From Armatimonadota bacterium (GTDB lineage Bacteria; Armatimonadota; SYMT01): a stretch of 64,000 nt of DNA. Location of the stretch: NCBI GenBank assembly GCA_041690135.1, contig JAWLHY010000001.1:1280001-1344000 (forward strand), read 5' to 3'. A model generated the notes under the pieces. That model was not told where the DNA came from and searched no databases. It worked only from the letters and a program-made list of their open reading frames with translations. The translations under genes and the position numbers were made by a program. Positions 1 through 64,000 of the stretch are shown one piece after another. Every line of letters begins with the position of its first letter. The first letter of the stretch is position 1.

Positions 1-151
1 AGTCCAGTTCTTGCCCCACAGCGGCAAGGAGCGGGTCCACCAGATTCAATTGTCGGCCACTGCAGCGGGGACCCCTCGCGTGTCAACGGCCTCGCCTACG
101 GGTAAGGGGATGCCGGGCGCGAAGTCCTGAAATCAGCAAAGGGAGAGGGCG

Positions 152-1198
152 ATGCGGAGAGATCAGGGGGGGAACCGGCAAGCAGAGGACGGGCAGTCGC
201 CGCAAGAGTGGAACGTTGTCGAATTGGTGGTCCAGTCCGGTAAGGACATGTTCACGGACAATGCGCTTCAATGGGCCGCGGCAGTTGCCTACTACACGCT
301 GCTTTCCGTTTTCCCGCTGCTGCTCGCGGCGGTCTCCATCGCCGGCTTCTTCGTGGATCCGGACTGGGCGGTAGCGCGGACGACACAATTCCTGGGGGAG
401 TTCGTTCCCCAGGGTGAGCGCTGGATCGAGGATATGGTCCGCGGTTTGCTGGCGGCCCGCGGACCGGCCACTCTACTGTCGCTCGGAGCCCTGCTTTGGA
501 CGGGCAGCCGGGTGTTCGGGAGCCTGACGCGGGCGCTGAACATCGCCTTCGATGTGGACGAGACGTACAGCTTCGGCAAGCGGCTTCTGGTGGAGCTGGG
601 ATTCCTGCTGACCCTGGGACTTCTTTTCCCGCTGGCCCTTTCGTCCGGATTTCTGCTCAACCTGGCGCACCAGGCGTTGGGTATCCTCCCCGCCGGAAGA
701 GAGCAGTTGATGCAGGTACTGAGCGCGGCGGTGCCGGCCCTCCTGCTGCTGCTCACCTTCTTCTTCGTCTACCGGTTTGTCCCGCGCACCCGGCCGGACT
801 GGAAGGCGGCTCTGGGCGGTTCCGCCGTCGCCACCCTGTTGTTCCTGGTGGCCCGTCCCCTCTTCGCCTACTACGTCCAGGAGTTCGCCAGCTACAATCT
901 CATCTACGGGTCGCTCTCGATTGTTATTATCCTGTTGGTCTGGACCTGGCTCTCCGCGGTGATCGTGCTGTTTGGCGGCGAGATCGCCTCGCACATCCAG
1001 ATGATGTGGATCGAGGGTAAAGAACCCCGAGAAGTCGAGCGACGCCACGAGGCCCGCTCCCCGGAGCGCCGGGTCAGCGACCGGGCACGGTCGGCGGAAA
1101 CCGGCCTAGGCGAAGCTCCCCCGCCGTCCGCGCGCCGCCACACGCGACAGCGCCCCCGGATCTCCATCGCCCCGCGTCGCCGCCGTCGCGCCGGCTAG
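152..1198 (+). CDS. YihY/virulence factor BrkB family membrane protein
   Basis: AAAVAYYTLLSVFPLLL and YNLIYGSLSIVIILLVWTWLSAVIVLFGGE motifs; about 6 TM segments. Confidence 0.9.
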   Translation: MRRDQGGNRQAEDGQSPQEWNVVELVVQSGKDMFTDNALQWAAAVAYYTLLSVFPLLLAAVSIAGFFVDPDWAVARTTQFLGEFVPQGERWIEDMVRGLLAARGPATLLSLGALLWTGSRVFGSLTRALNIAFDVDETYSFGKRLLVELGFLLTLGLLFPLALSSGFLLNLAHQALGILPAGREQLMQVLSAAVPALLLLLTFFFVYRFVPRTRPDWKAALGGSAVATLLFLVARPLFAYYVQEFASYNLIYGSLSIVIILLVWTWLSAVIVLFGGEIASHIQMMWIEGKEPREVERRHEARSPERRVSDRARSAETGLGEAPPPSARRHTRQRPRISIAPRRRRRAG

Positions 1199-1210
1199 AA
1201 GCTAACTGAC

Positions 1211-1777
1211 CTAGCCGGTCAGCCGGTCTTCATCCTCGACCTCATCCTCATCCTCGCCGGTCTCCGGATCGAACTCTCCCAGCACGGCATCGGCCAGGTC
1301 ATCTTCGTTCAGCGTGGCGTCATGCAGGTCCGCTCCTATCAGAGCCGCGCTCTCCAGATCGGCGCCGCGCAGGTCGGCGTGGCGCAGGTCGGCATGATGG
1401 AGATCCGCCCCCACCAGGTCGGCTCCCTGAAGGTCTGCGCCCTCCAGGTTGGCATCGTGAAGATCCGCCTCCGCCAGGATCGCCTCGTGGAGGTTGGCGT
1501 GTTCCAGGTCCGCTCCGGCCAGCGTGCTCTCTTCCAGGTCCGCCCCCTCCAGGTTTGCGTCCCGCAGGATGGCGTTGTCCAGGACGGCCCCCGTGAGATC
1601 CGCCTCCGCCAGGTCTGCTCCGGTCAGGTCGGCGTCTTCGAGGTTGGCGCTCGCGAGGTGCGCGCCGTGAAGATCCGCGCCGCACAGGTCGGCGTGGCGC
1701 AGGTTAATCCCTTCTAGCGTCTCCGCCGTCACGGCACGCAACAGCAATCCGGTGTCCTTCTGCCTGATCTCGATCAT
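1211..1777 (-). CDS. Pentapeptide repeat protein with acidic C-terminal tail
   Basis: Many A(D/N)LxG/ADLxx pentapeptides; start reassigned to ATG 1777 (MIEIRQ), with GGAG SD upstream. Confidence 0.9.
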   Translation of the reverse strand: MIEIRQKDTGLLLRAVTAETLEGINLRHADLCGADLHGAHLASANLEDADLTGADLAEADLTGAVLDNAILRDANLEGADLEESTLAGADLEHANLHEAILAEADLHDANLEGADLQGADLVGADLHHADLRHADLRGADLESAALIGADLHDATLNEDDLADAVLGEFDPETGEDEDEVEDEDRLTG

Positions 1778-1922
1778 CTTCGTATCTCCCGGCGCCCCCG
1801 GGCCTACCGCGCGTGGGAGCCGACACGTGGATGGTTTCAACCCCGTGAAACCGAACTCTGAATTCACTACTACCGTCAGGATGCCCGTCCCCCGAGGGGT
1901 TGACGCGAAGAGGATGATTTGG

Positions 1923-2313
1923 ATGTAGCAGGGTTTGGAGACGGTCGACTGACCGGACTGAACCACGCTTACGGACCGGCTACCGGCGTTCCGGTGTTGC
2001 TGCGCGCTTGCCTCCGGAACGGATGGCGAACTGGAGGAGGCACTCCGGCAGGCATGGGGCATCCTCTGGCACCAGGGGACTGTTTTCGAGGCGAGCGCCG
2101 CCGCGGTGCCTTACCTTCTCGAGATGCTCACCCACCCGGAGGCGCCCGAGAAGGCGGAACTCGTGCTGCTCCTCCAGGTCCTGGCGACCGGTTGACCTCG
2201 GACCGAACACCGAACGCCGGAGGGGAACCCGACCCGCGAAGCGGTGCAAATGGAAGCGGCGAGAGGGCTCCGGCAATTCTCGGGCAACACGGGACCGGGT
2301 TGACACCGTATAA
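1923..2313 (+). pseudogene. Degraded HEAT-repeat-like protein of the DW..L.HAYG...HQGT type
   Basis: Joining frames gives M*QGLETVD(W)TGLNHAYGPATGVPVLLRA/ASGTDGELEEALRQAWGILWHQGTVFEASAAAVPYLLEMLTHPEAPEKAELVLLLQVLATG*. Stop at codon 2, frameshifts at ~1950 and ~2008, stop at 2193. Confidence 0.7.
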
Positions 2314-2385
2314 ATTCTCTGCACGGATCGCTCATCCGCCCACTAAGCCCCACCGGCAATAAGCTCGTTCGCACAAAGAATCTTG

Positions 2386-4329
2386 ATGTCCGAAACTCCC
2401 AAACGGCAGCGACCCCTCTGGCTTGGATTCGTTGGGGCTGTCACCGCAGGTGCTCTTGGGGTCGGCGGTTTTCTGCTCCTCTCAAAACAGCGGCCCGCAA
2501 ACCCGGTGCCCCGGCGCACGACCGCTCACGAAGATGCATCCGCGCGCGAGCAATCGCTGCGTTCCGCCGCCCAGGCCGCGCCGTCGGACCCGGAGGCGCA
2601 GCTTAGCCTCGTTCGGTTCCTGCTTCAGAGCCGGCGCGCCTATGAGGCTCTCGACGTCACGCGGGCCGCGCAGCGCTTATTCACAGAAAGCCTGCCCTTG
2701 CGCCTGGCCCACGCGGATCTCCTCGCCGCTACGGGGCGTCTGCCGGAAGCGGCAGCGGAGCTCGGGAAAGTTCGCGACGAGCCCGAGGCGGCCGTAGCTG
2801 CTGCGGGATACCTCCTTCGGGACGGCCAGCGCGAGGCGGCACTCCAGCGCCTTCGCACCCTCAAGGATCCGCGCCCGGAAACGGCTCTACTGGCGGCCCA
2901 AACAGCCCTGGATGCGGCGGCTCCGGAACTGGCGCTCGAGATCGTTGAGCCTGCGCTGGCCGTGCGACGTGACGATCTGGAACTTCGCACCACCGCGGGG
3001 CTGGCGCAGTTAGCTTTGGGCCGTTATCCCGAAGCGGTGAATACCCTCGAGCCTGCGGTGGAGAGGGCGCCCCAGGTTCCCGTCCTGCGATACTACCTGG
3101 GAAGCGCCCTGCGTCTTTCCGGGAACTTGAAACGCTTGAGTGAAGCAGAAGAGCATTTGCGGCGCGCCGTTGAGCTGGCTCCGCGAGAAGGGCTGTTCTT
3201 CTACGAACTGGCACTCGCTCGCGTCCAACTGCGTGCATGGCGGGAGGCTCGGGTCGCCATGGAGCGGTGCGTGGAGCTGATGCCGGAGCTTCCGGAGGCG
3301 CAGCGGGATCTCGCGCGGATCTACGAGCGTGTGAGCCCGCCGGACACGGTTGGTGCCGGACTGGCGCGAGCCCGGCATCGCCTCCTGCTTCAGGACCCCC
3401 GCGGCGCGGTAGCGGAATTGGAACCTCACCATCGCAAATCTCCGGGAGAGGCAAAGGTGGTGTTGCTCCTCGCCCTAGCGAGCCACCAGGCGGGAAATAC
3501 GGACCGCTCCGTCGTCCTGCTGACCCGCTTTCGGGAGCGCGACCCGGCAAACGCGGAAGTGGTCCGGGAGCTTCTTCGCGCGCAGCGCGCGGCGAAGAGT
3601 TACGAGGCGGCACTCCACACACTGGAAAAAGCCGCGCCGGATACGGGGGACACGGAGATCCTCAAGGAGAAGTCCGAGCTGCTACAGACGGTGCAGCGAT
3701 ACCCGGAAGCCGAGGCCGTGCTTGTCCGGCTCCGAGACAACGAGCCGGAGAACGCCACCCGGCACTTTGAGCTGGGTCTGTTTCTTACACTCTGGTCGCG
3801 CCGGACCGACCGTATGCAGGCGGCGGAAGCAGCGTTCCGCGAGGCCCTCCGCCTTCAGCCGGACTACGTCGGTCCCCACTACCGCCTGGGTCTCCTCTGT
3901 GAAAGCAGCGGGCGGCCCCAGGAAGCGGTGCGTCACCTGAGACGCGCCCACGAACTGGCACCCGAACTTTGGGAGGCGCTGCGCCCCCTGGGCCGGGCTT
4001 ATTCCCGCCTCGGGGATACCGAGCGCGCCAACGATTGCTTCGCTGTCTTTCGCCGGAACCAGACCCGCGATGAAGAGCGAAACCGCTTGGAGTTGCTGAA
4101 CACCCGGGGGAGAGCCACCCCCGCATCACGGCGGGAACTGATCCGGTTCTATCTCGCCACGGGAGCCGTGGGGCCGGCACTGCGGGAATTGGAGGCGTTG
4201 GTGCATTTCGATCCCACCGGGCGCCAATCTCGCGCGGAACTGGTGCGCTACTTCGGGCGCGCACGACGGTTCCAGCGACAGTTCGAAGAACGACTGGCGA
4301 GCCGATCGGCTGGGGAGCGCAAGCCATGA
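2386..4329 (+). CDS. Membrane-anchored tetratricopeptide repeat protein
   Basis: N-terminal TM, then many TPR-like helices (e.g. AEAAFREALRLQPDYVGPHYRLG); stop overlaps next start (ATGA). Confidence 0.85.
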   Translation: MSETPKRQRPLWLGFVGAVTAGALGVGGFLLLSKQRPANPVPRRTTAHEDASAREQSLRSAAQAAPSDPEAQLSLVRFLLQSRRAYEALDVTRAAQRLFTESLPLRLAHADLLAATGRLPEAAAELGKVRDEPEAAVAAAGYLLRDGQREAALQRLRTLKDPRPETALLAAQTALDAAAPELALEIVEPALAVRRDDLELRTTAGLAQLALGRYPEAVNTLEPAVERAPQVPVLRYYLGSALRLSGNLKRLSEAEEHLRRAVELAPREGLFFYELALARVQLRAWREARVAMERCVELMPELPEAQRDLARIYERVSPPDTVGAGLARARHRLLLQDPRGAVAELEPHHRKSPGEAKVVLLLALASHQAGNTDRSVVLLTRFRERDPANAEVVRELLRAQRAAKSYEAALHTLEKAAPDTGDTEILKEKSELLQTVQRYPEAEAVLVRLRDNEPENATRHFELGLFLTLWSRRTDRMQAAEAAFREALRLQPDYVGPHYRLGLLCESSGRPQEAVRHLRRAHELAPELWEALRPLGRAYSRLGDTERANDCFAVFRRNQTRDEERNRLELLNTRGRATPASRRELIRFYLATGAVGPALRELEALVHFDPTGRQSRAELVRYFGRARRFQRQFEERLASRSAGERKP

Positions 4330-6032
4330 CGCGGAAGTGTGTGCGTTTGCTCCTCCTGCTCCCTCTGACTGCAGCCTGGTCCGGTTGCAGGACCGCGCCC
4401 CGGAAGGTCGCTCCGACCTCGGGCGCCGCGGCAGTGTCTCCAACCGCTCCGATCCGGTTCGAAGACGTGACCGCCGCGGCGGGGATCCGTTTCACCCATT
4501 TCACCGGGGCCGACGGCCGGTATCTGCTGCCCGAGTCGATCGGGGGCGGTGGAGCTTTCCTCGATTATGACGCGGATGGTCACCTCGACCTGTTCCTGGT
4601 CAATGGAGCGAGTTGGCCGGACGGTCCAAAGCGACACACGCCTCCCGCCCTATATCGGAACCGCGGGGACGGGACTTTTGAAGAAGTTACGAAACAGGCC
4701 GGGTTGAACCACTCCCTTCCGGGCATGGGATGCGCGGTCGGCGATTTTGACAACGATGGTCACGACGACCTGCTCGTCACCTGCCTGGGCCCGAACCGCC
4801 TCTACCGGAACCTGGGAAACGGTCGCTTTCAAGATGTTACCGCGGGCAGCGGACTCGGGACGGTGCCGCGCTGGAGTTGGCACACCAGCGCGGCATGGAC
4901 GGATTACGACCGGGATGGGTTGCTGGACCTGTTTCTCTGCCGATACGTGTCCTGGTCGCCGGAAAAGGACGTGCCCTGCCGGAGCAAGACCGGGAAGCGG
5001 ACTTATTGCGGACCGGAGTTCTATCCTGGGGATCGGCCGGTTCTTTACCGGAACCTGGGTCGGGGACGGTTCGAAGACGTGAGTGCCCGCACGGGCATTG
5101 CCTCCGCCGTTGGGAAAGGCCTTGGAATCGTTCCCGTGGATGAAAATGAGGATGGCTGGGTCGACCTGGCGGTGGCCAACGACATGACGCCCAATTTCCT
5201 GTTTCGCAATGAGGCGGGAAAGCGATTCGTGGAGGTAGGGCAGGAATCGGGTCTCGCCGTGGGGGAGAGCGGCCGGCCGCGTGCCGGCATGGGGATCGAC
5301 ATCGCCGATACCCGGAACGACGGCCGTCTATCCGTAGCCATCGGCAACTTCGCCAACGAGGGGCTGGCGCTCTTTTCCCAGGAAGGTGGCCTCTATTCGG
5401 ACCAGGCGGGACCGGCGGGTCTGCTGCCGGAGAGCCTTTCTCGTCTGACCTTCGGTCTCATGTTCTTGGACGCGGACCGGGACGGTTGGCAGGACCTGTT
5501 TGCCTTCAACGGACACGTCAATCCGCTGGTGGCCGAAGAGGGTGAAGAAGGCGAAGGCGCCACCTATCGCCAGTCGCCCCTGCTCTTCCGGAACTCTCGG
5601 GGGCAGTATACGAACGTCAGTGCGACGGCCGGTCCGGCGATCCAACAGCCACAGGTGGGCCGGGGATGCGCGTGGGGGGACTTCGACAATAACGGTCACC
5701 CGGATCTGCTCCTCTGTGAGAACGGGGGGCCGGCGCGTCTGCTGCGCAACACTACGGACGATGCGCACCACTGGCTGGGTATCCAGTTACAGGGTCGAAG
5801 CAGCAATCGGAACGGCTACGGAGCGGAGGTCCGGCTGACCGCCGGAGGCGTCACACAGCGCCGTTGGGTGCGCAGTGGCGCCAGCTACCTTTCGCACAGC
5901 GATTCGCGTGCCCTGTTCGGCCTGGGACCCCAAGCCTCGGTGGATCGCCTGGAGGTCCGCTGGCCCTCGGGAAAGACGACCGTCCAGGAGGGCATAGCCG
6001 CCGACCGCTACCTTCAGGTTCGCGAGCCGTAA
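4326..6032 (+). CDS. CRTAC1-family / FG-GAP (VCBS) repeat + ASPIC-UnbV protein, probable lipoprotein
   Basis: DYDxDGxxDL repeats, LYRNxGxGxFEDV, C-terminal SYLSHSDSRALFGLG...LEVRWPSG; signal ending WSGC. Confidence 0.9.
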   Translation: MTRKCVRLLLLLPLTAAWSGCRTAPRKVAPTSGAAAVSPTAPIRFEDVTAAAGIRFTHFTGADGRYLLPESIGGGGAFLDYDADGHLDLFLVNGASWPDGPKRHTPPALYRNRGDGTFEEVTKQAGLNHSLPGMGCAVGDFDNDGHDDLLVTCLGPNRLYRNLGNGRFQDVTAGSGLGTVPRWSWHTSAAWTDYDRDGLLDLFLCRYVSWSPEKDVPCRSKTGKRTYCGPEFYPGDRPVLYRNLGRGRFEDVSARTGIASAVGKGLGIVPVDENEDGWVDLAVANDMTPNFLFRNEAGKRFVEVGQESGLAVGESGRPRAGMGIDIADTRNDGRLSVAIGNFANEGLALFSQEGGLYSDQAGPAGLLPESLSRLTFGLMFLDADRDGWQDLFAFNGHVNPLVAEEGEEGEGATYRQSPLLFRNSRGQYTNVSATAGPAIQQPQVGRGCAWGDFDNNGHPDLLLCENGGPARLLRNTTDDAHHWLGIQLQGRSSNRNGYGAEVRLTAGGVTQRRWVRSGASYLSHSDSRALFGLGPQASVDRLEVRWPSGKTTVQEGIAADRYLQVREP

Positions 6033-6067
6033 CTCACTTCATGTGGACCATTTCCGGATCATGAATT

Positions 6068-6103
6068 AAGGGAGCCGCAACCCATCCCGGTTGCGGCTCC
6101 CTT
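6068..6103. terminator. Hairpin between convergent genes, probable bidirectional terminator
   Basis: AAGGGAGCCGCAACC / GGTTGCGGCTCCCTT 15-bp perfect inverted repeat. Confidence 0.7.
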
Positions 6104-6127
6104 CTTCGTGACTACCCGACCTGGAAA

Positions 6128-6832
6128 TTAATTCAGGTCCCACATGTCCGTGGGGCCACCGATCTGCGGCGAGCCGGCGCGGATCCATACCGAGGACGGC
6201 TTCATTGCCTTGACGTGGCCGTCCAGGAAGGCAATGTTCGCCTGCCCGCTGTGGCGGGCTACCACCGTCTGCGGTCCGCAGCAAGTACCACCCGCCCCGG
6301 GGCTCTGGGCATAGTAGCGCAGTACATTTCCTCCGCCGATGTTCGCCGGGAAGTCCGCATCCGGGTTAGCTTCGTACTGGGCCCACGAAACTCCGGCGTT
6401 GTCGCCGCCGCGGTCCGCGAAGAGGATGGTTTCCGCCGGCTTCTGCACCTGCGCCATCGACTTGATGCCGCCGCTCGCCCAGCCGAACACCGAGTGGTGA
6501 TGGCCGTAGCCGGTGTTGATGCCGGACGACACATCATACCCGACGCTGCTGGGGCACTTCAGCACCTGGTAGTTCTTGATGTAGGGCTGAATGTGTTGGC
6601 CCCAGTACCCTCCGACGCAACTGGCTCCCATACACGACGAAATAATCATTTCGTCGTAGTCCTGGGAATACATGGTCGCTCCGGTGATGATCTGTTTCAG
6701 GTTACTCTTGCACGAGGTCGCGCGAGCAGCCTCGCGGGCGCGAGCAAAGACCGGGAAAAGGATGGCAGCCAGGATGGCGATAATGGCTATGACCACCAAG
6801 AGCTCAATCAGGGTAAACGCACGCTTCTTCAC
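6128..6832 (-). CDS. DUF1559 prepilin-type N-terminal cleavage/methylation protein with H-X9-DG motif
   Basis: [30 protein letters not shown]...SCKSNLKQI; [16 protein letters not shown]; GTG start with GAGGAG SD. Confidence 0.95.
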
Positions 6833-7122
6833 GTACTACTCCTCGAAATGGGATTGCGAACGCCACTGTACCTTGCACTTCACTGATACTCCAGGGAGTG
6901 ACGTTCGTGAATGAACGACAGATACTGCAACCCAGAATTGGGCTCACTTGCGCCAGCATCCTCCCTCAAAATGCCGAAACCAGCTCGCCATCTGCAACTC
7001 CTCAAAATCGTCTCTATAAGAGAATATTTCCGCAAGGATCCACGCGGGTTGGATGGCACACTTCAAACAGTGTATGTGATTGGTAACTCACCAGTCTGCT
7101 GGGCGCAAGGTTAAAAAGAGCC

Positions 7123-7589
7123 GTGGAGGAACTGATCGAAGCCGGCGCCGACGTGAACACAGCGGTGGTCTACGACGATACGGTCGAGCCAAACCGGCCC
7201 CGGACTCTGGAAGAGCGGATGCGAGCCCGGCCGCAGGTACCTCTGTGGCTGGCCGCGGGGCAACTCGACACGCTGCAGGACGCCCCTCCCCTGTTCGCGG
7301 CGGCCCGCCTCGGGCACGCGGAAGTGTCCGGGTGCTTGCCCGCGCTGGTGCGGACCTTGAAGCGCGGAAGAGCCCGCGGTCGCTCACGCCGTTGATGTTG
7401 GCCGTGCGCTATGGCCATGTCGCAGCGGCAGAGGCGCTGATCCGGGCTGGAGCGGACGTCAACGCCACCCTCGACGTCAGCACTTACCGCCAGCCCGACC
7501 GGACCGCCCTCTCCATCGCGCGGGTGCGCAACGACCCGGATCTGATCCGGCTGTTGGAAGAGGTCGGCGCGGTGGATCCCGCACCCTGA
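7123..7589 (+). pseudogene. Ankyrin repeat protein split by a frameshift at ~7326
   Basis: Frame 1 ...PPLFAAARLGHAEV joins frame 2 VRVLARAGADLEARKSPRSLTPLMLAVRYGH...; one base missing at GAAGTG^TCCGGGTG. 5' end also appears truncated; could be a sequencing indel. Confidence 0.7.
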
Positions 7590-7604
7590 CGTGGTTTTTT
7601 GACT

Positions 7605-8816
7605 ATGCGTAAGAGAACGATCAAAGCACCACCGGATCTCCGTGCCCCCGACGCACTGGAGAGGGTCCGGCAGTTCCTCCAGGGCGAGCCTGACCGGGAA
7701 GCCCTCGGTGAGGCGCTCCAGGCCGCCGCCGAAGCGGGACACCTGGAGACGGTGCGCCTCCTGCTCCGGGCGGGTGCTACGCCGCGGGGCGTGACGGAGC
7801 TCTCTCCGCTGGGCGCCGCTGCGGCCGGCGGTCACACGGAAGTTGCCGCGGCCTTGCTGGAGGCGGGGGCCCCGGTCGATATCGGTTTCGGGGAACAGGC
7901 ACTGACCCCGCTGATGCTTGCGGCCGGGCATGGGCACCTGCTCCTCGTGCGGCTCCTCATTGCCGCCGGAGCGGTCGTCGATGCCGTGGACGTCCGGGGC
8001 CGAACCGCATTGGCACATGCCAGCAACGGCCACTACGCGGAAATCGTGGAGTACCTCCAGCCTCTCACCGCCCCGGAGAACCGTCGCCTGCCGCGCCCCA
8101 AAGTGGACGATGCCCGCACCCGCCAGTTCCTCCTGGCTGCGGAAGCGGGGCGGCTGGGCGAGATACGGAAGCTCCTGGCGACCGGGATCGCCGTGGACGT
8201 GATGATGGACACTCCCCTCGCGGGCGCTACCGCGCTGATCCGGGCCGCCCGAGCCGGCCGGGAGCGGGTAGTGCAGGTCCTGCTGGAAGGCGGAGCTACC
8301 GTCGATGTGGCGCACGAGGAGAACGAATGGACCCCGCTGATCGCGGCCACCCAGGCGAAGGGCAACCTGCCGGTCCTGCGTCTCTTGCTTGCGTCCGGAG
8401 CGCAGGTGGATGCGCGAGACGCGGAAGGACACACTCCCCTGATCCACGCCGCCGCGCACAAGCATTTGGAGCAGGTCGAGGCGCTCCTGACGGCCGGGGC
8501 CGACGTGAACGCCCGGAGTAGCGGCGGAATGACGGCCCTCATGCACGCCGCCCGCACCGACCGTTGGGCCGGCACCCCGGCCGCCCTGGCGACCACCCTT
8601 CGAGTACTCCTGGCGGCTGGGGCCGAGGTGGAGGCTCAGGATGCCCGGGGCCGGACCGCCCTGATGCACTCTGTAGAAACCGGAGACCGTCCCGACGTGG
8701 TGGTGCTCTTGCTGGAAGCCGGCGCCGAGCGCAGCATGCAGGAAGAGCAGGGACTGACGGCCGCGGATCTGGCCCGGAAGTACCACCGCCCGAAAGCGCT
8801 GGCGCTTTTAGTGTAG
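7605..8816 (+). CDS. Ankyrin repeat protein (~10 repeats)
   Basis: Repeated TPLMLAAGHGH / TALMHAA / GADVNAR motifs. Confidence 0.92.
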   Translation: MRKRTIKAPPDLRAPDALERVRQFLQGEPDREALGEALQAAAEAGHLETVRLLLRAGATPRGVTELSPLGAAAAGGHTEVAAALLEAGAPVDIGFGEQALTPLMLAAGHGHLLLVRLLIAAGAVVDAVDVRGRTALAHASNGHYAEIVEYLQPLTAPENRRLPRPKVDDARTRQFLLAAEAGRLGEIRKLLATGIAVDVMMDTPLAGATALIRAARAGRERVVQVLLEGGATVDVAHEENEWTPLIAATQAKGNLPVLRLLLASGAQVDARDAEGHTPLIHAAAHKHLEQVEALLTAGADVNARSSGGMTALMHAARTDRWAGTPAALATTLRVLLAAGAEVEAQDARGRTALMHSVETGDRPDVVVLLLEAGAERSMQEEQGLTAADLARKYHRPKALALLV

Positions 8817-8839
8817 AGCCGGCGAGGGACTGACAAACC

Positions 8840-9205
8840 ATGGAGTTGATCGAAGCAGTGCAAGCGGGTGATACCACCCGCGCTGGCGAACTCCTGGAAC
8901 TCGGGGTCGACACGGATGACGCAAGCCGAGCGCTCCCGCTCGCAGTGAGCCGGGGACATTTGCCGATCGTAGGTGAGTTGCTCCAGGCCGGCGCCGACCC
9001 CGAGCTGCCCTCGAATGAGGGGATACTCGCCATCGCGGCGGCAGGAACTCTTCAGGCTCAACTGGTGCTGGACTATAGCACCCCCGGCGAGCCGCGGGTA
9101 CTGCGCGCGACGCACGAAGAAGAGGGAGAATTGGTGGCAATCGACGGGGTCGAGTCGTTCGATGACCTGCTGCAGGTGATGCGGAAGCCACTCCGCCGGA
9201 GATGA
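8840..9205 (+). CDS. Short ankyrin protein fused to an SMI1/KNR4(SUKH)-like C-terminal half
   Basis: ALPLAVSRGHLPIVGELLQAGADP followed by LVLDYSTPGEPRVLRATHEE...VESFDDLL. Confidence 0.6.
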   Translation: MELIEAVQAGDTTRAGELLELGVDTDDASRALPLAVSRGHLPIVGELLQAGADPELPSNEGILAIAAAGTLQAQLVLDYSTPGEPRVLRATHEEEGELVAIDGVESFDDLLQVMRKPLRRR

Positions 9206-9244
9206 ACTCCGCATGTTCGTCTGGTATCATCCTCCTGCAAGCCG

Positions 9245-10066
9245 ATGAATCGACGAAACCTCACGCAAGCGCTGATCGCCGCCGGTGCGTTGTGGCTTTC
9301 GTGCTGCAGTCACGGCCCGAAGGAGGAACGAATGGCGGTTGGAGACAAACCCGCGCCCAGACCGGTTCCGGAGGCCGAAGTGAACGGATGCGTCCTTGAC
9401 CCGGCCCGTTTGGGTCCGCTGAAAGACTGCATGCAAAGCTGTGGCCCCGATGAACCGCGAGACGAATGGAACCATAGCTGCCTCCATCCCCGTACGGTCG
9501 CCTACTCCTGCGGCCGGGTCGTCGTTCCCGGCGCCCCCAACCCGCACGACCACCCCGAGGGGGAGCAGGAACTGTGCCGGCGCCTCGCGGAGGCCGCGGC
9601 TCCACTGACCGACGGTTTCTGGGCGCTCGGATCGGAGTCGACGACTCCCTTTGTGCCGTTCTTCCTCACCGCCAACTCCAGAGAGATGGCCCAGGAGGCA
9701 CCGACTGCTGAAGATATCCGGCGACTGTTCGGCGGGAGCATCTACCCCGCGGCCAAGATTACCCTGGAGCCACTGGCGGAGGAGGGAAGTTGGTGGCAAT
9801 TCGTGCTCGATATGAAAGCCGGCGGCCCCCCGGGCTCCTACCAGCCCGGCAAGGATCCCACGGTCGACGCCGATATCGACCGGTGGCGGAACATGGTCCG
9901 ATGGTTCCGCTCCCGCCAGGAGTTTCGCGGCGCCTACTACATTGAGATCGGCGGTTATCCCCTGGACGAGGAGCTCAATCAGGCCAGCCTCTTCCCCTGC
10001 CTCATCGTCGGGGTCACGGAGCGGGGCAGTCTCGCCGGCGTCTGTTCCTACGCAGTTCAGACTTGA
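9245..10066 (+). CDS. Nuclease A inhibitor (NuiA)-like protein with N-terminal signal/lipobox
   Basis: DGFWALGSESTTPF and C-terminal IVGVTERGSLAGVCSYAVQT resemble NuiA (SESEYPF; IGETPAGNLAGISTKVVET, recalled from memory); N-terminus MNRRNLTQALIAAGALWLSC. Confidence 0.6.
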   Translation: MNRRNLTQALIAAGALWLSCCSHGPKEERMAVGDKPAPRPVPEAEVNGCVLDPARLGPLKDCMQSCGPDEPRDEWNHSCLHPRTVAYSCGRVVVPGAPNPHDHPEGEQELCRRLAEAAAPLTDGFWALGSESTTPFVPFFLTANSREMAQEAPTAEDIRRLFGGSIYPAAKITLEPLAEEGSWWQFVLDMKAGGPPGSYQPGKDPTVDADIDRWRNMVRWFRSRQEFRGAYYIEIGGYPLDEELNQASLFPCLIVGVTERGSLAGVCSYAVQT

Positions 10067-10153
10067 GAAGTCGGGCGAGCCGGGAGTGAGTCGTGATGAC
10101 TGCGAAGCGCCCCGCCAGTCCAAAGGAAAGCCGGTGTAAACCTCGACCTGCCG

Positions 10154-10265
10154 TTGCGAGAGATCCCGCGTTCGCTGCTTGTGCTGACCGCATTCAGGGA
10201 CCTCCACGGTGTCGTACGGCTGCTTCTCCAGACGGGAGCGGACGAGAACTCGCAGCACGGTGATG
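10154..10265 (+). pseudogene. Single ankyrin-repeat remnant
   Basis: SLLVLTAFRDLHGVVRLLLQTGADENSQHGDG; no credible start or continuation. Confidence 0.4.
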
Positions 10266-10350
10266 GTGTGAGTTCTCGAATGCTGCCGTGTGAGGGCATG
10301 CCGAAGTTATGCGTGACTTGCATCGGGGGGAACCGGAGCCATCTTGCGTA

Positions 10351-10920
10351 TCATGCGCCGAAGTGTGGGCGATTGAGGTACGGTCGTGAAACCTCGCAAA
10401 TCGCACCATCTCCGCAATAAACAATATCGAACTGGACGTAGAGACCATCACGGTGACACGCCACCACTCGGCCCGGATTATGGGGTCCTCCGCGGATGTC
10501 GAATCGGTCCCAGACTGTCTGGATCGAAGTCTCCTGCCGAATGGAAGCACAGTCTTCGATGAGTGACAGAAGCCAATTCTGATGGTTGGTTTGGGGATCG
10601 CAGCCCACGCCGAACAGGGTTAGCGTAGGCCGGCCCAACCGCCACACCCTGTCCCGTCCATCTGGGACGTTAAGCAATCGGTCGTGTCCGTCATAGCGGG
10701 GGCCGTCGAATGGCACCAGTTCCACGGCCAACTCCACGAGGTCGCATTCGCGATGAACGTAGCGGCCGTGGCGGAAGGCGTCGCCGCTCTGGAAGAACCG
10801 CTGCTCCAATTGACCCCGCGACATGCCTTCGGAGAGCGCTGCCCAGTCCTCAAAAATGCCCGCAAGCCACTGCTTTTCATCTCGGAACGGATCGTCCGCG
10901 GCGAGCCCGTGCCAACTCAT
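10351..10920 (-). CDS. Hypothetical protein with two tandem copies of a ~85-aa domain
   Basis: W(L/I)..(I/L).ED.A.(L/I)...F...G...R...(L/V).RP.L pattern occurs twice; ATG 10920 with GAAGGAAG SD. Confidence 0.6.
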   Translation of the reverse strand: MSWHGLAADDPFRDEKQWLAGIFEDWAALSEGMSRGQLEQRFFQSGDAFRHGRYVHRECDLVELAVELVPFDGPRYDGHDRLLNVPDGRDRVWRLGRPTLTLFGVGCDPQTNHQNWLLSLIEDCASIRQETSIQTVWDRFDIRGGPHNPGRVVACHRDGLYVQFDIVYCGDGAICEVSRPYLNRPHFGA

Positions 10921-11063
10921 GGGTTCTTCCTTCACAGCTCCGTTACACACGGAAAATGAAAGGCAGCGGCTCTCTCTTGGAGGGAACCGCTGCCTTAACC
11001 TTCACCTAGGGTCACTGGTATCGGCTTACGCCGCCGCCAGTTCCCCCGTTCTGCCGAAATTGC

Positions 11064-11774
11064 TTAACGACGCTGGAGGGCCATCAACAACCGCAGCACG
11101 TACCAGAACAGCAGGGCCACCGCGGCGAACAGTTCCAGGGCCGCCGCCACGTACTGGTCGGTCTCGTACTCATGGAGGACCTTGGAGGTGCTGTAGAGGA
11201 TCGTGCCGCAAGCGAACAGGATCATCGCGGCGCTGAACCAGATGCCCAGGTTGAAGCCGAAGATGGCGCCGCAGATGATCGCTCCCAGCGCCACGATGCC
11301 GCCGACCATCAGCGCTGTACGCAGGAAGGAGAAGTCCTTCTTGGTCATCAGCGTGTAGAACGACAGCCCGCCGAAGGTCAGAATAGTGATACCGGCGGCC
11401 GAAGGCAGTGCTCCGGGAGCCATCACCGCGGCGAGGAAGATCATCGGGGAGAAGATGATCGCCTCGGCCAGAGTGTAGACCGCGAGCCCGCCGTACTGCA
11501 TGGGAAGGCTGCGCGCGGACTGCGCCATCGAGGAGCCCATCCAGCCGGCCAGGGCGAATCCGCCCAGGATCAGCAGCCAGCCGAAGCGGTTGCCGGCGAC
11601 CAGGCTCAGGATCAGGGCGCCGAGACCCACCTGGTAGAACAGGAACGAAAGGGCGACGAAGCCGATGACCGCACCCGTCAGGTGCAGGTAGGTTTTGCGG
11701 ATGAACGCCAGGCGCTCATCCAGGGGAGCGGATATGACCCCGGAATACCCGGGGAACCGATCGGTCATGCTCAT
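11064..11774 (-). CDS. Bax inhibitor-1/YccA family membrane protein
   Basis: ERLAFIRKTYLHL, TKKDFSFL, YVAAALELFAAVALLFWYVLRLL; 7 TM. Confidence 0.9.
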   Translation of the reverse strand: MSMTDRFPGYSGVISAPLDERLAFIRKTYLHLTGAVIGFVALSFLFYQVGLGALILSLVAGNRFGWLLILGGFALAGWMGSSMAQSARSLPMQYGGLAVYTLAEAIIFSPMIFLAAVMAPGALPSAAGITILTFGGLSFYTLMTKKDFSFLRTALMVGGIVALGAIICGAIFGFNLGIWFSAAMILFACGTILYSTSKVLHEYETDQYVAAALELFAAVALLFWYVLRLLMALQRR

Positions 11775-12187
11775 GGAAGCAGTTCTCCTGATGCCGGCAG
11801 AATTGGATCCGGCACTGGCACCAATTCGAATCTAACAAACTCTTGGGAATCCGCCAACCAGACCACCCTCTTGTGCCCTTCCAACGCAACACCTTGCGAC
11901 CGCCGTCCGGCACTCAATGGGATGGCGGCAGGTACCTGTAGAGGAGCGGTCGGCCCTGCACATCGTGCAGGAAGCCAGCTCTGAAGGATAGTTCACCCTC
12001 TGCGGGCCGGAATCCTTCGCCACTGGAGGAAAGGGTTGGAAGTTGGGGATACCGGCAACCGGAAGGGTTTCGTCGCCGCATCGGGCGGGTACTCCCGCTG
12101 TGCGATGCCCGTGTGAAGCTGCACGGCTTCCGGATGCCGCGCGCGACGATGTCGCCGCACGCACAGTACCTCAAAGGAGAAAAGACG

Positions 12188-12379
12188 ATGGCCGATCAAA
12201 CGAGCAACCGGAAAGACCACAAAGAGTCGATCGAAGAGGCGCAGCGCTCCACCTTGCAGCCGGAGTCCGGCAAAAAGGGCGGCGAGATCCCCAGCCAGGG
12301 TCACGGTCCGGCGACCCAGAAGAACCCAGAACACCGTGGGCACGGCGGGAAGGACAAGGACAAGCAGAAGTCGGACTGA
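12188..12379 (+). CDS. Small hydrophilic protein (63 aa), KGG-like stress motif
   Basis: Strong SD AAAGGAG before ATG 12188; highly charged; ESGKKGGE motif. Confidence 0.6.
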   Translation: MADQTSNRKDHKESIEEAQRSTLQPESGKKGGEIPSQGHGPATQKNPEHRGHGGKDKDKQKSD

Positions 12380-12389
12380 GAGGGCATCT

Positions 12390-12773
12390 GTGGGTGTGTC
12401 ACTGTTCGATCGGCAGACGGACGAAATCGTCTTCGACATCAACTTTTGGCATTGGCGCGCCATCGTCGAGGCAGTTCGGTCCCTCGAAGTTCTGCCGGAT
12501 GAGCGAGTGGATGCCCTTCACGAACTGTGGCAAGACACAGGCCTGACGGCGGAAGAGGCGCGCCGGGTCGCATTTGCGATCCGGGAGCGCCTCCTGCCGA
12601 CCTTGCATCCGGAAGAACGCCTGCTGCTCGACGGTACACGGACCACTGCACCGGACGACGGCATCTTTTACACGGTGCCCGCCGAGCGGCATCGCAACTA
12701 CAGCACCACTCCGGACGTCCTCGAACGGTTCGCCATGTGCTGTGAGACCTGCGGTGGTTTCCGCGTCTGTTGA
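12390..12773 (+). CDS. Hypothetical protein
   Basis: GTG 11 nt after the previous stop; protein-like composition (INFWHWRAIVE...NYST...CETCGGFRVC). Confidence 0.65.
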   Translation: MGVSLFDRQTDEIVFDINFWHWRAIVEAVRSLEVLPDERVDALHELWQDTGLTAEEARRVAFAIRERLLPTLHPEERLLLDGTRTTAPDDGIFYTVPAERHRNYSTTPDVLERFAMCCETCGGFRVC

Positions 12774-12796
12774 GCGGTCCTTTCCCTGCAAGTCCC

Positions 12797-15289
12797 TCAC
12801 ATGGCGCGGACCCGCCGCGGTGACGGATTGACCCGCCAGCGGACGTGGCTCAAGAGCTCCGCGGCGCCCCAGGTCGCCAGCACGGATACCGCCACTGCAA
12901 TCGTCCCCGTGAGCCCCATGGGCGTGAGCCCCAACATCTGCCGGAGTGGGGGAAGCAGCACGGTAAGCACCTGCAACCCGATGCTCAGGATGATGATTCC
13001 ATTCAGCACCCCATTCCGTTCGGGCGGGACGTTGACCCGGCGCGCCGGGTAGACGAACACGAGTTGCGCGATCGACTCGTAGAGGAAGACTACGGTGATC
13101 GTTGTTGCGATGCTCAACCCGAACTGTGGCATCAGGGCGAGGAGCGCCAGGCCGACTGCCGCTTTCACGACGCCGGTGGACACCACGAACCGCAGGGAAG
13201 GCGTGTCGAGGAGCGGGGCCGCGGGATCGCGGGGCGGCTGGCGCATCACTTCGCGGTTATGGTCCAGGGCCAGCGCGAGGGCCGGCGGTCCGTCCGCCAC
13301 GATGTTGATCCAGAGGAGCTGCACCGCGGTCAGCGGCAACAGCAGCGCCCCGGCATCATCGCGCGCATTCAACAGCACCGCCGTGAAGGCGGCGATCATC
13401 ACCAGCAGAACCAGCGCCAGGTTGGTCGAGAAGAGGAACCGGATGAATTTCTGGATGTTCTCATAGATGCTTCGCCCTTCTTCCACCGCGGTGACGATTG
13501 TCGCGAAGTTATCGTCCTGAAGCACCAGGTCGGCCACTTCTCGGGTCACGTCACTGCCGCGTTGCCCCATCGCCACCCCGACATCCGAGCGCTTCAGGGC
13601 GGGGGCATCGTTCACCCCGTCGCCGGTCATCGCGACGATCTCCCCATCCGCCTGGAGCGCCTCCACCAGCCGCAGCTTGTCTTCCGGCGCGACGCGGGCG
13701 AAGACGTTGATCTCCCGGGCAACCTGCCGGAGCGCCTCCGGGGTGAGCGACTGGAGTTCGTGGCCGGTGATGGCCCGAGCTGACTGGATACCGATCTCGC
13801 GCGCCACCACCAGGGCGGTTGCCGGGTGGTCGCCCGTGATCATCAGCACGCGGATCCCGGCTTCCTGCGCCCGGCGGATCGCATCCGGTACCTCGGGGCG
13901 CGGCGGGTCCCACAGGGAAACCAGCCCGGCAAACTCCAGGTCCTGTTCCCCCTCCCCTTCTCGCCAGGCCAGCGCCAACATGCGGTAGCCCTCGCCGGCG
14001 TGCTCGGCCACCTTCCGCTCCCAGTCCTTCCGTTCGGCCGGCGTGAGGCGGCACCGGTTCAGGATGACCTCCGGCGCGCCTTTCACGTAACTCACCGGGC
14101 GGCCAGCTTCCTCCACCGTGACGCGCATGAATTTCCGGGCGCTATCGAACGGAACACTCGAGCGGCGGGGATACTCCTGTTGAAGGGTAAGCGGATCGGT
14201 CCCTTGCTCGCGGCTGTATTCCAAAAGCGACACCTCCAGCGGATCGCCTACCCCCGTACCCACTTCGGCGTCATTCGCCAGGACCATGGCGCGCAGGGCG
14301 CGTTCCGGATCGGGAGTGTCCAGGTCCCGCACTTGCATGCGGTTCTCGGTCAGGGTTCCCGTCTTGTCGGTGGCAATCACCGTCACCGATCCGAGGGCCT
14401 CTACGGCGACCATCCGCCGGACCAAGGCCTGGCGGCGCGACATGCGCTCGATCCCGAGCGCCAGCGTCAGGGTCAACACGGCCGGCAGGCCTTCCGGCAC
14501 GGCCGCGACGGCCAGAGCGACGGCGAAGAAGAGAACTCGATTGAACTGGTCCAGGCCTTCGAACAGCAGTCCGAGCGCCACCAGCACCACGGCCAGCGCC
14601 AGCACCCAGCGAGCGATCTGGTGACCGAAGGTCGTCAGGCGGCGCTCCAACGGTGTCTCGCCCGCCTCGATGCCGCCCAGCATCTGCGCCATGCGCCCCA
14701 GGGTGCTCTCCAGGCCGGTGCGCCGGATCTCGGCGATGCCCTTACCCCGCACCAGCAGGGTGCCGCTCAGAACTTCCTCGCCGGCCGGTTTCTCGACCGG
14801 CAGCGACTCTCCGGTAACCACGGCCTCATCCACCAGAACGCCGTCAGCTTCGTGAAGGAGCCCGTCTGCGGGGATGCGGTCGCCGGCCTCCAGCCGCACC
14901 AAGTCCCCCGGCACGAGTTCGCTGCTTGGAATGCGTGCCAGCGTGCCGTCGCGGTAGGTCCACACCTGCGGCGCGGAGAGATCCTGCAAACGGCTGAGAG
15001 CCGCCTCGGCCCGATACTCCTGGAATACTCCGAGCCCCGCGTTCAACAGAAGGATGAAGGCGATGGCAATCGACTCCACCGGTAACCCGTGAGCGCCTTC
15101 CTGGATCCAGGCGAACAGGTCGAACGCGAGGGCAAACAACAGGATATAGATGAGCGGGCTCTGGAACTGGCGCAGAAACCGCCGCCACATCGGTTCCGAC
15201 TGCTCCTCGGGAAGCGCGTTCGGTCCGTATCGCTCGCGCCTCGCCCGGGCTTCCTCGCTGCTCAACCCCTGCCGCATGATCCTCTCCAC
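12797..15289 (-). CDS. Cation-transporting P-type ATPase (P2, Ca2+-like)
   Basis: TGES, VPEGLP, DKTGTLT, KGAPE, DPPR, MITGD, TGDGVNDAPALK motifs. Confidence 0.95.
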   Translation of the reverse strand: MERIMRQGLSSEEARARRERYGPNALPEEQSEPMWRRFLRQFQSPLIYILLFALAFDLFAWIQEGAHGLPVESIAIAFILLLNAGLGVFQEYRAEAALSRLQDLSAPQVWTYRDGTLARIPSSELVPGDLVRLEAGDRIPADGLLHEADGVLVDEAVVTGESLPVEKPAGEEVLSGTLLVRGKGIAEIRRTGLESTLGRMAQMLGGIEAGETPLERRLTTFGHQIARWVLALAVVLVALGLLFEGLDQFNRVLFFAVALAVAAVPEGLPAVLTLTLALGIERMSRRQALVRRMVAVEALGSVTVIATDKTGTLTENRMQVRDLDTPDPERALRAMVLANDAEVGTGVGDPLEVSLLEYSREQGTDPLTLQQEYPRRSSVPFDSARKFMRVTVEEAGRPVSYVKGAPEVILNRCRLTPAERKDWERKVAEHAGEGYRMLALAWREGEGEQDLEFAGLVSLWDPPRPEVPDAIRRAQEAGIRVLMITGDHPATALVVAREIGIQSARAITGHELQSLTPEALRQVAREINVFARVAPEDKLRLVEALQADGEIVAMTGDGVNDAPALKRSDVGVAMGQRGSDVTREVADLVLQDDNFATIVTAVEEGRSIYENIQKFIRFLFSTNLALVLLVMIAAFTAVLLNARDDAGALLLPLTAVQLLWINIVADGPPALALALDHNREVMRQPPRDPAAPLLDTPSLRFVVSTGVVKAAVGLALLALMPQFGLSIATTITVVFLYESIAQLVFVYPARRVNVPPERNGVLNGIIILSIGLQVLTVLLPPLRQMLGLTPMGLTGTIAVAVSVLATWGAAELLSHVRWRVNPSPRRVRAM

Positions 15290-15637
15290 CCTTCCGGTCC
15301 ATCCCTCTCGGTGGTGACCCTCGCCGCCGGCGAGGCGGTACCCCGCAGTCTTTACCCACTCCCACCAGCGTGAAGCACTGAGAATGGGTCATGCGGAATG
15401 CCTGACCGACTACGGCCTCCAGCCACTAACAGAATGCCCGGTCTGTGCACCGGTGACGCGTCGCCATTGGCAGCGATGCAAATCGGATCTTGTGATCGGC
15501 TACAAAGCGGGGTTTGGGATGCCTTCCGAGGCAGATTTGGCGGATCTGGGTAAACGCCATACAGGAGCACTGGTGGGCGGCCGCCCTCTTCCTACACTGG
15601 GCGGTCCGGAAGTCCCCCGGTACCGGCGATTCAAGAT

Positions 15638-17302
15638 ATGACAGGATCCGTTTTCCATGACCTGGCGCTGCTGCTGTTATTGGCGGTCGGGGTGGGCGCC
15701 GCGGGCGTTCTCCTCCGACAACCGCTGATCATCTCCTTCATCGTGGTGGGGATCGCCGTCGGCCCCGCGGGGCTGGGCTGGACCAGCGCACAGCAAGAGA
15801 TCGAGCTCCTCGCCACCTTTGGGATCGCCCTGCTGCTCTTCGTGGTCGGCCTCAAGCTGGACCTGCACCTGATCCGCACCACGGGTCCTGTCGCCCTGGC
15901 CACCGGATTAGGACAGGTCGCGTTCACCAGCATCCTCGGCTATTTCCTGGCGCGGGCACTGAGCATGGCGCCCATCACCGCGCTTTACGTCGCTGTGGCC
16001 CTCACCTTCTCCAGTACGATCATCATCGTGAAGCTCCTCTCGGACAAGCGCGAGATCGACTCGCTCCACGGCCGTATCGCGATGGGGTTTCTCATCGTGC
16101 AGGACGTTCTGGTGGTGCTGGTGATGATCCTGCTCTCGGCCGTCGGCGCCGGAAGCGAAGCTACAAGCACGGGACGCGCCATTCTGCTGATGGCGGTGAA
16201 GGGTGGCGTATTCCTGGCAGCTATCGCCTTGCTGATGCGGTTTGTGCTTCCGCGACTGTTGCACCGGCTGGCTTATTCGCAGGAGTTGCTCATTCTGTCG
16301 GCCGTCGCCTGGGCTATAGCTCTGGCGGCGGCTGGGGATTTGCTCGGCTTCAGCAAGGAAGTCGGCGCCTTTCTCGCGGGGGTGTCCCTCGCTTCGACCG
16401 GTTACCGGGAGATCATCGGGGCCCGGCTCCAGGGTCTGCGGGACTTTCTGCTCCTCTTCTTTTTTGTCCACCTGGGGGCGCAGATGGAGTTGCGCCACCT
16501 GGGCGCGCAGTGGGTCCCCGCTCTCGTCCTCTCCGCTTTCGTGCTGATCGGCAACCCACTGATCGTGCTGGCGATCATGGGGTACATGGGCTACCGCCGG
16601 CGCACGAGCTTCCTGGCGGGCCTAACGGTGGCCCAGATCAGCGAGTTCTCCTTGATCCTGGTAGCCCTCGGGATGAACCTGGGCCATGTGGGGATGGAGA
16701 CCACGGGGCTGGTGACGGTGGTGGGTCTGATCACCATCGGCTTGTCTACCTACATGATCCTCTACTCGCATCTCCTCTACGACTGGCTAGCCCCGTGGCT
16801 GCGAGTCTTCGAGCGGCATGTTCCCCATCGGGAAGAGGACGCGGGAGCGGTGGCGGTGGAGGAGCCGGTGGAGGTGATTCTCTTCGGATTGGGCCGGTAC
16901 GGATGCCGGATCGGAATGGGACTGGTGCGCAACGGACTGAAAGTCCTGGGTGTCGACTTCGATCCGGAGGCGGTGCGCAATTGGCAGGAACTCGAACTCC
17001 TGGCGCAGTATGGGGACGCGGAAGACCCGGAGTTTGCGGCCCATCTACCGCTGGCTCATGCCCGGATGGTGGTGTGTGCCGCGCCGCGCCTGGATACGAA
17101 CCTCACGCTGCTCCGGGGTCTGCAGCATCATGGCTACCGGGGACTGGTAGTGCTCACCGCCCATACCTCCGCGGATGCGGAAGTGCTGAAGGGAGCCGGT
17201 GCCGACCTGGTGCTCCTTCCGTTCGCGGACGCGGCGGATCAGGCGGTGGATATCCTGGCCGCCCCCGCGGACCTCGCCCGCCAGTGGCAACGCGCGGCGT
17301 GA
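15638..17302 (+). CDS. CPA2 cation:proton antiporter (KefB/KefC-like) with TrkA-N/RCK domain
   Basis: FSSTIIIVKLL, LIVQD, QISEFSLIL; C-terminal GLGRYG...YGDAEDP. Confidence 0.92.
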   Translation: MTGSVFHDLALLLLLAVGVGAAGVLLRQPLIISFIVVGIAVGPAGLGWTSAQQEIELLATFGIALLLFVVGLKLDLHLIRTTGPVALATGLGQVAFTSILGYFLARALSMAPITALYVAVALTFSSTIIIVKLLSDKREIDSLHGRIAMGFLIVQDVLVVLVMILLSAVGAGSEATSTGRAILLMAVKGGVFLAAIALLMRFVLPRLLHRLAYSQELLILSAVAWAIALAAAGDLLGFSKEVGAFLAGVSLASTGYREIIGARLQGLRDFLLLFFFVHLGAQMELRHLGAQWVPALVLSAFVLIGNPLIVLAIMGYMGYRRRTSFLAGLTVAQISEFSLILVALGMNLGHVGMETTGLVTVVGLITIGLSTYMILYSHLLYDWLAPWLRVFERHVPHREEDAGAVAVEEPVEVILFGLGRYGCRIGMGLVRNGLKVLGVDFDPEAVRNWQELELLAQYGDAEDPEFAAHLPLAHARMVVCAAPRLDTNLTLLRGLQHHGYRGLVVLTAHTSADAEVLKGAGADLVLLPFADAADQAVDILAAPADLARQWQRAA

Positions 17303-17331
17303 TTATAGAGACAGTGGGTGCCGCAATCGGG

Positions 17332-17703
17332 TCAGCGGCACTCCACGCACAGTCCCGTTAACTCGGTGTGGTAACCGGTCACCTGGAAGCCGCTTGTTTC
17401 CACCGCCGCCTGCACCACCTCCTGCGGCAGCGACACCAGTACGTCCACCAGTTTTCCGCACCGGTGGCACACTGCATGGTCGTGCCGGTCGGTGCGCCGA
17501 TCGTACTGCGTGACTTCCCCGACTCGGATCTCCTGCAGGTGACCGTCCTCCGCCAGGGCGCTGAGGTTGCGGTAGACCGTCGCATACCCGATCCCAGGAA
17601 GCACCTGGCGTACGCGCTCATAGACCTGCGCCGCCGTCGGGTGATCGCCGGATCGTTCCACGATCTCGAGGATCGCCTGACGCTGTTTCGTCTGTCGCAT
17701 CAT
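17332..17703 (-). CDS. Fur family transcriptional regulator (PerR-like)
   Basis: TKQRQAIL, DHPTA, ATVYRNL, HDHAVCHRCG, CVEC. Confidence 0.93.
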   Translation of the reverse strand: MMRQTKQRQAILEIVERSGDHPTAAQVYERVRQVLPGIGYATVYRNLSALAEDGHLQEIRVGEVTQYDRRTDRHDHAVCHRCGKLVDVLVSLPQEVVQAAVETSGFQVTGYHTELTGLCVECR

Positions 17704-17911
17704 CGGACAGACTCTAGGAAATAGACTTGCATCATCCTGGAGAGCGTTCTACCCAACTGGAGTGGTATGCCGCGCACGTTCCCGGCGGCCCGCTTCTTGG
17801 GGGTCCCATTCACCAGAACATTATACGCTTTCTGGGCTCCGATCTTTTTGCCGCTAAATGTGAAGTCGGTGCTGGTAGTCCATGAGCAGTGGGCGCCCGT
17901 CTTCTGCAGGG

Positions 17912-18070
17912 TGGTTCCGGCACAGGGCGGCTGGTCCCATGATGTCACTACGGAGTCCCAACGCTATCGTGGGGACCTTCCACACATCATGGGAGTTCTC
18001 CGGTACTTGGCGGTCGAGCCCGCATCACAGCATGGGTGACCGCCGGAGTTGCCGTCCCTTTCTGTTCCGT
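17912..18070 (-). ncRNA. Candidate structured RNA (three-way junction), unassigned
   Basis: On the minus strand: AGGGACGGC/GCCGCCCT closing stem, GGCGGTC/GACCGCC arm, perfect 11-bp TCCCATGATGT/ACATCATGGGA arm with inner GTCCC/GGGAC hairpin. G-U pairs favour the minus strand. Confidence 0.35.
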
Positions 18071-18203
18071 CTCCACCCTTGGCTCCCTCAGGGTCTTCTA
18101 TGCTCCGGGAGACTTTCATCGACTTTTTCTATTCGACACACGTATCTGGTGGATCTAGACTTAGCATGGCCCCCGCGCAAACAGACGCCCGGGGTGGAAA
18201 CGG

Positions 18204-19349
18204 GTGGAAGCCATGCGTTCAGCGGTCGAGACGGCGGAGAGAGTGGCGCGCGAGGCACTCGCGCCCTGGGCGGAGCATGTGGACCGGGAGGGTCGCTGGC
18301 CGGCGGAGTCTCGGGCGGCGCTCGGTGGAGCCGGGTTGCTTGGGCTCGCTGTCCCCGAAGCCTATGGAGGCCTCGGTGCTTCTCCGACCGTGGTGTCGGC
18401 GGTCGTGCGCACGCTGGCGGAGAGTTGTGCCTCCACGGCGATGATCTTCATGATGCACGTGTGCGCGCAGCAGGTGATCGCACAGGCGGAGGCGTTCCCC
18501 TTTCGTGAGGAGATTCTCCGGGCGATGGCCCGCGGGGAGCACCTCAGCACCCTGGCCTTCAGCGAGAAGGGCTCGCGGAGCCACTTCTGGGCGCCGGTGA
18601 GCCAGGCCGTGGCCGACGGAGACATCCATCGGCTCAGTGCGGAGAAGTCCTGGGTCACCAGCGCGGGACAGGCGGACAGTTACGTCGTGTCCACCCGCAG
18701 CACCGCGGCAGCGGAGATGACCGCTTCCACGCTTTACTATGTCCCGAACGGCGCCGCCGGGCTCAGCGTGGCGGGCTCTTGGTCTGGCCTCGGCCTTCGC
18801 GGGAATGCCAGCGCGCCGATGCGGCTCAAAAACGTGTCGGTGCCCGCTTCGCACCGCTTGAGCGGCGAGGGCGAAGGGTTCGGTGCGATGCTCAGCGTGG
18901 TCCTCCCCTGGTTTCAGCTCTGCAGCGCGTCCGTTTCCGTGGGGATCGCCGCGGCGGCGACGGAGGCCACCCGGCGCCACCTGATGGCCTCCAAACTGGA
19001 GCACCTGGACCAATCCCTGGCCTCCCTGATGAACCTGCGCGCGCGGTTGGCCCAGATGCAGATCGCCGTCGACACCCAGCGCGTGTTCCTGAACCACGTG
19101 GCGGGCCGGATGGAGAATCCCGGCCCCGACACGATGCTGGCAGTGCTGGAGAGCAAAGCCGCCGCCGCCGAGGTGGCGCTCGAGGTGACCGATCTGGCGA
19201 TGCGGACCTGCGGAGGCGCCGCGTTTAGCCGGCACCTGGGTGTGGAGCGGAATTTCCGTGATGCCCGCGCCGGGGCGGTGATGGCCCCCACGACCGACGT
19301 ACTGCATGATTTCATCGGCAAGGCACTCCTTGAGATGCCGCTGTTCTGA
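18204..19349 (+). CDS. Acyl-CoA dehydrogenase-fold flavoprotein (non-canonical)
   Basis: LGLAVPEAYGGLG, LAFSEKGSRS, KSWVTSAG, GLGLRGNAS, CGGAAF, VERNFRDARA; usual catalytic Glu not apparent. Confidence 0.9.
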   Translation: MEAMRSAVETAERVAREALAPWAEHVDREGRWPAESRAALGGAGLLGLAVPEAYGGLGASPTVVSAVVRTLAESCASTAMIFMMHVCAQQVIAQAEAFPFREEILRAMARGEHLSTLAFSEKGSRSHFWAPVSQAVADGDIHRLSAEKSWVTSAGQADSYVVSTRSTAAAEMTASTLYYVPNGAAGLSVAGSWSGLGLRGNASAPMRLKNVSVPASHRLSGEGEGFGAMLSVVLPWFQLCSASVSVGIAAAATEATRRHLMASKLEHLDQSLASLMNLRARLAQMQIAVDTQRVFLNHVAGRMENPGPDTMLAVLESKAAAAEVALEVTDLAMRTCGGAAFSRHLGVERNFRDARAGAVMAPTTDVLHDFIGKALLEMPLF

Positions 19350-19387
19350 TGCCGCTCTTTTGAAGCCGCTTACTTGAGGGTACCCCT

Positions 19388-20221
19388 ATGGACCGTCCGA
19401 TCTTGATTGGCGCCGTCGCCTACGACCAGCGTGTGGTCCCGATCTGGGAAGGCATGCGCGACTACTTCCGCGAGGCCGGCATGCCGATCGACTACGTCCT
19501 CTACTCGAACTACGACCGGCAGGTAGAGGCCCTCCTGGACCGGCAAATCGATATCGCCTGGAACACCAACCTGGCCTGGCTGAAGGTCTGTCGCCGCACC
19601 GACAACCGCTGCCGGGCGCTCGCGATGCGGGATGTGGACGCCGATTTCAAGACCGTTTTCGTGGCGCGGACGGACAGCGGCATCCAGTCGCTCGCCGATA
19701 TTCATGGCAAGCGTCTGGCCCTCGGCTCCGCCGACTCCGGTCAGGCCGCCATCCTTCCCATTGAGTTTCTCCGCGAAGCCGGCGTGGATGCCGAGCGAGA
19801 GTGCCGGGTGTCCCGGTTCAACCTGGACGTGGGCAAACACGGCGACACGGGCACCAGCGAGCTGGAAGTTCTGCGCGCCCTCCGTGACGGGGAGGCGGAT
19901 GCGGGCGCCATGGCGGACTCTACCTGGATCCGGCAGGTCACCGAAGGACGGGTGGACCCGACGCAGGTGCGCGCGATCTGGACCTCTCCCGGCTACTGCC
20001 ACTGCAACTTCACGGTCCTGGAAGATTTCCCCGAAGAAGTCGGGCGCAACTGGACCGGCACTCTCCTGACGATGACCTACGACAATCCTCGCTGGCGGGA
20101 GTTGATGGACCTGGAGGGCCTCAAGCGCTGGCTGGAGGCCACGCCGGAGGTGATGAAGGGCTACGATAGCCTCTGGGAAGCGGTGGAGCGCCAGGGCCTG
20201 ACCCGCAACTGGCCGTCGTGA
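19388..20221 (+). CDS. PhnD/SsuA-type substrate-binding-fold protein lacking a signal peptide
   Basis: YDRQVEALLDRQIDIAW, IQSLADIHGKRLALGSADS, ALRDGEADAG; hydrophilic N-terminus. Confidence 0.85.
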   Translation: MDRPILIGAVAYDQRVVPIWEGMRDYFREAGMPIDYVLYSNYDRQVEALLDRQIDIAWNTNLAWLKVCRRTDNRCRALAMRDVDADFKTVFVARTDSGIQSLADIHGKRLALGSADSGQAAILPIEFLREAGVDAERECRVSRFNLDVGKHGDTGTSELEVLRALRDGEADAGAMADSTWIRQVTEGRVDPTQVRAIWTSPGYCHCNFTVLEDFPEEVGRNWTGTLLTMTYDNPRWRELMDLEGLKRWLEATPEVMKGYDSLWEAVERQGLTRNWPS

Positions 20222-21495
20222 GTTCCCGAATGGAAGAGTTTCCGCAGCCGGCAGCGCTGGTCGAGGGCGGCGCACTGGAAGTGGGCAACGGCCTGCTGAT
20301 GCTTCTTCGCGAAGCCATGGAGCCGCTCCCGCCGGACGCCGTGGTGGCCGTACGCGCCTCCCACCCCACGGTGGCTCACGACCTGCCCGCCTGGTGCCGG
20401 GTGATGGCGCATACGTACATGGGTGCGGCGTCCGGCCCGGATGGAACGGTCTACTACTTCCGGAAGAGCCCCTTCCTCCCCATCGCCACCGAAGAGCGGC
20501 CGGACTGGGGGGTGCGGATGCCCCGTCGCGACAACGGGGAACTCCACACACGGGATTGGATGGTCGGCCGGGTGGAGGCGGTGCCGGACCGGGCGACCAC
20601 CACCACCGGATTCGCGCCGCGTGGAGCCGTAGTAGAGCAGGGCGCGCCGGCTTTCGACTTCACCATCAACGAGCGCTCCGCGGTGTGGGCGGCGGAGGTC
20701 GCGGATCTCTACGAGCAGGCGACGGCCAACCAGTGGGACGCCTCTCGCGATATTCCGTGGGACCGCCTGGAGCCGCTGCCGGAACCGCTGGAGCGGGCTG
20801 TCTGCCAGTTGATGACGTTTCTGACGGAGAACGAGTACTCTGCTCTCTACGTCCCCGCGAAGTTCGTCCCGCGCATCAACCCGCAGTTCAATGAAGTCGT
20901 GATGTTCCTCTGCACGCAGATGATGGATGAATCACGGCACATCGAGGCTTTCACCAAGCGTGCCCTGGCCAACGGCGGCGGGCTCCAGTACTCGGCCGCG
21001 TCAACCCAGCTCAGCCTGAAGACGCTGTTCGATCAACACGACTTCACCTCCGCCTCCTTCCTCCTCTCCGTGCTTGGCGAGGGGACCTTCCTGGATCTCC
21101 TGCGGTTCATCGAGACGCACGCGCCGGACCCGGTAACCGCCGAGATCTGTCGCCGCGCGCGCGTGGACGAGACGCGCCACGTGCATTTCGGGATGGCCCA
21201 CATGCGCTACTACCTCGCGCAGGACCCGGCCAACTATGAGCACCTCGAACGGGCGGTGCGGGAGCGGGCCGCGTTCATGCAGTCGGTGACGGAGGTGAGC
21301 CCGCGGGTCCAGGAAGCGCTGGCGATCCTCGCGGCGGGTGGCTTGAACGCGGACCGCCTGCCGGAAGGGCTGGCGAAAGTGCGGGCTCTCGTGAGTGAGA
21401 TGCACGAGCACCGCATGCGCCGTCTCTTGGCCGCCGGCTTCTCCGCGGAGCAGGCAGTCGAGATCTCCCGCCTCCACACCCCGAACTTCATGTAA
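20218..21495 (+). CDS. TusA-like N-terminal domain fused to a ferritin-like diiron-carboxylate domain
   Basis: N-term LREAMEPLPPDAVVAVRASHPTVAHDLPAWCR (TusA/SirA-like); ENE...DESRH...GEG...DETRH diiron ligands; GTGA overlap with the upstream stop. Confidence 0.8.
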   Translation: MSSRMEEFPQPAALVEGGALEVGNGLLMLLREAMEPLPPDAVVAVRASHPTVAHDLPAWCRVMAHTYMGAASGPDGTVYYFRKSPFLPIATEERPDWGVRMPRRDNGELHTRDWMVGRVEAVPDRATTTTGFAPRGAVVEQGAPAFDFTINERSAVWAAEVADLYEQATANQWDASRDIPWDRLEPLPEPLERAVCQLMTFLTENEYSALYVPAKFVPRINPQFNEVVMFLCTQMMDESRHIEAFTKRALANGGGLQYSAASTQLSLKTLFDQHDFTSASFLLSVLGEGTFLDLLRFIETHAPDPVTAEICRRARVDETRHVHFGMAHMRYYLAQDPANYEHLERAVRERAAFMQSVTEVSPRVQEALAILAAGGLNADRLPEGLAKVRALVSEMHEHRMRRLLAAGFSAEQAVEISRLHTPNFM

Positions 21496-21556
21496 GCGGT
21501 CTTCGCCACTCCGGCCCCGAAGGAGCCTCAATCCCCGGCCCCCTCGGGGGCTGCAG

Positions 21557-21588
21557 CCTTCCAACCTTCAACCTTCAACCTTCAACCT
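21557..21588 (+). repeat. Short tandem heptamer repeat (CCTTCAA)n
   Basis: ccttccaa ccttcaa ccttcaa ccttcaa cct. Confidence 0.85.
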
Positions 21589-21599
21589 CTCCAAAGGTA

Positions 21600-21629
21600 T
21601 TGACATCCCCCCGCGCGAGCCGCTACTAT
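21600..21629 (+). promoter_or_regulatory. Sigma70-type promoter for tRNA-Gln
   Basis: TTGACA-N18-TACTAT, ending 10 nt before the tRNA 5' end. Confidence 0.75.
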
Positions 21630-21639
21630 ACAACCACGT

Positions 21640-21712
21640 TGCCGGATAGCTCAGTTGGCAGAGCGACTGACTCTGGATCAGTAGGTCCTAGGTTCGAGCC
21701 CTAGTCCGGCAG
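21640..21712 (+). tRNA. tRNA-Gln (anticodon CTG), CCA not encoded
   Basis: Cloverleaf: TGCCGGA/TCCGGCA acceptor, GCTC/GAGC D-arm, ACTGA-CTCTGGA-TCAGT anticodon arm, CTAGG-TTCGAGC-CCTAG T-arm; U1-A72, G73. Confidence 0.97.
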
Positions 21713-21781
21713 TGTTTCCCACCCCATTGGATTGACCAGGAGCGCCCCTTCCCGCTGCGCCCCGACGTCGATCGCAAAAGA

Positions 21782-21821
21782 GGCCGGGCAGGTCGCGACC
21801 CTCGCGTCTGTCCGGTTTTTT
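21782..21821 (+). terminator. Intrinsic terminator-like hairpin between tRNA-Gln and glnS
   Basis: GCCGGGCAG..CGCGA/TCGCG..CTGTCCGGT followed by a T run. Confidence 0.6.
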
Positions 21822-21861
21822 CACGTCTAGTGGACCGAGGAATTGGAGCAGGGAGACGAGA

Positions 21862-23589
21862 GTGAGCCAGGGACAAGAAGTGGAGAAGACGGTAACTTCG
21901 GCGGACTCCGCGGGTCGTCGCGAAGTGCCGACCGACTACATCCGGGAAGCGATCAAGGAAGACCTCCGCAACGGACGGTTCGACCGCGTGCACACGCGCT
22001 TTCCTCCGGAGCCGAACGCCTACCTGCACATCGGGCACGCGAAGGCCGTCTGGATCGACTACGGCATCGCGCTGGACTTCGGCGGGTTGTTCAACCTGCG
22101 CTTCGATGATACGAACCCGGTGCGCGAAGATCAGGAGTTTGTGGACGGCATTATCGAGGACGTGCGCTGGCTCGGTGCCGACTGGGGTGACCGGCTCTGC
22201 TTCGCATCCGACTACTTCGAGCAGATGTACGCGTGGGCTCTTGACCTGATCCGCAAGGGTAAGGCCTACGTGTGCGATCTTACGGCGGAGGAGCTGAGCG
22301 CCACCCGCGGCACCCTCACCACTCCGGGCCAGGAAAGTCCCTTCCGGAACCGCAGCGTGGAGGAGAACCTGGACCTGTTCGCGCGCATGCGGGCCGGCGA
22401 ATTTCCCGACGGCGCCCGGACGCTCCGCGCGAAGATCGACATGGCCTCGCCGAACATGGTCATGCGCGATCCCGTGATGTACCGCATCCTTCATACCAAG
22501 CACCATCGCCAGGGCGATAAGTGGTGCATCTACCCGACCTACGACTGGGCCCACGGCCTCGAGGATTCCATCGAGGGGGTCACCCACTCCCTCTGCTCGC
22601 AGGAGTACGAGATCCACCGGCCGCTCTATGACTGGTTCCTGGATGAACTGGACATCTATCATCCGCGCCAGATCGAGTTCGCGCGCCTGAACCTGACCCA
22701 CACCGTGATGAGCAAGCGCCGCTTCATCGAGCTGGTGAACGGAGGGCACGTCCAGGGCTACGACGATCCCCGGCTGCCGACGCTCGCCGGGCTGCGCCGC
22801 CGCGGCTACACGCCCGAAGCGATTCGGGAGTTCTGCCGTCGGATCGGCGTCTCTAAGACGGATAGCTGCGTGGAAGTGGCGTACCTGGAAGACTGCGTCC
22901 GCGAGGACCTGAACCGGTGGTCGCCCCGCGTGATGTCTGTGCTGGACCCGCTGAAGGTGGTGCTGGTGAACTACCCCGAGGGCCAGACGGAAGAGCTCGA
23001 CGTCATCAACAACCCCGAGGATCCCGCCGCCGGAACCCGCAAGGTGACCTTCGCCCGCGAGCTGTACATCGAGCGCGACGACTTCCGCGAGGAGCCGCCG
23101 CCCAAGTTCTTCCGGCTGGCTCCCGGTCGTGAGGTCCGGCTGCGGAACGCCTACCTGGTCCGGTGCGTGGACGTGATCAAGGACGCGGAAGGCAACGTCA
23201 CCGAGGTCCACTGCACCTACGATCCGGAGACCCGCGGTGGGGATGCGCCGGACGGACGCAAGGTAAAGGCTACCCTGCACTGGCTCGCGGCCCCGGCAGC
23301 CGTTCCGGCCGAGGTCCGGCTCTACGACCACCTGTTCGTGAAACCGGATCCGGACGACGTGGAGCCCGGCCAGACCTACTTCGACAATCTCAACCCGAAC
23401 TCGCTGAAGGTGGTCTCGGGATTTGTGGAACCGGCCGTAGCCGAAGCGGCCCCCGGCACGCGCTACCAGTTCGAGCGCCTGGGTTACTTCTGCGTGGACA
23501 AGGAATCCACGCCGGAGAGACCCGTCTTCAACCGGACAGTTACCCTCCGCGATACCTGGGCCAAAATCGAAAAGCGCACGGGCAAGTAA
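21862..23589 (+). CDS. glnS: Glutamine--tRNA ligase
   Basis: [56 protein letters not shown]. Confidence 0.97.
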
Positions 23590-23716
23590 CCGCCTGATCG
23601 TATTCGTGACGGCCGACCACCGCCCCAACGGAGGAGGCGCAGGTCCGGAGCACAAAACCTATGGGCGTGAAGCGCAAGACGGACTTGCGCTTCACGCCCT
23701 TTGCATTTGGCACAGC

Positions 23717-25687
23717 ATGAAACCTCTCCCTCTCGCTTATCGCCAGGTCCACCTCGACTTCCACACTTCGGAACTGATCACCGGGATCGGCCGCGACTTC
23801 GATGCCGGCCGCTTCGCGCGCACGCTCAAAGAAGCGCACGTTAATTCCGTGACCTGCTTCTCCCGCTGCCACCACGGGATGATCTACCACGACACCCGGT
23901 TCCCCGCGCGGCATCCGCACCTGGAAGTCAACCTGCTCCAGGAGCAGATCGAGGCCTGTCACGCGGAGGGCATCCGGGTGCCGATCTACATCAGCGTGGG
24001 CTTCGACGAGTTCATGGCCCGGCGCCATCCGGAATGGGTGGAACTGGGCGGGGACGGAAAGGTCCGGGGCGCGGCGCCGCTGGAGGCGGGCTGGCGCAAA
24101 CTCTGTCTCAATACCCCCTACATCGATTACGTCTCCGAGCAGACGCAGGAAGTGCTGTCCCTCTTCCCCACGGATGGGCTGTTTTTCGACATCATCCACC
24201 AGGGGCCGTGCTGTTGTCGCTGGTGCATGGAGGGCATGCAGGCGGAGGGCGTCGACCCGGAAGACGAAGGTCAGCGGAAGGCCTACGCGCGAGAAGTGCT
24301 GAACCGCCTCCGGACACGCATCACCCGGGAGGTGCGCGAGGTCAACCCGGACTGCCTGATCTTCTGGAACAGCGGCCACGTGGACCCCACCTTCCGGCCG
24401 GTGCTCCACACCTTCTCCCACCTGGAGATCGAGAGCCTCCCCAGTGGCGGGTGGGGCTATGATCATTTCCCCACTTCGGTCCGCTACGCCCGCAACCTGG
24501 GCCTCGACCACCTGGGGATGACCGGCAAGTTCCACAAGACCTGGGCCGGTTTCGGGGAGTTCAAGAACCCTCCGGCCCTGGAGTACGACTGCTTCACCGC
24601 CCTGGCCGAAGGCAGCAAATGCTCCATCGGCGACCAGCTCCATCCCAACGGGGAGCTGGACCCCGCCACGTACGAGCTCATCGGGGGCGTCTATGCGCAA
24701 GTGGCAGCCCGCGAGCCGTGGTGCGCCGGGGCGAAGGCGGTGACGGAGATCGCCATCTTCAATCCGGAGGCCATTGGGGTCCACGATGGCCGGGTCGATA
24801 CCTCCGCGGGTGGCGCGCACCGGATGCTGGTGGAGGCCCACTACCAGCACGACATGGTGGACGAGGAGATGGACTGGTCTCGCTACCGGGTCCTGATCTT
24901 ACCGGACAAAATCCGCCTCCACGACGCGCTCGCCGCGAAGTTCCGGGCTTATCTCGCCCAGGGAGGCAGCCTCATCGCCTCCCATCTCTCGGGGTTGGCC
25001 GCGGACCGCGACGAGTTTGTTCTGCCGGAACTCGGCGTGACCTACCGCGGTGTAGCGCCCTTTTCACCGGACTACGTGGCGCCGGGACCGGAGATCGCCG
25101 CGGGCATCCCGGCGAGCCAGCACGTGATGTACGAGCGCGGCCTGGAGGTGGAGACGAAAGGCGCGGAGGAGTTGGCACGCGTTTGGCACCCCTATTTCAA
25201 CCGCACCTACGCGCACTTCTGCAGCCACCGTCATACCCCTGCGGAGAAAGAGAGCCCCTTCCCGGCTGTAACCCGGAACGGGCGGGTGATCTACTTCGCC
25301 CATCCCCTCTTCGCCGCGTTCAAACAGCACGGCCTTCGGGTCTATAAGCAGCTCTTCCTGAACGCCCTTCGCCTGCTGCTTCCCGAGCCCCTGATCGCGA
25401 CCGACGCCCCCTCCACGGCCCGGATCTCGCTCGCCCGCCAGGACAATCCGGTCCGTACGATCGTCCATCTCCTCCACTACATCCCGGAACAGCGCTACCG
25501 CGAGACGCCCATGGTCGAGGAAGCGCTGCCGCTCTTCAACGTGAGCCTGGCCGTCCGCCTGGACCACGAACCCGCCCGCGTTTACCTCGCCCCGGATGGC
25601 GCTTCCCTCCCTTTCACCTGGTCCAACGGCAGGGTTCACCTCACCGTCCCTGAAGCTCGCGGCCACGTGATGGTGGTGTTCGAATGA
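23717..25687 (+). CDS. Glycoside hydrolase, GH151/GHL6-like (putative alpha-L-fucosidase) with beta-galactosidase trimerisation-like domain
   Basis: RQVHLDFHTS, FSRCHHG, DGLFFDI, HLEIESLPSGGWGY, GMTGKFHKTW, IGDQLHP; start taken at ATG 23717. Confidence 0.8.
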   Translation: MKPLPLAYRQVHLDFHTSELITGIGRDFDAGRFARTLKEAHVNSVTCFSRCHHGMIYHDTRFPARHPHLEVNLLQEQIEACHAEGIRVPIYISVGFDEFMARRHPEWVELGGDGKVRGAAPLEAGWRKLCLNTPYIDYVSEQTQEVLSLFPTDGLFFDIIHQGPCCCRWCMEGMQAEGVDPEDEGQRKAYAREVLNRLRTRITREVREVNPDCLIFWNSGHVDPTFRPVLHTFSHLEIESLPSGGWGYDHFPTSVRYARNLGLDHLGMTGKFHKTWAGFGEFKNPPALEYDCFTALAEGSKCSIGDQLHPNGELDPATYELIGGVYAQVAAREPWCAGAKAVTEIAIFNPEAIGVHDGRVDTSAGGAHRMLVEAHYQHDMVDEEMDWSRYRVLILPDKIRLHDALAAKFRAYLAQGGSLIASHLSGLAADRDEFVLPELGVTYRGVAPFSPDYVAPGPEIAAGIPASQHVMYERGLEVETKGAEELARVWHPYFNRTYAHFCSHRHTPAEKESPFPAVTRNGRVIYFAHPLFAAFKQHGLRVYKQLFLNALRLLLPEPLIATDAPSTARISLARQDNPVRTIVHLLHYIPEQRYRETPMVEEALPLFNVSLAVRLDHEPARVYLAPDGASLPFTWSNGRVHLTVPEARGHVMVVFE

Positions 25688-25749
25688 GGGTGATCGCAGT
25701 TGGCAATAATTGCCATCAAGAGGTAGACTCTGATCCAGGAGGAAGATCC

Positions 25750-26034
25750 ATGGCGGTCGAAACAATCAACTTCTCCTTACCGGAGCCACTCAAGCGTTTC
25801 GTTGATGAGCGAGTAGCCGGAGGCGGTTACAGCAGTGCGAGCGAGTACTTGCGCGAACTGATTCGAAAGGATCAGGAACGGCAAGACCGGCAGCACTTGC
25901 TGGTCGAAAAACTGGAAGCATTGCTGCTCGAAGGGTTGAATAGCGGCGAAGCAATCGAATGGACGCCGGAATACCGGGCTCAACGTCGGGAACGTCTGAT
26001 TGCGAGAGCTAAAGCGGAAGGTTGCCGGCCGTAG
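25750..26034 (+). CDS. ParD-family (CC2985-like RHH) antitoxin
   Basis: TINFSLPEPLKRFVDERVAGGGYSSASEYLRELIRKDQ...LLLEGLNSG; AGGAGG SD. Confidence 0.9.
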   Translation: MAVETINFSLPEPLKRFVDERVAGGGYSSASEYLRELIRKDQERQDRQHLLVEKLEALLLEGLNSGEAIEWTPEYRAQRRERLIARAKAEGCRP

Positions 26035-26038
26035 GAAC

Positions 26039-26362
26039 ATGAACCCCCTCGCGATTAACGTACATCCACGCGCCGAAGAGGACTTGGAAGATGCGTTCAT
26101 GTACTTCTCGCGTCGGGCGGGCATCAGTGTGGCCGAGAAGTTTGATGACGCCGTCGGCCGGACTTTGAGCTTGCTGGCGGAACAGCCCGAACTGGGGGCG
26201 ACCGCAACCTTCCGCTCCCGCGGGCTTGCGGACGTCCGAAGATGGGCCGTTCCGGAGTTCAGAAGCTACCTCATTTTCTACCGTTTGACGGAAAGGTCTA
26301 TCGAAGTTCTCCGGGTTCTTCACGGAGCACGCGACCTGGAGCCGCTCCTTCTCGAGGAGTAA
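26039..26362 (+). CDS. ParE/RelE-family toxin
   Basis: PRAEEDLE...PELG...YLIFYR...IEVLRVLHGARDL. Confidence 0.9.
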   Translation: MNPLAINVHPRAEEDLEDAFMYFSRRAGISVAEKFDDAVGRTLSLLAEQPELGATATFRSRGLADVRRWAVPEFRSYLIFYRLTERSIEVLRVLHGARDLEPLLLEE

Positions 26363-26518
26363 ACCGAGGGACTTTCGAGCCCCCCGCCGTCCGCAAAGCT
26401 AGACAATGAATACTTCAGGTGGGCGACCGCTCCGACGTCAACGATTACTCATGCAACAGGGGGCGGGTCGCGGACGTCCTTCTGTCTGGAACACCAACGC
26501 GTAGAGGAGCCAGCCGTC

Positions 26519-27961
26519 GTGCACTGTAAGCGATTCATCCCCCGACCCCTTACCCGCCGCGAGATGCTGGCGACGGGCGCCAACGGTTTCGGCCTGGTGG
26601 CGCTGATGAGCCTCCTGGCGGAGGAGGCGGAAGCGGCCGCACCCAAAACGGTTCCCACGCGCGACCGGAAACTCAACCCGCTCGCTCCCGCGCCCACCCA
26701 CTACGCGGCTAAAGCGAAGAGCGTGATTTTCCTCTTCATGGACGGCGGACCCTCCCAGGTGGACACCTTCGATCCGAAGCCGCGCCTGATCAAGGAGCAT
26801 GGCCAGCCGATCAAGATGAAGGTGCCGGCTACCCAGTTCGACAACGTGGGGAACGTGCTCAAGTCACCCTGGGAGTTCCGCCAGTACGGGGAGAGCGGAC
26901 TGCCGATCAGCGACCTCTTTCCGCACGTGGCCACGTGCGCCGACGACCTGGCGATCGTCCGCTCGATGACCTCCAACTTCTCGGAGCACACCAACGCCAA
27001 CTATTTCATCCACTCCGGCAGCGGTGTCCAGGGGCGACCCAGCATGGGCGCCTGGGCAACCTATGGCCTCGGCTCGGAATGCCAAAATCTGCCGGGGTTC
27101 CTGGTTCTCAATAGTGGGATGATTCCGCCGGGCGGGTTGGACTGTTTCAACAGCGGATTTCTGCCGGCTACTTATCAGGGCTCGATGTTCCGGAACGGGT
27201 TCGAGCCGGTGGCGGATCTACGCCCCAGCGAGGCGAACCCGGAACTCCAGGAGAACAAGCTGGCCCTGCTGCGGCAGCTCGACCAGGGCGCCGCGCAGCG
27301 GGCCGGGCACGATGACCGCGTGGAGGCGGCCATCCGCAATTACGAGCTCGCCTTCCGAATGCAGACCGCCGTCCCCGACCTGATGGACCTGAAGGGCGAG
27401 TCCGAAGTGACGAAGAAGCTCTACGGTTTGGACGACAAATCCACTCAGACCTTCGGTCAGCAGTGCCTGGTGGCACGGCGTCTGGTGGAGCGCGGCGTGC
27501 GCTTCATCGAGTTGCTTTGCCCGCACGTGGGCCACGACCGCTGGGACCAGCACGGCAACCTGCGCGAGGGGCACGCGACCAACGCCCAGGCCGTTGACAA
27601 GCCGATCGCCGGCCTACTCAAGGATCTGAAAAGTCGTGGGATGCTCGAGAGCACTCTCGTGGTGTGGGCGGGCGAGTTCGGCCGCACCCCCATGGCCCAG
27701 GGCGCCAACGGAAGGGATCACAATCCCTTTGGCTTTTCCATCTGGCTCGCCGGTGGTGGCATTAAGGGCGGAACGGCGTATGGGGAGACGGACGAATACG
27801 GCTACTTCGCCATCCGGGACAAGGTCTCCATCCACGACCTGCACGCGACCATGCTCCACCTGATGGGCATGGACCACAAGCGCCTCACCTATCGCTTCAG
27901 CGGCCGCGACATGCGCCTCACTGACGTACATGGTGAGGTCATCCAGGATATCCTTGCTTGA
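26519..27961 (+). CDS. DUF1501 domain protein (Tat signal)
   Basis: TRREML Tat motif; FLFMDGGPSQVDTFDPKP, ARRLVERGVRF, WDQH, GEFGRTP, GRDH. Confidence 0.93.
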   Translation: MHCKRFIPRPLTRREMLATGANGFGLVALMSLLAEEAEAAAPKTVPTRDRKLNPLAPAPTHYAAKAKSVIFLFMDGGPSQVDTFDPKPRLIKEHGQPIKMKVPATQFDNVGNVLKSPWEFRQYGESGLPISDLFPHVATCADDLAIVRSMTSNFSEHTNANYFIHSGSGVQGRPSMGAWATYGLGSECQNLPGFLVLNSGMIPPGGLDCFNSGFLPATYQGSMFRNGFEPVADLRPSEANPELQENKLALLRQLDQGAAQRAGHDDRVEAAIRNYELAFRMQTAVPDLMDLKGESEVTKKLYGLDDKSTQTFGQQCLVARRLVERGVRFIELLCPHVGHDRWDQHGNLREGHATNAQAVDKPIAGLLKDLKSRGMLESTLVVWAGEFGRTPMAQGANGRDHNPFGFSIWLAGGGIKGGTAYGETDEYGYFAIRDKVSIHDLHATMLHLMGMDHKRLTYRFSGRDMRLTDVHGEVIQDILA

Positions 27962-28297
27962 TCAGTCGCTTTCGGCGCTGACGTGCTCGAACAGCTTGCG
28001 GAACTTCTCGGCCTCGATATCGGTGACGCTGGAAGCCACGAGCTCCAGGCAGTAGAGCCAGAGGATGACCACCGCTTTCTCGGCGGGCAGTTCGAGCGTA
28101 CGGCAGAGAAAGTCGCGGACGATCGCTTCGTAGGAGCCTTCCGGCTCGTTGAGAGTGATCCGGCCCACCGGGTTGTGGCTGCCCTCGACCCGAGGCTGGA
28201 CCGTATCCAGGAACTCGCGCACGTTGGCCGGTGTCATCCGGCTGAGATCGCCGCCGAACTGGTATTTGACTAGCTTCCGGAATTCCTTGAGCGTCAC
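27962..28297 (-). CDS. Hypothetical protein
   Basis: GTG start with GGGAG SD; high GC3 codon pattern (MTLKEFRKLVKYQFGGDL...). Confidence 0.65.
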   Translation of the reverse strand: MTLKEFRKLVKYQFGGDLSRMTPANVREFLDTVQPRVEGSHNPVGRITLNEPEGSYEAIVRDFLCRTLELPAEKAVVILWLYCLELVASSVTDIEAEKFRKLFEHVSAESD

Positions 28298-28437
28298 CGC
28301 GGCATCTCCCCGGGCTGTACGAGATCGCCGCCCCCCGCGACCTCTACGTATTAGACGCAATGAACGGGCCATTGGTTCCGAAGGAACCGGGCCCTTTCCC
28401 GGCGCCCAGGCGACAATTCACCTCATTCACCTCCGGT

Positions 28438-29403
28438 TTACCCGGATTGCGAGGCGAGAAACGCTTGGACGCGCTCGCGGGTAGGTAGGGCCGGGATGGC
28501 GCCTTTCTGCTGGCAGGTGATCGCTCCGATAGCGTTGGCAAAACGACCGATCTGCGCGAGTGCTTCGGCAGTCAGTGCTGTGGGATCGGAACTCTCCAGC
28601 AATCCGGTCAGCAATCCGGCCACGAAGCCGTCTCCCGCCCCGGTCGTGTCCACCGCCTGCACCGCATATCCGGGGACAGAGGCCCGGCTCCCAGCAGTGG
28701 CGAGCAGGCAGCCATGCGATCCCTGCGTCAGCGCCACTAAACGGGGACCTGCTTCGAGGAGCCGATCGAGGTAAGTATCGACCGGCGCGGGACCGAAAAG
28801 GAACTCCGCTTCCTCTTCACTCACTTTGACGAGATCCGACAGGGGGAGCGCCTCCCGGATTTCGCGCCGGGCATGCTCGAGATCAGCCCAAAGCGGTGGG
28901 CGGAGGTTGGGGTCGAAGCTGATGAGGCTGCCGTTTCGGCGGGAACGGTGAAGCGCATCCAGGGTGGCGGCGCGGCTGGGGTCCTGGATCAGCGAGATGG
29001 AGCCGAAGTGGTAGATCCGGCATCCTTCCAGGGCGGCATCCGGAATATCCTTCGGGCGGTGACGCATGTCGGCACTGGGGTTCCGGTAGAACACGAAGTC
29101 CCGCTCCCCATTGGCCTGTAGAGACACGAAAGCGAGGCCCGTACGGGCCTCGCCGTCGAAGGTCACGAACCGCGTGTCAACGCCCGCACCGGAGAGGGTC
29201 TGCTCCAGGAAGTGACCGAAGGGATCATCCCCCACCCTTCCGAGGAACGCCGTGTCTACGCCCAGGCGAGCCAGGCCCACCGCCACGTTCGCAGGCGCTC
29301 CGCCGGGCGCCTTGCGGAAGCCGGGGCACTCAATAAGAGTGACCCCGGCCGTATCCGCCACGAAGTCGACCAGTGCCTCCCCGAGGGTGACGACGGTGGG
29401 CAT
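28438..29403 (-). CDS. PfkB family carbohydrate kinase (fructokinase-like)
   Basis: GEALVDF, GGAPANVA, FDPNLRPPLW, KVSEEE, DTTGAGDGF. Confidence 0.93.
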   Translation of the reverse strand: MPTVVTLGEALVDFVADTAGVTLIECPGFRKAPGGAPANVAVGLARLGVDTAFLGRVGDDPFGHFLEQTLSGAGVDTRFVTFDGEARTGLAFVSLQANGERDFVFYRNPSADMRHRPKDIPDAALEGCRIYHFGSISLIQDPSRAATLDALHRSRRNGSLISFDPNLRPPLWADLEHARREIREALPLSDLVKVSEEEAEFLFGPAPVDTYLDRLLEAGPRLVALTQGSHGCLLATAGSRASVPGYAVQAVDTTGAGDGFVAGLLTGLLESSDPTALTAEALAQIGRFANAIGAITCQQKGAIPALPTRERVQAFLASQSG

Positions 29404-29409
29404 TGCGGC

Positions 29410-30447
29410 TTACTTGTTGATGAGGGAAACGACTTCTTCCCAGTTCTCGATCGGAACGGTCTTCAGTCTCTCCAGGGCAGCCTGCAGCGGCTTGGCCACC
29501 ACCTGGGTGCCCTCCAGCGCGGCCATGTGGCCCCACTGGCCGTCGCGGACCATATCGGCGGCCTTGATGCCGACCCGCGAGCCGAGCACGCGGTCGAACA
29601 GCGTGGGCGAGCCGCCTCGCTGCACGTGCCCGAGGGTCACCGAACGGGTTTCGATACCCAGGCCCTTCTCGATCTCACTGGCCAGGTACTCACCCACTTC
29701 CCGGTGGGACAGGATGGCGTGGCCAAAGTCGTCCAGCTTCATGTCGCCCGTGTCGGCGGCCGGAAGCTCGGTGCCCTCAGACGCGACGATGAGACCGTAG
29801 GTCTTACCGCGAGCCCGCTTGCGCTTGAGGGCGGCCAGCATGGCCTCCATGTCCAGTTCCACCTCGGGCAGAGTGATCCAGTCCGCGCCGGCGGCGATGC
29901 CCACGTGCAGCGCCACCCAGCCCGCGTGCCGGCCCATCACTTCCAGCACCAGGATGCGGCGGTGGCTCTTGGCGGTGTCCATGAGCCGGTCGGCCGCGTC
30001 GAGCGCCACACCCGCGGCGCTGTCGAAGCCGAAGGTGTAGTCGGTGGCGTTCAGGTCGTTGTCCATCGTCTTCGGGACCCCGACCACGTGGAGGCCGTAG
30101 TGCGTGTGGAACTTGTGCGCCACGCCCAGCGTGTCTTCCCCGCCCAGGGCAATCAGGGCGTCCAGCTCCAGCCGCTTCCAGGTCTCCAGGCACTGCTGGA
30201 GGGAATCCTCGGCTCCTTTGCGGAACGGGTTGGTCCGCGAGGAGCCGAGCATCGTGCCGCCTTCGCGGATGATCGTCTCGACCCGCTCCAGCGTCAGTTC
30301 GGTGGTGATTCCCTCCACGAGGCCCTTCCACCCCAGTTCCAGTCCGACGAATTCGAAGCCGTGGTCGAGCCCTCGCATGAAGGCTCCGCGGATCGCCGGG
30401 TTCAATCCGGGGCAGTCGCCCCCGCCGGTCAGGATCCCAACGCGCAT
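29410..30447 (-). CDS. pfkA: 6-phosphofructokinase (group III / mixed-substrate PfkA family)
   Basis: TGGGDCPGLN, GGEDT, PKTMDND, EVMGRHAGW, LGHVQRGG. Confidence 0.92.
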   Translation of the reverse strand: MRVGILTGGGDCPGLNPAIRGAFMRGLDHGFEFVGLELGWKGLVEGITTELTLERVETIIREGGTMLGSSRTNPFRKGAEDSLQQCLETWKRLELDALIALGGEDTLGVAHKFHTHYGLHVVGVPKTMDNDLNATDYTFGFDSAAGVALDAADRLMDTAKSHRRILVLEVMGRHAGWVALHVGIAAGADWITLPEVELDMEAMLAALKRKRARGKTYGLIVASEGTELPAADTGDMKLDDFGHAILSHREVGEYLASEIEKGLGIETRSVTLGHVQRGGSPTLFDRVLGSRVGIKAADMVRDGQWGHMAALEGTQVVAKPLQAALERLKTVPIENWEEVVSLINK

Positions 30448-30515
30448 GTGTGTCTCCTGTACTCCTAAAACTCCACAAGGATCCCGCAGCGCGTGAGGGC
30501 CGGCGGGGTCACTTG

Positions 30516-31070
30516 CTACACATCCAGTTCGAGCAGGCCGTATCCTTCGTTACGTCGATGATAAAGGATACTGACCCGGTCCGTCTCGGCGTTGATGAAC
30601 GCAAAGAAGTCGTGGTTCAAAAGCTCCATCTGCAGCGAAGCTTCCTCCACGGACATGGGTTTTATCGCAAAGCGCTTCCGCCTGACCACGCCGGGACCCG
30701 TCTCGGCGGCTCCGGCTTCTTCTTCCGGTAGCTCCGCCAGCTGCGCCATGGCGGCGGCCACGGTCGGCGCGTCCGCCCGGCCCTTGTGGGACATCACCTT
30801 GCCCTTGAATCGCCGGACCTGCTGCTCCAGTTTTTCCGTCACGCCGTCGAACGCCGCCATCACGTCACTGGCGCGCTCTTCCGCCCGGAGCAAAACGCCG
30901 TCCAGGTCCAGTTGGACTTCCACGATCTGCCAGTTGCGCTGCACGCTGTGCGTGACATGCGCTTCCCGCGCCGTCCGGAAGTAGCGAGCCAGCCGCTGCA
31001 GCTTCTTCTCGGCATACTCGCGCTCGCGGTCGGTGATGTGGACGGACTTTCCGTTAAACGTTACTCGCAT
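30516..31070 (-). CDS. hpf: Ribosome hibernation promoting factor (long form)
   Basis: RaiA-like N domain plus C-terminal KPMSVEEASLQMELLNHDFFAF...YGLLE. Confidence 0.93.
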   Translation of the reverse strand: MRVTFNGKSVHITDREREYAEKKLQRLARYFRTAREAHVTHSVQRNWQIVEVQLDLDGVLLRAEERASDVMAAFDGVTEKLEQQVRRFKGKVMSHKGRADAPTVAAAMAQLAELPEEEAGAAETGPGVVRRKRFAIKPMSVEEASLQMELLNHDFFAFINAETDRVSILYHRRNEGYGLLELDV

Positions 31071-31366
31071 GGGACATCCCTCTGTCTGCCTGTTGTGAAG
31101 TTGTCGCTCCGTAGAGCAGTCTCATCATACCCCGTTGCGCCAAAACCGCTGCCGGTCGCCGCGCAATTTGCTGAGAAGTCGGGCACGACCGTGCTTATCC
31201 GAACATTATACAGGCTCACCTGCTATCAGAGTCCACGGTCGCCCAGGCCTACCACAGGATCGGCCACAATCCAGCGCGAGATCACGCGGGCCGGAGGGAC
31301 CGGGTGCATTGATGCCGAACCATCCGTTACTGTCAACGCTCATCTCAGGACGTAGAGGGCTTCACA

Positions 31367-32752
31367 TTGTCTGAACAGAAGGCCAAGGCCGCCAATCCGT
31401 ACGCTCGGCCCGCCGAAGCCGTCCAAGAGCCTCCGCGTGGCTTCGCCGGCACACTCCGGTTCCTCGGCCCCAGCTTCATCCTCATCGGCAGCATCGTCGG
31501 TTCCGGGGAATTGATCCTCACCACCACGTTTGGGGCGACGGTGGGGTTCTCTGCGCTCTGGTTCATTATCCTGGCCTGTATCAGTAAAACCATCGTCCAG
31601 TCGGAGCTCGGACGCTACACCATCTCCTCCGGCGATACCTGTCTCGAAGCATTCAACCGCTTGCCGGGGCCTCGCTACCGGGTCTCCTGGTTCATCTGGA
31701 TGTATATCCTCTGGCAGGTTCCGGGTCTCATCAACGGTGGCGCGATCCTGGGGAGTACGGGGCAGGTACTGTCGGTGGCGTTCCCCATCTTCGGCCAGCA
31801 GGTCTGGGCGCTGATTATCGCAGTCTTTAACGTGAGCATCCTGCTCTGGGGGCGTTACCGCTTCCTTGAGCGCACTTCGGTGACCATGGTCATGACCTTC
31901 AGCGTCATCACCGTGGCCGGGGCGATAGCCCTCCAGTTCACCGAGAACGCCGTACCATTGCCGATGGTCCTCGATGGGCTGCGGATGCAGCTTGCACCGA
32001 TCATGGCTCCCGCCGCCATTGCGATGACCGTTTCCGCCTTCGCCGGCACGGGGGTCGGAGGCGGCGAGTTGATGAGCTACACCTATTGGTGTGTGGAGAA
32101 GGGCTACGCCCGCTACGCCGGCGAGTCGGACGGTAGTGACGCCTGGGTGAAGCGGGCGCGCGGCTGGATACGCGTGATGCAGATTGATGTGTGGATGGCC
32201 ACTGCGGTTTTCACCGCGGGTACGCTGGCCTTTTTCTGGTTGGGCGCGGGAATTCTGCATCCCCAGGGGAAGGTACCCAGCAATAACGAGCTGATCTCCA
32301 CCATTCAGCAGATCTACATCCAGTCGCTGGGTCCCTGGGCTTCCGGGCTGTTCCTGCTCGGCAGCTTCTTTGTTCTGTATTCTACGATTTTCTCCGGCAC
32401 CGCGGGCACCAGCCGCATGTATGCCGATGTGCTGGGTGTGCTGAAGATCGTGGACTTTAGCGACTTCCAGGCGCGAATGAAGTGGATCCGGATCTTTACC
32501 GTGGCCGTGCCGACCATCCAGACGATCGTCTTTGCACTCAAGGCGGAACCGAAAACGATGCTGGTATTCAGCGCGATCGCTAACGGAATGTTGGTTCCGG
32601 TAATCGCCTTCAGCACGATCTGGCTACGTTATCGCCTCACGGATAAGCGCATCCGGCCGTCCCTGTTTAGCGATATCCTGCTCTGGATCTGTGCGTTCAT
32701 CATCCTCGCCGTATCCGCGGTGTTTCTGAAACAGAAGGTCTTCGGAGGTTAG
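31367..32752 (+). CDS. Nramp-superfamily (APC-fold) membrane transporter
   Basis: LGPSFILIGSIVGSGELI, YTYWCVEKGY; about 11 TM; TTG start. Confidence 0.8.
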   Translation: MSEQKAKAANPYARPAEAVQEPPRGFAGTLRFLGPSFILIGSIVGSGELILTTTFGATVGFSALWFIILACISKTIVQSELGRYTISSGDTCLEAFNRLPGPRYRVSWFIWMYILWQVPGLINGGAILGSTGQVLSVAFPIFGQQVWALIIAVFNVSILLWGRYRFLERTSVTMVMTFSVITVAGAIALQFTENAVPLPMVLDGLRMQLAPIMAPAAIAMTVSAFAGTGVGGGELMSYTYWCVEKGYARYAGESDGSDAWVKRARGWIRVMQIDVWMATAVFTAGTLAFFWLGAGILHPQGKVPSNNELISTIQQIYIQSLGPWASGLFLLGSFFVLYSTIFSGTAGTSRMYADVLGVLKIVDFSDFQARMKWIRIFTVAVPTIQTIVFALKAEPKTMLVFSAIANGMLVPVIAFSTIWLRYRLTDKRIRPSLFSDILLWICAFIILAVSAVFLKQKVFGG

Positions 32753-32758
32753 TCACCT

Positions 32759-33748
32759 GTGAGGTTCATCGTTTACGGCGCTGGCGGAATCGGTGCCGCT
32801 ATGGGCGCCTTCCTGCACGAAAGTGGACAGGAGTCTGTGCTCATCGCGCGCGGAGAGCACCTCCGCCGTATTCAGGCGGAAGGCCTCACCCTCATCACGG
32901 GTGAGGGGCGGAGCGTGGTGCGCGTCCCGGCCGTGGGACATCCCGGCGAGCTGGAGCCGCGGCCGGACGATGTGGTGCTGCTCACGATGAAAGCGCAGGA
33001 CACGGAACTGGCGCTCCGGGACCTCCGCGATACCGTGGGCGACCCGTGGAACACGCCGGTCTTCTGTGTCCAGAACTGCCTCGCCAACGAACGGATGGCG
33101 GCACGCTACTTCGCCCACGTGTACGGCGTGATGATCGTGATTCCCGGTGTCTACCTGGAGCCGGGAGTTGTCTTCAACCCCATCGCGGGGAATCACGGCT
33201 ACATGGACGTGGGCTGCTATCCAAGTGGTATCGACTCGAGGGTGGAAATGTTCGTAGAGGCCGTCCGGCGGGCCGGGTACGCCGCCAACCCCCACCCCGA
33301 CGTGTTGGGTCCCAAGGCCGCGAAGTTCCTGGGCAACCTGGAGAACGCCATGGGCGCCATCACGGACGGCCGGGGGGATTCGGGCCCCTACATGGCGGAG
33401 GCCCGGCGGGAAGCGATCGAGTGCCTCCGCGCGGCCGGTCACCCCCTGGAAGACCACGAGTCGTACGCCGCTCGCCGCAAGGCCCACCGGGGCACCGACG
33501 TGGAGCTACCCGAAACGCGCGGCAACCGTGGGTCGAGCTGGCAGAGCCTCAAACGCGGCCAGGGAACCATCGAGGTGGATTTCCTCAATGGTGAGGTGGT
33601 GCTCCTCGGCCGTCTCCACGGCATTCCCACCCCCTTCAACGCCGTCCTCCAGCGCGTCGCCAACTCCATGGCCCGCAACCGCCAGCAGCCCGGCCTCTAC
33701 GCCGCCGAAGACCTCTGGCAAATGGCAACCGCCCAGGGAACCGCCTGA
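32759..33748 (+). CDS. Ketopantoate reductase family (ApbA/PanE) protein
   Basis: GAGGIG, ARGEHL, LTMKAQD, SSWQSL, EVDFLNGEVV...PTPFN. Confidence 0.88.
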   Translation: MRFIVYGAGGIGAAMGAFLHESGQESVLIARGEHLRRIQAEGLTLITGEGRSVVRVPAVGHPGELEPRPDDVVLLTMKAQDTELALRDLRDTVGDPWNTPVFCVQNCLANERMAARYFAHVYGVMIVIPGVYLEPGVVFNPIAGNHGYMDVGCYPSGIDSRVEMFVEAVRRAGYAANPHPDVLGPKAAKFLGNLENAMGAITDGRGDSGPYMAEARREAIECLRAAGHPLEDHESYAARRKAHRGTDVELPETRGNRGSSWQSLKRGQGTIEVDFLNGEVVLLGRLHGIPTPFNAVLQRVANSMARNRQQPGLYAAEDLWQMATAQGTA

Positions 33749-33990
33749 TCCGCGAATATCGCGAATGAAGCGAATGGGAAGGGGTGGTTAGGTGTTCGGG
33801 CACCCCTGTGGGGCGTAAATGTTCGGGTGTTCGGGTGTTCAGGCTGTCAGGCAACGAAAACGGTAGTCATGGCGAGGAGCGATAGACCCGCAGCAACTTC
33901 CTCGTGCCTGATGAGTCTACCGCCGAAGCAACAGGCTTCCTGAACCATTACCCGTAAGCGACCCTATGCTCTGCCGGGCAGGCGTGGCCA

Positions 33991-34213
33991 GCCCCCTGGT
34001 CAGGGCACCCGTCATTGTTCGGAACTCTTTATCCTTATCCACCCCGCCCTCTGGTCAGGGCAGTCGTCCTTACCCGGGATCCTAATCCAAATCCTCGTCC
34101 TAATCCACCCCGCCCCCTGGTCAGGGCACCCGTCATTACTCGGGACTCTTTATCCTTATCTACTCGATTCTTATCCACTCGATCCTCATCCACCCCACCC
34201 CCTGGTCAGGGCA
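33991..34213 (+). repeat. Four direct copies of (ATCCACCCC)GCCCCCTGGTCAGGGCA with related low-complexity spacers
   Basis: Copies at 33991-34007 (partial), 34037-34062, 34103-34128, 34188-34213; palindromic core CCCTGGTCAGGG. Confidence 0.85.
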
Positions 34214-34242
34214 ATTACTCTCGACTGGTAAGACAAAACGAA

Positions 34243-34277
34243 ACGGTCCGCCACAGCACCAAGCTGCAGCGGACCGT
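34243..34277 (-). terminator. Probable intrinsic terminator downstream of cysC
   Basis: ACGGTCCGC/GCGGACCGT stem followed by TTCGTTTT on the minus strand. Confidence 0.55.
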
Positions 34278-34375
34278 ACGTATTCTGGGTTGCAGACCAG
34301 GCATTCAGGACTTCCAGGCGAGCGTTTTCAGATCATAGCGCCTGAACACCTGAACACCCGACTACCTGAACACCC

Positions 34376-34984
34376 TTATCCCAGGTACCCCTTCTCTTCC
34401 AGGTACGCAATGATCACCGCCAGCGACTCTTCGACCGTCTGGGTCTCGGTGTTCACTACCACTTCCGGGTTCTCGGGGGCTTCGTAGGGGGCGGAGATGC
34501 CGGTGAACTCCTTGATCTGGCCGGCGCGCGCCTTGGCGTACAGGCCCTTCGTGTCACGCTTCTCGCACTCATCCACGGAAGCCTGCACGTAGACCTCGAT
34601 GAAATCCCCTTCCTTCTGGCTGGCGCGGGCGCGGTCTCGGTCCTCGCGGTAAGGGGAGATGAAGGCGGTGGTGTTGATGATGCCGGCGTCCGTGAACAGG
34701 CGGGCCACCTCGCCGATGCGGCGGATGTTCTCGGTGCGGTCCTCCGGCGAGAAACCGAGGTCCTTGTTGAGGCCGTGGCGGATGTTGTCGCCGTCCAGCA
34801 CGTACGAGCGGACCCCGCGCTGCCACAGGGCGTCATCAAGGGCGTTGGCGAGGGTCGACTTACCGGAGCCGGAGAGTCCGGTCATCCAGACGGTGCACCC
34901 GCGGTGCCCAAACTTCTTCTCGCGCTCATCGCGGCTCACCGTGTGGGCGTGCCACACGATGTTGGTCGACTTGGTTTCAGACAT
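34376..34984 (-). CDS. cysC: Adenylyl-sulfate kinase
   Basis: [56 protein letters not shown]; ATG 34984. Confidence 0.96.
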
Positions 34985-35202
34985 TCTTCCGTGTTCCTTC
35001 CTGGTGGGAGACAACCCACCCACCTCCGGCTTCGCCAGGCGGGGAGCCCACGCGGCGGCAAGGGCGGGTGGTGAATTGAAAGCGGGTGGTGGAAACTGCA
35101 AATCGGAGGGGCGCCATGCACCCCAGGGGACGCCGTCCGGGTTTGGTGATCCGGCGCCCTGAAAGTATATCCCACCCTGTCCGGCGACAAGGTTGGGCAG
35201 TT

Positions 35203-35253
35203 CCTACTCCTAACTCTTACTCCTACTCTTACTTCTACTCTTACTCCTACTCC
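35203..35253 (+). repeat. Hexamer tandem repeat (TACTCY)n
   Basis: cctactcctaactcttactcctactcttacttctactcttactcctactcc. Confidence 0.85.
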
Positions 35254-35457
35254 CACCACTGGGCTAGGAACCGCATACGGTCCTTCCGCCGTGTAACTAT
35301 AAGAGCTGGCTCTCTCTGATTGGTTCTTTCTGGCTCTCCTGTCGGCCTGGTGGTTAATTCGGGTTTCGGATCTGCTGCGCTGTGTCTAGCGGTGCCCATC
35401 GGCCGATAGACTAAGAAGAAGAGGCCGGGAGAGATCCATCCGCCGCCACGTTTCATC

Positions 35458-37299
35458 ATGCGCTTTTCCAAGGACAAGAAGAGTTTCCGCATCACCGCTA
35501 CCGCAGGTCGTCCCGCACGGGATGCCTCCGCACTGACCGCTGCCGCCGGCGGGCTCCTCGCCCTGCTGGCCACGATCCCCGCCGCGCCCGTGGCGGCCGC
35601 TCCGCCCGCGAAGCGCGCGCCACGCAAGGTGTCGCGACCGGCGAAGAAGGCCGCGCCGGCGCCCAAGCCGGTCCAGCCACGCCGGGTGCTGGATATCGAG
35701 AAACTGCGGGCCGTGGAGGTCGGCAGGTACCCCAATTCCGTACAGACCTGTGACGTGTTAGTGGTCGGAGGGAGCCTGGGGGGCGTGGCGGCCGCGGAAG
35801 CGCTGGCCAAAAAGGGCCATACGGTGATCCTGACGGAGCCGACCTCCATGCTGGGTGGCCAGTTGACTTCGCAGGCCGTGACCTGTCCGGATGAAAACGC
35901 CTACATCGAGCGGAACCCGGGGGTCGGGACCCGCGCTTATCGGCAGCTGCGCGAGCAGTTCCGAAGCAAGTATGCCGCCATGCCCGGGATCAAGCCGGGG
36001 CGCTCTAACAGCGTAGGCGCCTGTTGGGTCAGCCGCACCTCCGGTGAGCCCACGGTGTGGGAACAGGTCATCCGGGAGCGCCTGCAGGCTGTTACGGGAC
36101 CGGCTGGTATCCGCCAGATTTTGACGCGCAATCAGTTGATTCAGGTCAGCCGCCACCCGCACAACGATCGCTACCATTATGCCGACTTCGTGAACCTGGA
36201 CACCGGTCGCATCACCCGCGTAGTGGCCCATTATCTCCTCGACGCCACGGAGATGGGCGATGGGCTCGAGGCCGCGGAGATGCCCTGGCGCGTGGGAGCC
36301 GAGGCGCGCTCCGAATACAACGAGACGCACGCGCCGGAGAAGGCCCGGCAGGACTGGATTCAGAGCTTCACCTACTGCTTCAACGTCCGCTGGCAGCCCG
36401 AGGGTCCACACCGGATTGTGGAGAAGCCGGCCGAGTACGACTACTTCAAGTCGCTCGGCGAGTACACGCTCGGGTACGACTACATCGATCGCGGCCGGAT
36501 CTACTACAAGGTGTTCGGTCGGGTGCCGGGAGGCGGCGGTCCCTTCTGGAGCTATCGCCGGATCATCGCCGCGTCCTCCTTTTCGGGCAATCCGAAGTAC
36601 GCCCAGGACGTCGCCCTCATCAACTGGCGCGGCAACGATTTCCACGAGGAGAACCCGATCGGGAAGCCGCTGGATGAGCAGATCCGCATCCTGAAGCGCG
36701 CCAAGGCGTTCGCGCAGGGCTTCCTCTACTGGCTCCAGACGGAATGCCCGCGCGATGACGGCGGCTACGGCTACCCGGAGATGCAGCTCGCCCCCGACAC
36801 GATGGGGAGCGCGGACGGTTTTGCGCTGCATCCCTACATCCGCGAGTCGCGCCGGCTGGTGGCGGAGTTCATGATGAACGAAAACCACCTCGCGCCCGAC
36901 CCGAACAATCCGGACAAGAAGTGGGGTGAGGAATTCCCGGATACCGTGGGCATCGCGCTCTACTCGATGGACATCCACCCGTCCAAAGGAGAGCCGCCGT
37001 TCCTTAGCCGCGCCCTTCCCTACCACATCCCACTGGGGTCCTTCATTCCGAAGGAAGGCGCCGCCAACGTGCTGCCGGCCTCCAAGAACTTTGGGGCGAC
37101 GCGGTTGGCCCTAAGCTCGGCTCGGATGCACCCGACCGAGTGGCTGGCCGGCGAAGTGGCGGGAGAACTGGCGGGTTTCTGCGTGCGGAAACAGGTGCAG
37201 CCAAGCCAGGTCCGGAACACGCCCGCCTTGCTGGCGGAGTTCCAGTCGCTGCTGCAAAGCGAGGGTCATCCCCTCCGGTGGCGGGACATCATCCAGTAA
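35458..37299 (+). CDS. Exported FAD-dependent oxidoreductase (FAD_oxidored-type)
   Basis: DVLVVGGSLGGVAAA, LGGQLTSQAV, DATEMGD, PYIRESRRL, RMHPTEW; N-terminal signal and basic Pro/Ala linker. Confidence 0.85.
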   Translation: MRFSKDKKSFRITATAGRPARDASALTAAAGGLLALLATIPAAPVAAAPPAKRAPRKVSRPAKKAAPAPKPVQPRRVLDIEKLRAVEVGRYPNSVQTCDVLVVGGSLGGVAAAEALAKKGHTVILTEPTSMLGGQLTSQAVTCPDENAYIERNPGVGTRAYRQLREQFRSKYAAMPGIKPGRSNSVGACWVSRTSGEPTVWEQVIRERLQAVTGPAGIRQILTRNQLIQVSRHPHNDRYHYADFVNLDTGRITRVVAHYLLDATEMGDGLEAAEMPWRVGAEARSEYNETHAPEKARQDWIQSFTYCFNVRWQPEGPHRIVEKPAEYDYFKSLGEYTLGYDYIDRGRIYYKVFGRVPGGGGPFWSYRRIIAASSFSGNPKYAQDVALINWRGNDFHEENPIGKPLDEQIRILKRAKAFAQGFLYWLQTECPRDDGGYGYPEMQLAPDTMGSADGFALHPYIRESRRLVAEFMMNENHLAPDPNNPDKKWGEEFPDTVGIALYSMDIHPSKGEPPFLSRALPYHIPLGSFIPKEGAANVLPASKNFGATRLALSSARMHPTEWLAGEVAGELAGFCVRKQVQPSQVRNTPALLAEFQSLLQSEGHPLRWRDIIQ

Positions 37300-37894
37300 C
37301 GGCGCGGCGGCGCGTGACGAGCCGTCTCAGAAAGACCAGGGTCAGCAGGCCCATAACGGTGTAGGCCACCGGGTCAACATACTGCTTGAAGCTCTCGTAG
37401 TTCTGGCCGAGTAGAAAGCCTGCATAGGTGAGCACCCAGGTCCAGAGGGCCGAGGCCAGGGTGGTGTAAAAGAGGAATACCGGAAGGCTTATCTCGCTGA
37501 GGCCGGCCGGGATGGAGATGCTGGAGCGGATACCGGGGGTGAGTCGGCACACGAAGATGACCACCCCCCCGTACTGCTTGAGCCAGCCTCGCGCCCTCCG
37601 GACGTCGTCCCGCGAAACGGTCAGCCATTTGCCGTAGCGGTCCGCCCACGCTTCGATCCGCTCCGCCCCGGCGAGGCGGCCGAGGAAGTAGAGCGGCAGC
37701 GTCCCCACGACGGAAGCCAGCGTGCCGACCAGCACCACCATCCAGAAGGAGAGGTCACCGCGCGCCGCGGCAAACCCCGCGAACGGCATGATCGACTCCG
37801 AAGGCACCGGCGGGAAAAGGTTTTCCAGGATCAGCAGCACGGCGATGCCCGGATAACCGAATGCCGTGACGATCTCGATTACGTTCTCCGCCAT
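37289..37894 (-). CDS. DedA family membrane protein
   Basis: LENLFPPVPSESIMPFAGF, RLTPGIRSSISIPAG. Confidence 0.93.
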   Translation of the reverse strand: MAENVIEIVTAFGYPGIAVLLILENLFPPVPSESIMPFAGFAAARGDLSFWMVVLVGTLASVVGTLPLYFLGRLAGAERIEAWADRYGKWLTVSRDDVRRARGWLKQYGGVVIFVCRLTPGIRSSISIPAGLSEISLPVFLFYTTLASALWTWVLTYAGFLLGQNYESFKQYVDPVAYTVMGLLTLVFLRRLVTRRRAVTG

Positions 37895-37989
37895 CCGCCC
37901 CTCGCTCGCTCACCGTGGATACTTTCACGATTGGTCGCATTGTAGCGAGCGGAGCGCGTCACCCGCAAGGTCCCGAATGGGACTCTGGG

Positions 37990-38961
37990 TTAATAACGCC
38001 GGCACACGTTGAGCAACTGCTGGCGGATGGCCGGCTCACTCGGTGCGCCCCGGCTCAGCCAGAAAGTCAATAGCGCGCACTCATGGGCGTCGATGCGCTT
38101 GGGCACCACCGTGCGTCCCCCGGCGGCCCGGTAGGCCTGCAGCACCAGGTTGCGCCCGTTGAGGAGGCCGAAGAGCTTGCGATAGCCGCGGAACAGCACA
38201 GCGAAGTCGTAGGCCGGATCTCCGATGCGCGCGAACTCCCAGTCCACGACCGCCGGCTTGGCTTCGGCGGTATAGAGCGGGTGGATGATGTTCTGCGGCA
38301 GCGGATCTCCGTGGATCACACAGGGGGGCTGGTCGGGATCGCGAAGCATCAACTCCATGAATCTTACCGCGCGCTGGGCATCGCGGTCGCGCTCCAGGAA
38401 CTTCTCCGGGATCCGGGAGAGCTCCGCGCGGAGATGGGCCTGGCGCGACTCGTAGCCGTGAAGGTGCTCGAACTGTTCGGCCGGTAGACGGTGAATGGCG
38501 GCCAGGCCGCGACCGATCAACTCGCACAGCTCCTCCGCCCGGGGCCGCAGGATCTTTTCATCCAGGGCCAGGCCCGGACAGGCGGTCATCAACAGGGCCG
38601 GCTGTCCGCCGAACTCGGGTGCCTCTTCCTCGAACAGTACGCAGCGCGGCGCGGAGAAATCGCCCAGTTGCCCTTCCAGGCGGCGGAGCGTTTCCGCCTC
38701 TTTGATCATAGACTGTTTGATCGAGGATCCGGGGTTGTCTCGATAGCACACGGCATCCCCAGGAAGCCGCAGCAGGTAGTACTGGTCGTTATCTAGCGCG
38801 TCGGTTTCCCGCACTCCCACCAGAAAGTTGTGGTGGTTGATCCCGGCAAACCGGGTGAAGCGCTCTTCGATTGTGAGCTGCGGACTGTTAGTGATCCGCC
38901 GCAGCCAGTTCTGCGCGCGCGCTCGGATCTGCCAGGCCTGCCAGTTATTGCCGACGTTCAT
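37990..38961 (-). CDS. Aminoglycoside phosphotransferase/choline kinase-like family protein
   Basis: VIHGDPLPQNII and VVDWEFARIGDPAYD kinase motifs. Confidence 0.85.
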   Translation of the reverse strand: MNVGNNWQAWQIRARAQNWLRRITNSPQLTIEERFTRFAGINHHNFLVGVRETDALDNDQYYLLRLPGDAVCYRDNPGSSIKQSMIKEAETLRRLEGQLGDFSAPRCVLFEEEAPEFGGQPALLMTACPGLALDEKILRPRAEELCELIGRGLAAIHRLPAEQFEHLHGYESRQAHLRAELSRIPEKFLERDRDAQRAVRFMELMLRDPDQPPCVIHGDPLPQNIIHPLYTAEAKPAVVDWEFARIGDPAYDFAVLFRGYRKLFGLLNGRNLVLQAYRAAGGRTVVPKRIDAHECALLTFWLSRGAPSEPAIRQQLLNVCRRY

Positions 38962-39040
38962 GGAGCACTACCCTACACTGCCGCGTACGCGCGCGGACTG
39001 CTGTAACATTGCCCCTGCGAGGGCTATAATCCAGGTTGAG

Positions 39041-39964
39041 ATGCCGGAAGGAGACACACTCTATCGAACCGCGGTCACTCTGCGGAAGGCGCTGCTGGGT
39101 CGCGAGGTGACGCGCTTTGAGACTTCCGTGGAAACGGTTGCGGTCGTCGATCGAAATACTCCCGTGGCGGGGCGCACGATCTCGGGAGTGGAGGCGCGAG
39201 GAAAGCACCTCCTGATCACGCTCGCCCCATCGGAAGGTGCCGCACACCCGCCGGTAGAGCAATCCTCGATCCCTATTCCTTCTGTCGGCATGCCGGACCT
39301 TCACCAACCGGGCGACCCCGTCCTGGTTTTGCACACCCACTTGCGCATGACGGGGTCGTGGCACATCTACCGACCCGGGGAGCGCTGGCAGAAGCCCGAG
39401 CGATACGCAAAGGTCGTCCTCTACACAGAGGCGTTCGTCGCGCCCTGCTTCAGCGCACCTGTCGTGGAGTTACTGACCGAGCGTCAGGCTAGTCGCCATC
39501 CGGACCTGGTGGAGCTCGGCCCCGATGCAATGACGGACGAATTCGATTCGGAGGAGGCGTTTGCGCGCCTGCGGCGCCACCCGGACGTCCCCATCGGCGT
39601 CGCCCTCATGAACCAGCGTTTGATGTCCGGCGTGGGCAACGTCTACAAGAGCGAGGTCCTCTTCACCCAGCGCGTCTCTCCGTTTGCGCTGGTGCGCGAC
39701 CTGGGAGATGCGACCCTGCGCGCGCTCATCGCCGAATCCAACCGCCTGCTTCGCCTCAACCGCGGAAGGACCGTCCGCCGCACCGTCTTCGGCTTGAGTG
39801 AGCACGACCGCCTTTGGGCCTATGGCCGCAGCGGACAACCCTGTCGGGTCTGCGGGGATACCATTCGCATGCGCCGTCAGGGCACCGATGCCCGCTCCAC
39901 CTACTTCTGCCCCCGCTGCCAGTCCGCTCCGGTCGCGAAGGAACAGGATGGACAGGATGAATAG
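39041..39964 (+). CDS. nei: Fpg/Nei family DNA glycosylase (endonuclease VIII-like)
   Basis: N-terminal MPEGDT, RGKHLL, HLRMTGSW, GVGNVYKSE, CRVC...CPRCQ zinc finger; TATAAT at 39025-39030. Confidence 0.92.
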   Translation: MPEGDTLYRTAVTLRKALLGREVTRFETSVETVAVVDRNTPVAGRTISGVEARGKHLLITLAPSEGAAHPPVEQSSIPIPSVGMPDLHQPGDPVLVLHTHLRMTGSWHIYRPGERWQKPERYAKVVLYTEAFVAPCFSAPVVELLTERQASRHPDLVELGPDAMTDEFDSEEAFARLRRHPDVPIGVALMNQRLMSGVGNVYKSEVLFTQRVSPFALVRDLGDATLRALIAESNRLLRLNRGRTVRRTVFGLSEHDRLWAYGRSGQPCRVCGDTIRMRRQGTDARSTYFCPRCQSAPVAKEQDGQDE

Positions 39965-39985
39965 GATGAGGGTTCTTCCCGCACC

Positions 39986-40384
39986 TTAACCGTTTGCCAC
40001 TGGCGCCAGCAGGTTTGCATCCCGTGCCAGCACCCACCGTCCATTCTCCTTCTTCATCACGGACAGCGTGTGCCCGGCCCGCGTCATCGAAGCCGCACCG
40101 CCCGGCGGGGTCACTACCACTTTGAGCCGGGTCCACATGAATGCCCAGTCCCCCACCACCTGGATTTCCTGAATCTCGCTGGTGCCCTCGAACTTCGGCC
40201 CGTCCGCGCCCGCGTGGGATCGCGCCGCCGCCTCGAAGTCGGCCTTCCGCATCACCGGCTGCCCCGGGACCAGGAAGACCACGTCTTCCGCCATCAGGGA
40301 AAGCACCGTTTCGATATCCCCCGCCTGGCTCGCTTCCATCCAGGTGGATACAAGCTGCCGGATCTCCGCCTCATCACGCTCCAT
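39986..40384 (-). CDS. NTF2-like (DUF4440 / SgcJ-EcaC family) protein
   Basis: DEAEIRQLVSTWMEASQAGD...EIQVVGDWAF...GRWVLARDAN; AAAGGAG SD. Confidence 0.88.
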   Translation of the reverse strand: MERDEAEIRQLVSTWMEASQAGDIETVLSLMAEDVVFLVPGQPVMRKADFEAAARSHAGADGPKFEGTSEIQEIQVVGDWAFMWTRLKVVVTPPGGAASMTRAGHTLSVMKKENGRWVLARDANLLAPVANG

Positions 40385-40660
40385 CCTCAGAACTCCTTTG
40401 TACTTCGTAAGTATCCCGCCGTTCCGTGGGAATACTGCCCGGCACATACCGTCCCTGCAACTCTTCTCGCTGGTTCGTACCCATCATGCATTTTAGTGTG
40501 GATTCGCCGATTGCATCGGCGCTTTGCGATGATGCAATCGGACCCCGGCCTGGTAGGCGGCAATCTGGTCCTTATCCTAGGCTTCACCGTCTGTCGCTGT
40601 GATCTCATCACCTACACCTGCTCTGCCGTGAATTGGCCACGCCGGCAAGTGCCAGCCGCT

Positions 40661-40981
40661 TCAAGTAAGGTCTTCCAACTCGAACACAATCTCTCCCTCG
40701 GCCAGCCGCCGGAACTCTGCGTATTCGACCGCCCACCGCCGGGCCTCCGATGGGTAGGTTGTGGCCATGCTGAACATATGGACCTTTCGGTCGAGTTCCT
40801 TACGGATCCGTGCTGACAGCAGATCCACAGGCAGCCGTGAACATCGCGCACAGAGAAATCCCAGAATCCTGTCCCCGTGGCACACGGCCGGCGCCCTGCG
40901 GAACCCCTGTGTCTTTCCCTTACAGGCGAAGCACAGCGTGTTGAACCCGCAATGAGCGTAATGACTTCGGATCGCCAGCAT
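40661..40981 (-). CDS. Hypothetical Cys-rich protein (possible zinc ribbon)
   Basis: CFAC and CARC pairs; AGAGGGAG SD before ATG; lower-GC surroundings. Confidence 0.4.
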   Translation of the reverse strand: MLAIRSHYAHCGFNTLCFACKGKTQGFRRAPAVCHGDRILGFLCARCSRLPVDLLSARIRKELDRKVHMFSMATTYPSEARRWAVEYAEFRRLAEGEIVFELEDLT

Positions 40982-41115
40982 GGCAATTACTCCCTCTTTT
41001 GGCGCGTCTGTGCGAGAATGGGAGATGATCTGCCTGCCCCACCACCGGCACTTCGCGGCCCTATCGGTTCCAGGTGGTCCGGATTTCGCATTACGCTACA
41101 CGCAATACCAAAACG

Positions 41116-41889
41116 ATGCCCATCTTCGAAACCCATTGCCATCTAAATAACCGCCAGTTCCAGGCCGACCGGGAAGCGGTCCTCGCGCGGGCTCAAGCCG
41201 CGGGCGTGGCAGAGTTTATGGAAATCGGCTACGACCTGGAATCCAGTCGCGCCGCGGTGGCTTTCGCCGATCCCGAGGCTGGAAGATACGCCGCCGTTGG
41301 GATTCATCCGCACGATGCAGCAAGCTGGAACCTGGAGGCCGAAGCCGAGCTGCGGCGCCTGGCGGCCCAGCCCGGAGTGGTCGCCATCGGCGAGATCGGC
41401 CTCGACTTCTACCGCAACCTTTCGCCCCGCGAGGCGCAGTTCACGGCGTTTCAGGCGCAACTCGAACTAGCGGCGGAGCTAGGGTTGCCGTTCGTCGTCC
41501 ACACCCGTGAATCGGTGACCCCCTCCCTGGACGTGCTGGAGCCTTTCGCCCAGCGGGGCGTCCGTGGGATCATGCATTGCTGGAGTGGAACAGCCGAGGA
41601 AGCTCGCCGGGCACGCGCCTTGGGGCTGATCCTGGGGATTGGCGGCGTGGTGACCTACAAGAATCCCGGTGAGCTCCCCCAGGCGGTGGCGGAAGCAGGG
41701 CTGGAAGAGCTGGTATTGGAGACGGACTGCCCCTACCTCTCGCCCATGCCGCACCGCGGCAAGCGGAATGAGCCCGCCAATCTTCCCCTGATCGCTATCC
41801 GGGTCGCCGAGATCCGCGGCATCAGCGTGGAAGAGGTCTGCGCCGGCACCACCCACACCGCCCGCTCCCTCCTCCTCCCCAGCCCATAA
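41116..41889 (+). CDS. tatD: TatD family DNase
   Basis: ETHCHL, GIHPH, AIGEIGLDFY, HTRE, GIMHCWS, LETDCPYL, RGKRNEP. Confidence 0.95.
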   Translation: MPIFETHCHLNNRQFQADREAVLARAQAAGVAEFMEIGYDLESSRAAVAFADPEAGRYAAVGIHPHDAASWNLEAEAELRRLAAQPGVVAIGEIGLDFYRNLSPREAQFTAFQAQLELAAELGLPFVVHTRESVTPSLDVLEPFAQRGVRGIMHCWSGTAEEARRARALGLILGIGGVVTYKNPGELPQAVAEAGLEELVLETDCPYLSPMPHRGKRNEPANLPLIAIRVAEIRGISVEEVCAGTTHTARSLLLPSP

Positions 41890-41919
41890 ATCCCAAGACC
41901 AACCCACCCCTCAGCCAAC

Positions 41920-42002
41920 CTACTCTTACTCTTACTCCTACTCCACTCCACCCCCGCCCCCACACCCTCTCCCCCATCCTAATCGTAATCCTCATCTTAA
42001 TC
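41920..42002 (+). repeat. Hexamer tandem repeats (TACTCY)n and (TAATCS)n
   Basis: tactcttactcttactcctactcc at 41920-41950; atcctaatcgtaatcctcatcttaatc at 41976-42002. Confidence 0.75.
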
Positions 42003-42020
42003 GGCCGTAGGCACGATCCA

Positions 42021-42029
42021 TGGTATAAT
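42021..42029 (+). promoter_or_regulatory. Extended -10 promoter
   Basis: TGGTATAAT, 41 nt upstream of ORF 42071. Confidence 0.55.
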
Positions 42030-42070
42030 GGGCCACTTCAATTGGGGTTTCGAAAGTCAGCGGTGCAACC

Positions 42071-42355
42071 ATGGACGAACAAGAGGCAATCCAGCAGTTT
42101 CTGGGGGACCGGCCGGATACGGCCCAACTTCGTGAGTGGCGGACCACCCTGGAAGACCGCCTGAAGGCGCTGAAGGGTGAGCGTGAGCGGCTGAATGGCG
42201 ATACGGCGGATAAGCTCGACAGCCGGATCGCGCAACTTGAGAAGCAGATCACCGCACTTTCGGAAGAGGAGGCGATCACGCAGTTCGTCGAGGATTCCGT
42301 ACGAGTGACGCTAGCCATGGGAACGGTTTCGGACGGTATGGATGAATTGGACTAA
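42071..42355 (+). CDS. Hypothetical coiled-coil protein
   Basis: Heptad-rich LEDRLKALKGERERL...IAQLEKQITAL. Confidence 0.75.
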   Translation: MDEQEAIQQFLGDRPDTAQLREWRTTLEDRLKALKGERERLNGDTADKLDSRIAQLEKQITALSEEEAITQFVEDSVRVTLAMGTVSDGMDELD

Positions 42356-42375
42356 CACGGCGACTGGAAAGGAGT

Positions 42376-42738
42376 ATGGAAGTGGAAGTCAGGGATACAC
42401 ATCGACTGGGCGCGCGGATGCTGGCCATCAACATCCGTCTGGCGGAGCTGGACCACGAGTTGCAGCGTACCCAGGTGCGCGTTCATCACTTGGAAGCACA
42501 GTTGGAAGACGCCCGCCTGGCGCGCATGGTCGGTGAGGACGCCGGGAACCCCGAAGAGATCGTGCCCGAACTGGAGCAGTCGCGCGACAAATTGGAGAAC
42601 CAGCGCTCCTTCATCAGTGGCGTGCGGGCCAACCTGCGCCAGGCGCGCGCGGATTACATGATGGCCCGAGTGGCGGAACGCCGCGAGGAGCGCCGGTTGG
42701 AAGCCGAGCGAGCCGCGGAAGACGACCCGGTGGAATAA
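42376..42738 (+). CDS. Hypothetical coiled-coil protein
   Basis: Strong SD AAAGGAG; heptad-rich sequence. Confidence 0.75.
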   Translation: MEVEVRDTHRLGARMLAINIRLAELDHELQRTQVRVHHLEAQLEDARLARMVGEDAGNPEEIVPELEQSRDKLENQRSFISGVRANLRQARADYMMARVAERREERRLEAERAAEDDPVE

Positions 42739-42752
42739 CGGACGGAGACTTC

Positions 42753-44123
42753 ATGTCCACGACACGGAAGCCTCGGGCGAGCCTCCACACGCTCGGGTGT
42801 AAAGTCAACCAGTACGAAACTCGGGAGACGGCGGCGGAGTTGCTCGCACTCGGCTACGAGGTCGTGCCCTTCGGACAGCCGGTGGATGTCTGCGTCGTCA
42901 ATACCTGTTCGGTAACGAATGAGGCGGACGTGAAGTCCCGCGCGGCCATCCGCCGCGCGGGACGCACCGGCGACGATCCGCTCATCGTGGCCACCGGGTG
43001 CTATGCGGATGTGGCGCCCGAGGAAGTGGCGGGCCTGCCCGGCGTGGCGGCCGTGGTCCCCAACCGCGAGAAGCCGCGCCTGGCCGAGATCGTGGACGAA
43101 ACGGTGCGGCTCAGTGGCCGGCTGCTATTCGATCTTCCCGCCGCCGAACCAGCTGCACCCGAATCGGCTCCCCGGGAAGAGGGCCTGATCCAACTGCTCC
43201 ACGCCGCGGAAGGGGTGATGGCCCGGACCCGCGCGGTGATCAAGATTCAGGACGGCTGCAACCACTTTTGCTCCTTCTGCATCATCCCGTTCGCGCGAGG
43301 ACGCCTGCGTAGCCGCGCGGCGGCAGAGGTCTTGCAGGAGGCTCGCGTGCTGGCGAAGCGCGGCTATCGTGAATTGGTCCTGACGGGGATTTGCATCGGC
43401 GATTACGGGGATGAGAAGGGATTCGCGCGGGGAGAGCGGGACCCGCTGGCCCTTTTGTTGGAAGACCTGGCCGCGATACCCGGCATCGAACGGATTCGCT
43501 TGAGCTCGATCGACCCCGCGGATACCAGTCGCGACCTGTTGGAGACCATGGCCCGCGTTCCCCAGGTCTGCCGGCACCTGCACCTCTCTCTCCAGGCGGG
43601 GGACGAAGAGGTGCTGCGGCGGATGCGCCGGCGCTATACCGCGGCGCGGTTCAGCGAGCTTGTGTCGCAGATTTACGAATGGATGCCGGATGCCGGTCTC
43701 ACCTGCGACGTGATCGTGGGCTTCCCCGGCGAGACCGAGGAGCAGTTCGCGCAGACCTATTCGCTGTGCGAGCAGTCCCGGTTCTGCAAGATTCACGCAT
43801 TTCCCTACAGCCCGCGGAGCGGCACCCAGGCGGCGCGTTGGGAGGACGATGTTCCCGCGGCGGAGAAGCAACGGCGCGTGCGCGAGTTGGTCGCGCTCTC
43901 CGACCGGCTTGGGTTGGAGTTTAGCCAGCGCTACCTGGGGGAAACGGTGACCGTGCTGGTGGAACAGCGCGACCGGCGTACGGGCCTCCTGGGTGGGCTG
44001 ACGGGGAACTATCTCCGCGTCAGTTTCGAGGGCGATGATCGCTTGCGGGGGCAAATCCTGCCCGTCCAGGTGCAAAGCGCCGGATCGGAAGGGTGCTCGG
44101 GTACGCCTGTCGAAACTCCGTAG
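42753..44123 (+). CDS. mtaB: tRNA t6A37 methylthiotransferase MtaB
   Basis: TLGCKVNQYET, NTCSVT, KIQDGCNHFCSFC, HAFPYSPRSGT; C-terminal TRAM-like region. Confidence 0.93.
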   Translation: MSTTRKPRASLHTLGCKVNQYETRETAAELLALGYEVVPFGQPVDVCVVNTCSVTNEADVKSRAAIRRAGRTGDDPLIVATGCYADVAPEEVAGLPGVAAVVPNREKPRLAEIVDETVRLSGRLLFDLPAAEPAAPESAPREEGLIQLLHAAEGVMARTRAVIKIQDGCNHFCSFCIIPFARGRLRSRAAAEVLQEARVLAKRGYRELVLTGICIGDYGDEKGFARGERDPLALLLEDLAAIPGIERIRLSSIDPADTSRDLLETMARVPQVCRHLHLSLQAGDEEVLRRMRRRYTAARFSELVSQIYEWMPDAGLTCDVIVGFPGETEEQFAQTYSLCEQSRFCKIHAFPYSPRSGTQAARWEDDVPAAEKQRRVRELVALSDRLGLEFSQRYLGETVTVLVEQRDRRTGLLGGLTGNYLRVSFEGDDRLRGQILPVQVQSAGSEGCSGTPVETP

Positions 44124-44135
44124 GGGTAACTCACG

Positions 44136-44477
44136 ATGTCCTGTATTTTTTGCCGGATCGCCGCGGGCGAAATTCCCACGAATAAAGTTGTGGAGAACGA
44201 CCACGTGGTGGCGTTTCACGATCTCAACCCGCAGGCTCCCGTGCATGTCCTGGTGATACCCATGCGGCATGTGGTGAACGTGGGGAGCGCCGAGCCCGCC
44301 GATGCGGAGGCCCTGGCGCAGGTCCTCCTCGCCTGTCGCCAGGTGGCGGAGAAGTGCGGCGTTGCCGAAAGCGGTTTTCGGGTGGTGCTCAATACCAACG
44401 CCGACGCCGGCCAGAGTGTCGACCACCTGCATGCTCATGTCCTGGGTGGCCGCCATCTGGCGTGGCCGCCGGGGTAG
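44136..44477 (+). CDS. Histidine triad nucleotide-binding protein (HinT)
   Basis: CIFCRI, DLNPQAPVHVLVIP, GQSVDHLHAHVLGGR, WPPG. Confidence 0.95.
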   Translation: MSCIFCRIAAGEIPTNKVVENDHVVAFHDLNPQAPVHVLVIPMRHVVNVGSAEPADAEALAQVLLACRQVAEKCGVAESGFRVVLNTNADAGQSVDHLHAHVLGGRHLAWPPG

Positions 44478-44563
44478 CCTTGACTGTGCGCGGGAAGGTC
44501 CCGTATACTGTGGGTTGCGTCCGCCTGTCGGACATCCATCTTACAAGGGAAGGGGTGAACTAG

Positions 44564-44761
44564 TTGGCTCAGGTCCAGGTTAAGCCGAATGAATCGCTGG
44601 ATCAGGCGCTGCGCCGCTTTAAGAAGCAGCTGCAGCAGTCCGGCATTCTCAAGGAAGCGCGCGAGCACGAGCATTATGAAAAGCCGAGCGATAAGAAGCG
44701 CAAGGCGATGGCGGCGCGCCGGCGCAAGGCGCGTGCGGATGCTATGCGGGCTCGCGGGTAA
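44564..44761 (+). CDS. rpsU: 30S ribosomal protein S21
   Basis: [12 protein letters not shown]...EHYEKPS; TTG start. Confidence 0.95.
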
Positions 44762-44982
44762 GCCGGCTTTCACATCCTTCTAAATGCTGATTAGCAATGG
44801 GGCCGCCGGGGACTCTTCCTCGACGCGAAACACCGGCGGTCCCTCTATTCATCGGTCCAGCTCTATTACTTTCGTAGCAAACCGATTCCCTCACAGGCCG
44901 TGCATCGCATCGGGTGAGCCCCGTGAGATCAGCGTAAGCCCCCGGTCTCACGTCACCAGGTCCGCACGAGGACAGGACACCC

Positions 44983-47217
44983 TTGTCCACCAGGTCTAGC
45001 CGCAAGAAAAAGTTAACCCGCGCGCAGGTGGTGTGGAGACGCTGGGTAGACTGGCGTAAGATCCTGATCGCCGTCTGCACGGGCATCTTTATTGCCGCTC
45101 TCCTCACCGTTCGCCTGCTTCCCGATAAGGTGGCGGTAAAGCCCGGGGACGCGGCTCCTGGAGATGTGTTCGCCGGTCGCTACGTCCGTTATCCGGACCA
45201 CGTCCGTACGGAGCACCTTCGCGACCTTGTGGCGAAACAGGTTCCCCGGGTCTACCATCCCGTGGCCAACGCCGACTCCGAGTCCCGCGGCGAGATTCGC
45301 GCGTTCTTTGAGGCGGCCGCGCAACTCCGTGACGAGAAGCCTGTCCCACCGAAGGAGCAGCAGCTCCAGCGGCTATCCAAAGCAGCGCCAAACCTCGCCC
45401 CCGAGCATCTGGAGATCGCGCTCCGCCTCCGCGGACCTCAGTTGAGAGCGGCGGAACAGAGCGCTCTCCGCTTGGCGGCCGACGTGATGCGGCGTCCGAT
45501 CTCGCCCGAGAACCTGGAAGATGAGCGGGCCTGGGTGCGGAGTCGCACCTCGGATGCAAACCTCACGCCCGAGGCAAATACCCTGGTCCGGGAAATCGTG
45601 GCCGTCAATTTGCTCGCCAACCAGCATTACAACGAGCAGGAGACGGAAGCGGCCCGCCGGCGGGAGCGTGAGCGGGTGGCCACCCAATATGAAACGATCC
45701 GCCGTGGCGATCTGATCCTCCGGAAGGGCGATACGGTCACCGAGGAGCACATGTCCAAGCTCCGTGCCCTCGGCCTCGTGCGGGAACAGATCGATGTCTG
45801 GACCGCCGTTAGCCTAATCCTCCTGGCTTTCGGTCTGGTCGCGGTCTTCTGTCTCTACCTCTACCAGTTCCACCCACGGATCCTGCGCAGCGTCAACGAA
45901 CTACTGCTCATCTCGGTTGTGGTTTGCGGCTGTTTGTTGCTGTACCGCCTGGGCAGCACCGCGTTGGGGCTGCGATTTTCCGGTGAACAGCTCGGCTTCA
46001 TCGGCATGGTCTGCTCCGCCCTGGGGGCGATGCTCATCGCCTCTCTGTTGTGCCCGCAGATCGCGGTTTTCGTCGGGGTGGCCCTGGCGCTGCTGACCTC
46101 CGTGCAGGTTGGCGCCGAGTTGAAGTTCGCGATCCTCTCGATCGTGAGTAGCCTGGTGGGAGTGCAGGCGGTCAGCACGATCCGCAACCGGGACGGCATT
46201 CTGCGCGCCTGTTTCACCGTCTCGGCCGTAAATGCGGTTACGGCGTTGGTGGCGCACGGGGCAACGGAAGCGACGTTGCCCAACGAGCTGTCGCAGTTGG
46301 GGCAGAACGCCGTTTGGGCCACCGGCGGCGGCTTCATGTCGGTGATGCTTTTTGTGCTCTTTGCTGCGTGGCTGGAGCGCCCCTTCCGGCTGACCACCCA
46401 TCTCACTCTCCTGGAGCTCTCCGATCCCAGCCATCCGCTCCTTCGCCGGTTGCAAATGGAGGCGCCCGGCACGTATCACCACAGCATCATCGTGGGGAAC
46501 CTGTCCGAGGCCGCCGCGGAAGCGATCGGTGCCGATGCACTCTTCTGTCGGGTCTCCTCGCTTTATCACGACGTGGGGAAGGTAGTGCGGCCGCACTTCT
46601 TCGTGGAGAACCAGTCGTCCGAGAACCTGCACGACAACATCAATCCTTCCCTCTCCTCGCTGATCGTCACATCGCACGTGAAGGATGGCGTGGAACTGGC
46701 GGAGGAGCATCGTCTGCCGCCGCCCCTCATCGCCATCATCCGCGAGCATCACGGCACCTGCCTCATCAAGTACTTCTACCACCGGGCCGTTACCACGGGC
46801 GAAGAGGCCTCGCCTGCGCTGGAGTTCCAGTTCCGCTACGAGGGCCCTCGCCCGCAAACCAAGGAATCCGGAATCATCATGGTGGCCGACGCGGTAGAGG
46901 CGGCCTCCCGGACGTTGGATAAGCCCACCCCAGGTAGGATTCGTGATCTGATCGAACGGATCGTGCGCGACCGTTTGACCGACGGGCAGTTCGACGAGTG
47001 TGAGCTGACCTTTAAGGATCTGGAAAAGGTCATCACCTCCATGACCCGATCACTCACTAGCCTGCTCCACGCGCGGGTAGAATATCCTGTAGGGGATACA
47101 TCGGAGATGAGGAGACTGGCGGCGGATGGAGCTGCAGGTAAAGAATCTATGGGGAAGGCGCTATCCGATACCCCGGAAGCAGCTCCTGGACCTTACAGCC
47201 GCCCTGTTGGACGCTGA
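44983..47217 (+). CDS. 7TM-HD phosphohydrolase (PgpH-like c-di-AMP phosphodiesterase)
   Basis: Extracellular domain plus 7 TM plus [47 protein letters not shown]. Confidence 0.92.
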
Positions 47218-47578
47218 AGGGATTCCCAACCGGGGCGCGGAGGTGTCGGTGGTCTTCTGCGACGACGCCTTCATCCATACGCTCAACCGGGACTATCGCG
47301 GCTTCGATAAGCCTACTGACGTCTTGAGTTTTCCCCAGGATGTGGAAGCCGGCGTGCTGGGAGATGTGGTGATTTCAGTTCCCACCGCCGCCCGCCAGGC
47401 GGAAGCGCAGGGGCATGCGTTGGAGCGAGAAGTCGAATGGCTGTACGTCCACGGCCTGCTGCACCTCGTGGGCTACGATGATTCGACCGATGAAGAAGCC
47501 GAAGAGATGAACCGTCGCGCTCGGATCGTTCTGGAACGACTGGCTGCACTGCAGAGCGGCCAGACTGTCGAGCAGTAG
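47126..47578 (+). CDS. ybeY: rRNA maturation RNase YbeY
   Basis: [35 protein letters not shown]. Confidence 0.95.
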
Positions 47579-47580
47579 TC

Positions 47581-48342
47581 GTGCTGCGCTCAAAGAGCCC
47601 CATCGATAGTTTCGGTCACGCCCTGAACGGGGTGCTGCTGAGTTTTCGCACGCAGCGGCACCTGCGTATCCATTTCGTGCTGGCGGTGCTCGTCCTGGTG
47701 GCGGGCTTCCTCTGGAACCTGACGCGGGCGGAGCTCCTCATTCTCACCTTTGCCATTGCGCTGGTGATCATGGCGGAGTTGTTCAACACGGCAGTGGAGA
47801 CGGTCGTCGACCTGATTACCACGGACTACCATCCTCTCGCCAAAGTCGCCAAGGATGTGGCGGCGGGCGCGGTGCTGGTCACCGCCGTCAACGCCGCTCT
47901 CTGTGGAGTGCTCCTGTTTCTTGATGTGGAAGCGCTCCGGAAGCGTCTGCACTATCCCCCGGAAGAGGGGAACCCGGTGCAGGTCTTCGCCGTCGGTTTC
48001 GTGCTCCTACTCATTCTTCTCGTCATCTGGAAGGTAAAGGGAGGCCGCGGGACTTTTCTCCACGGTGGGGTGGTGAGCGGGCATTCCGCCATCGCGTTCT
48101 TCCTTTGTACGATCATACTGCTGCTCACGCAGCATCCCCTGGTCGCATTCGTCGCGATCTTGCTTGCCTTGCTGGTGTCCCAGAGCCGGGTGGAAGCCGG
48201 CGTACACTCCGTCCGGGAAGTGCTCTTCGGTGCGCTGCTGGGAATGCTCATTCCCGTGCTCCTGTACCGGATGATCCCTGCTGTGATCCAACAGTTCTCC
48301 GGACGGCTCCTGGGAGCCGGGAATTGGATCCATGGACCCTGA
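47581..48342 (+). CDS. dgkA: Diacylglycerol/undecaprenol kinase fused to a PAP2 domain
   Basis: ELFNTAVETVVDL, AKVAKDVAAGAVL; C-terminal SGHSAIAF, SRVEAGVHS. Confidence 0.88.
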   Translation: MLRSKSPIDSFGHALNGVLLSFRTQRHLRIHFVLAVLVLVAGFLWNLTRAELLILTFAIALVIMAELFNTAVETVVDLITTDYHPLAKVAKDVAAGAVLVTAVNAALCGVLLFLDVEALRKRLHYPPEEGNPVQVFAVGFVLLLILLVIWKVKGGRGTFLHGGVVSGHSAIAFFLCTIILLLTQHPLVAFVAILLALLVSQSRVEAGVHSVREVLFGALLGMLIPVLLYRMIPAVIQQFSGRLLGAGNWIHGP

Positions 48343-49708
48343 CCCCTGGTTATACTCGGCAGTCGTTCTCGTCATTCTCCTGCTGCTCGCCCTGGCGCTC
48401 CTTTCGAGCCTGGAGACCGCTGTGCTCTCTGCCCGGCGTTCGCGTTTGGCTCACCTGCAACCTTCTCCCGCCGTGCAACGCGCGGAAGCAGTCCTGGAGG
48501 ACCCGAACCAGTTCCAGAGCAGCGCGCACCTCGCCAAGTCGTTCTGCGAGGCTGCCATTTATCCGGCTGCCGCCATTGCCGGCCTCGACCTGGCTCTCCG
48601 CGTGGCGGGCCCACAGGCTGTCGCTTCGGGGCCCTTCAGCCTTCTCACCCTCGCCTGGCCGGGACTGCTGCTGGGTCCCCTGCTGGCCTACTTTTGCGTG
48701 GTCCTGTTGGGTGAGGTGCTGCCCAAGGCGGTGGCAACGCGGCATCCGGAGCAAACGCTGCTCCGCTGGTCCGGTTTCATCCGCACTTTCACGCTGGCTT
48801 TCACCCCCTTTCACTGGCTGGCCCGCCAGGCCGCCCAGGCCCTGACGCTTCCGATTGGGGTAGCACCCCACCTGGCAACGCGCGCCGCCCATTCGGAAGA
48901 GGAGATCAAGCTACTGGTGGAGGACAGCGCCGAGGAAGGCGTGCTCGAAGAGGACGAGAAGGAGATGATCCAGTCGATCTTCGAGTTTACCGACACCATT
49001 GCGCGCCAGATCATGGTGCCCCGGATCGACATTCACAGCGCCCGCGAGGAGGCCTCCCTCGACGAGTTGGTGGGTGTTGCGCTGGAAAGCGGCCATTCGC
49101 GAATTCCCGTCTATCGCGACACGCTCGACCGTGTCGTGGGCATCGTCCATGTCAAAGACCTGTTGCCTTACCTGGTGAAAGGCAAACTCAACACGCCGAT
49201 CCGTACCCTGATGCGCGAACCGTTCTTCGTGCCGGAAGGCAAGAAGATCGATGAGCTGCTCCAGGAGTTCCGCTCCCACAAGAGCCAGCTGGCCATCGTG
49301 GTGGATGAGTACGGCGGGACCAGCGGATTGGTGACCATTGAAGACGTGCTGGAAGAGATCGTCGGCGAGATCGAGGACGAATACGATGTCGAAGAGCAAC
49401 CGGGTGCTGAAGTTCTCGCGGCCGGCGAAGGGGCGTTGATTGATGCCCGGATGTCCGTAGACGACGTTAACGAGTCGCTCGGTTTCGACCTGCCCCAGGG
49501 CGACTACGATACCCTCGGCGGCTTCGTGTTCAGCCTGTTTGGTCGCCCGCCTTCGGTAGGGGATGCCGTGAGCCACAACGGATACGAGTTCGTGGTGGAA
49601 GCCACGGAGGGCCTCCGCATCCTCAAGGTTCGGGTGCTTCTGCACCCGAATGAAGACGAGCCGGCCGCTCCCGATGCCGCATCCTTTTCCGTTTCCGAGC
49701 CCTCCTGA
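48332..49708 (+). CDS. Hemolysin-family CNNM/CBS/CorC protein
   Basis: GEVLPK, IMVPR, HSRIPVY, VVDEYGGTSGLVTIEDVLEEIVGEIEDEYD, YDTLGG. Confidence 0.93.
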   Translation: MDPDPWLYSAVVLVILLLLALALLSSLETAVLSARRSRLAHLQPSPAVQRAEAVLEDPNQFQSSAHLAKSFCEAAIYPAAAIAGLDLALRVAGPQAVASGPFSLLTLAWPGLLLGPLLAYFCVVLLGEVLPKAVATRHPEQTLLRWSGFIRTFTLAFTPFHWLARQAAQALTLPIGVAPHLATRAAHSEEEIKLLVEDSAEEGVLEEDEKEMIQSIFEFTDTIARQIMVPRIDIHSAREEASLDELVGVALESGHSRIPVYRDTLDRVVGIVHVKDLLPYLVKGKLNTPIRTLMREPFFVPEGKKIDELLQEFRSHKSQLAIVVDEYGGTSGLVTIEDVLEEIVGEIEDEYDVEEQPGAEVLAAGEGALIDARMSVDDVNESLGFDLPQGDYDTLGGFVFSLFGRPPSVGDAVSHNGYEFVVEATEGLRILKVRVLLHPNEDEPAAPDAASFSVSEPS

Positions 49709-49786
49709 AGTCCGGAAGGGCTCGCTCACAGGGGGGATGAGCCGCAGTAAATGCCCGCGCGCCCTGGGAACTGCTGCCTTCAGCCC

Positions 49787-49826
49787 GCGTGCTACGTCCG
49801 GCTGCTACCAGCCGGACGTAGCACGC
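49787..49826. repeat. Perfect 18-bp inverted repeat (hairpin)
   Basis: GCGTGCTACGTCCGGCTG-CTAC-CAGCCGGACGTAGCACGC. Confidence 0.85.
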
Positions 49827-49829
49827 CTC

Positions 49830-49965
49830 GGCTTGTAGTAGCCGGGCTTTAGCCCACGTGTTCGCGAGCCTGATCACGGCGCCTGCTTGGAACAACAACC
49901 ACATTCCATGTTTACGGTTCCCCCAGGCTTGTAGTAGCCGGGCTTCAGCCCGCGTGTTCGCGAGC
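49830..49965 (+). repeat. Two direct copies of a 40-bp GTAG-type REP-like element
   Basis: GGCTTGTAGTAGCCGGGCTT(T/C)AGCCC(A/G)CGTGTTCGCGAGC at 49830-49869 and 49926-49965; GGGC-TTYA-GCCC hairpin after GTAG. Confidence 0.8.
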
Positions 49966-50138
49966 TTGGCGATGGAGCCTGTTGTGGGGCAAGTAACCCC
50001 GTCCGTGTGTACGGTTCCCCGGGTCAGGGGCGCCAAAGGGCCTGGTCGTGGACACAGACAGCGCAAGAGCGTCTTGTGACCAGCCTGACCATCCGCATCT
50101 GTGGCGTTGAAGCGCTTCCCCTTTAGGGTTGTGCAGAA

Positions 50139-50176
50139 GAAAGGGGTGGTGCAACATCTGTTGCGCCACCCCTTTC
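50139..50176 (-). terminator. Intrinsic terminator of the SBBP gene
   Basis: GAAAGGGGTGG.GCAACA/TGTTGC.CCACCCCTTTC; T-rich tail on the minus strand. Confidence 0.7.
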
Positions 50177-50208
50177 AGGCGTTCAGCTAATTCGCGCCGG
50201 TCGGCTTC

Positions 50209-52803
50209 CTAGAGCGGGATAAAGCCCCGGCCCGAGAGGTTGACCTTCACGGATGATCGCTTCTTGTCGCTGCACTCGATGATCATCGTGTGGTTCATCG
50301 GCCCGATTACGTCCGGCTTGAACTGGATTGTGACCCACTGATAAGAACGCGGAGGCATGATGTAGCTGCCGCCGCCGTCCGCAACCGTGAACGGCGGCGG
50401 ACAGGGCTGGATCTTCACCGCCAGCGGCGTCTTGGCGACGTTCATAATCCGGATGCGCTTGCTGATGACGAAGCCAACGGGTGTCTTCGGGAAGACCAGC
50501 TTCTTGCCGACCTTGATCGTGCCGCTGGCCACGATCGGGGCCTCGTCCGTAACCTTCACCAGGAAGGCGTCGCTGACACCCCCACCGTAACCCGGTTGGA
50601 TGGTGCCACTGGTGCCGGGGAACGTTGCGCCAAGCGTGGTTCCCGCGATGTATACGTCACCCTCGCCGTTGACGGCAATGGCGTTGCCGTAGTCCTGATC
50701 GTTGCTGCCGAAGTAACCCGAATAGATCAGGTTGCTCGCGGTGCTGTCCAGCTTCGTGACGAAGGCGTCGAAGAGACCGCCGAAGTGCTTCTGCATCGCC
50801 CGCGTGGTGGGGAAGTTCACCGAGCTGGTGTATCCCGTTACGTAGGCAATACCATTCGGCCCCACTGCGATCGCCTGTCCGAAGTCGTCGCCGCTGCCCC
50901 CCAGGTAGGTGGAGTACACCAACTGGAAGCCGGCCGCATCGATTTTGGTGACGAAGGCGTCAGCCTTTCCGTACGGCGTTCCCCGGTAGGGCCGCGGCTC
51001 CTTCTTGCTGATCGGGAAGTTGTTCGACTTGGTGTACCCGGTTACGTACGCGTTGCCGACCTCATCCGCTGCCACATCCAGAGCTTTGTCGTCGTTAACG
51101 CCGCCCAGGTAGGTGGACCAGACGAACTTCTGGCCGCTCGGCACCATCTTTGCGACCCAGCCGTCGCTGTGGTCGGGACGCTTGCTCCGGTTGACCCGCT
51201 GTAGATTGTTGAACACCGGGAAGGTGTACTTTGAGTTCGTGCCGCCGCAGATGTAGACGAAACCCTGCGAGTCGACGTCGATCCCGTAACCAACGTCAGT
51301 GCCCTCGCCGAAGTCGGTATTTCCACCGTAATTCTCCGGTCCACCTCCCAGGAAGGTGGAGAAGGAGATCTGTCCGAGGACATCGAGTCCCGTGACAAAT
51401 GCGTCCGTTGGGCCGCCGCCGTAAAGACCCTGAATCGGGCTCACGGTCCAGAACTCACCTCCGGTGGTGCTACCGGTGATGTAGGCATTGCCGGCCGGAT
51501 CTACCGCGATGGCGTATGCGATGTCTTCCTGCGGAATCACCTTCGGCGGCGCGTAGTTGCCCACGTAGGTGGAGTAGAAGATCCCGGACCCATCGACCGT
51601 AAGACGGGTGACGAAGGCATCGGCCGCACCCCCGCCGTAGATCGGCTGAGCCGGCTCGGTACCGGGCGGGCTGGCGATCGGGAAATCTTGCGAATTGGTA
51701 GCCCCACACACGTAAGGGCGACCCGCCATGTCGACCGCTACGTCATTGCCGTAGTCCTGGCCCGTGCCGCCAATGTAGGTCGAGTAAACGAGTTCCGTGC
51801 CTTCTTCGTTGATCTTGCAGACGTAGGCGTCCGTCAGGCCCGCGTTGTTCGTCTGGAAGGCCCCTGCGGTCGTCGGAAAGTCAACGGAGTCCGTGGACCC
51901 GGAGACGTAGACAAACCCTTCCGGATCCAGTGCCAGGCCATTCCCCTGATCCAGTCCGGACCCGCCCAGGTAGGTCCCCCAGAGGAGGACCGGGTCAATC
52001 ACGAGAGGCTTGGACTTATCGTATTCAGCGATCTGGAAACCGACTTTGCCGTTATCAGCCAGGGTGTAAGCCGAGTCGATGTGAAGGCGCGCCCCTTCGA
52101 TTTCCTGGTAGACCAGCGGCTTCTGCAGTCCGAGCGAGCCGGAAGGGGTCTCTACCGAGAGATTGCCGCTGCCATCGACCGACACGGACTTGGCACCGGC
52201 GAACTCGAGTTGGACCTGGTTGGGATCGGCTCCCGGTGCAACTACGAAGTCATGCTCCAACTGGCGCTGATTGCCGTAGTACACCACATCCACGCCTTGA
52301 TAGACGTCCTCGAACCGCACGCGCTCGAAGTGGGGCACGTTGCGAATCCAACTGGAGTCGTTGCGTCCGCGCAGGTAGTGGCTTACTCCGCGCTGACGCC
52401 GCTCCGCCCGGCCCTTAGCGGATGGGTCCGCTCCCACCAGGCGCATCGTTACCGAGGCGCGTTCCGGCTCCGTTAACAGGCCCGCGCGACCATTTACCCG
52501 CTCGGTGAGCTTCCCTTCCCGTTGCCGGCGAAGTTTGATCTCGGCTTCTGCGGGGCGCAGGAGTACGTTGTACCCGTTGCCGCGGGCGAGGAATTTCACC
52601 CGGGTATCGGTCTGTCCGTGGTTCGCCTCAAAGCTAAGGGGCAGCCGGGAGTACGCCCGGGCGATGTCCTGTAGAGGCGCTTGGCCTTTCGGCTCTATTA
52701 CGGGGTTGGTGCCAGCCGCCCCGGCGCCCAGGAGAGCCATGGCCGCCACCATCGTACCACCGAGCCAGCGCGGCATGTTCTTGTTCATCCTCGTGCTACT
52801 CAT
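50209..52803 (-). CDS. Secreted SBBP beta-propeller repeat protein with C-terminal Ig-like (ASH/choice-of-anchor D-like) domain
   Basis: LPLSFEANHGQ, YGNQRQLEHDFVVAPGADP, YDKSKPLVIDP, repeated YSTYLGGSGxD/AVDxxGNAYVTG; exact start uncertain. Confidence 0.9.
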   Translation of the reverse strand: MSSTRMNKNMPRWLGGTMVAAMALLGAGAAGTNPVIEPKGQAPLQDIARAYSRLPLSFEANHGQTDTRVKFLARGNGYNVLLRPAEAEIKLRRQREGKLTERVNGRAGLLTEPERASVTMRLVGADPSAKGRAERRQRGVSHYLRGRNDSSWIRNVPHFERVRFEDVYQGVDVVYYGNQRQLEHDFVVAPGADPNQVQLEFAGAKSVSVDGSGNLSVETPSGSLGLQKPLVYQEIEGARLHIDSAYTLADNGKVGFQIAEYDKSKPLVIDPVLLWGTYLGGSGLDQGNGLALDPEGFVYVSGSTDSVDFPTTAGAFQTNNAGLTDAYVCKINEEGTELVYSTYIGGTGQDYGNDVAVDMAGRPYVCGATNSQDFPIASPPGTEPAQPIYGGGAADAFVTRLTVDGSGIFYSTYVGNYAPPKVIPQEDIAYAIAVDPAGNAYITGSTTGGEFWTVSPIQGLYGGGPTDAFVTGLDVLGQISFSTFLGGGPENYGGNTDFGEGTDVGYGIDVDSQGFVYICGGTNSKYTFPVFNNLQRVNRSKRPDHSDGWVAKMVPSGQKFVWSTYLGGVNDDKALDVAADEVGNAYVTGYTKSNNFPISKKEPRPYRGTPYGKADAFVTKIDAAGFQLVYSTYLGGSGDDFGQAIAVGPNGIAYVTGYTSSVNFPTTRAMQKHFGGLFDAFVTKLDSTASNLIYSGYFGSNDQDYGNAIAVNGEGDVYIAGTTLGATFPGTSGTIQPGYGGGVSDAFLVKVTDEAPIVASGTIKVGKKLVFPKTPVGFVISKRIRIMNVAKTPLAVKIQPCPPPFTVADGGGSYIMPPRSYQWVTIQFKPDVIGPMNHTMIIECSDKKRSSVKVNLSGRGFIPL

Positions 52804-53001
52804 CCTGATCAGCCATCCTCTGCGCCGCGCGACGACCGGAGCGGACTCCAACGAGCCGGTCCGCTTCCTCACTGGCCTCTGCCGCGCCGCTGCCTACAGC
52901 CAACAGCTTGATTGCTGTCGCAGCGCCTAAATGACCTCTTATCACTTTATTAATCGGTCAGTCCCTTTCCTGCTTAGGAACCGTTTTCTCTTGTTTTTCG
53001 C

Positions 53002-53913
53002 TTACGCGTCCGCCACCAGTGTGTTCCGAAGCACACCGATGTTCTCGATCTCCACCTCCACGGTGTCGCCCGGCTGGAGAAAACTCCCCCGTGCGCTTCC
53101 CACCCCACCGGGAGTTCCCGTGGAAATCAGGTCTCCCGGCTCCAGGGTAACGACACGGCTGATGAACGCGACGATCTCCGGGACAGTGAAGATCATGTCT
53201 CCGGTGCTGGCACTCTGACGGATCTCGCCGTTCACCCTTGTTCGCAGCGCGAGGGCGTGCGGGTCCTCGATTTCGTCGCGGGTTACCAACCACGGTCCGC
53301 AAGGGGCACTGGTATCGAACCACTTCCCCACTAGCCAGTCGAAGAATTTGTCTCGCTCCCGGTCCACCCGCGGAGGCTCCTTGGAAGCCAGGCTGCGCTC
53401 CGAGATGTCGTTCAGGACCGTATAACCCGCCACGTACCGGTATGCCTGCTCGACGGGGATCTCTTTGCCGCGCTGACCGATGACGATGACGAACTCCCCT
53501 TCGTAGTCCAGCTTTCGGCCGATCTTCGGGTAGCGGATCTCCTCATGGGCGCCGATCAGCGTGGTGCTGGGCGGCTTCATAAAGAAATAGGGGTAAGTCA
53601 AGTCCTTCTCGTGGGTGGGCCGTCCCCCCTCTCGCACGTGCTCCTGATAGTTTCCGGCGAGGGCCAGCAGTTTTCGTGCCTGCGGTACCGGTGGCTTCAA
53701 CTCAACGGTGCTGAGCGGCCGGAGTTGCCCGGCCAGCGATTCTCCTCGTTCGGCGCGTTCCACCGCCGACATCACGGCGGACATTCCTAACTCCCCGGCT
53801 TCCAGGAATGCGAGGGCGGTCGGGTAGACGTTGGTGAGATCGAGAACCCTTTCTCCGGAGAGAAGGGCGCCGAGTCGCAATTGGCCGTCAATAGAAAAAG
53901 AGAGTACGCGCAT
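53002..53913 (-). CDS. Fumarylacetoacetate hydrolase family protein
   Basis: GNYQEH, LDYEGE, GYTVLNDISER, GKWFDTSAPCGPW, LEPGDLISTGTPGGVG. Confidence 0.93.
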   Translation of the reverse strand: MRVLSFSIDGQLRLGALLSGERVLDLTNVYPTALAFLEAGELGMSAVMSAVERAERGESLAGQLRPLSTVELKPPVPQARKLLALAGNYQEHVREGGRPTHEKDLTYPYFFMKPPSTTLIGAHEEIRYPKIGRKLDYEGEFVIVIGQRGKEIPVEQAYRYVAGYTVLNDISERSLASKEPPRVDRERDKFFDWLVGKWFDTSAPCGPWLVTRDEIEDPHALALRTRVNGEIRQSASTGDMIFTVPEIVAFISRVVTLEPGDLISTGTPGGVGSARGSFLQPGDTVEVEIENIGVLRNTLVADA

Positions 53914-54068
53914 GGAGTTCCCTTTTCAGTCTCAGCGGGTTGGGAACCGGCACTGCCGCTCGCACGACCCACAGTAGATATGCCGGTGCCCTACCAAGCA
54001 TGCATTAAACTTCCGTAGTACGGCCCATCCCGAGATCGGGAGAATCTCTCCTGATTTCCGCAATGGTG

Positions 54069-55145
54069 TCATCCGATCGATGGATTCCAGCCAATTCCAG
54101 GCTGGTCCGCCGACACAAGAAGGCGATCATTTTCCTGGGCGAAGGGTAGCCCCGCCGGTTCAAGACCGATAAGAGCGTGGGAGTCCAGATCCACGAAAGT
54201 GAAGGCGCCCGTGCCACACGCCAGGTGGAGGCCGCCGGCGACTCCGAGGAGGCTCTCCAGCATGCAGCCGATCATCAACTGAAGACCGGCGGCCCGCGCC
54301 ACGGCGACGATTTCAAGGGCTCCCAGAAGACCGGCCTTGGCGACCTTGATGTTGATCCCGTGTGCCGCCCGCTCAGCGGCGAGACGGACGGCCGCGCTGG
54401 CGTCGATCACCGCTTCATCGGCAATCACCGGCACGGAGCTGTCGCGGGTTACCTCTGCCAGTCCTTCCCAGTCCTCGCAGGGAACGGGCTGTTCCAGCAT
54501 TTCGACGGGAACGGAGTGCCGCTCGCACTGCCGAAGGAAGGCGAGGGCCTCAACGGCGGTGAAGGCCTGGTTGGCATCCAACCGGATGGCCGCGGAAGGG
54601 GCGGAGTGCGCTACGGAGAGGACTCGCCGGAGGTCCTCATCGCGATCGGGGCCCCCCACCTTGATTTTTAAGGAGCGATAGCCCCGTTCGGCCGCTGCGC
54701 GAGCCAGGTTTCCGGATTCCTCGACCGTGCTGATGGGGATCGTGATATCGGTGCGCACCTCCGCGACAGCGCCGCCGAAGTAAACCCACAGGGGAACTCC
54801 CCAGGTCTGGGACAGGCCGTCCAACAGGGCCATTTCCACGGCACTGCGTGCTGTCGGGTCGGCGGGCAGGCACTCCAGGAGCATAGCGCCCCAGCGGGAA
54901 ACGCGTCGAAGGTCGGCGCCGGAGAGGGCCTCCGCGGCTCTACTTACCGCCGCCGTTACCGTTTCCGGCGTCTCTCCGGTAACATAGGCGGCGGGGGACG
55001 CTTCTCCCCAGCCGGTAATGCCGTTCGAGAAAGCAGCTTCTACGCGTACGTTTTCGGCCTCCGTCGACCGGCGCTTGGCGCTTTCGAACGGGCTCTTCAT
55101 CGGCAGCACCGTAAGGTGTGCCCGTATCTCCAGGATTTCGACCAT
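54069..55145 (-). CDS. Dipeptide epimerase (L-Ala-D/L-Glu epimerase, enolase superfamily)
   Basis: GWGEASP, KIKVG, RLDANQ, LEQP, ADE, NIKVAK, GCMLES, DLD; ATG 55145 with GGAAGGG SD. Confidence 0.9.
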   Translation of the reverse strand: MVEILEIRAHLTVLPMKSPFESAKRRSTEAENVRVEAAFSNGITGWGEASPAAYVTGETPETVTAAVSRAAEALSGADLRRVSRWGAMLLECLPADPTARSAVEMALLDGLSQTWGVPLWVYFGGAVAEVRTDITIPISTVEESGNLARAAAERGYRSLKIKVGGPDRDEDLRRVLSVAHSAPSAAIRLDANQAFTAVEALAFLRQCERHSVPVEMLEQPVPCEDWEGLAEVTRDSSVPVIADEAVIDASAAVRLAAERAAHGINIKVAKAGLLGALEIVAVARAAGLQLMIGCMLESLLGVAGGLHLACGTGAFTFVDLDSHALIGLEPAGLPFAQENDRLLVSADQPGIGWNPSIG

Positions 55146-56634
55146 GCATCCCTTCCAATCTCTCTCCCGTCGCGGCTTCCTGCCCCGACCGCTTCTCTTG
55201 GGGCTCGTTGCGCTCACGGCGCCGGTGCTCGCGGCCCAGGAGTCCGAAGCCGGCGCGCGAATGGCCCTCGAACAGCGGATCGATGCGGCGGTGCAGGCGT
55301 TGGGACCCCATGCCACTTCGGCTGTGCGAGTCGTTTCGCTCGACACGGGTGAGGTTCTTTACGAGCGCAACGCGGATCTGTCGCTCAACCCCGCTTCCAA
55401 TATGAAGCTTCTCACGTCCGCGGCGGCTCTGGGTATTCTGGGACCCAATTACCGGTTTCAAACGCGCGTTGCGTTGCGCGGTCGTCTCGCCGGCGGCCGG
55501 CTCAAAGGGGACCTTGCCCTTATCGGCGGCGGCGACCCAGTGCTGGAGACTGAGGACCTCGCCGCGCTGGCCGATGCGGTCCGGAAGGCCGGCATCCGGC
55601 GGGTAGAGGGAAGGCTGGTCGTGGATGAGAGCCGGTACGACGCAGAGCGCCTGGGAATCGGCTGGCAGTCCGATGACGAGCCCTATTACTACAGCGCGCA
55701 GATCAGCGGCCTGAGCGTGAACCGCAACGTGTTGACGGTCCAGGTGCGACCCGGCAAAAAGGCGGGGCAGCCGCCCGTGATCGAGCTGGCGCCGGTGCCG
55801 GGTCACCTTAAGGTAACATCCAGTCTCACTACCGTCGCGGCTGGAGCCGGTACGGATGTCGATATCACCCGCCGCCGCGGTCATAACGAGCTCCTCATCT
55901 CGGGCCGGATCGCGGTGGACAGCGGTCCGGTTCGGGAGACGGCGGTGACGATGGAGGAGCCGGCGCTCTTCACCGGGGCGCTCTTCCGCCGGCTGCTGGC
56001 CGCTCGCGGGGTGGTGGTTGAGGGTTCCACGGTGCGGGGCAAAACGGGAGCGGAATGGCGGCAGGTCGCTCGTCGCGACTCCCCTCCCCTTTCGGAGATC
56101 GTGGTAGCCCTGAACAAGCCCAGCGATAATCTGGTCGCCGAGATGCTGTTGAAGGAGCTGGGATATCAACGGAAGCAGCCCGGTGACGCGACAACGGGTT
56201 CTACCGTGGTCGAAGAGTGGCTGAAGGGATTGGGAATTGCTGTTTCCGGGGTGCGTGTGAACGACGGCAGTGGATTGAGCCGGATGGACCTCGTAACCGC
56301 GCGCGCGATCAGCGACCTCCTGGTAAAGGCCGATAAGCAAGCGTGGCGTGAGATCTTCATTCACTCCCTGCCAGTGGCGGGGGTGGACGGGACCTTGCGC
56401 CGCCGGCTGAAGGATACTCCGGCGGAAGGCAATCTCCGCGCCAAAACGGGGACATTGAGCCACGTAACGGCGCTGGGAGGATATGTCACCACCGCTGGCA
56501 AGGAGCGGTTGGCATTCAGCATCCTGATCAACAACTATCCGGGTCCGGCCAGCGGTCCGGAGGGCTCCAAGCGCATTGAGGACCGAATTGCGGTCACTCT
56601 CGCGGAGTGGGAGCGACCGAAGCCCGCGAATTAG
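55144..56634 (+). CDS. dacB: D-alanyl-D-alanine carboxypeptidase/endopeptidase (PBP4, peptidase S13)
   Basis: PASNMK (SxxK), GGGDP, SDN, DGSGLSR, GVDGTL, KTG; N-terminus SRRGFL plus hydrophobic stretch. Confidence 0.92.
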   Translation: MHPFQSLSRRGFLPRPLLLGLVALTAPVLAAQESEAGARMALEQRIDAAVQALGPHATSAVRVVSLDTGEVLYERNADLSLNPASNMKLLTSAAALGILGPNYRFQTRVALRGRLAGGRLKGDLALIGGGDPVLETEDLAALADAVRKAGIRRVEGRLVVDESRYDAERLGIGWQSDDEPYYYSAQISGLSVNRNVLTVQVRPGKKAGQPPVIELAPVPGHLKVTSSLTTVAAGAGTDVDITRRRGHNELLISGRIAVDSGPVRETAVTMEEPALFTGALFRRLLAARGVVVEGSTVRGKTGAEWRQVARRDSPPLSEIVVALNKPSDNLVAEMLLKELGYQRKQPGDATTGSTVVEEWLKGLGIAVSGVRVNDGSGLSRMDLVTARAISDLLVKADKQAWREIFIHSLPVAGVDGTLRRRLKDTPAEGNLRAKTGTLSHVTALGGYVTTAGKERLAFSILINNYPGPASGPEGSKRIEDRIAVTLAEWERPKPAN

Positions 56635-56775
56635 GGCGAACCGGTTTGTTCGGGCGTGGGTCATGGCAACAGACACAGGAAGTTCCATCCGGACGGTCCG
56701 TTTGTGGGCGAGGGGCCGGGGGGAGAAATATGGGGCGGCTCGCGATAGCACGCGGAGCGCCCGAGGAGCGATGTC

Positions 56776-57723
56776 ATGCCACGCGCAATTCATTGGGTTG
56801 CAGGGCTCCTGCTGACGGGGGTGGTGCTCGGAAAGGCCGGTGCAGCTGAGATCCGGCCGGTCCCGGTCTACGTGAATGGGGGACGTCTCAGCTCGGACGC
56901 CCTGATGGTGACGGAAGCCGGGCGTACGGTCCTGCCGATGCGGGCGCTGTTTACCTCGCTGGGTGCCCGGGTCGAGTGGGACGCCCGCGAGCGCGCCGTT
57001 TACGCGTGGACACCCGACGGAAGCGGCGTCCGGTTTGAAGTCGGCGAGCGCCAGGCCCAGATCATGGAAATGGCGGATCGTCCCCAAGCCGGCGACTGGG
57101 GGAAAGTCGTGGGTCGTCGCACGCTGGACGTGCCGGCCCTGGTCGTGCAGGACCGCGTCTACATTCCGATCCGGGCCGCCGGCGAGTCGTTGAATGCGGA
57201 CGTCCGCTGGGTGGCCAGCACTCCGGCCGTGTACATCGCCACGGGTGCCGTGGCGGGAACGCGCGAGGAGACCCCTCTCGAAGTGGACCCGGCACCCGAG
57301 AACGACCGGCCCGCCCGGCCGGCCGCCACGGCTGCCCAGATTGCCCAGGCGCTGGACGTTCGTCTGGTGATCGGTGAACAGGTTTTCCCGCGCGGCGAAA
57401 CGGTGCCCCTCCAACTGGTGGTGACTAACCAGAGTCAGCGACCGGTGGTGGTGCCCTTCGGTTCCGGACAGCAGTTCGATTTTGAGGTAGTACGGAACGG
57501 CACGGTGGTCTGGAATTGGGCACGGGACCGGGCCTTCACCCAGGTGTTCAGTACGATGACTCTCCAGCCGGGCGAACGGATGGTCTATGAGACGAGCTGG
57601 GCACAGCGGAACAACCAGGGTAACCGCGTGCGTCCGGGCCTCTACACGGTCCGCGGCGTGGTGACTCCCGCTTTCCCCCGGCTTCGTCCCGCCGACGAGA
57701 AGCGCATCGAGATCGTCGAGTAG
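56776..57723 (+). CDS. Secreted protein: copper amine oxidase N-terminal-like domain + BsuPI-like Ig domain
   Basis: GRTVLPMRALFTSLGARVEWD, RVYIPIR; C-terminal FGSGQQFDFEV...WNWARDRAFTQ. Confidence 0.8.
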   Translation: MPRAIHWVAGLLLTGVVLGKAGAAEIRPVPVYVNGGRLSSDALMVTEAGRTVLPMRALFTSLGARVEWDARERAVYAWTPDGSGVRFEVGERQAQIMEMADRPQAGDWGKVVGRRTLDVPALVVQDRVYIPIRAAGESLNADVRWVASTPAVYIATGAVAGTREETPLEVDPAPENDRPARPAATAAQIAQALDVRLVIGEQVFPRGETVPLQLVVTNQSQRPVVVPFGSGQQFDFEVVRNGTVVWNWARDRAFTQVFSTMTLQPGERMVYETSWAQRNNQGNRVRPGLYTVRGVVTPAFPRLRPADEKRIEIVE

Positions 57724-57739
57724 CTGTTACAATGACGGC

Positions 57740-59497
57740 GTGAACTACGACAGCTTTTGCATGGCAGCCGCGGCCGAGGAACTCCACCGGGAGTTCCTCG
57801 GCGCTTTCGTGGACCGCGTCCACCAGCCCGACGAGTTGCTCGTCGTTCTCGCGTTCTCCGGACGCGGCGCCCGGCGGCACTGGCTGCTGTCCTGTGACGC
57901 TCGCTGGCCCCGATCCCACGAGACCCGGCGCCGGCGCAATAACCCTCCCAACCCGCCCGCCTTTTGCATGCTGTTGCGGAAGTACCTGGAGGGCAGCCGG
58001 CTTGTGGAAGTGGAGCAGGTGCGGTTCGACCGGATTCTGCGCCTGACCTTTCGCAGGGGCGATGAAACCTGCATCCTCGTGCATGAGGTGATGGGTCGGC
58101 ACAGCAATTTGTTGCTGCTGGGGGCCGACCAGAAAATCCTGGGCGCCGTCAAACTGGTCTCCCCCGACCAGACCCGGGTGCGGCCGGTGGCGCCGGGCCT
58201 GGCCTACCACGAGCCTCCCGGCGAGCGACCCGACCCTCGGGGGCTGAGCCGAATGGATCTGGAAGTGCTGTTCCGCGAGCAGGAAGTTCGCACTCCCGAA
58301 CGGCTGACCCGGAGCTTAAGTGGCTGGGGAACCTTTCCCGCGCGCGAGGTATTCCTGGAAGTAGAAGCACGGATGGCCGGCGATCGTGCCGAACCGGACC
58401 TCCAAGACCTCCCAAACCCACCCGACGTGGCAGCTTCCCTGGCGGAGAGCGTTCACCGCCGCATGGAGCGGGTCCGGCAGGGTAACTTCGCACCTCACGT
58501 GTTGCTGGACGAACACGGACGTGCCAGGGGCATTTGGGCGTTCGCTTCGCACCAGCCGGGATGGACCGACGGACGGGTATTTCCGGGGATCTCAGCCGCC
58601 TGCGATGCGTATTTTGCCGAACTCGAAGAGACCCACGCGCGCGAGACGCTGCGGAAATCGCTGGTAGGCGCCCTGGAAAGGGCCCTGCGAACAACGGAAC
58701 TCCAGCGGTCCGAAGCGCAGGGCTTTCTCGACCGCCTGGCGCAGAACGAACTACTCCGCATTCAAGGGGAGCTGGTAGCCGCGCATGCCGGCCAGATCGA
58801 ACGCGGCGCCGAGCGCGTGGAGCTGCCGAACTGGTATGACCCATCCGGCGGCGCCCTCTCCATCGCTCTCGATCCGGAGCTAAGTGCGCGGGAGAATGCC
58901 GACCGCTTCTTCCAGCGTTACCGTCGCGGTGTGGCTGGTGCGGAAGCGGCGCTGGACCGGGTCCCGGAACTGGAAGCACGGATTGCCGAACTGGAACGGG
59001 AGTTAGCCGAGGCGCAAGTCGCGGAGCATCGCCGGTTGGAAGAACTGTGGGAAGACGCCCGTCGCCGCGGGCTCTTCCGTGAGGTCTCAACCCGCGGCAA
59101 GGACCGCTCCGAGGGCGGCAGTGAGTTTCCGACGGGGGTTCGGGTGAAGCGGTTTACGATGGGCAACTGGGAGATCGTATGGGGCGAGAACGCCACCTCC
59201 AACGACTATCTCACTATGCGCTGGGCGCGTCCCGGCGACTTGTGGCTCCATGCCCGCGCCATCACGGGGGCCCATGTAATCGTCCGCGGAGTGGAAACTC
59301 TGGATCGTCTCCCGCCGGAAGTGCTGCGCGAAGCCGCGCGTCGAGCGGCGGCACACAGCGAGGGACGGCATTCCGCGGTGGTAGCCGTGGACTACACCTT
59401 CCGTCGTTACGTCCGTAAGCCGAAAGGGAGCGCACCGGGCGCGGTTACGTACGTTCGCGAGAAGACGCTCCACATCGACCCGCGCTCCGGACAATAA
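57740..59497 (+). CDS. NFACT family / RqcH (FbpA) ribosome quality control protein
   Basis: PPAFCMLLRKYLEG, FDRIL, EVMGRHSNL, ENADRFFQRYRR, WLHARAITGAHV, VDYT..RYVRKPKG. Confidence 0.93.
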   Translation: MNYDSFCMAAAAEELHREFLGAFVDRVHQPDELLVVLAFSGRGARRHWLLSCDARWPRSHETRRRRNNPPNPPAFCMLLRKYLEGSRLVEVEQVRFDRILRLTFRRGDETCILVHEVMGRHSNLLLLGADQKILGAVKLVSPDQTRVRPVAPGLAYHEPPGERPDPRGLSRMDLEVLFREQEVRTPERLTRSLSGWGTFPAREVFLEVEARMAGDRAEPDLQDLPNPPDVAASLAESVHRRMERVRQGNFAPHVLLDEHGRARGIWAFASHQPGWTDGRVFPGISAACDAYFAELEETHARETLRKSLVGALERALRTTELQRSEAQGFLDRLAQNELLRIQGELVAAHAGQIERGAERVELPNWYDPSGGALSIALDPELSARENADRFFQRYRRGVAGAEAALDRVPELEARIAELERELAEAQVAEHRRLEELWEDARRRGLFREVSTRGKDRSEGGSEFPTGVRVKRFTMGNWEIVWGENATSNDYLTMRWARPGDLWLHARAITGAHVIVRGVETLDRLPPEVLREAARRAAAHSEGRHSAVVAVDYTFRRYVRKPKGSAPGAVTYVREKTLHIDPRSGQ

Positions 59498-59502
59498 CCG
59501 CT

Positions 59503-59970
59503 TTAGACCTGGTCGCCGCCGCTGCAGTACTTTTGGTGGGCTTCGTGGATCTGATCGATCCGCCGTTGATGTCGTTCGGCGCCACTGAACGGCTCGTCCA
59601 CCCAGGCGCGCACGACTTCTAGAGCCGCACCCACTCCGATGACACGCTCCCCCATCGTGAGAACGTTCGCGTCATTGTCCTTTCGCGAGGACTTCGCGCT
59701 GAAGACGTCGTGACAGGTGACGGCGCGGATGCCCGGTACTTTATTGGCGGCAATACATGGCCCCAGACCCGAGCCACAAGGGAAGATGCCCAGGTCCGCC
59801 TCACCGCGGGCGACGGCCTCGGCGACTTTGAACGTGTACTCCGGATAGTCGACCGGTTGGTCCCCGTTCGTTCCCAGGTCCAGGACCTCGTGGCCCATCT
59901 CCGACAGCAGCTTCTGGATCGCCCGCTTCAGATTGATGCCGGCGTGGTCACTTCCAATTGCGATCTTCAC
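59503..59970 (-). CDS. rpiB: Ribose-5-phosphate isomerase B
   Basis: IGSDHAG, DYP, CGSGLG, ANKVPGIRA, NDANVL, RHQRR; GTG start. Confidence 0.94.
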   Translation of the reverse strand: MKIAIGSDHAGINLKRAIQKLLSEMGHEVLDLGTNGDQPVDYPEYTFKVAEAVARGEADLGIFPCGSGLGPCIAANKVPGIRAVTCHDVFSAKSSRKDNDANVLTMGERVIGVGAALEVVRAWVDEPFSGAERHQRRIDQIHEAHQKYCSGGDQV

Positions 59971-60117
59971 CCTCAAATCCCCCGCCCCAGATGGGCACCG
60001 GCCCATTATACCTCAAAGGGGGATTGTGGTAGAATTACGCGACGGCGCGGGACGGGTCCCGTGACCTTTTCTCCCCTATTCTCCCGGTCGTACGCCGGCA
60101 AAGAAGAGCAAGCGTTT

Positions 60118-60549
60118 ATGGCGGCAGGTCATCAGCATCATCTGGAATTCGGCGGCAGCCCGGTAGGAACCGAGTTCGACGGCTCGCTTCAGTTTCGCCT
60201 TGTAGACCGCATTCCACACATTTCAGTTTCCCAGGACTTCACTGAGAAGACGGCCCGCCAGATCCGGTATGCTCTCGTGGCGACCGTCGGCCCGGAGCGC
60301 CCGTTCTACCACCGGTACCACTACGTGGTGCTCGACGTGCGGATGATCGGCGAGTGGGCGGCGGGCAGCGGTGAGTTTGTAGGCGCCCTGCGCGACCGGA
60401 TGCGGAACATCGGTGGGGAACTCTTTCTGGTAGCCACAAATCGGGTTCCGGTGCCGGGGGAAGTGCCGACCTTTCCGAGTGCCGAAGAGGCGATCGCCGC
60501 GGCCAAGAAACTCCGGGCGGAGCGTCGTGCCGCCGCACTTGGCCTTTAG
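60118..60549 (+). CDS. Hypothetical protein with a degenerate STAS-like domain
   Basis: VVLDVRMIGEWAAGSGEFVGALRDRMRNIGGELFLV...TFPSAEEAI. Confidence 0.55.
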   Translation: MAAGHQHHLEFGGSPVGTEFDGSLQFRLVDRIPHISVSQDFTEKTARQIRYALVATVGPERPFYHRYHYVVLDVRMIGEWAAGSGEFVGALRDRMRNIGGELFLVATNRVPVPGEVPTFPSAEEAIAAAKKLRAERRAAALGL

Positions 60550-60564
60550 CCAGTAGCAGACCCT

Positions 60565-61482
60565 ATGGGTTCCGAGGTTGGCCCCGTTCAAGCCCTGGCA
60601 ATCCTGCTTGGGTTGTTCTTTGCGTTGGGCGACCTGGCTATCCTCGTTTACCTGATTGCGCGTCCGGCGGCACGACGACTGCTTACCCGGCCGTGGAGTC
60701 CTCTGGATCTGTTCCTGGGCATCCAACTGGTGTTCGGGAGCGTGATCCTGGTGGCGTTCGTCGCGCTGATGGGGATTGCCCGGGTCTACCCGGACATGGC
60801 GGTGACGTTCTCCCGGTTCAAACCCGTGGTGACGTTCTTTGCGCTATTCTTGCCGGTAATGCTCCTTCAGCAGGTGGCGCTCCTACTGGTCCCGATAGGC
60901 TTCGTCCGGCTCAAGTACCGCACCTCCCTCACGGCATTGGGGCTCCGGAAGACCGCCGTCTCCACGGCACGCCTGCTGGTGACCGGTGCGGCGTTGGCAG
61001 TCCTGATCCTGCCACTCAGCGACCTCCTGGATACGCTGCTCCGAAGGTGGCTGATCGAATCCGGGCAGTTCCCGTTTGCCGAGCAATTGCGCGCGCTGGG
61101 TCGCGGGGTGAGCATGCTCGAATACCTGGACGGGATCCGGCAGCATGTCCCCGCCCTGGTTCTCATGTGCCTGCTGGCCGGCATCGCCGCGCCGGTCGCG
61201 GAAGAGGTGTTCTTCCGCGGGTTCGCCTACCGAATTCTCAAGCAGCGGTTTGGCGTGCGAGGAGCAATCGTCAGCAGCGCGCTCTTGTTCGCGGCCATTC
61301 ACGTTGACCCGGTGAGCCAGGTGCCGATTTTCTTTATCGGCATTGTCCTGGCGTGGCTCTATGAGAGGACAGGGAGCCTCGCCGCCCCGGTCGGGCTCCA
61401 CTGTGCGAACAACCTGCTGACGTTGCTGTTTTACCTGCTGGCTCCACAGTTCCGTTTCTGGGACGGTTGGCTGCGCTGGTAG
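60565..61482 (+). CDS. CPBP (Abi/CAAX) intramembrane metalloprotease
   Basis: APVAEEVFFRG, FAAIH, HCANN. Confidence 0.92.
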   Translation: MGSEVGPVQALAILLGLFFALGDLAILVYLIARPAARRLLTRPWSPLDLFLGIQLVFGSVILVAFVALMGIARVYPDMAVTFSRFKPVVTFFALFLPVMLLQQVALLLVPIGFVRLKYRTSLTALGLRKTAVSTARLLVTGAALAVLILPLSDLLDTLLRRWLIESGQFPFAEQLRALGRGVSMLEYLDGIRQHVPALVLMCLLAGIAAPVAEEVFFRGFAYRILKQRFGVRGAIVSSALLFAAIHVDPVSQVPIFFIGIVLAWLYERTGSLAAPVGLHCANNLLTLLFYLLAPQFRFWDGWLRW

Positions 61483-61494
61483 CCTGGCGACGGA

Positions 61495-62568
61495 CTATTC
61501 CGCCTCGGGATAGGAACCGAGGATCCGTGTGAACAGGGTGTGCGCTTCAAAGTCGGCGAGCGCGCGCCCTAGCGGAGACTCCTCTCCCTCGGCCTCATGC
61601 CCCTGGACGTCCACAAAGAAGACGTATTCCCAGGGAGTTTGTTTCGTGGGGCGGGACTCGATGAAGGTCAACGAGACACCGTTCTCGGAGAGGGACGACA
61701 ACGCGCGGACGAGTGCCCCCGGCCGGTGCGGGACGGAGAACATCAGACTGGTCTTGTCCCTTCCGGAGGGTGCGGGCCGAAGCTGGCCGACCACCCAGAA
61801 GCGGGTGCGGTTGCGAGGATTATCCTCGATATGCTCCGCCAGGATACCCAGGCCGTACTGCTCCGCGGCCGCCAGATTGGCGATGGCGCCGGCCTCGGGA
61901 TCGTTCGCGGCCAACGCAGCTCCCCGAGCCGTGGTCGTGGTTTCCACCATCTCCACGTGGCCCAGGTGGCGGTTGATCCAGTCCCGGCATTGCGCGGTCG
62001 CCTGGAACATCGTGTAAACCCGCCGTACGCTCTCCAGGGAAGGCGCATTCGAGAGCAGGTTATGCTGGATCGGGACATAGATTTCGGAGCAGATGCGGAG
62101 GTCGCACCGCAGGAACATGTCGAGGCTGGGCGCGACGACACCCTCGGTGGAGTTTTCCACCGGTATCACGCCAAAGTCCGCAGCGCCGCGCTCGACTTGG
62201 GCGAAGACTTCCGCGATGGAGCCCGTTTCCAGGAACTGCACCTGGCTTCCGAAGCGCCGCCGAGCCGCCACGTGCGTGTTGCTGGCGGGAGGTCCCCAGT
62301 AGGCGACCGTGAGGGGACGTTCGAGAGCCCGGCACGCGGAGATGATCTCCCGGTAAATCGCCTGGATGGCGCCGGCCTCCAACGGCCCCGCGCTCGCGGC
62401 GGCGACCCGTTCCAGGACCTGCCGCTCGCGCTCGGGCGCGTAGGCGGGGCGGTCCGTCTTTTCTTTTGCCTCTCCGATCCGGCGCGCGCACTCGGCCCGT
62501 TCGTTGACCAGGCGAACGATTTCCTGGTCCAGCGCGTCGATGCGCCGTCGGTAATCACTGATTTCCAT
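61495..62568 (-). CDS. pheA: Chorismate mutase/prephenate dehydratase
   Basis: RRRIDALD CM domain; PVENSTEG, NRTRF, IESRP ACT domain, LGSYP. Confidence 0.95.
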   Translation of the reverse strand: MEISDYRRRIDALDQEIVRLVNERAECARRIGEAKEKTDRPAYAPERERQVLERVAAASAGPLEAGAIQAIYREIISACRALERPLTVAYWGPPASNTHVAARRRFGSQVQFLETGSIAEVFAQVERGAADFGVIPVENSTEGVVAPSLDMFLRCDLRICSEIYVPIQHNLLSNAPSLESVRRVYTMFQATAQCRDWINRHLGHVEMVETTTTARGAALAANDPEAGAIANLAAAEQYGLGILAEHIEDNPRNRTRFWVVGQLRPAPSGRDKTSLMFSVPHRPGALVRALSSLSENGVSLTFIESRPTKQTPWEYVFFVDVQGHEAEGEESPLGRALADFEAHTLFTRILGSYPEAE

Positions 62569-62787
62569 GCATCCGACCTGAGATAAAGTGGATTGCCCGT
62601 TTGGAAGTCACGCGCGCCCGCGCGCAGAGTTGTCGCGCTCGGGTAGCGGTGCTGGGCATAGTTAGTTTTCGCCGGGAAAGGTCACCATTCCTCGCCGAGC
62701 GCCCGGGTCATTCGGGGCCCGGCGTGGGCGTTCCGCGACGGTCCGCCCCCAGCGATTTCGGGTGGCTTCCCGGAGGAGTAATCGTAT

Positions 62788-63654
62788 ATGGCAAATGGGT
62801 GGTTCCGCAAGCGAAAAGAAGAACCGAGGAACGTTCCGGAGGGGCTCTTCACCCAATGCAATAAATGCCGTGAGCAGTTATTCACACGGGAATGGGAGCG
62901 CAATCTCAAGGTCTGCATGAAGTGCGGACATCATCATCGCTTCTCCGCCCGCGAGCGAATCGAGCTTCTCATCGATGCGGGTGCCTTCCACGAACTCGAC
63001 GCGAACCTGGCCTCCAACAACCCACTGGATTTTCCCGGCTATGCGGAGTCCCTGGAGCGCAACCGCACAAAAACCGGCATGACGGATGCGATCGTGAGCG
63101 GGGCGGGGACGCTCGAAGGCATTCCGCTGACGATTTCCGTCACGGATGCCAACTTCATGATGGGCAGCATGGGAAGTGTCGTGGGCGAGCGTATCGCGCG
63201 GGCCGTCGAACACGCCACCGAGCGGCGTATCCCCACGGTGTTGGTGTCCGGCACCGGTGGCGGCGCCCGGATGCACGAAGGGTTGCTCTCCTTGATGCAG
63301 ATGGCGAAGACCAGCGCCGCCATTGCCCGGCACCATGCCGCCGGGTTGATGACGGTGGTTGTGCTGACTGAGCCATCGATGGCGGGGGTGCTCGCCAGTT
63401 GGGGCTCCCTGGGCGATATCATTCTTGCGGAGCCGGGGGCGATGATCGGGTTCGTGGGTCAGCGCGTCTCCCAACAGGCCAACGTGAGCAAGGTGCCGGC
63501 GGACTTCCAGACGGCGGAGTTCCAGTTGGCGCATGGCCAGGTAGACGTTATTGTCCCTCGCAAGGATCTCAAGGCGACCCTGGCGAGAATGTTCCAGTTC
63601 GCCGGCACTCCGCGGGTCGTTACGAGCGACCCCGTAGCGGCAGTTACGGCTTAG
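62788..63654 (+). CDS. accD: Acetyl-CoA carboxylase carboxyltransferase beta subunit
   Basis: CNKC...CMKC, FMMGSMGSVVGE, GGARMHEG, SLMQMAKT, FQTAEF. Confidence 0.96.
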   Translation: MANGWFRKRKEEPRNVPEGLFTQCNKCREQLFTREWERNLKVCMKCGHHHRFSARERIELLIDAGAFHELDANLASNNPLDFPGYAESLERNRTKTGMTDAIVSGAGTLEGIPLTISVTDANFMMGSMGSVVGERIARAVEHATERRIPTVLVSGTGGGARMHEGLLSLMQMAKTSAAIARHHAAGLMTVVVLTEPSMAGVLASWGSLGDIILAEPGAMIGFVGQRVSQQANVSKVPADFQTAEFQLAHGQVDVIVPRKDLKATLARMFQFAGTPRVVTSDPVAAVTA

Positions 63655-63671
63655 GCAACGAAAGGTACAAG

Positions 63672-64000
63672 ATGGCGAGTTTTGAGGACTTCGAGCGGGC
63701 CATTTCGGAACTCGAAGGCCAGATCGAAAAGCTCAAGCGCCTTACCCGGGAACAGAACATCGATCGGAGTGCGGACATTGCGGAGCTTGAAGCCCAGGTC
63801 CAGCGACTGCTGACCGATTTCTACACGCGTCCGTCCGGCTGGATGCGGACGCGGATTGCCCGGAACCCCAAGCGACCCTTTACGCTGGACTTCATCCGGA
63901 TGGTGTTCCAGGAGTTCCAGGAGCTCCACGGCGATCGCTGTTTCGGCGATGACGGCGCAATGGTCGGCGGGCTGGCTCGTCTCAACGAAGACTGGGTGGT
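63672..64000 (+). CDS. accA: Acetyl-CoA carboxylase carboxyltransferase alpha subunit (runs off window end)
   Basis: MASFEDFERAISELE...ARNPKRPFTLDF...ELHGDRCFGDDGAMVGGLARL. Confidence 0.93.
   Translation, partial: MASFEDFERAISELEGQIEKLKRLTREQNIDRSADIAELEAQVQRLLTDFYTRPSGWMRTRIARNPKRPFTLDFIRMVFQEFQELHGDRCFGDDGAMVGGLARLNEDWV

Follow-up and report, generated by a model that had tools for sequence, protein, structure and literature searches.

Periplasmic binding proteins of the PhnD, PtxB, HtxB and AioX type serve ABC importers and sensors, while the ACAD fold includes non-dehydrogenases, namely 3-sulfinopropanoyl-CoA desulfinase and the flavin monooxygenases of the SfnB, DszC and HsaA type, that keep the ACAD architecture without its usual catalytic Glu. 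TusA is a sulfur carrier and takes part in DsrE-TusA relays, and a ferritin-like four-helix core with E / ExxH / E / ExxH ligands is found in VlmB homologues, the R2-like ligand-binding oxidase (R2lox), the cyanobacterial aldehyde-deformylating oxygenase (ADO) and class Ic RNR R2. According to the account of the enzyme in PMC11705231, VlmB oxidizes a hydrazine to an azoxy group and is encoded inside a larger gene cluster.

The system closest to the locus described here is a cassette of mycobacteria and their relatives, curated in NCBIfam as the Rv1679-family ACAD (NF049984), the Rv1680-family SBP-like protein (NF049985) and the Rv1681-family radical SAM protein (NF049973), with the mycobacterial names Rv1679 (FadE16), Rv1680 and Rv1681 (‘MoeX’). 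Here, we describe three linked genes in a 64,000-nucleotide stretch of an Armatimonadota genome (the window), which are the diiron form of this cassette, a radical SAM enzyme replacing the diiron protein in the mycobacterial version. The first-pass annotation knew of no characterized example; the NCBIfam relative shows that the trio is not without precedent, even if that precedent is named but uncharacterized, and literature searches found no published function for either the trio or the Rv1679/Rv1680/Rv1681 cassette.

A conserved three-gene module

An ORF scan finds three co-oriented, closely spaced ORFs on the + strand within 18204-21495 (Table 1), in line with the tight linkage and the 38-bp gap between the ACAD and SBP genes that had been reported at first pass. 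The GTGA overlap claimed for the SBP gene and the third gene (gene 3) depends on the start chosen: it is present if gene 3 begins at GTG 20218, and is replaced by an 8-bp gap if it begins at ATG 20230, the start that matches the 421-aa database copy (P0001). Shuffled sequence gave a mean of 0.5 sigma-70-like sites, compared with 2 here, which are consensus matches only; no riboswitch was tied to the trio and no reductase gene adjoins it in the window.

Table 1. Features of the locus, in window coordinates.
Feature	Position	Strand	Description
Fur/PerR-family regulator gene	17332..17703	-	divergent, about 500 bp upstream of the trio
Sigma-70-like promoter consensus match	18133..18161	+	weak, 9/12 positions; upstream of the ACAD gene
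ACAD-fold gene	18204..19349	+	381 aa; flavoprotein of the Rv1679-like clade
SBP-like gene	19388..20221	+	277 aa; PhnD-like SBP fold, Rv1680-like clade
Gene 3	20218..21495	+	425 aa; ferritin-like diiron oxidase with an N-terminal TusA-fold domain
TusA-fold domain	20236..20469	+	gene 3 residues 7-84; without carrier Cys
Diiron (or Mn/Fe) carboxylate oxidase domain	20563..21492	+	gene 3 residues 116-425

Related loci come from at least seven phyla, the taxa represented, going by record titles, being Planctomycetota, Armatimonadota, Actinomycetota, Chloroflexota, Acidobacteriota, Bacillota, Melainabacteria/Sericytochromatia and Myxococcota, and the trio occurs among them in two gene orders. The ACAD and SBP genes both adjoin gene 3 in 60 of the 73 related loci that lack the Cys of the TusA site, and in 47 of the 50 among these 73 that have DNA on both sides of gene 3. 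This arrangement goes far past chance and defines a conserved module: the genes do co-occur elsewhere, and the counts, together with the missing signal peptide described below, uphold the earlier view of a compact cytoplasmic unit of three genes. Two loci (L036 and L075) have the SBP gene but no ACAD gene although DNA is available, and L073 has neither; because of these loci, and of a solo VMAPT-type ACAD elsewhere in the window's own genome, the ACAD may be dispensable to the module.

In the loci examined, the trio has no further conserved neighbour, and the neighbourhoods contain no transporter or conserved regulator that links it to a pathway, nor any importer, ssu, phn, cys or pho genes. 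In L056 and L059, gene 3 is immediately preceded by genes of the NAD(P)H/flavin reductase type, one is assigned to the same place in L061 from its clustering with these two, and L077 has a nitroreductase there. L065 has a sulfatase gene nearby, and L059 an Rrf2 regulator. The divergent Fur-family gene of the window (PF01475, 84.6 bits; best NCBIfam match the PerR-like NF047406 with 110.4 bits, below the cut-off of 200) is a mere neighbour outside the conserved module. A Fur homologue adjoins none of the 80 related loci (tblastn, E <= 1e-10), so that any link between Fur and the trio is at most local, and the metal/peroxide regulation proposed at first is not sustained.

Departures of the three proteins from their families

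In the first gene product, the Pfam ACAD N, M and C domains are all present, the C-terminal domain being better matched by PF00441 (60.2 bits) than by the oxygenase-type PF08028 (30.2 bits). In the displayed alignments its ‘vmaptt’ stands opposite ‘iyegt’ in three of four PDB chains and opposite ‘iytgt’ in the fourth, and V-M-A-P-T is retained in 56 of 57 ACAD relatives and recurs in mycobacterial-type and divergent copies (L109, L116-L119). The helix-G site reads LPWF or APTF, so that, as noted at first pass, Glu is missing from both usual catalytic positions. Membership among the ACAD-fold non-dehydrogenases would nevertheless be only putative, since the window protein scores far under every curated cut-off, with 135.3 bits for 3-sulfinopropanoyl-CoA desulfinase (cut-off 600), 118.0 for SfnB (430.9) and 78.6 for DszC (850).

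The SBP-like protein has fold and family in common with the periplasmic binding proteins (PF12974, 127.2 bits; profile of alignment A3 against 7s6g, E 7.9e-33) and differs from them in its missing signal peptide, its missing ABC partner genes and its altered anion-site motif. The reading frame has just 8 codons between its ATG and the stop upstream (1-16 in many relatives), which leaves a signal peptide no room to fit, and no ABC permease/ATPase gene was found among the ORFs scanned, covering 12.8-28 kb of the window; on both points the first reading was correct. In place of the S-S-T-S-G or N-S-T-S-G of PtxB/PhnD-type structures, this family carries D-S-(G/A)-Q-A, whose Asp is invariant, so that the phosph(on)ate-type motif is, to judge from the alignments, altered. 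A further difference lies in the invariant K150, H151, D153, H205 and C206, which with D116 are conserved in alignment A3 and shared with the radical SAM-type copy; D116, H151, D153, H205 and C206 are presumably pocket-lining positions in PhnD-type proteins. NCBIfam itself labels the family ‘SBP-like’, with the model type ‘exception’.

The predicted model of gene 3 (pLDDT 86.0, pTM 0.73) has a TusA fold over residues 7-84 (VIA: 3lvj_C, Z 11.8, rmsd 2.3, 77 aligned), followed by an R2/ADO/VlmB-like fold whose top match, the VlmB homologue of Kitasatospora setae (PDB 6d9f/8wvr), gives Z 23.0, rmsd 2.8 and 256 aligned residues for 6d9f_A, with a sequence E-value of 2.1e-5. R2lox (4hr0_A, Z 21.1), ADO (5ux2_B, Z 20.7) and class Ic RNR R2 (Z 19.9) follow. 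In alignments of 20 and of 18 sequences the ligands E206, E238, H241, E288, E318 and H321 do not vary, and fold comparison and ligands together support the reported fusion of a TusA-like domain to a complete diiron site. The resemblance has clear limits: identity to these four kinds of protein is merely 13-20%, none of them has a TusA-fold domain, partners of the SBP fold or from this clade of ACAD-fold proteins are not known for any, and the larger VlmB-type gene cluster is absent around the trio.

What does not survive from the first-pass annotation is the sulfur carrier. V22/G23 occupy the carrier Cys position in gene 3 (TusA alignment; loop residues of 82 sequences), and the Cys is absent from the window protein and from 73 of 80 relatives, two of these 73 being uncovered at the site. 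The same residues stand there in the other ACAD/SBP-linked copies, except L010 and with L064 and L077 uncovered. Several of these copies have S, A, V or L in place of the second Cys (C60), and the TusA Pfam score of the window protein (23.9) lies under the cut-off of 28.6. The remaining 7 of the 80 relatives have a loop Cys, and in six of these seven loci a DsrE-like gene lies directly upstream and ACAD and SBP are missing, while L010 combines the loop Cys with both. Such a set is encoded in the window's genome, too: a paralogue of gene 3 (53% identity) that bears the Cys, together with a DsrE-like protein (PF02635, 57.7 bits) and a TusA protein rich in Cys. Because the Cys-bearing paralogue adjoins a DsrE-like gene, the TusA-fold domain of gene 3 appears to descend from a sulfur relay, although, in contrast to TusA and DsrE-TusA relays, it is predicted to bind a protein and not to carry sulfur. 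Each of the three proteins thus departs from its family in the way first claimed, apart from this supposed function.

The radical SAM form of the cassette

The radical SAM form is represented by genome G248, with scores of 637.6 bits for the ACAD, 493.1 for the SBP and 537.6 (NF049973) for the third gene; a gene 3 homologue is absent there (E <= 1e-5). Both forms have an identical gene order in which the third gene runs across the stop codon of the SBP gene, an ACAD with V-M-A-P-T replacing the catalytic motif, a cytoplasmic SBP-like protein carrying the invariant residues of the window SBP, and a third protein that starts with a short domain resembling a Cys-less TusA fold. They differ in the third enzyme, a radical SAM protein instead of a diiron oxidase, and the window ACAD and SBP remain below the family cut-offs (454.6 bits against 600 for NF049984; 358.6 against 400 for NF049985).

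An HMM built on the TusA-fold domain of gene 3 matches residues about 6-62 in 121 of 121 Rv1681-family proteins, with a median of 10.4 bits and a maximum of 19.4 (maximum of 726 decoys, 3.3); the hhalign comparison is weak (probability 9%, E 0.0036, 58 columns). The Rv1681 N-terminal model is alpha-beta-alpha-beta-beta, equivalent to the gene 3 domain minus its first strand, and also lacks the former Cys loop. A quick tree groups the radical SAM-type SBP as sister with 17 actinobacterial SBPs of the diiron type (SH-aLRT 98). The exchange of enzymes does not imply the same function, since the scaffold could be common to both forms and the reaction of the radical SAM enzyme another one.

A possible three-subunit oxidase and its alternatives

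Complex modelling, which the first-pass annotation had suggested, placed the SBP-like protein on the TusA-fold domain of gene 3, with scores of 0.80, 0.80 and 0.72 and 0.00 for the best of three controls. Of 157 solved complexes, 116 attain the mark used for such scores, as do 2 of 215 mismatched pairs, a calibration that is approximate because the models were built on our own alignments. The runs have at least 96% of contacts in common, with a partner pLDDT of at least 90, and the predicted interface comprises residues 21-24, which are the former Cys loop, together with 27, 51-64 and 84-89. The TusA-fold domain is therefore predicted to be a docking surface for the SBP-like protein; we know of no solved SBP-TusA complex.

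Building on the observed gene arrangement, conservation, motif losses, folds and radical SAM form, we tentatively propose, with a probability of roughly 45%, that the trio is one cytoplasmic, oxygen-dependent enzyme system of three subunits. The SBP-fold protein would be a soluble subunit, not part of a transporter, whose remodelled pocket of invariant Asp, Lys, His and Cys may keep a small polar ligand or intermediate. By docking on the N-terminal, Cys-less TusA-fold domain of gene 3, this protein would be tethered to the ferritin-like diiron (or Mn/Fe) oxidase, a relative of the VlmB-homologue, R2lox and ADO proteins. As the proton-abstracting Glu is lost throughout the clade, the ACAD-fold protein would carry out a step other than classical alpha,beta-dehydrogenation, either an oxygenation with reduced flavin or a non-redox elimination. 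What we infer beyond those observations is that a complex forms, how its steps follow one another and that its chemistry is oxidative. Of the earlier interpretation, this proposal retains the conserved cytoplasmic unit and drops the sulfur carrier, the metal/peroxide regulation and the lack of any known example. A link to sulfur, selenium or phosphorus is possible, hinted at by the DsrE-like genes beside Cys-bearing paralogues and by the altered phosph(on)ate-type motif.

A more specific version of this proposal names the substrate class and is, in our view, rather unlikely: nutrient scavenging by oxidative C-S or C-P cleavage of a small organosulfur or organophosphorus anion, which the SBP would bind and the diiron enzyme would cleave, with the ACAD in the role of a desulfinase or of a flavin monooxygenase like SfnB/DszC. 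Radical SAM and diiron forms of C-P cleavage are both known, and the SBP matches phosphonate/phosphite, selenate and sulfonate families (PF12974, as above; TIGR04553 114.9; TIGR01098 81.8; SsuA 33.0). The sub-cut-off ACAD matches to desulfinase, SfnB and DszC, the DsrE-like genes beside Cys-bearing relatives and the sulfatase and Rrf2 genes can also be read this way. However, the sulfur hints come from single loci, the anion motif of PtxB/PhnD-type structures is replaced, the ACAD matches acryloyl-CoA reductase equally well (147.8 bits), and the neighbourhoods examined lack the importer, ssu, phn, cys and pho genes.

It is improbable that gene 3 acts like RNR R2 or R2lox, passing a metal-centred oxidant or radical to an ACAD-fold or SBP-fold partner, with the mycobacterial radical SAM enzyme as an activase. 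The best Foldseek matches, R2lox and the class Ic (Mn/Fe) R2 of Chlamydia, and the VIA scores for R2 and R2lox speak for it, as does the extreme C-terminal tail (..HTPNFM), conserved as in R2 proteins. F245, four residues past H241, is invariant in the aligned sequences, at what we take to be the position of the radical Tyr in E. coli R2, where class Ic has Phe; the diiron/radical SAM exchange parallels that between class I and class III RNR. Nevertheless, the top structural match is a VlmB-homologue/ADO-type oxidase with small-molecule substrates, no radical-accepting residue or partner was identified, and the R2lox model NF006200 gives 31.6 against a cut-off of 194.

We consider it quite improbable that the TusA-like domain ferries a persulfide or selenium species to or from the diiron site in a pathway that makes or oxidizes a sulfur compound. 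The Cys-bearing relatives next to DsrE-like genes, the corresponding set in the window's genome and L010 would suit such a relay, but the V22/G23 loop, the inconstant C60 and the sub-threshold Pfam score would not, and the former Cys loop forms part of the modelled SBP interface. Very doubtful, too, is the delivery of a metal ion or metallocofactor by the SBP-like protein, bound through its invariant His, Cys and Asp and loaded into the metalloenzyme on which it docks, whether diiron or Fe-S radical SAM. Such delivery would account for the conserved residues at presumed pocket positions, and for the pairing of one SBP-like protein with two unrelated metalloenzymes through a predicted dock on their common N-terminal domain, but leaves the invariant ACAD partner unexplained, and the modelled interface is on the TusA-fold domain, not at the metal site. 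A chance meeting of a beta-oxidation ACAD of the ordinary kind, an orphan SBP of a transporter and an unrelated ferritin-like protein is hardly credible. Each gene has ordinary Pfam matches, but the trio is intact, in either of two orders, in nearly all fully visible loci from many phyla, the whole ACAD clade has lost the catalytic Glu, a signal peptide does not fit the SBP and NCBIfam gives its ‘SBP-like’ family the model type ‘exception’.

The trio is a widely conserved yet unstudied module, the proposed oxygen-using counterpart of an equally unstudied mycobacterial three-gene cassette.

The locus and its surroundings

The three genes considered here, namely an ACAD-fold gene (gene 1), an SBP-like gene of the PhnD fold (gene 2) and a gene joining a TusA-fold domain to a diiron domain (gene 3), are best explained as encoding a cytoplasmic oxidase of three subunits in which the SBP-fold subunit holds the substrate, a small polar metabolite, a reading to which we give a probability of roughly 0.45. 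As the first-pass annotation had described, the genes are tightly linked and co-oriented, with a gap of 38 bp between the first two and a GTGA overlap between the second and third if gene 3 starts at GTG 20218; the ATG at 20230, which is the start implied by the 421-residue database copy of the protein (P0001), would leave an 8-bp gap. The unit ends before a tRNA-Gln gene, which has its own promoter-like site, and the gene for glutaminyl-tRNA synthetase (GlnRS), the tRNA gene thus adjoining that of its cognate synthetase.

Features of the window and of the related loci discussed in the text
Feature	Position	Strand	Remarks
Fur-family gene	17332-17703	-	PF01475, 84.6 bits (gathering 23.1); divergent, ~500 bp upstream of the ACAD gene
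Fur-ACAD spacer	17704-18203		~500 bp
Gene 1, ACAD-fold	18204-19349	+	ORF, 381 aa
Gene 2, SBP-like	19388-20221	+	ORF, 277 aa
Gene 3, TusA-fold and diiron	20218-21495	+	ORF, 425 aa from GTG 20218
Promoter-like site of tRNA-Gln	21600-21629		
tRNA-Gln	21639-21713	+	anticodon CTG
GlnRS gene	21862-23589	+	directly downstream of tRNA-Gln
ParD-like antitoxin gene	25684-26034	+	PF03693, 24.5 bits; overlaps the ParE gene
ParE toxin gene	26000-26362	+	PF05016, 57.2 bits
Cys-bearing gene 3 paralogue locus, same genome	G000:C3:60418-62834 (L087 8418-10834)		
Solo V-M-A-P-T ACAD, same genome	G000:C15:73779-74945 (L088 8779-9945)		NF049984, 265.7 bits
Cys-bearing locus with ACAD and SBP (L010)	3937-7221		Sericytochromatia MAG
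Divergent ACAD and SBP-like operon (L117)	2678-13650		Actinomycetota; also L118

A divergent Fur/PerR gene had also been reported upstream, and a Fur-family gene is indeed present, its best NCBIfam match being the PerR-like equivalog NF047406, whose cut-off of 200 bits it misses with a score of 110.4. As a partner of the trio it did not hold up, since no Fur homologue lies next door in any of the 80 loci analysed (E <= 1e-10, a threshold that distant homologues could escape), these being the best 80 of the 358 stretches of species-representative genomes that encode a gene 3 relative. The spacer between the Fur-family and ACAD genes is unusually long for such gene-dense DNA and holds one weak promoter-like site only, with no operator-like inverted repeat and no Rfam match. 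Between 17000 and 22000 the tRNA is the sole RNA match, with no riboswitch, and no riboswitch or leader RNA reached the gathering score in 11 Bacillota-type loci.

The three proteins

Gene 1 passes the three Pfam ACAD domain models, scoring 61.1 bits with PF02771 (cut-off 22.9), 46.8 with PF02770 (33.3) and 60.2 with PF00441 (22.4). Among solved structures, those nearest to it belong to ordinary short-chain ACADs (3pfd, E 2.1e-36). The catalytic Glu base of ACADs is sited either in a Y-E-G-T motif or at a position in helix G. In our alignments the gene 1 residues V-M-A-P-T lie opposite Y-E-G-T in three of the four PDB chains displayed (the fourth, 7p98, has Y-T-G-T), while the helix-G position reads L-P-W-F in the window and LPWF or APTF in the family; the protein consequently has at neither site the Glu that would mark a catalytically competent ACAD, just as had been noticed from the sequence. 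The V-M-A-P-T motif is found in 56 of 57 ACADs from related loci (the remaining one has V-M-G-P-T). A mycobacterial-type copy and divergent copies share it, as does another, solo ACAD encoded by the window's own genome, so loss of the base is a property of the whole ACAD clade. The solo gene has no SBP-like or gene 3 partner at its locus; it adjoins a large hybrid histidine kinase gene, with an ABC exporter-type gene and another kinase further upstream.

The closest NCBIfam model to gene 1 is NF049984, 'Rv1679 family acyl-CoA dehydrogenase' (454.6 bits, under the cut-off of 600), with models for desulfinase, SfnB, DszC and acryloyl-CoA reductase all scoring far lower and roughly equally. Homology alone, as read from these sequence comparisons, does not tell whether the protein would serve as an oxygenase, as an eliminase or in another role. 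We rate a system for oxidative C-S or C-P cleavage in scavenging as unlikely.

Gene 3 matches known families only below threshold, with TusA at 23.9, DUF455 at 17.6, AurF at 16.1 and R2lox at 31.6 bits (cut-offs of 28.6 for TusA PF01206, 29.6 for AurF PF11583 and 194 for R2lox NF006200). Its structure model, built from 20 sequences (pLDDT 86.0, pTM 0.73), has a TusA fold at residues 7-84 (VIA match to 3lvj_C: Z 11.8, rmsd 2.3, 77 aligned, 21% identity). The remainder is matched by the VlmB homologue 6d9f_A (Z 23.0, rmsd 2.8, 256 aligned, 20% identity), R2lox 4hr0 (Z 21.1), the aldehyde-deformylating oxygenase 5ux2 (Z 20.7) and RNR R2 6y2n (Z 19.9), and Foldseek agrees with these VIA assignments. 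The invariant residues E206, E238, H241, E288, E318 and H321 align with the ligands of 6d9f, giving, on a four-helix core, the E / ExxH / E / ExxH arrangement of a ferritin-like diiron carboxylate oxidase or oxygenase, which would bind an Fe/Fe or Mn/Fe cofactor and react with O2. The initial placing of this site in the AurF/PaaA type has to be abandoned on the AurF score and on that of 2jcd_A, whose Z of 13.8 is well under the top matches. We consider it decidedly unlikely that gene 3 is an R2-like radical generator. Four relatives of the diiron domain, 448-479 aa long (P0305, P0365, P0383 and P0392), match it only from residue 122-153 onwards and so seem to have another N-terminal domain where the TusA fold would be.

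The loop before helix 1 of TusA holds the Cys that carries the persulfide. The HMMER alignment of gene 3 with E. coli TusA begins four residues past this Cys, and the corresponding site is G23 by ungapped extension or V22 by the family alignment, neither of them a Cys; a second Cys, C60, is replaced in several ACAD/SBP-linked copies. Of the TusA-like sulfur carrier fused to a diiron site that had been proposed, the fold and the six ligands therefore stand and the carrier residue does not. No Cys was found in the TusA loop in 73 of the best 80 loci, two of which (L064 and L077) are without coverage at the site. The other seven bear a Cys in the loop (D-L-D-C-G-S/T-G), and six of them have a DsrE-like gene directly upstream and no ACAD or SBP. 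The window's own genome encodes such a Cys-bearing paralogue on another contig, 53% identical to gene 3 and preceded by a DsrE-like gene (PF02635, 57.7 bits) and a Cys-rich protein ending in a Cys-containing TusA domain; upstream of the set, on the opposite strand, is a gene for 4'-phosphopantetheinyl transferase. The DsrE-linked paralogues make a working DsrE/TusA-type sulfur relay the probable ancestor of the gene 3 TusA-fold domain, the Cys having been lost later. That the trio itself is a true sulfur relay is, in our estimate, highly unlikely. The seventh Cys-bearing locus, L010, is the only one among the best 80 to join a Cys-bearing TusA loop with ACAD and SBP, and may represent a stage between the form linked to DsrE and that linked to ACAD and SBP.

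Gene 2 passes PF12974 (127.2 bits, gathering 27) and falls under the cut-offs of TIGR03431 (53.9 against 261.1 bits) and of its closest NCBIfam model, NF049985 'Rv1680 family SBP-like protein' (model type 'exception'; 358.6 against 400 bits). An export signal (signal peptide or lipobox) does not fit this gene, since its ORF opens with the first strand of the fold and there is room for only 8 in-frame codons back to the upstream stop (1-16 in many relatives). No ORF scanned from 12.8 to 28 kb of the window encodes an ABC permease or ATPase, nor is either kind of gene conserved near gene 2 in related loci, so the original description of an SBP-fold gene lacking both export signal and ABC partners holds. 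The D-S-(G/A)-Q-A motif of the family aligns with S-S-T-S-G in 7s6g and N-S-T-S-G in 5lq5, two solved proteins of the phosphite-/phosphonate-binding type in which this position is presumably the oxyanion-binding motif at a helix N-terminus. The family invariants K150, H151, D153, H205 and C206 are common to the mycobacterial-type copy. Judged from these alignments, the pocket looks remodelled, apparently closer in character to an active site, or to a site for a metal or cofactor, than to one for phosph(on)ate; a role for the module in cofactor or metal delivery has, in our estimate, a very slim chance.

Conservation of the trio

A word-index search with gene 3 scored 8000 candidates, 3151 of them with E <= 0.001, and a full scan of 50%-identity representatives returned 1205 relatives at that threshold, 563 at 1e-10 and 164 at 1e-30. 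Both ACAD and SBP accompany gene 3 in 60 of the 73 Cys-less loci, with one only in six and neither in seven. Where DNA is available on both sides (50 Cys-less loci), 47 keep the trio, two have the SBP only (L036 and L075) and one has neither (L073), which upholds the co-occurrence proposed as a check by the first-pass annotation and makes chance adjacency of the three genes next to impossible. The trio is arranged either as ACAD-SBP-gene 3 or as gene 3-ACAD-SBP.

All-against-all clustering of 809 ORFs from the 80 loci, in which antisense shadow ORFs confound the GC-rich loci, revealed no conserved neighbours beyond the trio, and Pfam scans of 45 and a further 16 neighbour ORFs gave local items only, for instance LysR, Rrf2 and reductases. 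Immediately before gene 3, Bacillota-type loci carry either a thioredoxin-reductase-like gene (L056, L059 and, inferred from clustering, L061) or one for a nitroreductase (L077), in keeping with a demand for external reducing power. Carriers are soil and freshwater bacteria of many phyla and the module is patchy inside phyla, with SBP-like matches (E <= 1e-40) in 4 of 201 genomes from the phylum to which the window belongs, its own included, and in 14 of 301 Actinomycetota genomes, one of these being the unpublished G153, which enters this count only.

Candidate fusions were unconvincing. P0244 (834 aa), the sole protein from a search for longer relatives, has an extra part without a Pfam hit, and in P0031 (499 aa) only ~70 SBP residues precede gene 3; two long open frames (678 and 604 aa) that surround SBP matches were ruled out because the genes sit in different frames.

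Predicted docking and the radical SAM form

Complex prediction, the other proposed check followed up here, was run with an 18-row alignment of gene 3 and a 20-row alignment of the SBP-like protein. The pair scored 0.80, 0.80 and 0.72 in three runs, against 0.00 for the best of three controls, with at least 96% of contacts shared between runs and a partner pLDDT of at least 90. Of the solved complexes, 116 of 157 attain the mark used for such scores, as do 2 of 215 mismatched pairs, counts that are only rough here because custom alignments were used. On the gene 3 side the predicted interface comprises residues 21-24, where the Cys loop used to be, residue 27, residues 51-64 with the invariant W59, and residues 84-89, almost wholly within the TusA-fold domain, and on the SBP side residues 82-90, 177-199 (including W180) and 231-247. 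We know of no solved complex between an SBP and a TusA-fold domain, so a memorised structure seems unlikely to explain the score. The model thus favours binding of the SBP-like protein to gene 3 without proving it.

The closest named counterpart of the module is the mycobacterial Rv1679-Rv1681 cassette, which likewise has a VMAPT-type ACAD followed by an SBP-like gene lacking a signal peptide, but in which the third gene encodes a radical SAM protein (NF049973) instead of a diiron protein. One genome, G248, carries this form, with its ACAD matching NF049984 at 637.6 bits, its SBP-like protein NF049985 at 493.1 bits and an overlapping third gene reaching 537.6 bits with NF049973, 'Rv1681 family radical SAM protein'. 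A protein of identical sequence bears a mycobacterial label, and the genome holds no gene 3 homologue (E <= 1e-5). Conversely, a radical SAM query found no match between 12 and 28 kb of the window or in the 80 loci (E <= 1e-8). The window's module is therefore a diiron variant of a curated, unstudied cassette.

We considered Rv1681 as a homologue of the diiron domain, both being ~330 aa, and rejected this since it is a radical SAM protein. The VIA matches listed for the whole protein fall on the radical SAM barrel. Its N-terminal domain, the first ~62 residues, does resemble the TusA-fold domain of gene 3. The likeness is weak by hhalign (probability 9%, E 0.0036, 58 columns), while an HMM of the gene 3 domain matches the N-terminal stretch in all 121 Rv1681-family proteins (median 10.4, maximum 19.4 bits), the maximum among 726 shuffled or reversed decoys being 3.3 bits. 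The modelled N-terminus (pLDDT 74-91) runs helix-strand-helix-strand-strand, the TusA order minus its first strand.

A quick tree places the radical SAM-type SBP as sister (SH-aLRT 98) to 17 diiron-type actinobacterial SBPs within a 65-row clade, and the direction of the swap is not settled by it because the branch is long (0.89) and the tree unrooted. At 13 actinobacterial SBP loci (G153 and a broken G001 copy left out), the third gene beside the SBP is gene 3 in seven and the radical SAM gene in one; three have neither within 1.5 kb, and two are cut by a contig end. Among the three with neither, L105 has no radical SAM gene, while L107 and L108 belong to a divergent clade with a longer operon and a different radical SAM gene ~4.4 kb downstream. 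In L117 and L118, a divergent ACAD and SBP-like pair sits in a longer operon behind a TldD/PmbA pair and is followed by genes for a DUF2064 protein, one unknown protein, an NAD-dependent epimerase, a member of the CMD family and a radical SAM protein of 275 aa.

The literature searched reports no function for Rv1679, Rv1680 or Rv1681, and at listing level it contains no TusA/ferritin-like (or DsrE) fusion of the gene 3 kind. For the families, a protein atlas gives the same names. In PMC4202705 Rv1681 is called 'MoeX, possible molybdopterin biosynthesis protein', a label at odds with its radical SAM family by NF049973, and in PMC8562490 Rv1680 is called a putative phosphonate transporter component from structure modelling. 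The earlier statement that no characterised example is known consequently stands as far as published function goes, but curated families do exist; more broadly, what the first-pass annotation observed is confirmed and its interpretation partly supported.

In the oxidase that we favour, the invariant core would be the base-less ACAD with the cytoplasmic SBP-fold protein, to which a third, oxidant- or radical-generating enzyme (diiron or radical SAM) would be attached via a TusA-fold adaptor. A fuller joint reading, which we offer as tentative, is that a Cys-less TusA-fold domain, formerly part of a DsrE/TusA relay, may have become a docking adaptor that plugs an enzyme-like cytoplasmic SBP-fold subunit onto interchangeable enzymes, diiron in most phyla and radical SAM in mycobacteria and their relatives (Rv1681, 'MoeX'); together with the base-less ACAD-fold flavoprotein, this would form an undescribed three-component architecture carrying out a reaction new to the literature.

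The module is self-contained, and its link to Rv1679-Rv1681 sets three M. tuberculosis genes for the first time in a structural and evolutionary framework. The link predicts an interface between the SBP and the TusA-fold domain with named residues, a swap between diiron and radical SAM enzymes, and a function, as catalytic residues or as ligands, for the invariant pocket residues of an SBP not engaged in transport. If confirmed, these predictions would establish a new use for the TusA fold and for the SBP fold.
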